A stretch of DNA of 37,112 bases from Chloroflexales bacterium (GCA_013336035.1 JAAXUL010000001.1:1-37112); one strand, 5' to 3'; positions 1-37,112 are shown, numbered from the stretch's first letter. Made by a program: numbers and translations. Notes: generated by a model from the sequence alone, not told the origin.

Positions 1-1
1 C

Positions 2-877
2 ACGCTGATCGACTTCAACAAGGTCGACCCGCCCGCCACGCCGCTGGTCGCGATCTATCCGAAAGAGGGCACCTTCTGGCACGATGACCCATTCATCGTG
101 CTGAGCAGCGCCAGCGCGGAGGAGCGGCAGGCGGCGGACCTGTTCTACAAATTCCTGCTCGGCGATGAGGCCCAGCGCTCGGCGATGGGCTTCGGCTTCC
201 GCCCGGCTAATATCAATGTGCCCCTGGCCGACCCGATCAGCGCGGCCTATGGGGTCGACCCCACCGGCGTGCAGACCATCCTCGAGGTGCCTACGGCTGA
301 GGTGATCGTGGCCGCCAAGAACGCCTGGTCGGTCAACCGCAAGCGGGCCGATATTATGCTCGTGGTCGACACCTCGGGCTCGATGGAGGGCGAGAAGCTG
401 TCGCTTGTCCAGGCGGGCCTGGCAACCTTCCTGATGCGCATCCTGCCCGAGGACCGGGTCGGCCTGATCACCTTCGACTCGGAGGCCCGGGTCGTGACGC
501 CCCTGGCGCCCCTGCAAGAGAACCGCGACCAGATCCAGGACGCGGTGGGCTCGATGCGGGCCCGCGGCAAGACGGCGGTGTTCGACGCCCTTGATCTGGC
601 ACGGCGCGAGATCGAGGCGCTGCCGCCTAGTGAGGACGACCGTATCAGCGCGATTGTCTTGCTCTCGGACGGCGCCGACAATTCGAGCTCGGCCACGCTC
701 GACCAGCTCCGCGCCAGCTTTGACGAGTCGGGGATCAGCATCTTCCCCGTGGCCTACGGCGCCGACGCCGACGTGACTATTGTCGAGGCCATCGCCGACT
801 TCTCGCGCACCATGGTGGTCAAGGGAGACACCGGCGACATCGCCCAGATCTTCGAGAATCTGAGCCGTTATTTCTGA
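2..877 (+). CDS. VWA (von Willebrand factor type A) domain protein, 5'-truncated by the window edge
   Basis: The frame is open from nt 2 (TLIDFNKVDPPATPLVAIYPKEGTFWHDDPFIV...), so the ORF listed at 98 is only the internal part. MIDAS-like DTSGSM, LLSDGADN and a VWA-like beta/alpha pattern; stop at 875-877. Confidence 0.8.
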   Translation, partial: TLIDFNKVDPPATPLVAIYPKEGTFWHDDPFIVLSSASAEERQAADLFYKFLLGDEAQRSAMGFGFRPANINVPLADPISAAYGVDPTGVQTILEVPTAEVIVAAKNAWSVNRKRADIMLVVDTSGSMEGEKLSLVQAGLATFLMRILPEDRVGLITFDSEARVVTPLAPLQENRDQIQDAVGSMRARGKTAVFDALDLARREIEALPPSEDDRISAIVLLSDGADNSSSATLDQLRASFDESGISIFPVAYGADADVTIVEAIADFSRTMVVKGDTGDIAQIFENLSRYF

Positions 878-912
878 CCGGGCAAGTTTCACCCAACTGC
901 AAGCTATGCCAC

Positions 913-942
913 TTGACAGGGGGCCCGCTAGCGCCATAGGAT
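913..942 (+). promoter_or_regulatory. Candidate sigma70-type promoter (TTGACA-N18-TAGGAT) upstream of the histidine kinase
   Basis: TTGACA at 913-918 and TAGGAT at 937-942, read directly. Lies between the VWA stop and the kinase start. Confidence 0.4.
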
Positions 943-980
943 GGGCGAGTGGTGTCAGAGATGGGCCCCACCCCTGAACG

Positions 981-2459
<1,479 letters not shown>

Positions 2460-2473
2460 ACTATGTAATGTTG

Positions 2474-2482
2474 TGCTATACT
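2474..2482 (+). promoter_or_regulatory. Candidate extended -10 promoter element (TGcTATACT) ahead of the receiver gene
   Basis: TGCTATACT read at 2474-2482. The same 12-mer, ttgtgctatact, recurs upstream of eno at about 12130. Confidence 0.35.
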
Positions 2483-2527
2483 GCCGGTCCTTGCAATACT
2501 ATGGGAGGGCCGGATCAGGATGTGGCT

Positions 2528-2899
2528 ATGGCGCGAGTGCTGCTGGTCGACGATGTCTATACAGCTCGCTCGATGGTCGAGCGCGTGCTGTCGCGGGTCG
2601 GGGGATACGAGGTGCGGTCGGTGGGTAGCGGCGCCGAGGCAGTGGCCGTAGCTCTGGCAACGCCGCCCGATGTGATCATTCTCGACATCAGCATGGCCGG
2701 CATGGACGGCCCCACGACGCTGCGCGAGCTACGCGCCCGTGGTGTCACCTGTCCGATCGTCGCCTACACAGCGCGCAGCGAGCGGCGCCCCGGCGAGTTT
2801 GTCGCCCAGGGGTTCGACGCCTATATCTCGAAGAACGGGAACCTGGGCGATCTGCTCACGCGGGTGCGCGAGATAGTTGGGACTGACTCGGCGGGGTAG
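2528..2899 (+). CDS. Stand-alone response regulator receiver (CheY-like) protein
   Basis: RVLLVDDV acidic pocket, VIILDISMAGMDG phospho-acceptor region, conserved T (VAYTA) and K (ISKN); no output domain. The track ORF starts at 2468; ATG 2528 (or ATG 2501) is more likely. Confidence 0.85.
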   Translation: MARVLLVDDVYTARSMVERVLSRVGGYEVRSVGSGAEAVAVALATPPDVIILDISMAGMDGPTTLRELRARGVTCPIVAYTARSERRPGEFVAQGFDAYISKNGNLGDLLTRVREIVGTDSAG

Positions 2900-3005
2900 C
2901 CGCGCCGAAGCCAGGTCGGGTGTTTGTGCCTGATGGCTCAATGAATTCAATCCGAAAACGGGGTTCTTTTACAAAACATAGATCCGATAGGTCATATACT
3001 TTGTA

Positions 3006-3034
3006 TTAACAAAATCCGCTGCTTGTAGTAGAAT
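3006..3034 (+). promoter_or_regulatory. Candidate sigma70-type promoter (TTAACA-N17-TAGAAT)
   Basis: Hexamers read at 3006-3011 and 3029-3034 inside an AT-rich island. It would give a roughly 190-nt leader before the ATG at 3229. Confidence 0.45.
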
Positions 3035-3228
3035 ATAGGTGTGTCCTCACGGCGTCCGCATTGCTGAAAAGAATGTCGCCTCCCGCTGTGCGAGAACGCC
3101 GCCTTTGCTCGTTAGTTTAAGTCCCGCGTCAGACTTGGGGGGCGTAGCGAGTATGGGCGTGCCAGTCTCTTCACTAGACGACTCTCCCGGCCGCGCGCGT
3201 CGCCGAATCTTTTTGAGTGGAGGCTATT

Positions 3229-3489
3229 ATGGTTGACCTGAAGAAGTATACGCTGGACGTCGATCTGAAGCAGGGCGTGGTTCCGATCTCGAAGGCGGCC
3301 TCGTCGCTGGCCGCCCTGATCAAGCGCTCGCGCGCGAACCATCAGCCCATTATTGTCACCCAGAAGGGCTATCCGACCGGGGTGATCCTCGACGTTGAGC
3401 TATTCACGGCCCTGCGCCAACTCGCCGACCTGCACATCGAGGAGGGCGAGGAGGTCGAGGTCGTCACCGACGAAGTGACCGACAAGTAG
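3229..3489 (+). CDS. Phd/YefM-family type II antitoxin-like protein (no adjacent toxin)
   Basis: ISKAASSLAALIKRSRANHQPIIVTQKGYPTGVILDVELFTAL fits the Phd/YefM N-terminal fold pattern, followed by an acidic C-tail. GGAGG lies 7 nt upstream of ATG 3229. Confidence 0.55.
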   Translation: MVDLKKYTLDVDLKQGVVPISKAASSLAALIKRSRANHQPIIVTQKGYPTGVILDVELFTALRQLADLHIEEGEEVEVVTDEVTDK

Positions 3490-3508
3490 CTCTAATATAG
3501 ACTGATAG

Positions 3509-3557
3509 CGCACGAGGGGTGCGGGCCCAAGCCCGTAACCTTCGTGCGTTTTATTTT
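3509..3557 (+). terminator. Rho-independent terminator-like hairpin with a T-tract
   Basis: cgcacgagg...ccttcgtgcg stem enclosing an inner gggc/gccc stem, followed by ttttatttt (3549-3557). Confidence 0.6.
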
Positions 3558-3580
3558 GTATTGCCGCGTCACGATCGCCC

Positions 3581-3609
3581 TTGCGGCGGTGCTTAAAGAG
3601 TGATATACT
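3581..3609 (+). promoter_or_regulatory. Candidate promoter (TTGCGG-N17-TATACT) for the MarR gene
   Basis: Hexamers read at 3581-3586 and 3604-3609, about 45 nt upstream of ATG 3656. Confidence 0.4.
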
Positions 3610-3655
3610 CAAGGTTATAGATTATCAGTAGGGTCGAGGAACGTCAGGACTACCT

Positions 3656-4159
3656 ATGACCCAGGTGCATCGCGAGCAGCCGCCCCGAGCTGAGCGCACC
3701 GCGCTCGAAGAGATCGAGCGCTCGATCATGCAGATCAGCTGGCTGGCCCAGCGCCAGTTCATGCAGCTCCTCGACGAGGATCGCTTTCGCATGACGCTGC
3801 CGCAGTTCTATACCTTGCTCCACCTCGAGCAGACCAACGAGGCCTGCAAGATGTCGGACCTGGCTGAGGCGACCCACCAGTCGGCGGCCTCGCTTACCGG
3901 CGTCGTCGACCGCCTGCGCGACAAGCAGCTGATCGAGCGCCTCCGTGACGAGAAGGACCGGCGCCAGGTGATGGTGGCCGTCACGCCGCAGGGCCGCGAG
4001 CTGATCACAGAGATCAAGCAGGCCCGGCGCGAGCAGATGCAGATGGCCCTTGCCCATCTGCTCGAGCCCGAGGTAGAGGCCCTGATCCTACTGCTCGACC
4101 GGGTGCTCGCGGGCATGGTCCGCGCCCTCGAGCGGGCAGAGAACGGCAGGCTGGCCTAG
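3656..4159 (+). CDS. MarR-family transcriptional regulator
   Basis: Winged-HTH pattern: LPQFYTLLHL...MSDLAEATHQSAASLTGVVDRLRDKQLIERLRDEKDRRQVMVAVTPQGREL, the typical MarR wing DRR motif. Confidence 0.85.
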   Translation: MTQVHREQPPRAERTALEEIERSIMQISWLAQRQFMQLLDEDRFRMTLPQFYTLLHLEQTNEACKMSDLAEATHQSAASLTGVVDRLRDKQLIERLRDEKDRRQVMVAVTPQGRELITEIKQARREQMQMALAHLLEPEVEALILLLDRVLAGMVRALERAENGRLA

Positions 4160-4224
4160 GAATGTATAACGTACATGCAGGGTGTAAGGCATGGGCTGGT
4201 CGGCGCGACGGCGCGCGGATCTGG

Positions 4225-4245
4225 CTCGATACATTCTCGATACAT
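4225..4245 (+). promoter_or_regulatory. Direct repeat ctcgatacat x2 with 11-bp period, possible operator upstream of lon
   Basis: ctcgatacat at 4225-4234 and 4236-4245, immediately upstream of the candidate lon -35 element. Confidence 0.3.
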
Positions 4246-4251
4246 GAGTGA

Positions 4252-4280
4252 TCGACACTGTAGAGCATTGCTGACATTAA
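4252..4280 (+). promoter_or_regulatory. Candidate promoter (TCGACA-N17-CATTAA) for lon
   Basis: Hexamers read at 4252-4257 and 4275-4280. GTGAGGAA Shine-Dalgarno-like sequence precedes ATG 4294. Confidence 0.3.
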
Positions 4281-4293
4281 GTGAGGAATCTTG

Positions 4294-6738
<2,445 letters not shown>

Positions 6739-6767
6739 CCTGGCCCGACAAGGCCCCTGGAGATAGA

Positions 6768-6797
6768 CGACGCCCCCCTTCTTGAAGGGGGGCGTCG
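6768..6797. terminator. Bidirectional terminator-like hairpin between the convergent lon and secreted-protein genes
   Basis: Perfect 11-bp stem cgacgcccccc/ggggggcgtcg with the 8-nt loop ttcttgaa. Confidence 0.55.
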
Positions 6798-6824
6798 CTG
6801 CGCGCCGGGGGCGATGGGGACGGC

Positions 6825-8423
6825 CTAGCGGATGGTGAAGGTGGCCACGGCGGTGAACTCAGTCCAGTGGCCGTAGTAGACGAGCGAGTAGGTGCCGGCG
6901 GGCAGGTCGGTGCTGTCGAGATCAATCGTCAGGCGGCCTTCGCTGTCGGCTCTGTAGGTCGGCTCGCCGGCGACGGTGCCGTCGGGCAGGTTGTACCAGA
7001 CGCCGACGGGCTCGTCGGGGGCGAACAGTACGCTGTCGAACGTGAAGGTGGCGCCGGCCTGCTCGCTGGCCGGGCTGACCTCGAGGTTGTAGAGGGCCGA
7101 GGTGCTGAGGGCAGGGCCCACGATGGTGAGCGGCTGGTTGCTGATGTGCTCGCCGCTGCCGGAGTTGTCGTGCCAGCGCACGGTGGCTCGGTCGAACAGA
7201 AGGGCGCCGTCGGCGGCGGTGGGCAGCACGCGGAAGCGCACCGTGCCAGTGACGACATCGGTCGTGCCGCTGCTGTCGCCGCCAAGGGTCCCCATCTCGA
7301 TGGTAAGAGCGTTGCTGATCGCAGAGCTGACCCATGCGCCGGGGCGGCTAAAGCTTGCGTCGAGCACGCTGAGCTCGGCAGGGTCGAAGGGCAGGGTGAC
7401 CGTGGTAGTATTCGACCGGCCAGAGGCATGGTTGGCAACGGCGACAGTCACCGCAATAATGCTGTCGGTCGTGGCGACGGCGGTCGGCTCGGGGCGGAGG
7501 ACCACGCTCACGTTGGCCTTTGACGGCGGTCGGTCGGTGTTGTCTGTGGTCGGCGGAGTAGGCGTAATGCCCAGATCGCTTGCCAGGCCGAAGGCGCCGA
7601 TGCAGCTGACGCTTGTGGTCGCGCCTGCGGCGAGGGTGCGGTTGTACTGCAGGCCGGCGGCGATATCGTGGAACGTCTCGTTGATCGTGTTGTTGTAGCC
7701 AGGGCCGCTCGAGCCATTGGCGCCGCCCATGGTCGCCCAGAAGGTGCTGTATATGGCCTCCTGGAAGGCGTCAGCATGGGTGACAGGGATGAAGACCTGG
7801 ACAGAGCGGTGATCCTCGGACAGGGCGCCCACGGCGCCAGTGCTCTCGTCGTAGATGCCGTAGCCTAAGTCGCTGATATTGCCGGGGAAGTTCAGATAGA
7901 GATCGGCACCGTGATAGATGCGGATCGCGTGCGAGGCGCTCCCCGTGTTTGCGAGCGACACGTCAACCAGGTAGGAGCTCTCGCCGTTGACGTAGCTGGT
8001 CGTCTGGGTAACGCGAACCCCGGTGTTGCCCGCCTGGGCAACGGTCACAATCTTGAACGGGTTCGCCTGGGTGCCGTCGCCTGAGACGGCGCTGTTAGAG
8101 ACAGCTGTATATGGCAGAGGGGCAAAGTTGCCAGAGGCCGGGGGATCACTGCCGTAGACCGTGTTATCAACCTGGACAAACGTCCCGCCGGCTGTGTCGG
8201 CGAAGAACTGGGTCGCGCCGTTGTATTTCACGATCATCGAGAGATCGCTCAACACACTAATGCTCAGAGGTGAGCCAGTGATGGTTGAGGCGGCGGCGGG
8301 GGTGGCCTGAAGCTCGCCGCCTTTCTCTTGCGCCATCGTAAGAGCTGCGGGGCTCCCCAGACAGAGCAAGAGCGCAAAGATCAGGGCCGAGATAGACGTC
8401 ATGGTCCGCGCATGTCTACTCAT
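6825..8423 (-). CDS. Secreted protein of unknown function (signal peptide; C-terminal module shared with the 8792-10453 paralog)
   Basis: N-terminal signal-like MTSISALIFALLLCLGSPAALTMAQE. AAGGAG precedes ATG 8423. The C-terminal ~220 aa (LPFDPAELSVLDASFSRPGAWVS...GVWYNLPDGTV...YYGHWTEFTAVATFTIR) align by eye with the neighbouring paralog. Confidence 0.8.
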   Translation of the reverse strand: MSRHARTMTSISALIFALLLCLGSPAALTMAQEKGGELQATPAAASTITGSPLSISVLSDLSMIVKYNGATQFFADTAGGTFVQVDNTVYGSDPPASGNFAPLPYTAVSNSAVSGDGTQANPFKIVTVAQAGNTGVRVTQTTSYVNGESSYLVDVSLANTGSASHAIRIYHGADLYLNFPGNISDLGYGIYDESTGAVGALSEDHRSVQVFIPVTHADAFQEAIYSTFWATMGGANGSSGPGYNNTINETFHDIAAGLQYNRTLAAGATTSVSCIGAFGLASDLGITPTPPTTDNTDRPPSKANVSVVLRPEPTAVATTDSIIAVTVAVANHASGRSNTTTVTLPFDPAELSVLDASFSRPGAWVSSAISNALTIEMGTLGGDSSGTTDVVTGTVRFRVLPTAADGALLFDRATVRWHDNSGSGEHISNQPLTIVGPALSTSALYNLEVSPASEQAGATFTFDSVLFAPDEPVGVWYNLPDGTVAGEPTYRADSEGRLTIDLDSTDLPAGTYSLVYYGHWTEFTAVATFTIR

Positions 8424-8683
8424 TCAACACTGCTCCTTCATGGTCCTGCGGTGATGGCAGGGGCGAGGTATGGGAGCGTAGGCTCAGGCGTTGCCGGCGC
8501 GCGGGCGGCCTGGGCATACGAGGAGGGTGCCATGTCTTATTGCAATGATTGCTGAGTGGCTTGCCCATATGGCAGTTGCCTGTGCGGAAGCTATGCCCTG
8601 ATGGTTGAGGTTAAGACAAATGAAAAATATGTTATTTAGAGTTTAAAAGTAAAATAAATTCATAAGCTCTGCCGTGGTGAATT

Positions 8684-8713
8684 ATAGTAGCATAGAGCGC
8701 ACATAGTTGTCAA
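8684..8713 (-). promoter_or_regulatory. Candidate promoter (TTGACA-N18-TACTAT) for the 6825-8423 gene, implying a ~250-nt AT-rich leader
   Basis: The reverse complement reads ttgaca-actatgtgcgctctatgc-tactat. It sits just downstream of the terminator hairpin of the preceding gene. Confidence 0.4.
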
Positions 8714-8738
8714 TCAATACCTCGACCCGGGGTGCAGC

Positions 8739-8765
8739 GCCCCCGCTCGGCAGCCGAGCGGGGGC
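8739..8765 (-). terminator. Terminator-like hairpin downstream of the 8792-10453 gene
   Basis: 11-bp stem gcccccgctcg/cgagcgggggc with a 5-nt loop. Confidence 0.5.
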
Positions 8766-8791
8766 ATTGCAGGCGAGTTATCGGGACGGGG

Positions 8792-10453
8792 CTACTTGGT
8801 GATAGTGAAGGGCACAACGGCGGTGAACTCGGACCAGTGGCCATAGAGGACAAACGAGTAGTCGCCGGGGGGCAGGTCGCTAGGGGTCTCAAACTCGGTC
8901 ACGATGCTGCCATCCTTGGCGGCCCGGAAGGTCTCGGCCTCTTCGCCGACGGTGCCGTCAGGCTTGTTATACCAGACACCGATGGGCTCGTTGGGGGCGA
9001 AGATGCCGCTCGAGAAGGTGAAGGTGCTGCCGGCCACGGCCGCGGGCGTGTCGACGCTGAGGGTGTAGGTGGGGCGGTGGTCGATGCTGTCGGCGACGGC
9101 CAGGATGGTGGTGTTGCTCAGGCCGGTGCCGCCGTCGGTGCCGTCGGCCCAGCGGTACGAGAGCTGGCTGCTGAGGTCGGTGCCGGGGGCGAGCGTCTCG
9201 ACTACCTGCATGCGCAGGGTGCCGGTGATGATGGTGTCGGCGCCGATCGGCCCGGTATTGATCGTGAGCGAGTCGGTCAGCACCTTGCTGACCCAGGCCT
9301 TCGCGGTGCTGAAGGTGGCGTCGATGACGCGCACCTCGGCGGGGTCGAAGGGCACAGTGATCGTGACGTCTTTGGCGTGGCCCTTATCGTAATTGCCCAC
9401 TACGATCTCGGTGCTGATGATGCTGCCGGGGGTGGTGCCGTGGTTGGCGGTGGGGCGCTGGACGACATAGATCAGCGCTGAATTCTTGGCGACCCGCTCG
9501 CTCTCGGGCAGCACAGGCGGCCCGGGCAGGCTCGGCGGCGCGGCGCCGGCAGGCAGGTTGATCGCCGCGACGATCAGCGAGAGGCAGTCCTCATCCGCGT
9601 TGACCGCAGCGCCTGAGGTGAGGGCCAGGGTACTCGTGCCGGGGGTAAGGGCGCTGGTAATATCAAACGACTTGATATCCCACAGTCCGCCGCTGGTGTT
9701 GCTGGCGCTGGCCCCGTTAGGGACGCTATTACCGCTAAAGATGGCCCCGCGCGCGGCCAGGGTCGTGCCGTTGAGCACCAGGGCAGGATCGTTGTATTCG
9801 GTGATCGCCGATGGTGCCTGGCCGTCGCTCACGTGTAGCTGGATGCTGGCGCTACCAGAGCTGTAGGTGATGCCGGGGAGGTTCACGTTCCAGCCCGATG
9901 CGTCGTAGGTGTTGTCGAAGTTCGAGTCGTTTCCGTCGAAGAGGACGATGTCGCGGTTGTTCGTGGCGTCGCCGTCATCGTAGAAGACGATGAGCGAGAC
10001 ACCATTAATATCGGCCGAGCTCTTCGTGAAGTTCGCGAGGGCGTAGCTGCCATTGCCGGCGACCTGCGAGGTCACATCGGCGCGGTAGGCCTGGCTATTA
10101 GAGAAACCCCAGCAGTTATCAGAGGAGAAACCGATGTTTGTGCCGGTGACTGTCGCGCCGCCGAAGGAGACGCTAGCGTTGGCAGTGGCGTTGGTTGAGT
10201 TGGTCGGCCCTTGCCAGTAAAGTAGCGCCTGGAGTACTGTGCCCGAGACCCCCGAGAGAGAGATTGATCCGGTGCCAGTGGTACGCATGCCGCCGTATCC
10301 GGCACTCGCCACATCGACGTTGGCGATGATGCGGTACGGCTGAATGTCGTTTGCTAGGGCTTGCTGTGGGGAGCCGCTCATCCCGGCGCAGAGAACGATC
10401 AACATGATCAGCGCGGACACGAGTCGTCCTGGACTCCAGCGGGAGCTAGTCAT
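8792..10453 (-). CDS. Secreted protein of unknown function, paralog (C-terminal module) of 6825-8423
   Basis: Signal-like LVSALIMLIVLCAGMSGSPQQALA. GAGGAG precedes ATG 10453 (the track start is TTG 10471). Distinct N-terminal domain (YWQGPTNSTNATANASVSFGG..., FYDDGDATNNRDIVLFDGNDS). Shared C-terminus VPFDPAEVRVIDATFSTAKAWVS...GVWYNKPDGTV...LYGHWSEFTAVVPFTITK. Confidence 0.8.
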   Translation of the reverse strand: MTSSRWSPGRLVSALIMLIVLCAGMSGSPQQALANDIQPYRIIANVDVASAGYGGMRTTGTGSISLSGVSGTVLQALLYWQGPTNSTNATANASVSFGGATVTGTNIGFSSDNCWGFSNSQAYRADVTSQVAGNGSYALANFTKSSADINGVSLIVFYDDGDATNNRDIVLFDGNDSNFDNTYDASGWNVNLPGITYSSGSASIQLHVSDGQAPSAITEYNDPALVLNGTTLAARGAIFSGNSVPNGASASNTSGGLWDIKSFDITSALTPGTSTLALTSGAAVNADEDCLSLIVAAINLPAGAAPPSLPGPPVLPESERVAKNSALIYVVQRPTANHGTTPGSIISTEIVVGNYDKGHAKDVTITVPFDPAEVRVIDATFSTAKAWVSKVLTDSLTINTGPIGADTIITGTLRMQVVETLAPGTDLSSQLSYRWADGTDGGTGLSNTTILAVADSIDHRPTYTLSVDTPAAVAGSTFTFSSGIFAPNEPIGVWYNKPDGTVGEEAETFRAAKDGSIVTEFETPSDLPPGDYSFVLYGHWSEFTAVVPFTITK

Positions 10454-10746
10454 AGCTTCAGGTCTCCTCAAAGTCTACTCGGTGATCGATGAGTATGGGG
10501 TGAGATATACTTTGTAATAGCTCTAAAAATAGAGCTGATCTCACCTGGAAAAAGTGAAGGTTAGTATTGTGAGTAGATGAGTCTGGGCACCTCCATTCAT
10601 ATTACAGAGTTTTAACCATTGGGGCCGCCCGCGCATGAGCTTGAAGCTACGTGCAGATGCTTCATGCCACACTGCAAAGCTCCGCGTAAATTACCTTACT
10701 CAACTAAAGAAAAGAAGAATAACTTTTAAGCTGGAATATGCTCAGA

Positions 10747-10776
10747 ACAGTAGCACAAAAAAGACACCTTTGTCAA
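10747..10776 (-). promoter_or_regulatory. Candidate promoter (TTGACA-N18-TACTGT) for the 8792-10453 gene, implying a ~290-nt AT-rich leader
   Basis: The reverse complement reads ttgaca-aaggtgtcttttttgtgc-tactgt. Same architecture as the paralog's candidate promoter. Confidence 0.35.
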
Positions 10777-10849
10777 GCCGCATCCCCAGCGTTGGGTTGG
10801 GGTATACTGATGGCACGCAGCTCTCACCTGCAGCGAGGAGGTGTGCACA

Positions 10850-11767
10850 ATGTTTAAAGCGATCATGGTGCCCCTGGATGGCTCATCGATGGCCGAGCAG
10901 GCCCTGCCGATGGCGGCACGGGTCGCCCGGGCAACAGGGGCGGCTCTGCACCTGGTACATGTGCATGTGGCGGCGAGCCGCGACCCGATCTCGATCGAGG
11001 GGCTGCCCGTTGTAGACGAGGAGCTGCGCTCGCTGGCCGCCGAGCACGAGCGGGTCTACCTCGAGCGGGTGGCGGCGACAGTGGCCGGCGATAGGCTGCG
11101 CCCGATCGTGACGCGGCTCGATGGCGGCGTAGTGCATGTCCTCACCAGCTATGCGCGCGATATCCAGGCCGGCCTGATCATCATGACGACCCATGGGCGC
11201 AGCGGCTTTGCCCATCTCTGGCTGGGCAGCGTGGCCGAGGCTCTGGTGCGGGTGACCGGCACGCCGCTACTGCTGCTGCGGCCCAACGCGCAGGGTGTGC
11301 TTATCGATAGGCCCTTCAAGCGCGTGCTGATCCCCCTCGACGGCTCGCCTCTGGCCGAGGAGATCCTGTCCCACGCGGTGGCTCTGGCCAGCCTCGACGG
11401 CGGCGAGGTGGTGGCCCTGCGCGTGATCGATACCTTGCCCGTGCCCGCCGCGATGCCATTCCATGAGCGCTTCCGCATCGACGAGGGTACCCTGGCGCGC
11501 GAGCGGGCCGAGGCCGAGCTGTACCTCCAGCGGGTTGTGGCTAAGCTGGCGCCTGCCATTGTCCACCCGCGGGTGATCGACGCCGAGCAGCCGGCGCGGG
11601 CCATCCTCGAGACCGCCACGGCGGTCGGCGCCGACCTGGTGGCCGTCACGACCCACGGGCGCAGCGCCGTGACCCGCGTGCCGATCAGCAGTGTCACCGA
11701 TAAGGTGCTGCGCGCGGCGACCCAGCCGCTGCTCATCCTGCGCCCCGGGATGCACCACGTCGACTGA
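10850..11767 (+). CDS. Tandem universal stress protein (UspA) domain protein
   Basis: Two Usp-like halves, each starting (I/V)(M/L)VPLDGS / VLIPLDGSP and ending with the THGRSG / THGRSA ATP-binding-type motif. GAGGAGG lies 9 nt upstream of ATG 10850. Confidence 0.85.
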   Translation: MFKAIMVPLDGSSMAEQALPMAARVARATGAALHLVHVHVAASRDPISIEGLPVVDEELRSLAAEHERVYLERVAATVAGDRLRPIVTRLDGGVVHVLTSYARDIQAGLIIMTTHGRSGFAHLWLGSVAEALVRVTGTPLLLLRPNAQGVLIDRPFKRVLIPLDGSPLAEEILSHAVALASLDGGEVVALRVIDTLPVPAAMPFHERFRIDEGTLARERAEAELYLQRVVAKLAPAIVHPRVIDAEQPARAILETATAVGADLVAVTTHGRSAVTRVPISSVTDKVLRAATQPLLILRPGMHHVD

Positions 11768-11820
11768 GGGCGGGCCTGCCGGCTCGGGCGTAGCGAGGGG
11801 AGGGCAAGTCAGACGAAACA

Positions 11821-11854
11821 CAGCGCCCCGCTTCCTGTGAGAAGCGGGGCGCTG
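11821..11854. terminator. Terminator-like hairpin after the USP gene
   Basis: Perfect 14-bp stem cagcgccccgcttc/gaagcggggcgctg with the 6-nt loop ctgtga. Confidence 0.55.
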
Positions 11855-11896
11855 GTCTGTAGGCGCCCAGTGTGGGCGGCCCGGTGCGGGCCAGAG

Positions 11897-11956
11897 CTAC
11901 TTGGTGATGGTGAAGGGGATGACGGCGGTGAACTCGGTCCAATGGCTGTAGAAGAC
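11897..11956 (-). pseudogene. 3'-terminal remnant (19 codons + stop) of a third copy of the secreted-protein family
   Basis: The minus-strand frame reads VFYSHWTEFTAVIPFTITK*, against ...LYGHWSEFTAVVPFTITK* at the end of 8792-10453. DNA is near-identical over about 60 nt (ctacttggtgat.gtgaagg...). There is no similarity upstream, and the listed 89-aa ORF here is in another frame. Confidence 0.65.
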
Positions 11957-12057
11957 CTTCCTGGTATGTTGACGGGACCATGCCCGAGTGATGACGACCC
12001 ATAGTTGAGCTGTGATTAGAATAGCTCGGAAGCGAGGTGATTAAAGGATGATATTAA

Positions 12058-13485
<1,428 letters not shown>

Positions 13486-13506
13486 CAGGCCGGGCGCGCA
13501 ACCCGC

Positions 13507-14097
13507 CTAGCGAAACCTGTCGATGATCTCGCGCAGGAAGGACTCGTCGGGGCGCGCCTGCCAGCTGTGGACCACGCTGGTCCGCATGAGCAGATCGTGC
13601 CAGGCGCGCCGCTGGTCGTCGACCAGCACATTAAGGAAGCCGACATAGAGCGGTAGTGATGATAGGGCGTAGGCCAGGACGCGTAGGGCGGCCTGGCCTA
13701 CGCTTATTGGCTTGCCGTCAGCGCGGACCACGCGCAGCCCCAGCAGGTGCTTGCCGAGCGTGGCCCCGCCGAAGCTGTAGAGGACCGTGAAGTAGATGAA
13801 GCCCAGGCTCAGCAGGACGATGACATCGAAGGTCGCGGTGACGAGGAATTTTTGCACCGGCGTGACCCAGGTGAAGTAGTCGCCGAGCAGCCCCATGATG
13901 GCGCTGATGCCCGAGGTCTGGCTGATAAAGCGCGACGAAACATTGAGGGTTAGCCATATGCCGAAGATGATCAGCAGGTCTACAACCATGGCCATCATGC
14001 GCGACACAAACCCCGCGTAGGCCATGAAGACGGGCCCGCGCCGGCGCAGCCGCACCCTGCCCGTCAGCGGCTCTCTGGACACACTATGCTCAGGCAT
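13507..14097 (-). CDS. RDD-family membrane protein
   Basis: Three or four hydrophobic segments plus the RDD-type signature (FVSRMMAMVVDLLI..., LGLRVVRADG, RRAWHDLLMRTSVV). Confidence 0.7.
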   Translation of the reverse strand: MPEHSVSREPLTGRVRLRRRGPVFMAYAGFVSRMMAMVVDLLIIFGIWLTLNVSSRFISQTSGISAIMGLLGDYFTWVTPVQKFLVTATFDVIVLLSLGFIYFTVLYSFGGATLGKHLLGLRVVRADGKPISVGQAALRVLAYALSSLPLYVGFLNVLVDDQRRAWHDLLMRTSVVHSWQARPDESFLREIIDRFR

Positions 14098-14120
14098 GCC
14101 AGGCCTCCTATCAGCGCGGC

Positions 14121-15314
14121 TCAGCGCCGGCCCGCGTCGTCCGGTGCATCGGCCTGCAGCGCGTCGGCCAGCAGCAGGCCCCTGGCCTCGACCGGCAGCT
14201 TCGAGCGCGGCGGGCGGCGCATGATGCGCCGTGCGATGCCCTCGAGCAGCTGGTCGCCGCTCACGCCCCGCTCGCGCACCTCCTCGAGGATCTCGCTTGC
14301 CACCGAGCTGCCCTGTGTCGTCACCAGCTCGACCAGGGCGGGCGATCTCGAGAGGGTCTCGATCGCGTCGGCCATCGCCTGGGTGCCTACCAGGTGTCTG
14401 ACGGCCTCCTCCATGGCCGGGGTGTGCACGATATGGGTCACTGCCTCTTCGATCACGGGGCTGCGCACGATCTTGCGGACGGTGGCGTCGAGGGCCGGGC
14501 TCTCGGCCACCTTCAGGATGATGCTGTCGAGGGCCGGGCTCGCGGCGACGCGAGCGATGGCCTGCTCGATCACCGGGCCCGCGACGATCTGGCGCACGGC
14601 GTCGTCCATAGCGGGCGAGCGCACGATCTCGCCCAGGGCCTGCTGGACGGCCGGGCGGCGGGCCAGGTAGACGATTGTCTGGTGGGCGATATCCTCGAGG
14701 GCGGCCTGGGCGAAGGCCCTGGCGCGCGGCTCTTCGAGCGTGCCCCGCCTGATCCAGCGCCGGGTATCCTCATCGGTCGGCTCGGCGCGGGCGCCCAGGC
14801 CCCGGCGGCGGCCAAGGCGCGGCAGCGGCAGCAACTCAAGCACCACCGAGAAGACTGTGCCGAATAGATAGGCCACGACCGAGCGCATCCACGCGATCGG
14901 GCTGCCGCGGGGGCGTAGCTGCTCCTCGGCCTCGAAGATCCAGCCGATCAGGGCGTGGCGGAAGCGCCCGGAGCCGATCTGGCCCTCGATCGTGACCTGC
15001 GCCGCCGGGGCGCGCGCGATCCCCGCCGCGGCCTCCCAGTCGTCCGAGCGGGCCGCCAGCCCGTCGAGGCCGAGCAGGGCCGCGCCTACGACCAGGCGGG
15101 TGAGGGCCTCGGTCGTTGGCGCCGGAGGGCGGGCGGGTGCGTCGCCTGGCGTGCTCGGCGCGTCACCAGGGCTGGCCGTCTGTGCCCCTTGCCGGCCCTC
15201 GTCGGCGGGGGGGGCGTTCAGGGGGGGCGCCTGGACGTCGTCTGCCGTCTCCAGGCTTCGCAGGGCCTGATCGAGCTTCCGCCTGGCATCATCAAAGGGC
15301 TCGTTCCCTGGCAT
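14121..15314 (-). CDS. Membrane-associated protein of unknown function with nine tandem 13-residue repeats
   Basis: Likely start is ATG 15314 (GGGAGAG upstream); the track start GTG 15368 overlaps a hairpin. Pro/Ala-rich N-region, two hydrophobic segments, then the repeat array. Confidence 0.65.
   Translation of the reverse strand: MPGNEPFDDARRKLDQALRSLETADDVQAPPLNAPPADEGRQGAQTASPGDAPSTPGDAPARPPAPTTEALTRLVVGAALLGLDGLAARSDDWEAAAGIARAPAAQVTIEGQIGSGRFRHALIGWIFEAEEQLRPRGSPIAWMRSVVAYLFGTVFSVVLELLPLPRLGRRRGLGARAEPTDEDTRRWIRRGTLEEPRARAFAQAALEDIAHQTIVYLARRPAVQQALGEIVRSPAMDDAVRQIVAGPVIEQAIARVAASPALDSIILKVAESPALDATVRKIVRSPVIEEAVTHIVHTPAMEEAVRHLVGTQAMADAIETLSRSPALVELVTTQGSSVASEILEEVRERGVSGDQLLEGIARRIMRRPPRSKLPVEARGLLLADALQADAPDDAGRR
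14313..14660 (-). repeat. In-frame tandem repeat, about 9 x 39 bp (13-aa unit x-S/G-P-A-hydrophobic-D/E-x-A-hydrophobic-x-x-I-V)
   Basis: RRPAVQQALGEIV / RSPAMDDAVRQIV / AGPVIEQAIARVA / ASPALDSIILKVA / ESPALDATVRKIV / RSPVIEEAVTHIV / HTPAMEEAVRHLV / GTQAMADAIETLS / RSPALVELVTTQG, read from the translation. Confidence 0.8.
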
Positions 15315-15368
15315 CGCACACTCTCCCGGATATATGGGGGGCCAGCAGACTCCCCGTATTGTACGCAC

Positions 15369-15404
15369 AATCTCCCCCTTCTGCTCTATGCTGTGGGGGA
15401 GATT
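15369..15404 (-). terminator. Intercistronic hairpin (10-bp perfect stem) between the alpha/beta hydrolase and the repeat-protein gene
   Basis: aatctccccc ... gggggagatt with a 16-nt loop; no clear U-tract. Confidence 0.3.
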
Positions 15405-15469
15405 CGCGCTGTGGGTCGGTGGGGGGTGTGGAGAGGCCTAGCTGCGAGGCTACGGGCGGTGCCAGGGTT

Positions 15470-16327
15470 CTAGGTCGCGATCCGCTCGATCCAGGGCAGC
15501 AGGACGTTCAGGAAGGCCTCTGGGGTCTCGTCGAAGGGGCAGTGGCCGGTCTCGGGGATCACGGCGACCTCGGCCTGTGGGAGGAGCGTCTGCTTGAAGC
15601 GCTCGGCGAGCGAGGGCGGCACCGAGCGGTCGTGCTCGCCCCAGATCAGCAGGGAAGGCGCGGTGATAGCGCCCCGCTCGATCTCGAGGAAGAGGTGAGA
15701 GAAGTTGCGGCTGACAGCCAGGTAGGCCCGGGCGCCGCCAGGGCGCACGAGAGGCGCCGCGAATAGATCGACCATCTCGGGAGTCACGCGGTCCTTGCGG
15801 TAGTAGGCCGAGACGAGGCCCTGGCGGGCGCCCCAGGAGCTGGGCAGCGCGTCGGCCAGCAGCTCGCCGACGCCGCCGGTGCGCAGGACATTAAGGATCG
15901 CGTGGTCGAAGGGCGAGGGCTGGTTGTGCGGGTCTCTGAGGCCTGTAGAGGCCACCAGGACGAGGCCGCGCACCATATGGGGGAAGTCGTGGGCCAGCTG
16001 GGCAGCGACCATCCCACCCATCGAGTGGCCGATCACCACCGCGGGCCCGGGGCAGGTGGCAGCGATCAGCTCGGCTACCTGCTCGGCCCACATGCGGCGG
16101 TCTGGGGGGCGGGCGGGGATGTCGGACTGGCCGAAGAAGTAGAGGTCGAGGGCAAACAGGCTATGCTGGGCGGCGATAGGCCTGGTCACCGCGCGCCAGT
16201 GTTCGATCATCCCGCCGTAGCCGTGGATCAGCACCACCGGGACACCCTGGTGTGGGGATGACTCCCAGTAGCGCATCAGCCCGTGTTGTCCCTCAAGGAA
16301 GCGCTCGGTGATCGAGTAGGTTGTCAT
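15470..16327 (-). CDS. Alpha/beta-fold hydrolase
   Basis: VVLIHGYGG oxyanion region, GHSMGG nucleophile elbow, and a C-terminal GHCPFDE catalytic His region. Confidence 0.85.
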   Translation of the reverse strand: MTTYSITERFLEGQHGLMRYWESSPHQGVPVVLIHGYGGMIEHWRAVTRPIAAQHSLFALDLYFFGQSDIPARPPDRRMWAEQVAELIAATCPGPAVVIGHSMGGMVAAQLAHDFPHMVRGLVLVASTGLRDPHNQPSPFDHAILNVLRTGGVGELLADALPSSWGARQGLVSAYYRKDRVTPEMVDLFAAPLVRPGGARAYLAVSRNFSHLFLEIERGAITAPSLLIWGEHDRSVPPSLAERFKQTLLPQAEVAVIPETGHCPFDETPEAFLNVLLPWIERIAT

Positions 16328-16369
16328 GGGGGTAGGAGCGAGGAGGGTCTGCCCTCCTCAGCTTATGGG

Positions 16370-16858
16370 CTACTCTTCGACGACGATACGCGTAGGCGTG
16401 CGCGTTTCGAGCTGGCGAGCGGACGACGGGCCCTCGATCAGCGAGCGCAGCCTGATGAGCTGGATGCCCATATCGAGCTCGGCGAACGGGCGGATGAGGC
16501 CGCCGACGAAGACGCTCAGGGCCAGGTTGGGCACCTCGTACTCAACGCGGTTCTGGACGACCGTGCGCGGGCCATCGGTCCACCAGCGCCACAGGTCTTT
16601 GCCGATCCACATCCCATCGATGCTCTGCAGGATATGGCCGCTGTCGCGCTCGGTGACGGTGTAGTCGGCGCTGGTGGAGAAGAAGGGCGTGAGGGGGCGT
16701 GCCGTGTACTTGCTGCCGAGGGCCATGGGGATGCCCTGCTGGTTCTCGACATTCAGCAGTGGAGAGCGCCATTGGGCGAGCAGGGCTGGGTCGGTCAGGT
16801 GCCTCTCGACGACGTCAGGGGTGGTATTAATTGAGATAAACTGCTCTTGTACGAACAT
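16370..16858 (-). CDS. Hypothetical protein, possibly SRPBCC/START-like ligand-binding fold
   Basis: About 160 aa with a beta-rich pattern and C-terminal helix reminiscent of polyketide-cyclase/SRPBCC proteins. This is a composition and pattern judgement only. Confidence 0.4.
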   Translation of the reverse strand: MFVQEQFISINTTPDVVERHLTDPALLAQWRSPLLNVENQQGIPMALGSKYTARPLTPFFSTSADYTVTERDSGHILQSIDGMWIGKDLWRWWTDGPRTVVQNRVEYEVPNLALSVFVGGLIRPFAELDMGIQLIRLRSLIEGPSSARQLETRTPTRIVVEE

Positions 16859-16939
16859 GGCCAGCCTCTGATGCTATGTGGCTCCTAGACTGATTCTACC
16901 ACAGCTTTGACATGACGATGACGCGCCGCGCATGCAACG

Positions 16940-16967
16940 GCCCCCTCCCGAGCCTGCTGGAGGGGGC
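16940..16967 (-). terminator. Hairpin downstream of the radical SAM gene pair
   Basis: 9-bp stem gccccctcc/ggagggggc with a 10-nt loop; no U-tract. Confidence 0.3.
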
Positions 16968-17010
16968 TGTCGCCCGGGGCAATCTATGCCAGAGGTGGGC
17001 GCAGGCTCGC

Positions 17011-18396
17011 CTAGAGAAAGGTCTCGGGCGTGAGGCGCTGCGAGAAGTAGTGCATCGCGATATTGACCAGCCAGACCCAGTCGGGCTTGCGGGGGCCGAG
17101 GCGCTGCAGGATAGCGGGCCAGGAGTAGATCGCGCGCTGGATCTTGATGAAGTTCTTGAGGAACTGCTCTTTGGGCAGCTTCTCGGGCTCGTACATATAG
17201 TGAAAGGTGTCGTACTTATTCCAGTCGTGCTGGACGATGCGCGGCTTCATCTCCTCGTACCACGGGGTGCCGGGGAAGGGCGTGGCGATGGTGAAGACCG
17301 GGAACTCGATCCGGTTCTTCATGATGAAGTCGAAGGTGTGCTGGAAGCTATTCGGGGTGTCGGTGTCGAAGCCGAAGATAAAGTAGCCCTGGATCGCGAT
17401 GCCCCGCTTCTGGACGTTGGCGACGATCTCTTCGTAGCGGCCGACCCGGTTCGAGCCTTTGTGGACAAACTTGATCGTCTCGGGGGAGACCGACTCGAAG
17501 CCGACGTTGAACATCTCGCAGCCGGCCTCTGCCGCCAGATCGACAAACTCGGACTTCTCGAGGAAGTTCATCGAGATATTGGCGTTCCACTTCGCGCCCA
17601 GGCCGACCATCGCGTTGAACAGCTCCTCGGCGTAGGCGGGCTTGAAGCAGATATTGTCGTCCATGAACGAGAAGCGGACATTCGCCCGGCCGGCAAAATC
17701 CTGATGGGCCTTGATCTCGGCGATCATCTGGTCGGACTCGCGGGTGCGGAAGGTCTTGCCGTAGATGCGCGGCGTGCAGCAGAAGTTGCAGCCGACGGGG
17801 CAGCCCTTAGTCGCGAGCAGGGGCAGGCGCTCCGAGTAGTTCTTCACGCGCTTCGAGCGGCGGGCGAAGGCGAAGTCGGGGCGGGACATCTCGGTCAGGG
17901 GCTTCCAGCCGGCCTGTGGCTCGGGCTTGTAGAGCGGCTTGAGCGTATTCTCGTAGATATCCTGGGTGAGGTCATCGTAGATCGACTCGATCTCGCCGAA
18001 GACGACCGAGGTCGCGTGCTGGAGGGCCTCGTTGGGCATCATGGTGGGGTGGACGCCGCCGAGGAGGACCTGCTTGCCCTGTGCCAGAGCCTTATCGCCG
18101 ATCGCGTAGACTCGCTTGGCGTTGAGCGTGCGCGAGGTCATGGCGATCACATCGTACTCCGAGAGATCCTCGGGCAGCTTATCGCCGATGCGCTCATCGA
18201 GGAAGTCGATATCGAAGTGGGTCTTGGCCTGGGTGGCGACCATCATCAGGTTGAGCGGCATGCTCACCTTGCCCGAGTCGACCATCAAGGGGGTATCGGA
18301 TTTGGGCTGGACGACCAGCCACCGCTTGCGCTTGGTCGGGGCGACGAAAGGCTTGCGCGCCTGGTCGATCGTCTCCGGCTCAACGAGGGTGCTCAT
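17011..18396 (-). CDS. B12-binding-domain radical SAM protein (class B; BchE/BchQ/BchR/P-methylase-like superfamily)
   Basis: N-terminal cobalamin-binding-like Rossmann segment (DVIAMTSRTLNAKRVYAIGDKALAQGKQVLLGGVHPT), radical SAM cluster motif CPVGCNFCCTP, and a C-terminal DWNKYDTFH-type region. Confidence 0.85.
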   Translation of the reverse strand: MSTLVEPETIDQARKPFVAPTKRKRWLVVQPKSDTPLMVDSGKVSMPLNLMMVATQAKTHFDIDFLDERIGDKLPEDLSEYDVIAMTSRTLNAKRVYAIGDKALAQGKQVLLGGVHPTMMPNEALQHATSVVFGEIESIYDDLTQDIYENTLKPLYKPEPQAGWKPLTEMSRPDFAFARRSKRVKNYSERLPLLATKGCPVGCNFCCTPRIYGKTFRTRESDQMIAEIKAHQDFAGRANVRFSFMDDNICFKPAYAEELFNAMVGLGAKWNANISMNFLEKSEFVDLAAEAGCEMFNVGFESVSPETIKFVHKGSNRVGRYEEIVANVQKRGIAIQGYFIFGFDTDTPNSFQHTFDFIMKNRIEFPVFTIATPFPGTPWYEEMKPRIVQHDWNKYDTFHYMYEPEKLPKEQFLKNFIKIQRAIYSWPAILQRLGPRKPDWVWLVNIAMHYFSQRLTPETFL

Positions 18397-18417
18397 ACGC
18401 GGCCTCTTTTCGCTTGC

Positions 18418-19971
18418 CTAACGTGTCCCGACCGCCGACTCGACGGGCTCATCCGCGACCGCGGCGGGGGCGTGGCGCAGGTGCTCCTGGGACAGTGGCC
18501 GGCGCGCCCCGGTCTTACAGTTCTCGAGCTGGTCTTGCAGATTGCGCCGGAAGGCCAGGCTGGTCACTGTCGTGATCAGCTTATTGTTGTTCATGCGCAC
18601 GCGGCGGATGTTTGCCCGCCAGGTGAACATGCCCAGGAAGTGCTCCATATAGCGGATCTGGTACTCGAAGGGGTCGTAGCGGTCGCAGCGCACCACCAGA
18701 TTATGGGCGGTGTACTTATCCCAGTCCTCATCGACCACGAGGCCCTGGGCTTTATAGTCTATATAGAGCTGGGTGCCCGGGTAGGGCGTGAGGATCGAGT
18801 AGATCGGCATCACGAGGGCATTCTCGACCACAAACTTCATTGTGGCGTCCATGTCCTCGTAGGTGTCGATGGCGGGGTTGACGAGGAAGTTGCACTGGAT
18901 CGGCAGCCCGGCCTTACGGCAGTCGGTGATGATCCGCGAGTAGTCAGCCGCCGTGTTGATGCGACCCTTATTATAGGCCTTGAGCGTCTCCTGGTTGATC
19001 GACTCGAAGCCGACGAGGGCCATCGCGCAGCCCGCCTTGACCAGCAGCTCGACGGTCTTCTTATCGTCGAGGAACTTCAGGCTGATGAAGCTGCTGAAGC
19101 GGATGTTGCACTCGGCCAGGACCTCCATGATCTCCCACATGCGCTGCTTATTCACGCCCAGGTTCTCATCGGTGAACATGAACCAGGGCTTGCTGCCATA
19201 GCGCGAATCGCGGAACCAGACCCGCTTGGCCGTTGCGATCTGCTTGCGGATGGCCTCGGGGTCCTGGGTGCGATAGAGCCGGCCGGTGAAGTTTGGCGTG
19301 ACGCAGAACGAGCATGTGAAGGGGCAGCCGCGGGTCATATAGATCGGGATCGACTTGCGCGAGTCGACCTTGCCGCGCTTGCTGCAGCGGAAGATGCGCT
19401 CGTAGTCGATCACCGGCACCTCATTGACCGCCGGGAAGTGCTTGGACTCGTAGCGACGCTGGAGCTTGCCGTCGGCCAGATCCTGCAGCACTGCCGCCCA
19501 GAGGTTCTCGGCCTCGCCGCTGACGACGCAGTCGGCGTGCTCGAGGGCCTCGTCGTAGTTGAACGAGACATGCACGCCGCCGAGCACTACCTTTACGCCG
19601 CGCGCGCGGAAGGCGTCGGAGATCTCGTAGGCCCTGGTGGCGTTCAGCGTGCGCGTAGTGATGCCGACCAGATCATAGTCGCCACCATAGTTGATCACAT
19701 CGCCGAAGAGCTCGTCGGCCAGCTCGATCTCGTGTTGGGGGGGGGTGATGCTGACCAGTACGCCGACCGCCATCGAGAAGAGCGCCTTCTGGCTGGTGTC
19801 TTCCTCTTTCTTGCCCTTGGGGGTAATTAGGAGGATGCGCAGCGGGCGGATCGAGGCGGGGTCACGGAGTGGCGCGCGCAGGGTAATCGAGGTGGGGGCC
19901 GAAAGCTCTTCTGATGATCCGAGCGGCACCGGCAAAGCGCCGGTCGGGCGAGTTTGCGGCGTTCCACTCAT
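18418..19971 (-). CDS. B12-binding-domain radical SAM protein, paralog of 17011-18396
   Basis: DLVGITTRTLNATRAYEISDAFRARGVKVVLGGVHVS, CPFTCSFCVTP, DWDKYTAHN. GAGGAG precedes ATG 19971. Only 21 nt separate it from the downstream paralog. Confidence 0.85.
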   Translation of the reverse strand: MSGTPQTRPTGALPVPLGSSEELSAPTSITLRAPLRDPASIRPLRILLITPKGKKEEDTSQKALFSMAVGVLVSITPPQHEIELADELFGDVINYGGDYDLVGITTRTLNATRAYEISDAFRARGVKVVLGGVHVSFNYDEALEHADCVVSGEAENLWAAVLQDLADGKLQRRYESKHFPAVNEVPVIDYERIFRCSKRGKVDSRKSIPIYMTRGCPFTCSFCVTPNFTGRLYRTQDPEAIRKQIATAKRVWFRDSRYGSKPWFMFTDENLGVNKQRMWEIMEVLAECNIRFSSFISLKFLDDKKTVELLVKAGCAMALVGFESINQETLKAYNKGRINTAADYSRIITDCRKAGLPIQCNFLVNPAIDTYEDMDATMKFVVENALVMPIYSILTPYPGTQLYIDYKAQGLVVDEDWDKYTAHNLVVRCDRYDPFEYQIRYMEHFLGMFTWRANIRRVRMNNNKLITTVTSLAFRRNLQDQLENCKTGARRPLSQEHLRHAPAAVADEPVESAVGTR

Positions 19972-20054
19972 AAACTACTCCTCATCCTCAGATCTGGGAT
20001 GCTTGGTACCTTGCTCCGGCCGCGGGGCGCTCCGGATTGGGGTCGGCTGCCGAG

Positions 20055-20083
20055 ATTATAGCGCACAATTACATATATGTCCA
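20055..20083 (-). promoter_or_regulatory. Strong candidate promoter (TGGACA-N17-TATAAT) for the radical SAM pair
   Basis: The reverse complement reads tggaca-tatatgtaattgtgcgc-tataat, in an AT-rich gap about 80 nt upstream of ATG 19971. Confidence 0.55.
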
Positions 20084-20126
20084 GATAGTTCGGAAAGTTG
20101 TAAATTGAGAAACTATCGTAGTTGAA

Positions 20127-21299
20127 TCAGGCCTTGCCGGTCAGGATCGAGCGATACCAGGTCTCGATACCCCGCTTCATCAGCACTGCCGGGTAGCCGA
20201 CGATCGGCATACCGAGCGGGTTGCCGACGGCATACTCGGGGCCAAGCGAGACCAGCTCGCCGAGCCTGACGGGCTCGTAGGTGCGGGGCGGGCGCCCCTC
20301 TATCTCCGCGAGCAGGCTCTCGGCCAGGTGGCTGCCCTGGCGCATCGCATACGAGGCCGTAGAGGGCACCTGGCCCTCGACGAGGTCGGGGATGGCCGCG
20401 CAGTCGCCCGCGGCGAAGATCACGGGGTAATCGATGACGCGCAGATAGCGGTCGGTGCGCACATGGCCGGTGGCATCGACAGGCAGGCCGGACTCGCGCA
20501 GCAGGTCGGGGCCCTTCATACCAGCGGCCCAGACCAGCGTGGCGGCGCGCAGCACCCGCCCGCCGGCGACGCGCAGCGTCTGTGGCTCGACCGACTCGAC
20601 GGCGGTGTCGAGGTAGACGCTCACGCCGAGCCTATCGAGGGCGCGCTCGGCCTCGCGCGTGGCCCACAAGCCGAACTGTCTCAGCAGCAGGTGGCCGCGC
20701 TCGACCAGGGCGATCCGCACCTGAGAGCGAGGCGCGCCGGTCTCGCGGCAGAGATCATCGACCCAGGCAGCGAGCTCGCCGGCAAGCTGGCAGCCGGTGT
20801 AGCTGCCGCCGACGATCGCGGTGGTCATCAGCATGCGCTGCTGTTGCTGGTCGGTTGTCTGGGCCGCGGCCGTAAACTGGGCGATCAGATGGTTGTGCAG
20901 GCGCACAGCGTGCTCGTAGGTGCGCAGGTCGAGGGTGTGCTCTTGCGCGCCGGGGACGAGGTAGGCGGTCTCGGCGCCGAGGGTGAGCACCAGGCGGTCA
21001 TACGGCAGGCTCTGCCCGTCCTCTAGCTCGACCCGGCACTCGTGTGGCAAGAGCCTGGCGGCGCGGCCCTGCACAAAACGAACCTCGCTCTTCTGCAGCA
21101 ACGTGGCCAGATCGTAGATTGCCTCCTGGACAGGCGCGCTAGAGGCGACGGTGTGGTGCAGCACCTGGACGAGCTGGTGGTAGGGGAACTGGTCGACCAG
21201 GATGACCGCATCGGTGCGCTTGCGCTCGCGCAACAGTCGATCGAGGTCGATAGCGGCGCGGAGCCCGGCATAACCCGCGCCCAGGATCACGATCTGCAT
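20127..21299 (-). CDS. NAD(P)/FAD-dependent oxidoreductase, type II NADH dehydrogenase (NDH-2)-like
   Basis: Two dinucleotide-binding motifs (IVILGAGYAGL; AIVGGSYTGCQLAGEL) and a FAAGDCA-type motif. The likely start is ATG 21299 (MQIVILGAG); the track start 21401 is an over-extension. Confidence 0.8.
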   Translation of the reverse strand: MQIVILGAGYAGLRAAIDLDRLLRERKRTDAVILVDQFPYHQLVQVLHHTVASSAPVQEAIYDLATLLQKSEVRFVQGRAARLLPHECRVELEDGQSLPYDRLVLTLGAETAYLVPGAQEHTLDLRTYEHAVRLHNHLIAQFTAAAQTTDQQQQRMLMTTAIVGGSYTGCQLAGELAAWVDDLCRETGAPRSQVRIALVERGHLLLRQFGLWATREAERALDRLGVSVYLDTAVESVEPQTLRVAGGRVLRAATLVWAAGMKGPDLLRESGLPVDATGHVRTDRYLRVIDYPVIFAAGDCAAIPDLVEGQVPSTASYAMRQGSHLAESLLAEIEGRPPRTYEPVRLGELVSLGPEYAVGNPLGMPIVGYPAVLMKRGIETWYRSILTGKA

Positions 21300-21455
21300 A
21301 GAGGTGAACCGCTCTGTGTGCAAGGCGGGGAAGCTGAAAGAGGGCCTAGAATGCGGCAGGGAGCGTGGAGGAGCAAGTGCAGGCGGGAGGGGTGCTCCCA
21401 CTCGCTCGCTCGCCCACGCTCCCCGGCATTCACCGATACGATCGATCGCCTCGAG

Positions 21456-21887
21456 CTACGGGGTCTTGGGGGCCTTCTCGACCCACTCGTCCACTTTGGC
21501 GACGGTGCGCTCGACCCCATCGGCGGCGCGGCCAGCGGCCTGGCCGACAGTGGCGCCGAACTCATCGGCGGCGCGGGCCAGCCGCTCGGTGAAGGCGCGG
21601 GCGCGATTGCCGATCGTCTCGGCGCTGGGCAGGGCCGGGGCGGTGCCGCTGAAGATATCATCAACGACGCGCTCAGAGATATCGGCCAGCTCCTTGGGCA
21701 GGGCGATGAAGCCGCGGGCCAGCTCAGCGACACCCCGGCGCACGCGCACGCGCGTGTTGCGGGGCAGGATGCTCAGCGGGATCGAGATGATCGTCAGGCT
21801 AAGGCGGGCCACCCCGCCTACGAGCCTGGCGCCCAGCTCGAACAGGCCATCGGCATCGGCGCGGGTGGTGCTCGCATTCTCGCTCAT
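21456..21887 (-). CDS. csmN: Chlorosome envelope protein CsmN-like (CsmC/CsmD family)
   Basis: 143 aa, paralogous to the adjacent 104-aa ORF (ELGARLVGGVARLSLTIISIPLSILP vs ELGGGALRVGFSVLTLPLSLLP; ALPKELADISERVVDD vs SLPGEIVGVASKVVED). It sits directly after bchK-csmM, as I recall for Chloroflexus aurantiacus. AGGAGA precedes ATG 21887. Confidence 0.75.
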   Translation of the reverse strand: MSENASTTRADADGLFELGARLVGGVARLSLTIISIPLSILPRNTRVRVRRGVAELARGFIALPKELADISERVVDDIFSGTAPALPSAETIGNRARAFTERLARAADEFGATVGQAAGRAADGVERTVAKVDEWVEKAPKTP

Positions 21888-21955
21888 ACAGTGTTCTCCT
21901 GTTGGGGGCGTCCCTGTCTATGCCCCTAGGGGGCTACCGGCAGCGCGTAAAGCGC

Positions 21956-22267
21956 CTAGCCAGCGGCCAGCTCATCCTTCGGCGCCTTCTTCTCGGCCAC
22001 TCCGCTATCGGCGGCCCAATCCTCGACCACCTTGCTCGCGACCCCAACAATCTCGCCCGGCAGGCTAGCGAAAGCGTAGGCAAACTCCTTGGTCGCGTTC
22101 TGGATGTGCTGGCGGCTCACGGGGGGCAGCAGCGACAGGGGGAGCGTCAGGACCGAGAAGCCAACCCGCAGCGCGCCACCGCCCAGCTCGATCGCGGACT
22201 CTACCAAACTCTCACTGCGCTTTGTGCGGACGTTGCGCACCCGCACCTCACCTGTGGTTTCCGACAT
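21956..22267 (-). CDS. csmM: Chlorosome envelope protein CsmM-like (CsmC/CsmD family)
   Basis: The start ATG 22267 has a perfect AAGGAGG 6 nt upstream, giving 104 aa (about 11 kDa, the size class reported for CsmM). It is a paralog of the downstream ORF and lies immediately after bchK. Confidence 0.75.
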   Translation of the reverse strand: MSETTGEVRVRNVRTKRSESLVESAIELGGGALRVGFSVLTLPLSLLPPVSRQHIQNATKEFAYAFASLPGEIVGVASKVVEDWAADSGVAEKKAPKDELAAG

Positions 22268-22345
22268 GCTCGACCTCCTTATATGAAGTATGCAGGGTGG
22301 GAGCAGGAAGGGCAAAACTCTCCTGCCGATCCTCACCGAGGCACC

Positions 22346-23311
22346 TTACCCAAAGTAGCCGCCGACCATAAAGGCTGATGCGATCTGGATTAGCAGCGCG
22401 AACGGGTTGCTCGCGACCAGGTAGCGGATGTAGTTCTTCTGTGATGGCTCTTTATAGAGCTGGATCTGACTATAGATCGGCACGATGATAGACAGACCGA
22501 TGAGCCCCCCTACCCAGTAGTATCCCCAGACCAGGGCCAGCACCATCAGCAGCGCCTGTGAGATGTTGATCGTCAGATAGGCGATGATCAGGGCCTTGTG
22601 CATACCATGGGCGACGGCGATCGACATCAGGCCGTGCTGGCGGTCGCCCTCAACGCTCTTGATATCGTTGAGGAACAGCATCCCCGAGGCCAGGCCACCA
22701 TGAAGGATGGCGACCACCAGACTCTGCCAGGTCAGCGGGGCGAAGAGCACGTGACCGGCGACCCAGCTCATACTTACATAGCCCAGGCCCACAGCGGGTG
22801 GGCCAAGCCAGTAGTTCTTCTTGAGCTTGATCGGCGGCATGCTGTAGATCACCGACAGGATCAGCCCCAGCACCGAAAGCACAAGGATCAGCGGGTTGTT
22901 AAGCAGCAGCGCGACCGACAGGGTGGCCGCGCCGAGCACCAGCCAGTTGAGCCGCGCCTCATTCAGGGTGATCAGACCTGCCGGGATCGGTCGCTCAGGG
23001 TCGTTAATCGCGTCAAGGTCGCGGTCGAAGTAGTCGTTGATGCTCTGGCTGAAGCCGGTCCCCAGCGGGCCCGTCATCAGCGCGACCAGGAGGATGCGGC
23101 TCCAGTCCTCGGGGTTGTCCCACTGAAAGCCAGTGACACGTCCAGAGGCGAGCCCTCCACAGATAGTGATCAGCGCAGGCGAGATCCAGGTAACCGGATC
23201 GGCAAGCTCAATGTGCGCCCGGATCTTCCTGCCCAGGGGTACATGCTTCCGCGCGTTAGACACCACTCGGGCGTCTTTGGTTCTGGATACAGGCTGTTGT
23301 TTGCTTGCCAT
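22346..23311 (-). CDS. bchK: Bacteriochlorophyll c synthase (UbiA-family polyprenyl/phytyl transferase, ChlG/BchG/BchK clade)
   Basis: About nine TM segments and the ChlG/BchG-type motif SINDYFDRDLDAIND. The position between bchU and csmM/csmN favours BchK over BchG. Confidence 0.8.
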   Translation of the reverse strand: MASKQQPVSRTKDARVVSNARKHVPLGRKIRAHIELADPVTWISPALITICGGLASGRVTGFQWDNPEDWSRILLVALMTGPLGTGFSQSINDYFDRDLDAINDPERPIPAGLITLNEARLNWLVLGAATLSVALLLNNPLILVLSVLGLILSVIYSMPPIKLKKNYWLGPPAVGLGYVSMSWVAGHVLFAPLTWQSLVVAILHGGLASGMLFLNDIKSVEGDRQHGLMSIAVAHGMHKALIIAYLTINISQALLMVLALVWGYYWVGGLIGLSIIVPIYSQIQLYKEPSQKNYIRYLVASNPFALLIQIASAFMVGGYFG

Positions 23312-23376
23312 TCTACCACGGTACGCAAGGTCTGCGGCACTCAGCCACGCTCCCTGGGTCCCGCCTCCTCGCCCTC

Positions 23377-24444
23377 CTAGGCCTTGACCGCCTGGTAGAG
23401 TACATGGTCGTACTGCTCGTGGAATGTCACGTCGGTGAAGCCGACCTCACGTAGCACATCCGGGTAGATCCCGTGGTCCTTGAACTCGAGCACGCCGAAA
23501 TCGAGCCCGATCCCGCACACATAGTGGGTCAGGTAGTCGTAATTCGGCTTGTTCGGGTCGCTGATGTTCATGTCGACGATGATGATGCGCCCGCCGGGCT
23601 CGAGGGCGTTATAGGCCTGCCGCAGCAGGATCGAGCAGAACTGGCGGTTCATCGGGTAGAGGATGCGCGAGAAGAGCACCGCGTCGCCTTTGGGGTACGG
23701 CTCGCGATACATATCGACCACGACCGGCGTGATGCGCTCGCCCAGGCCCTTCGCCGCCATGTTCTCGCGCACCAGATCCTGGGCCGAGGGCAGGTTGAGC
23801 AGAGTGACCTTCAGCTCGGGGTAGCGCTCGCACAGCGAGGCCGAGATATCGCCGATGCCGCCGCCTACGTCGATCAGGTGCTTCACGCCCTCGAGGTTGG
23901 CGTTCTCGCCGAGGAACTTTGTCAGGAAGTAGATGTTGCTGCGGTGGATCGTCTCGTAGAAGATGCTGTCATCGCGCGTCTTCGGCGGGAACGGGATCAT
24001 GCTCGTGAAGTTGATCTTGCCGCGGGTCATTTCGGCGAGATCGACATACATCGTCTTGATCAGGTCGACCATATAGTCGACAAAGGGCAGCATGGTCAGG
24101 TTGCGGTGCTGCTCGGGCGCTGTGAAGAACTGGATGGAGAATGGTGTGAGCGCCCAGGCCTCCTCAGCGCGCTGGGCCAGGCCGATTTGCTGCATCGTGA
24201 TTAGCAGCTTCTCGAGCCGACCAGGTACGGTGGCGGTAGCCTCGGCCAGATCGGCGAGCATGCGTGGGCCGGCCGCCAGCTCGTCGAAGAGCTTTAGGTC
24301 ATACGCAGCTTTGATCACGAAGAAGTCCACCGTGCCCTTGAAGACCATGTCGTAGGCCTTCTCGGTCGCACGGAACAGCTCCTGGTCATCGCCGATGGAG
24401 TGGGCGTCCGGCAAGGAGCTAGGCTGTGCCTGCGTGGTGCTCAT
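23377..24444 (-). CDS. bchU: Bacteriochlorophyllide C-20 O-methyltransferase-family protein (BchU; CrtF-like class I SAM methyltransferase)
   Basis: N-terminal dimerisation/winged-helix-like region and the SAM motif LIDVGGGIGDIS, with the overall plant-type OMT/CrtF/BchU layout. Adjacent to bchK. Confidence 0.75.
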   Translation of the reverse strand: MSTTQAQPSSLPDAHSIGDDQELFRATEKAYDMVFKGTVDFFVIKAAYDLKLFDELAAGPRMLADLAEATATVPGRLEKLLITMQQIGLAQRAEEAWALTPFSIQFFTAPEQHRNLTMLPFVDYMVDLIKTMYVDLAEMTRGKINFTSMIPFPPKTRDDSIFYETIHRSNIYFLTKFLGENANLEGVKHLIDVGGGIGDISASLCERYPELKVTLLNLPSAQDLVRENMAAKGLGERITPVVVDMYREPYPKGDAVLFSRILYPMNRQFCSILLRQAYNALEPGGRIIIVDMNISDPNKPNYDYLTHYVCGIGLDFGVLEFKDHGIYPDVLREVGFTDVTFHEQYDHVLYQAVKA

Positions 24445-24500
24445 AGCCTTTGATCTTTCTCTGGTCAGCTTGGCCGTCCGGCCGGGTGATCTGCTCTTGT

Positions 24501-24528
24501 ATTATAGTACAAAAATCTGTTAGTTCAA
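24501..24528 (-). promoter_or_regulatory. Candidate promoter (TTGAAC-N16-TATAAT) for bchU-bchK-csmM-csmN
   Basis: The reverse complement reads ttgaac-taacagatttttgtac-tataat, in an AT-rich gap about 55 nt upstream of ATG 24444. Confidence 0.5.
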
Positions 24529-24567
24529 ACAACAGCGGCCTATCCCGCCGCCCCGCGCTCCGACTGC

Positions 24568-25317
24568 CTACAGCGGGTGGCTGGTCTCGGGCTGCACACG
24601 ACGCGCGACAGGCGTCTTGAGCACCTGTGCTTCGTCGAAGCCGAACCAGAGCGGGATGACCTTGCGGGCGCCGTACCAGACGAATGGGGCGTTGTATGGT
24701 GCGTGGCGGGCGCCCTCTAGCACCAGGTTGTCCGCGCCCTCCAGGTAGCAGGCTTTGGTCGGTACGATCCCATCACCATTCTCGTGCCCATTGCCATACC
24801 CGGTATCGTATGATTTAAAGGCAAACATCTGCTCGGGGTTGCCGAGGCGGCGCCCGGCGACGCCGTGGCCCGCCACCGAGCGATAGGCGATATGGCGATA
24901 GTAGGCGCCCGGGTAGCGCTGATTGACCACGCTCGCGAAGCCCTTGACCCAGATCTCGTAGGTGGTGTGGGCGGTGCCCAGGGTCGTCAGAGACGCGACC
25001 ACGCTCTGGCCGTCGTAGAGCACACCGTTATAGGGGATATGGCCAAGGAAGGCCCGGGCGACGCGCCCGCCGGCGCTGTGGCCAATCAGATGTACGCGGT
25101 CGGATTTCGTCTCTTCCAACGCCAGCTCAACCGTCTGGGCGAGCACATCGAGCACCGGGTTAAAGTCAGGGTCTCGCACTGAGGCCCACATGGCGCGCCC
25201 AATATCGGTGATATAGACGATATGGTTATACGGCGGCGACGCCAGGATGCGGGCCATGCGCACATAGTCACCCGGCGACGAAAGCCAACCGCCAATAATC
25301 ACGATTGGACGACTCAT
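24568..25317 (-). CDS. Alpha/beta-fold hydrolase (lipase/esterase-like)
   Basis: PIVIIGGW start, GHSAGG nucleophile elbow, and later D and H candidates (GDGIVP, ARHAPYN). GGGAGG precedes ATG 25317. Confidence 0.75.
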   Translation of the reverse strand: MSRPIVIIGGWLSSPGDYVRMARILASPPYNHIVYITDIGRAMWASVRDPDFNPVLDVLAQTVELALEETKSDRVHLIGHSAGGRVARAFLGHIPYNGVLYDGQSVVASLTTLGTAHTTYEIWVKGFASVVNQRYPGAYYRHIAYRSVAGHGVAGRRLGNPEQMFAFKSYDTGYGNGHENGDGIVPTKACYLEGADNLVLEGARHAPYNAPFVWYGARKVIPLWFGFDEAQVLKTPVARRVQPETSHPL

Positions 25318-25335
25318 CGCGGCCTCCCTGGCTTA

Positions 25336-25364
25336 AGCGCGGAGGGGATACACCCCTCCGCGCT
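25336..25364 (-). terminator. Intercistronic GC-rich hairpin (12-bp perfect stem), followed by a second small cccc/gggg hairpin
   Basis: agcgcggagggg-ataca-cccctccgcgct, between the stop at 25388 and the next start at 25317. Confidence 0.4.
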
Positions 25365-25387
25365 GCCCCGTAAGGGGTTCGAGCCGG

Positions 25388-26533
25388 CTATTTCCTGCCT
25401 TTGTCCCGCTTATCCTTCGACTGATCACTGGCGCCCGAGGGGCGGGCCGGCGGCGTCGGCGGTGTCGGGGTGGAGCTCTTGGCGCCGGCCGTCGGCGCAG
25501 GCGGCGTCGGGGTCGGCGTCGGGGCGCTGGCCGGCGGCGTCGGGGTTGGCGTACTCGCCGGCGCCGCGCTGCCCAGGGCGGCCACATCGGCCTTCAGCCC
25601 CTCGGCGGCCTTGCGCGAGGCCTCGGCGACATCCTTAGCGACAGGGGCCGTCTCCTTAGCCATGCGCGCCGCAAACTCGGGCGAGGTGTCCTTGCCCCCG
25701 GGCGGGACCGCGGCATCATCGGCGGTGACAGTCGGGCTGAAGACGGCGGTCGGCGCGGGCGGCGGAGGCGGCGTGGCGCGCTTCGTGCCGCCGTTGCCCT
25801 CGCCATTGCCGGCCTGGGACACCTTGATCCGTCGCGGCTGGGTTCCGGTGGTAACCTCTTCGCCAACAGGCGGCAGCCAGCCGGCCACGGCGTCGAGGGT
25901 CTCGCGGCCCATCTGGAAGAGGTCTTCCGTCTCGAAGCGGATCCAGTAGGTGTAGAAGTTCCAGACATCGGTCGCAGTCGCGCGAAGCTCGCGGCTGAAC
26001 TGCTCGATGCCCTGGGGCGGCAGGGCGCCGCGGGCAAACGAGCGCACCGCGTAGCCGACCGGCTGCACGAACCCATTTGCGGCCGCCTGGCTGATCGGGC
26101 CGGGGCCGTTCGCGCCGGGGCCGTTCGCGCCGGGGCCGTTCGAGGCTACCACGCGCGACGCGAGCGGGGGAGGCCCCGCCGGTCGCTGGCCGCTCTCATC
26201 GTGCGGCGAGGCTGCCGAAGATGGCGCGCTCGAGAACGAGCTGAAGCGCCTGACGCTCTCCTCGGCCGAATCGGTGCCGGGGTAGCTGGCCGCAAAGCGC
26301 GCGGTGCCGGTCTCAGCGGGCTGCGGGGCCCGGCCATAGGCCGACGGCGGCAGCGCCGGCGGGGTGTACGTGGACGACGAAGGCTTGGCGGGCGCGTAGC
26401 TGTACGACTGACGCGCGGGCTGCTCGTCCCTGTAGTCGCTGCTGCTGGGCTCGTAGTTGGGTAACTCGTCATCAAGGTTTAGGAACTTGCGCAGCCAGCC
26501 AGGCATCCAGCCGTACGAACTTGCACTGGACAT
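25388..26533 (-). CDS. Pro/Ala/Ser-rich low-complexity protein with one short ordered segment, unknown function
   Basis: Codon-consistent 381-aa ORF. Ordered island FSRELRATATDVWNFYTYWIRFETEDLFQMGRETLDAVAGWLP, a (GPGAN)3 repeat, PTPTPTPP tracts and a basic KDKRDKGRK tail. Confidence 0.6.
   Translation of the reverse strand: MSSASSYGWMPGWLRKFLNLDDELPNYEPSSSDYRDEQPARQSYSYAPAKPSSSTYTPPALPPSAYGRAPQPAETGTARFAASYPGTDSAEESVRRFSSFSSAPSSAASPHDESGQRPAGPPPLASRVVASNGPGANGPGANGPGPISQAAANGFVQPVGYAVRSFARGALPPQGIEQFSRELRATATDVWNFYTYWIRFETEDLFQMGRETLDAVAGWLPPVGEEVTTGTQPRRIKVSQAGNGEGNGGTKRATPPPPPAPTAVFSPTVTADDAAVPPGGKDTSPEFAARMAKETAPVAKDVAEASRKAAEGLKADVAALGSAAPASTPTPTPPASAPTPTPTPPAPTAGAKSSTPTPPTPPARPSGASDQSKDKRDKGRK
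26100..26144 (-). repeat. 3 x 15-bp tandem repeat (ccggggccgttcgcg) encoding (GPGAN)n
   Basis: Read directly: units at 26100-26114, 26115-26129 and 26130-26144 (the last has one substitution). Confidence 0.85.
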
Positions 26534-26590
26534 AAGGGTGTCCTCTCATTCCATGGGCGCGGGTCACCGCGCAAGTCCAGACAAAACCTG

Positions 26591-27475
26591 TTACCCCAAT
26601 GCGAGAAAGCGACGTTTCTGACGGGCGTGCGGCGCGAAGCAAAAGTCGATAATCTGGCCAAGATCATCATTCGGGTAGCGCCGGTCAAGGGCGACCACCG
26701 AGTCAAGCACATGGGCGATCTGGTCAGGCGAAATCTGCGGGTCGCAGCGGACTACATTCCCGATCAGCTGGCGGCGCAGCTCGAGGCTGTAGCGCAGACT
26801 GGTCACAGCGAGCTTACTCAGCAGGGCATCACGCAGGTCAAGGTTGTCGGTAAAGCGTTTGAGCCAGCGCTCGAGGCCGAGCCGCCCGCTCTTATCGAGG
26901 TAGAAGTTGACTAGGTCGGCCAGGGCCGCGTCATTGGTCAGATCCATCAGCTCATTCCAGCGCTTGCCAAAGGGCTGATTGCCGAAGGTGGGCAGCTCGG
27001 AAAGCTGAGAGATCAGATGGCTGGCGGTATGGTAGGGCTCGCGCTCGAAGGTGCGCACCAGGCCCGCCTCGCGCTCGGCGAGCAGCGAGACAGCCTCGCG
27101 CAGCACCCCGTCGGAGTGGTCATAGCCGCCGCGGCGCAGATGCATCTCGTGGGCCAGCTCGTGGAGCGCGATGCCGACGGTGCTATCCTCATCCCAGCGG
27201 CCGAGGCTCACGAATGAGCCGCTGCGCGGCGAGAAGCTGCCGCTGTCGGACCACGGCCCGCTGGAACGCCCGCCGTCGAGCGCCTCGAAGGTGAGACGCT
27301 CGCCCAGGATCTCGGGCCCTATCTCGCTGCCCCACATCTGGGAGGCATAGCGGCGCACTTTGCGGGCCATCTGTGCCGGCTTATAGCGGTGCTCGCCGAC
27401 CACGAGTACCTGATCGCCGGCGTTCTCCATAATGATCGCCGCTTGCTGGCCGTTTGCGCGTAGGAGCAGCTGCAT
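26591..27475 (-). CDS. Hypothetical protein with an HExxH zinc-metallopeptidase-like motif
   Basis: ALHELAHEMH (the HELAH codons lie at 27149-27163), with downstream E/D candidates (REAVSLLAEREAG). No signal peptide or TM segment is evident. Confidence 0.55.
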   Translation of the reverse strand: MQLLLRANGQQAAIIMENAGDQVLVVGEHRYKPAQMARKVRRYASQMWGSEIGPEILGERLTFEALDGGRSSGPWSDSGSFSPRSGSFVSLGRWDEDSTVGIALHELAHEMHLRRGGYDHSDGVLREAVSLLAEREAGLVRTFEREPYHTASHLISQLSELPTFGNQPFGKRWNELMDLTNDAALADLVNFYLDKSGRLGLERWLKRFTDNLDLRDALLSKLAVTSLRYSLELRRQLIGNVVRCDPQISPDQIAHVLDSVVALDRRYPNDDLGQIIDFCFAPHARQKRRFLALG

Positions 27476-27571
27476 AACGTTTGCCTCACCTGGCTGCGTA
27501 TCGGGCCGTCCTTGGTCGGCCAGCGATCACGCATACTACATACCACGGGCCGGTCCGCTAATTGGTCACCG

Positions 27572-28576
27572 CTAGCGAACACCGCGAAGGAAGAGACGCA
27601 AGATCTGCACCACCTGATCGGGCAGCTCGAAGAGGATGAGATGTCCGCAGCGCGGCACCTCGAGGTACTGCCCGTGGGGGGCGAGCTGCATCAGCTTTCG
27701 CCCGTCCTGGGGTCGCATAATCGGGTCGCCCGCCCCTGCCACCAGCAGAGTGGGCTGCTGCACGCGCCGCATCTGCTCGGGCAGATCATCGAGCACGTCG
27801 CGCCGGGCCAGCTCCTCGGCCGAGACGCGGATGGCCTGGGGGTCGCAGCAGCGCAGGCTCAGGGTCGCCAGCTTGATGTCGCTGACCGTGGCGGGGTTCT
27901 TCGACAGCACCAGCCGGGCGTAGACATACGGGATCCACCAGAGGCCCCGCTTCTCGATTGGCCGGAGCATCTTATTAAAGACGAAGTCCAGCGTGGCCGG
28001 CGTCATCGCCGCGGCTACCCGGTTGTAGGTGAGCAGGCTGAAGTTGAAGAAGACCAGCGAGCGCACCCGCTCGGGGTTGTGCGCCGCGTAGTGCAGCGCG
28101 ACGAAGGCGCCCAGCGAGAAGGCCGCCACATGGTGCGCCGATAGCTGCAAGACATTGCCCAGCTCCCTCAGGTCGTCGCTGAAGTCGGCTATCCGGTAGC
28201 CCTGGTCCGGGTCGCTGTTCGAGAAGCCGTGGCCCCGCAGATCGTACAGGATCACGCGGTAGCCCGCGGCGACCATCGGATCGATGATATAGTGCCACCA
28301 GTACGATGAGCAGTCCCAGCCGTGCACAAGCACAAGGGGCTCGCCGTCGCGCGGCCCGTAGTCCATATAGTGGTGGACGACCCCATTCAGCTTGACGAAG
28401 CGGGCCTGCTCAAGCAAACCCTGCTCGTCAGTGAGCCGCTTGCGCTCGGCGGCGCTGAGCTGTCCGGCGAGCTGCGCCTCAACCTCGGCGCGGTAGGTCT
28501 GATACTTCTCGGATGTAGCCTGAGCGCCGAGGGTTGGGCGTTCAGCCTCAGCTGTGTTCGACACTGAACTGATCAT
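27572..28576 (-). CDS. Alpha/beta-fold hydrolase
   Basis: LVLVHGWDCSS oxyanion region, nucleophile-elbow-like AFSLGA, and a C-terminal CGHLILFE His region. ATG 28576 has GGAGG 6 nt upstream (the track start is GTG 28591). Confidence 0.8.
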   Translation of the reverse strand: MISSVSNTAEAERPTLGAQATSEKYQTYRAEVEAQLAGQLSAAERKRLTDEQGLLEQARFVKLNGVVHHYMDYGPRDGEPLVLVHGWDCSSYWWHYIIDPMVAAGYRVILYDLRGHGFSNSDPDQGYRIADFSDDLRELGNVLQLSAHHVAAFSLGAFVALHYAAHNPERVRSLVFFNFSLLTYNRVAAAMTPATLDFVFNKMLRPIEKRGLWWIPYVYARLVLSKNPATVSDIKLATLSLRCCDPQAIRVSAEELARRDVLDDLPEQMRRVQQPTLLVAGAGDPIMRPQDGRKLMQLAPHGQYLEVPRCGHLILFELPDQVVQILRLFLRGVR

Positions 28577-28642
28577 TGCTGGCCTCCACACCGCACCCAG
28601 AGTCTGGCCCGTGTCCTGTTCGCCATGGTATGAACTCGACTG

Positions 28643-29752
28643 CTACTCAACCCAGAGCCGAAGCACCTCGTCGGGATCAACCTTGGCCCGCAGGCGCCCC
28701 CCGGTGGTGATGCCGGGGAGAAGCACATGGCGGCGTAGCGCGCCGAGGCGCACGAGCACCTCTTCATTCGCCAGGGCGATATCGAGCTCTTTCGGATCGA
28801 GGAAGGGAATATAGAGCTTGACCTCGCGCTCGTGGGCGGAGGTGCGGGCCGATTTGGCTGCGTCGAAGACTTCGCCGTCGAGATAGAGGGACGCGCCGCG
28901 CAGGGCCCAGGTATCACGGATGGCGGGGGTCTGGGTCAGCTTGCTGACCCGCAGGCCTGGACGGGCCTTGCTTGTCTGGTACGAGAACTCTAGCCGGTGC
29001 GCGTCATCGACCTCGGCGGGCTCGCCGGAGACGATTATCTCGTCGCAGGCCATGCTATAGAGGCCAAGGGCGGTCAGGGTAGAGCGCGGCGCGGGCATGT
29101 GCAGCTCTTCGGGGGTGACGACGAGTCGCACGCGGGTGCCGGTGTCGGCGTTGATGCTGCTGCGCTGCACCTCGAGGTAGACGCGCAGATCCTGGAGCGG
29201 GGCCTGGGCCGACGATGTGATGAGCGCCGCGGGGAAGATCGCGGCCTCTTGCGAGCTGCGCGACTGGCCGGGCCCGCGGTCGAGCCCAAAGATCTGGCGG
29301 GTCAGCCAGCGCAGCGCATCGGGCAGCGAGAGCGCCCGGGTCAGGCTATCGGGCATTGGACCATCGACGACCATCAGGTCGAAGCGGTTCATCCGACGGG
29401 CCTTATCGGCCACAAGGATGGCGCCGATCGCATCGATCCCAGGGAAGGTGGGCAGCTCTTCGGGGCCGATCTCGCGCAGGCGCGAGGTCATAGCGCCGCG
29501 CAGATTTCCGCGCGTGACGTCCCAGAGCGCGCCGAGCTCCTCGAGGGGGCTCACCTCCATGGCCGCCAGGTTGGGCTCGAGCTCGAGGGGACGCGAGCTC
29601 AGGCTCTGGCCAAGCATTGCACCCGTCAGGTGGGCCGGTCCGGCAGAGGCGAGCAGCACACGCTTACCGCGCCGTGCGGCGTGGCAGGCTGTCGCCACGG
29701 CCGCCGAACTCTGGAGGATCTGGTTGTAACCCGAGAAGATCAGGATTTGCAT
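28643..29752 (-). CDS. ArsA/Get3-family protein with degenerate nucleotide-binding motifs and an HSP20-like C-terminal domain (probable pseudo-ATPase)
   Basis: Collinear with the two neighbouring ArsA-like proteins. However, the P-loop is SGYNQILQS instead of GKGGxGKT, and switch II is DGPMPDSLTRAL instead of D(T/C)APTGxTLRLL. The C-terminus VKLYIPFLDPKELDIALANEEVLVRLGALRRHVLLP matches the paralogs' HSP20-like tail. Confidence 0.7.
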   Translation of the reverse strand: MQILIFSGYNQILQSSAAVATACHAARRGKRVLLASAGPAHLTGAMLGQSLSSRPLELEPNLAAMEVSPLEELGALWDVTRGNLRGAMTSRLREIGPEELPTFPGIDAIGAILVADKARRMNRFDLMVVDGPMPDSLTRALSLPDALRWLTRQIFGLDRGPGQSRSSQEAAIFPAALITSSAQAPLQDLRVYLEVQRSSINADTGTRVRLVVTPEELHMPAPRSTLTALGLYSMACDEIIVSGEPAEVDDAHRLEFSYQTSKARPGLRVSKLTQTPAIRDTWALRGASLYLDGEVFDAAKSARTSAHEREVKLYIPFLDPKELDIALANEEVLVRLGALRRHVLLPGITTGGRLRAKVDPDEVLRLWVE

Positions 29753-29812
29753 TGTCAGTCCGTACGCCGTAGTCCGTTGAGCCTGATAGGGTGCGGACTA
29801 TGGAATTACGCC

Positions 29813-31045
29813 TCAGGCGGCCTCAACCCGCAACTCGTCCGGCTCATCGGCGGGCGCCGCGCCCGAGCCCTCGCGGAACTCTAGGCGCAGCACGCCGTCT
29901 TCATAGCGGTGGTTGCCCATCACACAGTCGTAGAGGATGCGCGGCAGGGCGATCGTGCGCTGGATACGACCCAGGGAGATCCCCAGATCTGGCCCGCTGC
30001 GCGACAGGTTGACTGTCTCGTCCTCTTCCATAAAGGGCAGCTTCATACACAGCTCGTACTGGCCGGGCTCGCCCTCTTCATTCCACTGCTCGAGCCAGAT
30101 CGGGCGCTCGTCGAAGAGCAGCGCGCCGGCGTCGGCCTCGCCGAAGGTCGCCCGCCCGATCGCCTCGAGGGCCGGGATGCCGATCGGCTCGCCCTCCTGA
30201 AGGACGGTGCGGAAGATCGGGGTCGGCGAGAAGCTGTCGTCGATCTCTTGCAGGTAGCCGCGCTGGAGGCTGACCCAGTAGTCGAAGTAGGGCCCCAGGT
30301 CAGAGCGGCGCGGCAGGATCTTATTGACCATCACCGCGTCGACCATCATCCCATAGAGGTTAAGGAAGGTGTAGGCGCGGCGCGTCTCGAGGAGCGGTAG
30401 CTTCTCGGGGTTAAGGACCAGGCGCAGCGAGATCTTGGGGCTGAGCAAGAAGTTTGCCAGCTGGTCCATGCGCTCGAGCAGGGTGCCGACCTCATCGAAG
30501 AAGCGGTCGTCGGGCAGATCGCGCTTGAAGGGCCGTGCAAAGTTCGCCAGGCCGCGGTAGACGCGGAAGAACTTCTTGCCCGCGTCGCCGCCGATGATCA
30601 TCTCGGGGTAGGCCAGCAGCCGCAGGGTGTTGCCGGTCGGCGCCGTATCGAGCACGATCGTATCCCAGCGACCGCTCTGGGCCTCGTCCATCACCCGCTG
30701 GAGCGCCAGGATCTCATCGAGCCCGGGCTGGTTCGCCAGTTCGGCCGCGGTCGAGCGGTCGACCCCGCGGTTAGAGTAGGTCGAGGCGACAAACTGCTGG
30801 AAGCCGCCAAGATTATGGCGCCACTCGTGGATCGTATCAACCTCGAGGCCATACAGTCCGGGCACGATGGCGGTGGGCCGGTCACGGCTAATCGGCATGC
30901 CGATCGCATCGGCCAGCGAGTGAGCCGGGTCGCTGGAGAGCACCAGGGTACGTTGACCAGAGCGGGCCAGCAGGGTCGCTGTCGCCGCCGAGATAGTGGT
31001 CTTGCCGGTGCCGCCTTTGCCCGAATAGATAATGACACGCGTCAT
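29813..31045 (-). CDS. ArsA/Get3-family ATPase with an HSP20-like C-terminal domain
   Basis: P-loop GKGGTGKTT, SSDPAHSLAD, and switch II DTAPTGNTLRLL. C-terminal YELCMKLPFMEEDETVNLSRSGPDLGISLGRIQRTIALP. Confidence 0.85.
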   Translation of the reverse strand: MTRVIIYSGKGGTGKTTISAATATLLARSGQRTLVLSSDPAHSLADAIGMPISRDRPTAIVPGLYGLEVDTIHEWRHNLGGFQQFVASTYSNRGVDRSTAAELANQPGLDEILALQRVMDEAQSGRWDTIVLDTAPTGNTLRLLAYPEMIIGGDAGKKFFRVYRGLANFARPFKRDLPDDRFFDEVGTLLERMDQLANFLLSPKISLRLVLNPEKLPLLETRRAYTFLNLYGMMVDAVMVNKILPRRSDLGPYFDYWVSLQRGYLQEIDDSFSPTPIFRTVLQEGEPIGIPALEAIGRATFGEADAGALLFDERPIWLEQWNEEGEPGQYELCMKLPFMEEDETVNLSRSGPDLGISLGRIQRTIALPRILYDCVMGNHRYEDGVLRLEFREGSGAAPADEPDELRVEAA

Positions 31046-31091
31046 GTCGATGTACGATCGGGATGTGCGATTGAGCGCTGCCCGTCCGGCT

Positions 31092-31129
31092 CGGTGTACC
31101 CATGGGCCAGCTGGCCCATGAGTACACCG
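31092..31129 (-). promoter_or_regulatory. Intercistronic 17-bp-stem hairpin (16/17 paired) with a 4-nt loop
   Basis: cggtgtacccatgggcc-agct-ggcccatgagtacaccg, between the stop at 31170 and the start at 31045. Confidence 0.45.
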
Positions 31130-31169
31130 CCTCTGGTCACGAAATCAATCCCACAGCGTAGATCAGGCC

Positions 31170-32639
31170 TTATTCGTCATCTGGTCGGTGGACGCCATTG
31201 CCATTGTCGCTCACGACCTTCGCGCTGCCGTTGAGCGAGGGCTCGCCGACAGGGCTGGAAGTACGCCCGACAGCGATCCGGCGCACGGGGGCGCTGCGCT
31301 GCGACTGATCCTGGGGCTGCTCGGGGGCCACGGGCTCCTCCGAGACTGGGGGCTCGACCTTGCGCACGCTGATGCTTCGCTTGAGCGGGTCGGGGCGGAT
31401 GGAGGCGGCGGTACCCGTCGAGTCGGGCAGCGAGGTCGCCTGGCGCGGCAGGCTGCCTCGCTGGGCCCCCTCGTCGATCTCTGTCTCGACGGGCGTCGTT
31501 GGCCGGCGCCCGCGGACGCTCACGCTTGAGCGGACCTGCACGCGACGAGACTGCTGCTGGGTCTGCTCGGACTCCAGGGGCTCGGCGAAGCGCACCGCTG
31601 CCCGCACCACGGGACCGACAGATGCCAGGGGGCCGCCGTCGGCCTCGTGCTGGGCGGCGGTCTGGTAGAGGCCGCGCATCGCATTGCGGCGCACCCGCGG
31701 ATCCTGCAGGCCGCTGACCAGCTCGCCGGCGCCGCCCATCGCCTCGCTGGCGCGGCGGACACTGCGGGCGAGGCGGCGGGGCGCCTCGAAGAAGATGCGC
31801 AGCGTGCGGCTGACCTCGTACAGGCTAGGCTGGTCGGGCATCATCGGCATCGCGCCCATTGGCCCGGTCTGCATGTCGAGCGCGTTGCCGCTGAGCGAGG
31901 TGCCCTGGCGCTGGCTCTCGTAGGCGGCGATCAGGTTGTCCGAGCTGCTTGGGGGCGTCAGCGCCTGCTGCTCCTCGCCGGCGCGACCGACCTGCCACCA
32001 GCGCTTGCGCTCGCTCTTCTTGGCGCTAGCTGGGGCTGCCAGCTCGGCGGGGGGTGGGAGGGCGGCCTCGGGTGTGATGAAGAGAGACTGGAGGGCCACG
32101 CGCTCGCTGGGGGGGAACTCGGCGAAGAAGTTGGCGATCAGCTCCTCGTTGCTGACTGCGTTGACGATCTGGTCGCCCACTAGCTCGACCATGCGGGCGA
32201 AGGTGGCGACATCGTCGGCGGGCATATAGTCGAGGGTGTTCATCACCAGCCGCTCGCCGCTGCCGGGCTCCTCGACTGTACCATTGACAGCGATCCGCCG
32301 CTTGCGCGGGGCGATCGAAGGCAGGCGAAAGGCCAGCTGCACCCGCCCGTGCCAGGGATCCCAGGTCTCAGCCTGCACGACATCGACATCCTTCCAGGGG
32401 AAGCTGTCGACCGTATCATTGAAGAGGCCGCGGGCCCAGGTGACCACCCGCTTGTCGGTGAGGGCCACAAAGTCAGAGAGCGCGAGGCCGCCGACGCGGC
32501 GGCGGGTCTGATCAAGCAGGACGCCATCGAAGAGCGCGAGCAGCGTCTCGCCCTCCTCAAGCAGCCCGCGGTGGCGCATCTCCTCGACGATGGCCGCATT
32601 GACGTTCACGCCGAGAAACGGGCGAGTGCTCATAGTCAT
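31170..32639 (-). CDS. Hypothetical protein: N-terminal PH-like (bacterial PH/GRAM-type) domain plus a long Pro/Arg/Ser-rich disordered C-terminal region
   Basis: The N-terminal ~110 aa (LLEEGETLLALFDGVLLDQTRRRVGGLALSDFVALTDKRVVTWARG...VDSFPWKDVDVVQ...HGRVQLAF) parallel the upstream paralog. The remainder is low complexity. Confidence 0.6.
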   Translation of the reverse strand: MTMSTRPFLGVNVNAAIVEEMRHRGLLEEGETLLALFDGVLLDQTRRRVGGLALSDFVALTDKRVVTWARGLFNDTVDSFPWKDVDVVQAETWDPWHGRVQLAFRLPSIAPRKRRIAVNGTVEEPGSGERLVMNTLDYMPADDVATFARMVELVGDQIVNAVSNEELIANFFAEFPPSERVALQSLFITPEAALPPPAELAAPASAKKSERKRWWQVGRAGEEQQALTPPSSSDNLIAAYESQRQGTSLSGNALDMQTGPMGAMPMMPDQPSLYEVSRTLRIFFEAPRRLARSVRRASEAMGGAGELVSGLQDPRVRRNAMRGLYQTAAQHEADGGPLASVGPVVRAAVRFAEPLESEQTQQQSRRVQVRSSVSVRGRRPTTPVETEIDEGAQRGSLPRQATSLPDSTGTAASIRPDPLKRSISVRKVEPPVSEEPVAPEQPQDQSQRSAPVRRIAVGRTSSPVGEPSLNGSAKVVSDNGNGVHRPDDE

Positions 32640-32702
32640 TCCCTGTCTAGTGCCTGTTTCGCAGCCACCGGCGGGGGCAAGGCGCCGAGACGCGCACGTC
32701 TC

Positions 32703-33923
32703 TTACTGGTGGCGGTCGTCGAGCATCGGCGAGCGGTCGTCCGGTCCGGCGTCACCCGAGCCGCTAACAGCGGGCAGATGTCCGTGGGTGACCGGCATGG
32801 GGGCGACAGCAGCCTGGCCGCGGCGCAGCGGGATCTCACGACGGTCGGGGACGGGCGGGTCGGCCCGGCGCTCCGCAGAGCTGCGCTGCGCTGTCTCGAC
32901 AGGTTTTTCGGCTGTGGGCTCGCGGAAGACCTGCGGCTGAGGCGTAGTGGGGCGGCGGCGCAGGGGGATCTCGTGATAGACTGCGGGCGCGGGTGTGCCG
33001 CCGGCTGCCGACGCCTCGGCGGGCGCCTGGGCCGGGGCGGCTGTCCGCTGTGATGCGCCGCCACGCTGGGATGCATCGGTGGGCGCGGGCGCTGCGCCCT
33101 GGTTGTTGTTGTTGCGGTTGTTGATGAAGGCCATCGCCATCTGCTGGGCGCTGGGGTTACTAGCGACCGTAACGACCAGCTCGTTGATGGCGCGCACGGC
33201 CTCGGTCAGCTCGCGCAGGCTGCCGCTATTGATCTCGATCGGCAGGTCGGCCTCGCGGATCGAGCGGCGCAGGGTGTCCCAGGCCGAGCGGGCGAGGCGG
33301 CCGGCGGTGTAGAACTGCCCGGGCGGAAGGTTGGCCGGGTCGTGGACGAACGCGGGGCCAGGGCTGACTTGCTGGCTGGCGGCGGCGCCGGGCCAGCGAT
33401 AGGGCGTCTCACCGGGGCGCAGGCCATCGACATGGCCATAGATCTGCTCGCCGAGGATCGCCATGATCTCGGCGCCGGCCTCGCGAGAGTCAACGCCCTG
33501 GTCGGCGAGGTCACGGGCGGCCTCGCTGGCGGTACGCAGCAGAGTTAGAGCAGCCTGAAGGTTTGCCAGGGGAAGGAGGGCCAGACTGAAGTTCTGGTCA
33601 TCCTCGTCGGGGGCGGCGAAGCAGAGCTGGATCTGGGCATGGATGGGGTCGATCCCAGTGCCTTCGACCGTCGTCAGCTCCGCCAGGGGGAATGCGTAGC
33701 ACAGGTGACGACCATAGTCGCGCGCCCAGAGGATCACGCGCAGGTTCGTCACCAGGCAGTAGTCGTGGAGAGTCGGGCCGCTCAGGCGATGCCCACTGCC
33801 GTCGAGTAACACACCGTCGAGCGCTACCAAGATCTCCTCGTCGGGCTCGATAAGGCCTAGGGCCTCGAGCTCGGTGAGATGGTTCGGGACGACGGTGTGG
33901 CTGTGATAGAGCAGACTAATCAT
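32703..33923 (-). CDS. Hypothetical protein, paralog of 31170-32639 (PH-like N-domain plus disordered tail)
   Basis: LIEPDEEILVALDGVLLDGSGHRLSGPTLHDYCLVTNLRVILWARDYG...AFPLAELTTVEG...HAQIQLCF, with an NNRNNNNQ and Pro/Ala-rich tail. First gene downstream of csmA. Confidence 0.6.
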   Translation of the reverse strand: MISLLYHSHTVVPNHLTELEALGLIEPDEEILVALDGVLLDGSGHRLSGPTLHDYCLVTNLRVILWARDYGRHLCYAFPLAELTTVEGTGIDPIHAQIQLCFAAPDEDDQNFSLALLPLANLQAALTLLRTASEAARDLADQGVDSREAGAEIMAILGEQIYGHVDGLRPGETPYRWPGAAASQQVSPGPAFVHDPANLPPGQFYTAGRLARSAWDTLRRSIREADLPIEINSGSLRELTEAVRAINELVVTVASNPSAQQMAMAFINNRNNNNQGAAPAPTDASQRGGASQRTAAPAQAPAEASAAGGTPAPAVYHEIPLRRRPTTPQPQVFREPTAEKPVETAQRSSAERRADPPVPDRREIPLRRGQAAVAPMPVTHGHLPAVSGSGDAGPDDRSPMLDDRHQ

Positions 33924-33941
33924 GGTCGAGGATAGAGGAAA

Positions 33942-33985
33942 CTGGATACAGGATACAGAGCTTGGAGGCTGTATCCTGTATCCAG
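33942..33985 (-). terminator. Perfect 17-bp stem / 10-nt loop hairpin immediately downstream of csmA (terminator/attenuator or mRNA-stabilising 3' structure)
   Basis: ctggatacaggatacag-agcttggagg-ctgtatcctgtatccag read directly. It begins 15 nt after the csmA stop and ends 18 nt before the next ATG. Only a short T run (ttt) follows on the minus strand. Confidence 0.6.
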
Positions 33986-33999
33986 TCCCCTGCTCGCTA

Positions 34000-34242
34000 C
34001 TACCGGTTGAATCGCGACCGGATGCGCTTCGGGCGGAAGCTCACATCCGCGGTGGTGAACCCACCCTCGCCGCTGCCGCTGCGGGCGATGCCCGGGTAGG
34101 CGTTGCGGTTGATGTTCTCGACCGCGGCCGACGTGGCCTGCAGCGCATTCGACACCCACTGCCAGTGGCCCTGGAACATGATGTCGCCAATCTGCGCCAC
34201 CGTACCAGCCGACTCCGAGAACCAGCCTCGTGTAACGGCCAT
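34000..34242 (-). CDS. csmA: Chlorosome baseplate BChl a-binding protein CsmA (80-aa precursor)
   Basis: MAVTRGWFSESAGTVAQIGDIMFQGHWQWVSNALQATSAAVENINRNAYPG... with the C-terminal FRPKRIRSRFNR. This is near-identical to the Chloroflexus aurantiacus CsmA precursor as I remember it, including the BChl-ligand His in GHWQW. AAGGAGG lies 7 nt upstream of the ATG. Confidence 0.95.
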   Translation of the reverse strand: MAVTRGWFSESAGTVAQIGDIMFQGHWQWVSNALQATSAAVENINRNAYPGIARSGSGEGGFTTADVSFRPKRIRSRFNR

Positions 34243-34359
34243 CCGTACACCTCCTTGACCTTAGACGAACACCCTAATACAGGCTTACGGGGCATGGCCC
34301 CGGTAGACCCCGGTGGAATGATCCCAAGAGCAGTGGGGGCCGCCCTTGAGCTGAGCGGA

Positions 34360-35559
34360 CTAGGGGCGAACCCCGTTCGCCGCGTAGAATGGTACGATTA
34401 GCCAGTCGCCCTCCATCTCGGCCTGGCCGGCTTCCTGGCCAGCGAGACTTGTGGGCAGGGTCATGATGCGGCGGAAGTCGCCGATCTGGATCACCAACTC
34501 ATCGCCATTCTGGAATAGGTCGAGCTGACTGACATCGGCGAAGGGTAGCTTCAGCTTGACCCGATATGTCCCGTCGGCCAGCTTGGCGATGTCCATCGGG
34601 GACTGCTTGTAGACGATCGCCGTGGGGTCGCTATCGCCATAGATGTCGCGGCCCATCGCGCGCAGCTTCTCGAGGCCAACGACCTCTTCGGCGTAGTAGG
34701 GCACGTGACGGATGGGCAGTGGCGTAAACGAGTGCTCTACATCCAGAAGGTAGCGCTGCTGCACGTCCTTCCAGTGGTTCAGATAGCCGCTGTCCTGGTC
34801 CACCGGTAGGATCTTGTTGACCACCACCGTGTCGACGGTCATCCCATACATCGAGAGATAGGTGAGGGCGCGCTGGCTCTCCTTAATCACCATCTTCTCG
34901 GGGTTCATCACCAGACGGACCGAGGTCTCGAGCGGGTTAGCCAGGGTCTCGGTGACGCCGACCATCTGGGCGAACATGTCGTCGACGGCCTCGTAGACTT
35001 CGGTGGGGGCGATCATCTTGCCGAGCGTCGGGTTGAGCTTGCTCATCGGCCGCAGCAGCGGCTTGATGACAAATTTCTCGGCCCCGCGCAGCATCCCCAT
35101 CGCCCACTTGAAGGTCTCGGGCGCCGAGAGCAGGCGCAGCGTCTCGCCGGTGGGGGCGCAGTCGACCACGAGCAGATCGTAGTCGCCCTGATCTTTGTGC
35201 TTCTTGATCCTGAGGAGCGGTAGGGCCTCCTCCATGCCGGGGAGGACACTCATCTCGTCGGCGAGAATGCCCTCTACCCCCTGCTCGGCCATCAGCTGCG
35301 AGAAGTGCTCGCGCACAACCCCCCAGTTGTTCTCGATGTCATGGTAGATGCTGACTTCGAGGGCGTCGAGGGTGGGCGTGATGCGCACAGGCTCAGGGCC
35401 GAGCGGGCCCTCGAGGTCGAGCGAGTCGGCGAGGCTATGGGCCGGGTCAGTGCTCATTACTAGCGTGCGTAGGCCCATGTCGGCCGCACGCAGGGCCGTG
35501 GCTGCGGCCACGCTCGTCTTGCCGACGCCGCCTTTGCCCGTAAAGATGAGGGTTCGCAT
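34360..35559 (-). CDS. ArsA/Get3-family ATPase with an HSP20-like C-terminal domain
   Basis: P-loop GKGGVGKTS, STDPAHSLADSL, and switch II DCAPTGETLRLL. C-terminal YRVKLKLPFADVSQLDLFQNGDELVIQIGDFRRIMTLP. Confidence 0.88.
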   Translation of the reverse strand: MRTLIFTGKGGVGKTSVAAATALRAADMGLRTLVMSTDPAHSLADSLDLEGPLGPEPVRITPTLDALEVSIYHDIENNWGVVREHFSQLMAEQGVEGILADEMSVLPGMEEALPLLRIKKHKDQGDYDLLVVDCAPTGETLRLLSAPETFKWAMGMLRGAEKFVIKPLLRPMSKLNPTLGKMIAPTEVYEAVDDMFAQMVGVTETLANPLETSVRLVMNPEKMVIKESQRALTYLSMYGMTVDTVVVNKILPVDQDSGYLNHWKDVQQRYLLDVEHSFTPLPIRHVPYYAEEVVGLEKLRAMGRDIYGDSDPTAIVYKQSPMDIAKLADGTYRVKLKLPFADVSQLDLFQNGDELVIQIGDFRRIMTLPTSLAGQEAGQAEMEGDWLIVPFYAANGVRP

Positions 35560-35709
35560 CGTAACCTTTCCAGGAGCAGAGCGCTCAGCGAAGCTTGTGG
35601 GTGGACATTACCTGGGGGGGCCGATCTGTCGCCAGGCCGGCCTTTTTGCTTAAATGGCAAAAGTTTACAGTATATAAGTGCGGGCGAGACTGTCTCTGGC
35701 TGTGCCGCA

Positions 35710-35738
35710 ATACTACCACGAATATCGGGGGGTGTCAA
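35710..35738 (-). promoter_or_regulatory. Strong candidate promoter (TTGACA-N17-TAGTAT) for the ArsA-like gene and possibly csmA and downstream genes
   Basis: The reverse complement reads ttgaca-ccccccgatattcgtgg-tagtat, about 145 nt upstream of ATG 35559, in the divergent intergenic region shared with the haemoglobin gene. Confidence 0.5.
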
Positions 35739-36007
35739 CAAAAGTGACCTATATGAACGAAGGGCTGCTATCAGTTGTCGCGCCGCTACAATAGGCAAAA
35801 AAGGGCAACCAATGCGGAATGACGCGATGCGTTATAGGTCCATTTGTCCATATTTTGCGCAGTGATTTGCCGGACTTTGCCCGGGTCAGGCGAGGGATTG
35901 CACCAGCTTGGCACAGGCGCCCGTAGACCACATCTTGTATGATTTGCAACAAAGCGTGTAAATTTTTCCCACAATCATGCGTCTCGGGCCCATGGTACAC
36001 TAAATCT

Positions 36008-36400
36008 ATGAGCGAGCAGCCAACAATCTTCGAGCAGGCTGGCGGCGCCCCTGCCTTTCGGCGCCTGGTCAACGCTTTCTACGCCCGGGTCGAGCACGAT
36101 CCTCTGCTGCGCCCGATGTTTCCGCCCGACCTTGAGCCCGGCAAAGAGCACCAGTACCTCTTCCTTATCCAATACTTCGGCGGCCCGCCTGCCTATGGCG
36201 AGCAGCGCGGCCACCCGCGCCTGCGTGTGCGCCACGCCCCCTTCCCGATCGGCCCCTCAGAGCGCGACGCCTGGCTTGCCCATATGCTCGCCGCCCTCGA
36301 TGAGGCCGCCATCCCCGAGCCTGCCCGCTCGGCGATGCGCGCCTATTTCGAGCTGGCCGCGCCCGCGATGATGAACCAGCAGTCGCCAAACACGCTCTAG
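36008..36400 (+). CDS. glbO: Group II truncated haemoglobin (trHbO/GlbO-like)
   Basis: TIFEQAGGAPAFRRLVNAFYARVEHDPLLRPMFP...QYLFLIQYFGGPPAYGEQRGHPRLRVRHAPFPIGPSERDAWLAHM. The GHPRLRMRHAPF-type block is characteristic of group II trHb. Start ATG 36008 (the track start 35939 is an over-extension). Confidence 0.85.
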   Translation: MSEQPTIFEQAGGAPAFRRLVNAFYARVEHDPLLRPMFPPDLEPGKEHQYLFLIQYFGGPPAYGEQRGHPRLRVRHAPFPIGPSERDAWLAHMLAALDEAAIPEPARSAMRAYFELAAPAMMNQQSPNTL

Positions 36401-36558
36401 CGGAGTCGCCCCCCGCCCTGGCCATGCCCGACACCCGGCGCGCGCCGCTCGGGCCTCCGCCCGCCCGCCAGGCCCGCCCACAACCAGATCGCAACCTCCG
36501 GCTAGCGGCCATCGTCTGTATTAGCGTGATGGCATTCTAGACACCCACGGAGGTTTTT

Positions 36559-37112
36559 ATGCGGCGAGTGTTGTTGCCGGCAGCGGTGCTGGCGCTGCTG
36601 GTCGCCATGGCGCTGATCCTTGCGTCGGCTCTGGTGCGCCCGCCGACGGCCCCGCTGCCGGGCGGCGCCGCCCGTGTCGAACAGGTTGATACAAGCGCGT
36701 ACCCTGAGATCAGCCTGTATGTCTCGCTGGCCGACCAGGGCGGGGGCCCGCTCTTGGGCCTGGGCCGCGACGACTTTGCGCTGACCGAGGATGGTGTGCC
36801 GGTGGAGATCACGGCCTTCGGCGGCTCGGGCGAGGGCGCGGTGACCAGCGTGCTGGTGGTGGACCGCTCGCTCAGCATGGCTGACGAGAGTAAAATCGAT
36901 GGCGCCCAGGCGGCCGCGGCCACGTTTGTCGACCTGCTGCGACCGGGGGACCGGGCCGCCCTGCTCACCTTTAATGACGATGTGGTGCTGGCCCAGCCGT
37001 TCACCGGGGATGTCGCCGCGCTGACCGAGGCGATCGACGAGCTGCGGCCAATGAGCGGCACGGCCCTCTACGATGCGGTTGTGGCTGGGGTTGAGATGCT
37101 GCGTGACCAGCC
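36559..37112 (+). CDS. VWA domain protein with N-terminal signal/anchor, 3'-truncated by the window edge (absent from the ORF track)
   Basis: My own translation from ATG 36559 (GGAGG 6 nt upstream) gives MRRVLLPAAVLALLVAMALILASALV...TSVLVVDRSLSMADESKIDGAQAAAATFVDLL...GTALYDAV. It has a DxSxS MIDAS motif and runs to the window end with no stop. The listed antisense ORF 36537-37061 has no recognisable features. Confidence 0.75.
   Translation, partial: MRRVLLPAAVLALLVAMALILASALVRPPTAPLPGGAARVEQVDTSAYPEISLYVSLADQGGGPLLGLGRDDFALTEDGVPVEITAFGGSGEGAVTSVLVVDRSLSMADESKIDGAQAAAATFVDLLRPGDRAALLTFNDDVVLAQPFTGDVAALTEAIDELRPMSGTALYDAVVAGVEMLRDQ

Follow-up and report, generated by a model that had tools for sequence, protein, structure and literature searches.

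csmA is nested in a conserved block of genes for Get3d-type ATPases and PH-like proteins that may assemble the chlorosome baseplate and envelope

In a Chloroflexales bacterium, csmA, which codes for a baseplate protein of the chlorosome, lies inside a conserved block that encodes three Get3d-type ATPases and two proteins combining a PH-like domain with a disordered tail. On balance we favor, at slightly better than even confidence, the reading that these five proteins form a dedicated, ATP-driven system for the assembly of the chlorosome baseplate and envelope. A putative role in chlorosome or CsmA biogenesis has strong associative support. The window, by which we mean the whole stretch of DNA analyzed (37,112 nucleotides; GCA_013336035.1, JAAXUL010000001.1:1-37112), contains the following features.

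35710..35738, minus strand: candidate sigma-70-like promoter upstream of ArsA1, TTGACA-17-TAGTAT with extended TG
34360..35559, minus strand: ArsA1, Get3d-type ATPase with a Get3/ArsA fold and a C-terminal alpha-crystallin domain, catalytic motifs intact
34276..34313, minus strand: element upstream of csmA, CCGGGGTCTACCGGGG-N4-GCCCCG with a -10-like TGTATT after it
34250-34256, minus strand: csmA ribosome-binding site, AAGGAGG
34000..34242, minus strand: csmA, 80-aa precursor of the BChl a-binding protein of the chlorosome baseplate
33936..33990, minus strand: csmA 3' stem-loop, about 22 bp, no clear T-tract
32703..33923, minus strand: PH1, N-terminal PH-like domain, conserved helices and predicted disordered tail
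33429-33890, minus strand: PH-like domain of PH1, aa 12-165
32952-32978 and 32820-32837, minus strand: the two EIPLRR motifs of the PH1 tail, invariant in the alignment
31170..32639, minus strand: PH2, paralog of PH1 with identical layout
31365-31373 and 31269-31277, minus strand: PH2 tail motifs RSISVRK and RRIAVGR, respectively, conserved across orthologs
29813..31045, minus strand: ArsA2, Get3d-type ATPase, catalytic motifs intact
28643..29752, minus strand: ArsA3, predicted Get3d-type pseudo-ATPase, alpha-crystallin domain kept
27572..28591, minus strand: ABH1, alpha/beta hydrolase (Pfam, with a weak BchO-like NCBIfam match)
26591..27475, minus strand: unk294, candidate zinc metallopeptidase (motif alignment)
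22346..26533, minus strand: rest of the syntenic block (Pfam and synteny), with the four genes below
25388-26533, minus strand: unk381
24568-25317, minus strand: ABH2
23377-24444, minus strand: O-methyltransferase, bchU-like
22346-23311, minus strand: UbiA prenyltransferase, bchK-like

The six ORFs from ArsA1 to ArsA3 follow one another on the minus strand (ORF check) with intergenic gaps of 117, 76, 63, 124 and 60 nt, in that order, and a consensus scan of the promoter candidate gave 10 of 12 consensus matches, a pattern match only. Both the gene order and the promoter had been put forward in a preliminary description of this DNA, which also gave the three ATPases a common HSP20-like tail, called ArsA3 degenerate, described the two partner proteins as PH-like and disordered, and placed csmA with all of them in a single operon. 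Our results bear out these points except the last, which is too simple.

The csmA product matches PF02043 at 5e-25 (Pfam), has 49 homolog clusters and gives a profile match to the structure of C. tepidum CsmA (2k37). The C-terminal extension of the precursor, which is cleaved, is conserved and ends here in SRFNR; it is found in both phyla described below with the terminal motif S-(K/R)-F-x-(K/R), and the mature 51-aa CsmA P0048 is without it. The protein is weakly hydrophobic (maximum of 0.6 in a 15-residue Kyte-Doolittle window) and is amphipathic, not a classic tail-anchored protein, so the analogy with a Get3 client is a loose one. Alignment of 15 csmA upstream regions showed that the upstream element with its -10-like box is conserved, and the 77-nt spacer directly 3' of csmA folds into a hairpin of -41 kcal/mol. 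Folding the corresponding spacers of 18 further loci yielded values of -31 to -60 kcal/mol from unrelated sequences, and a hairpin is present at this position in every lineage examined; it is a candidate attenuator or mRNA-stabilizing hairpin. A conserved upstream element of its own and a strong hairpin on its 3' side set csmA apart from a simple operon member, and with these predicted signals its co-transcription with the flanking genes is putative.

All three ATPases contain both Pfam domains, ArsA_ATPase and ArsA_HSP20, with E-values of 3e-91 and 1e-22 for ArsA1, 6e-68 and 1.5e-16 for ArsA2, and 1.5e-21 and 8e-7 for ArsA3. They belong to Get3d, a group known from earlier work (AtGet3d, NosGet3d/All4481; Barlow et al. 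2023, PMC10248533), and not to an arsenite pump, and share with that group the Get3/ArsA fold, the alpha-crystallin domain, the helical insert and the absence of CxxC. The earlier assignment to an ArsA/Get3-HSP20 family thus holds in being Get3-like and free of an arsenic link, but it had not recognized the known group. [quoted passage not shown] The present case differs from those described in that three paralogs are tied to csmA and a PH-like partner family, and in that ArsA3 has no Walker A lysines left.

The P-loop, switch I and switch II of ArsA1 are invariant across 57 sequences, as are the catalytic motifs of ArsA2 among the orthologs compared; ArsA1 also has a Met-rich 69-aa insert and a single Cys. 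ArsA3 has GYNQILQS in place of GKGGxGKT and has lost the P-loop lysines, switch II and the A-loop, and since the P-loop is gone in 48 of 48 sequences (the window and 47 orthologs), ArsA3 is, judged by its motifs, a conserved pseudo-ATPase. Its closest solved relative is Nostoc All4481/NosGet3d (3igf, 6.5e-18), and those of ArsA1 and ArsA2 are the archaeal, TA-protein-binding Get3 proteins 3zq6 and 3ug6. Both ArsA1 and ArsA2 score above the TIGR00345 cut-off; all three proteins score beneath the NosAFP equivalog cut-off. A simple neighbor-joining tree, in which the grouping of ArsA2 with archaeal P0216 is clearly an artifact, placed ArsA1 in a clade with the green sulfur ATPase encoded upstream of csmC-csmA (49% identity); the remaining close relatives of ArsA1 are solitary genes in unrelated contexts. 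Cluster 11 of the ArsA homologs of Castillo and Saier has four members, all from chlorosome-bearing organisms, namely Chloroherpeton, C. tepidum, Cfx. aurantiacus and Cab. thermophilum (PMC2963123). The gi number of the Cfx. aurantiacus member is four after that of the csmA-upstream homolog.

Two known systems offer partial parallels. The GET/TRC40 pathway (Get3 with Get1/2 and Get4/5), which serves tail-anchored proteins, uses an ATPase of this fold and likewise works by capturing short hydrophobic proteins once they are translated, whereas the csmA-linked proteins are without the CxxC zinc dimerization motif, no Get1/2/4/5 homologs were seen, and the proposed target is a lipid-monolayer organelle. 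The gvp clusters likewise set an ArsA-family ATPase and an alpha-crystallin protein beside the genes of the gas vesicle, a prokaryotic organelle whose structural protein is small and hydrophobic (Castillo and Saier 2010, PMC2963123). There, however, a two-domain ATPase of about 640 aa accompanies a separate Hsp20 gene, whereas in the csmA module ATPase and alpha-crystallin domain are joined in one protein, the organelle is the chlorosome, and a PH-like protein is encoded alongside.

BLASTP identifies PH1 and PH2 as paralogs (36% identity over 90 aa, E 1e-17). In Pfam, PH2 has a sub-threshold bPH_3 match and PH1 has none, but the AlphaFold model of PH1 (pLDDT of about 90 for residues 12-165) has as its top Foldseek matches the bacterial PH domains 3dcx and 3hsa (bPH, DUF1696; target-normalized TM-score of about 0.66), with which it shares a sandwich of seven strands and a C-terminal helix as its cap. 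The remainder of the protein is predicted to be disordered, and PH1 is modeled with a PH fold in front and a disordered tail behind it. PH1 and PH2 differ from bPH proteins in having no significant Pfam bPH match, in the fused conserved helices and long motif-bearing tail, and in their distribution: among 141 PH1 homologs, every one that bears a name is from Chloroflexales, PH1 (E 8e-10) and PH2 (E 1e-14; 40% identity) have a homolog in the green sulfur PH-like protein, and in the searches made, including a metagenome scan, the family was found at csmA loci only. It is a previously unnamed PH-domain protein family. Its tails carry repeated basic I/V-x-I/V/L motifs at roughly 10- to 60-fold above shuffled sequences (101 observed against 1.7 for PH1, 125 against 5.8 for PH2 and 153 against 13.7 for the green sulfur protein). 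In small heat shock proteins, IxI/V motifs in the tail dock onto the alpha-crystallin domain. The PH-like tail motifs resemble these, being short I/V-x-I/V/L motifs in disordered tails encoded in one block with alpha-crystallin domains, but here motif and domain are on separate proteins, the motifs are strongly basic with one to five repeats, and docking is putative.

The preliminary description ended the module at ArsA3. Its five genes are indeed csmA-linked, but the conserved block reaches past ArsA3 through ABH1, which in Chloroflexales is always the next gene (synteny), unk294, unk381, ABH2 and the bchU-like gene to the bchK-like gene, the last two named after the Cfx. aurantiacus cluster in PMC3150298. 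For unk294 there was no Pfam or PDB match and the structural model was unusable; an alignment of 51 orthologs showed near-invariant IALHExAHExH and REA..AEREAG motifs. That the block runs straight into alpha/beta hydrolases and BChl c genes suggests a different reading, which we consider rather unlikely: the module would handle pigments or lipids, the hydrophobic chamber of Get3d would take BChl a to CsmA, or would load the chlorosome as it grows with BChl c, carotenoids, quinones or glycolipids, and the PH-like proteins would mark the membrane site. Eukaryotic PH domains often bind lipids, which counts for this reading, as does the weak hydrophobicity of CsmA itself. A closed hydrophobic chamber is also described for the Get3d structures, but the published activity given there is TA-protein binding (PMC10248533). 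No lipid- or pigment-binding motif was identified in the module proteins, and the green sulfur block is without pigment genes, consisting of csm genes, the PH-like gene and two ATPases alone.

We found the order ArsA1-csmA-PH1-PH2-ArsA2-ArsA3 at 58 of 58 Chloroflexales species-genome csmA loci, wherever the contig allows. Green sulfur bacteria, where an analogous linkage had been thought worth seeking, have Get3d-csmC-csmA-PH-like-Get3d as their order, seen in two genomes and on roughly 50 metagenome contigs, a divergent hot-spring group among them. The composition of the module is not fixed, because the green sulfur block has a single PH-like gene and no ArsA3-type pseudo-ATPase. The metagenome scan with the PH-like family gave 79 loci, about 63 with csmA directly upstream and the rest ending before the csmA position; a different gene at that position was found in 0 of 79. 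The loci recovered are from Chloroflexales and green sulfur bacteria, with none from Chloracidobacterium or Chloroheliales, and absence from Roseiflexus is indicated indirectly by match lists and a published table (PMC2963123). The photosynthesis genes of Cfx. aurantiacus have otherwise been described as scattered (PMC9316378).

Chlorosome genes are thought to have moved between phyla (PMC3150298), and with a shared origin by horizontal transfer possible, part of the common order may be inherited and not independently selected. On another reading the linkage would have no specific function, general ArsA+HSP20 proteostasis chaperones having hitchhiked with csmA during that transfer and stayed adjacent. 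It speaks for this that such proteins abound, with 8746 representative clusters at E<=1e-3, and are widespread in non-phototrophs as solitary genes, as published (PMC6593721) and as also seen in our searches. We nevertheless think it improbable: all of the roughly 137 loci in the two phyla keep the order, it survives csmC insertion, PH duplication, ArsA3 gain and completely different flanking genes, the PH-like family appeared nowhere else in the searches made, and purifying selection on the pseudo-ATPase and on the tail motifs is clear.

It is more doubtful still that the ATPases space or segregate chlorosomes along the membrane in the manner of ParA or MinD, in which case the disordered PH-like proteins would serve as cargo adaptors, much as McdB serves carboxysomes. 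Get3/ArsA, ParA and MinD have a deviant Walker A fold class in common, weak ParA/MinD/CbiA matches occur among the domain-search results, and a folded domain with a multivalent basic disordered tail is adaptor-like; yet Get3 and Get3d are by far the best matches, the Get3-type helical insert and the alpha-crystallin domain are traits of chaperones, and a dead paralog beside three different ATPases is atypical of such systems. A role as arsenite-pump subunits in metalloid resistance, suggested only by database names ('arsenite-transporting ATPase') and the Pfam ATPase family shared with ArsAB, is effectively refuted and was rejected, as the proteins are single-domain (about 400 aa against about 580 aa for the tandem form), score 24-100 bits against a TIGR04291 cut-off of 650, have no metalloid-binding cysteine set (a single Cys in ArsA1) and have no ArsB or Acr3 partner among the tested window ORFs of at least 180 aa, which upholds the earlier claim of missing ars partners for these two, small arsR, arsC and arsD being incompletely covered.

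In the assembly system that we favor, ArsA1 and ArsA2 would be active Get3-fold ATPases that capture new small amphipathic or hydrophobic chlorosome proteins post-translationally, at a site in the helical insert matching the Get3 client groove. The prime client would be the 80-residue CsmA precursor, and CsmM/N, or CsmC in green sulfur bacteria, may be others. ArsA3 would be a catalytically dead partner, probably of ArsA2, like the unequal halves of ArsA. The PH-like proteins may act as adaptors or scaffolds whose folded domain binds the target surface or the client and whose tails dock, in the style of sHSP IxI/V motifs, through their basic motifs onto the alpha-crystallin domains of the ATPases; csmA would be nested inside the block as a separate, strongly expressed unit. 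The preliminary reading of a csmA-linked biogenesis module is thereby partly supported, and its proposed holdase or targeting function for pre-CsmA, the recognition of the C-terminal extension and a lipid-adaptor role of the PH proteins stay putative. To our knowledge the module proteins have not been reported in purified chlorosomes, which fits an assembly factor yet is no evidence for one. The placing of csmA between genes for a Get3-type ATPase and a PH-domain protein is an arrangement common to two distant phyla of green bacteria, and the ATPase and PH-like genes are the first concrete candidates for assembly machinery of the chlorosome, a light-harvesting organelle.

The genes of the csmA block that are discussed here all lie on the minus strand of the window and are the following:

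34360-35559, minus strand: ArsA1, ATPase-like protein (ORF, Pfam)
34000-34242, minus strand: csmA, the chlorosome baseplate protein gene, an 80-aa ORF (ORF, Pfam PF02043)
32703-33923, minus strand: PH1, PH-like/disordered protein (ORF, AlphaFold and Foldseek)
31170-32639, minus strand: PH2, PH-like/disordered protein (ORF, paralog of PH1)
29813-31045, minus strand: ArsA2, ATPase-like protein (ORF, Pfam)
28643-29752, minus strand: ArsA3, ATPase-like protein (ORF, Pfam)
26591-27475, minus strand: unk294, a conserved protein whose gene belongs to the csmA block in every Chloroflexales locus

The first six were put forward in a preliminary description as a chlorosome biogenesis system, and all six ORFs were recovered at the coordinates and in the order it gave. 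The intergenic gaps, in order from ArsA1 to ArsA3, measure 117, 76, 63, 124 and 60 nt, and the candidate promoter on the same strand at 35738-35710 proved to be a good match to the consensus. The reported absence of arsenic-resistance partner genes also stood, in that no ArsB, Acr3 or other ars product is present among the window ORFs of at least 180 aa, and no ars genes occur in the green sulfur csmA loci of Chlorobium phaeovibrioides and Prosthecochloris. A gene for a bacterial-like (truncated) globin (35939-36400, plus strand) diverges from ArsA1 and recurs at this place in most csmA loci of Chloroflexales, a hint of an oxygen-related function or regulation. Farther along the minus strand (17011-21401) are two B12-binding radical-SAM genes and a pyridine-nucleotide-disulphide oxidoreductase gene; the radical-SAM genes may encode BChl c side-chain methyltransferases. 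The adjoining ORFs at 21456-22270 are the probable csmM and csmN and have no Pfam match.

The conservation of this arrangement was examined by scanning one genome per GTDB species with the CsmA alignment, which returned 58 loci, all from Chloroflexales and spanning Chloroflexus, Oscillochloris, Ca. Chloroploca, Ca. Viridilinea and many MAGs. The ORFs of each locus were assigned by BLASTP against the window proteins. The proposed linkage of the module to csmA across chlorosome-bearing Chloroflexales was borne out: the order ArsA1-csmA-PH1-PH2-ArsA2-ArsA3-ABH1-unk294-unk381-ABH2 (ABH1 and ABH2 being alpha/beta hydrolases and unk381 a second conserved block protein), followed by the BChl c genes bchU-like and bchK-like, is kept in every locus of sufficient length. 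In two Chloroflexaceae MAGs (L055, L056) a fourth ArsA-like gene, about 25% identical to ArsA1, intervenes between PH2 and ArsA2, and one locus (L048) gives no match to ArsA3. The Cfx. aurantiacus genome paper draws the genes from csmA (Caur_0126) to bchU/bchK as uncharacterised (PMC3150298).

Green sulfur CsmA proteins were collected with the C. tepidum CsmA sequence, confirmed against PDB 2k37, as the query. The preliminary description had proposed looking for an analogous csmA linkage in Chlorobi, and one exists both in green sulfur genomes and in metagenome contigs. In Chlorobium phaeovibrioides and Prosthecochloris, an ArsA_ATPase+ArsA_HSP20 protein (399/405 aa) is followed by csmC, csmA, a 446/570-aa protein and a second ArsA_ATPase+ArsA_HSP20 protein (384 aa), and this block is flanked by otherwise unrelated housekeeping genes. 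The 446/570-aa protein has no annotation; it shares homology with PH1 (E 8e-10, with a second conserved helix at 7e-5) and is 40% identical to PH2 (E 1e-14). Metagenomes were scanned for the PH-like domain with an alignment of PH2 and the green sulfur domains, an alignment that also included PH1 being too divergent. The scan gave 79 loci, 27 with the Chloroflexales order and the remainder with the green sulfur order; csmA lies directly upstream of the PH-like gene in about 63 of the 79, the others end before that position, and no other gene was found there. Seven of the contigs (L109, L113, L119, L128, L136, L143, L145) represent a divergent hot-spring lineage with the green sulfur order Get3d-csmC-csmA-PH-like-Get3d, in which identity to the green sulfur reference proteins is only about 65% for the ATPases and about 40% for the PH-like protein; this lineage is probably a deep Chlorobi-related phototroph. 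Altogether the association with csmA extends over about 137 loci in two phyla with the rest of the neighbourhoods differing, Chloracidobacterium, Chloroheliales and Roseiflexus being outside the locus set.

The three ATPase-like proteins had been described as sharing an HSP20-like tail, and Pfam indeed assigns to all of them both PF02374 (ArsA_ATPase; ArsA1 3e-91, ArsA2 6e-68, ArsA3 1.5e-21) and a C-terminal PF17886 (ArsA_HSP20; 1e-22, 1.5e-16 and 8e-7, respectively, all above the 22.5-bit cut-off). Their PDB matches take in Get3, ArsA and the Nostoc protein All4481 (NosGet3d); the best structures for ArsA1 and ArsA2 are archaeal Get3, the alignment of ArsA1 with NosGet3d spans the full length, and NosGet3d is the nearest solved relative of ArsA3. 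The motifs GKGGxGKT, DPAHS and DxAPTGxTLRLL are invariant in 57 ArsA1 and 50 ArsA2 sequences (window and orthologs), with the VNKILP loop close to invariant. ArsA3 lacks both lysines of the P-loop as well as switch II and the A-loop in 48 of 48 sequences, yet retains the alpha-crystallin domain; it reads as a conserved pseudo-ATPase, not as a decaying gene. All three proteins have an insert of 62-69 aa after switch II that is 39-46% hydrophobic and that is Met-rich in ArsA1 (six Met), with no Met in ArsA3.

Several subfamily models were used to place these proteins. The TRC40/GET3/ArsA subfamily model TIGR00345 (cut-off 135 bits) is passed by ArsA1 (250) and ArsA2 (210) and failed by ArsA3 (66). 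Scores on the NosAFP equivalog NF050088 (NCBIfam) are 144, 78 and 85 bits for ArsA1, ArsA2 and ArsA3 against the at least 325 needed, and by this measure the three are relatives of the Nostoc NosAFP protein, not equivalogs. Sharing with Get3d the ATPase fold, the alpha-crystallin domain and the absence of CxxC, ArsA1-3 can be assigned from their sequences to the Get3d group of Barlow et al. 2023 (PMC10248533). Unlike Get3/TRC40 of the GET pathway, they have no CxxC zinc motif (a C..C pattern search found none in ArsA1, ArsA2, ArsA3 or both green sulfur proteins), and no gene annotated in the window encodes a Get1/2 or Get4/5 partner. Unlike the ArsA arsenite pump, each is a single-domain protein of 369-410 aa without the tandem A1-A2 arrangement. 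Arsenic resistance is ruled out for practical purposes: the scores on the arsenical-pump equivalog TIGR04291 (100, 81 and 24 bits for ArsA1, ArsA2 and ArsA3) are far below its cut-off of 650 bits, and ArsA1 has a single Cys. Get3d is reported to be conserved in chloroplasts, cyanobacteria and green bacteria, both nonsulfur and sulfur, the latter having more than one copy; in vitro it reportedly has ATPase activity and binds TA proteins, the active site varies among its known members, and chlorosomes are nowhere mentioned in the paper that describes it (PMC10248533). The ArsA + HSP20 architecture is also found in many non-phototrophs (PMC6593721), and 8746 representative clusters match ArsA1 at E<=1e-3.

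By neighbour joining, the ArsA1 sequences form a clade that joins one unplaced metagenomic protein and the upstream ATPase of green sulfur bacteria (49% identity), and ArsA3 forms a long separate branch. The grouping of P0216 with ArsA2 in this tree was rejected as an artefact; P0216 is crenarchaeal and has a Cren7 neighbour. None of five further relatives of ArsA1 (P0170, P0320, P0343, P0336, P0182; roughly 38-55% identity), one of them from Bacteroidota, is linked to csmA, all five being solitary genes beside unrelated functions. A solitary ArsA+HSP20 homolog on a Bacteroidota contig (L059/L060, 10001-11191; 45% identity to ArsA1) has as neighbours HMG-CoA reductase, patatin, phasin, PHB-accumulation and PspA/IM30 genes, and hints that other members of this architecture may serve lipid or granule-type inclusions. 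An earlier classification of ArsA homologs has a Cluster 11 of four members only, from Chloroherpeton, C. tepidum, Cfx. aurantiacus and Ca. Chloracidobacterium thermophilum (Castillo and Saier 2010, PMC2963123), which are all chlorosome-bearing and come from three phyla. The Cfx. aurantiacus member would be the ArsA2 ortholog, since its gi number exceeds that of the homolog upstream of csmA by four. Context analysis of the ArsA clusters gave no functional clue according to the same authors, whose table places one Roseiflexus homolog beside Herpetosiphon homologs and a third Chloroflexus paralog (PMC2963123); this table lends indirect support to the specialised paralogs being absent from chlorosome-less relatives.

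PH1 and PH2 are paralogous across their N-terminal 90 residues. The AlphaFold model of PH1, for which 31 orthologs were used, has high confidence over residues 12-165 (pLDDT about 90 for 20-160), which form seven strands and a long helix, and has low confidence for the remainder. A Foldseek search with this model returned as top matches the bacterial PH domains 3dcx and 3hsa (E 1.6e-4, target-normalised TM-score 0.66), together with other PH domains. The earlier label of PH-like plus disordered therefore holds. Among the Pfam bPH models, PH2 reaches 18.5 bits on bPH_3 (cut-off 23), and PH1 and the green sulfur homolog have no match. A homolog search with PH1 gave 141 matches, and all the named ones are Chloroflexales. 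The disordered tails of these proteins show little conservation outside short repeats, which are YHEIPLRRR and DRREIPLRRR in PH1, RRxIxVRR and VRRIAVGR in PH2, and RKK(I/V)x(I/V), in one to five copies, in the green sulfur proteins. The basic I/V-x-I/V/L motif occurs 101 times in the PH1 tails, 125 times in the PH2 tails and 153 times in the green sulfur tails, against 1.7, 5.8 and 13.7 in residue-shuffled tails, an enrichment of about 10- to 60-fold in which the events are not independent, as the counts come from related sequences; the surrounding tail has diverged freely. Small heat-shock proteins have flexible tails whose IxI/V motifs bind to alpha-crystallin domains by docking in the beta4/beta8 groove. 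From this precedent, and because each of the ATPases has an alpha-crystallin domain, we infer that the PH-like tails may tether the Get3d ATPases.

The csmA product scores 87.7 bits on PF02043 (Pfam cut-off 25), has a profile match to structure 2k37 (C. tepidum CsmA) and contains the GHW...INRNAY core, whose columns are invariant in the CsmA alignment. The mature 51-aa Chloroflexus CsmA has its C-terminus near residue 52 of the precursor (pre-CsmA), and the removed C-terminal part is strongly conserved. In both phyla this extension ends in S-(K/R)-F-x-(K/R) (window 34000-34040, minus strand; P0354-P0378), as SRF(N/S/T)R in Chloroflexales and SKFA(K/E) in green sulfur bacteria, which fits the earlier idea that it could act as a recognition element. 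Upstream of csmA (34276-34313, minus strand), a GGGGTCnACCGGGG-N-CCCCG element, a -10-like box and a perfect AGGAGG are present across Chloroflexales; the element may be a regulator-binding site. A very stable hairpin lies directly 3' of csmA (33936-33990, minus strand) and at the same position in L003-L058, in every lineage examined. These hairpins range from -31 to -60 kcal/mol, are unrelated in sequence among lineages and usually miss the T-tract, and are probably attenuators or mRNA-stabilising elements. The upstream element, -10-like box, AGGAGG and 3' hairpin suggest that csmA is probably expressed separately and highly, as a unit of its own nested in the block, and the downstream genes may be transcribed by read-through or from other promoters.

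Unk294 contains a near-invariant IALHExAHExH followed by REA..AEREAG with conserved glutamates, a motif that has the appearance of a zinc metallopeptidase (zincin-like) signature. This signature makes unk294 a candidate for the pre-CsmA processing enzyme, a protease that could remove the C-terminal extension. The PDB and Pfam profile searches gave nothing significant for unk294, and a single-sequence structure model was unusable (pLDDT 42). One locus (L046) has two copies of the gene, one with the catalytic Glu substituted.

The reading with the best support makes the block an assembly module for the chlorosome baseplate/envelope, organised around Get3d chaperone ATPases. The PH-like family was found only at csmA loci in the searches made. 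The ATPases would capture pre-CsmA and other small Csm proteins, ArsA2 and ArsA3 would act as an active/dead pair and the PH-like adaptors would dock through their IxI-type motifs. Counting against such a module are the weak hydrophobicity of CsmA, the simpler green sulfur version of the block and the horizontal-transfer origin that the chlorosome genes of both phyla may share. Handling of pigments or lipids by the module and positioning of the organelle were considered as alternatives, and each fits fewer of the observations. Non-functional hitch-hiking as the source of the linkage likewise accounts for fewer of them.

The assembly reading can be carried further, to a dedicated delivery/assembly machine for a lipid-monolayer organelle that is formed by the Get3d paralogs and the PH-like proteins. 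ATP-driven Get3d dimers, including the active/dead heterodimer, would pass pre-CsmA and small envelope proteins to the nascent chlorosome, with the ATPases tethered via their alpha-crystallin domains by the multivalent basic tails of the adaptors. The C-terminal tag of pre-CsmA would serve as a recognition or release signal and would later be cut off, possibly by the HExxH protein whose gene lies in this block. That heterodimer, tethering and tag recognition/removal are all correct together is a tentative proposition, which we judge rather unlikely as a whole.

The ATPase family is already known as Get3d and hence is not a new kind of protein. In the searchable literature we found no description of a fixed association of Get3d paralogs with csmA, although an earlier remark in subscription sources is possible, nor of the PH-like/disordered partner family with its repeated motif, nor of the conserved pseudo-ATPase. 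Papers tying these genes (including Caur_0125-0130 and CT1939-1945) to chlorosomes were not found either, in a search that did not cover subscription sources, and the two papers that analysed these very proteins (PMC10248533, PMC2963123) made no connection to csmA or chlorosomes. For chlorosome construction, 'budding' and 'aggregation' models have been discussed with the assembly factor unnamed, in a paper that describes CsmA as the only chlorosome protein whose sequence is similar in all three chlorosome phyla (PMC9316378). The PH-like proteins represent a new PH-domain family carrying a repeated short linear motif. The small gene set found beside csmA across phyla is amenable to direct knockout in Chlorobaculum tepidum, a genetically tractable species for which a bchK knockout is cited (PMC3150298). 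The questions of chlorosome biogenesis and of Get3d function are thereby opened to direct knockout and binding experiments. For Get3d, a chaperone family shared by green bacteria, cyanobacteria and plant chloroplasts (PMC10248533, PMC6593721), our proposal supplies a first concrete hypothesis on clients and partners. If the delivery machine is real, it would give this family, which reaches into chloroplasts, its first assigned client and function.
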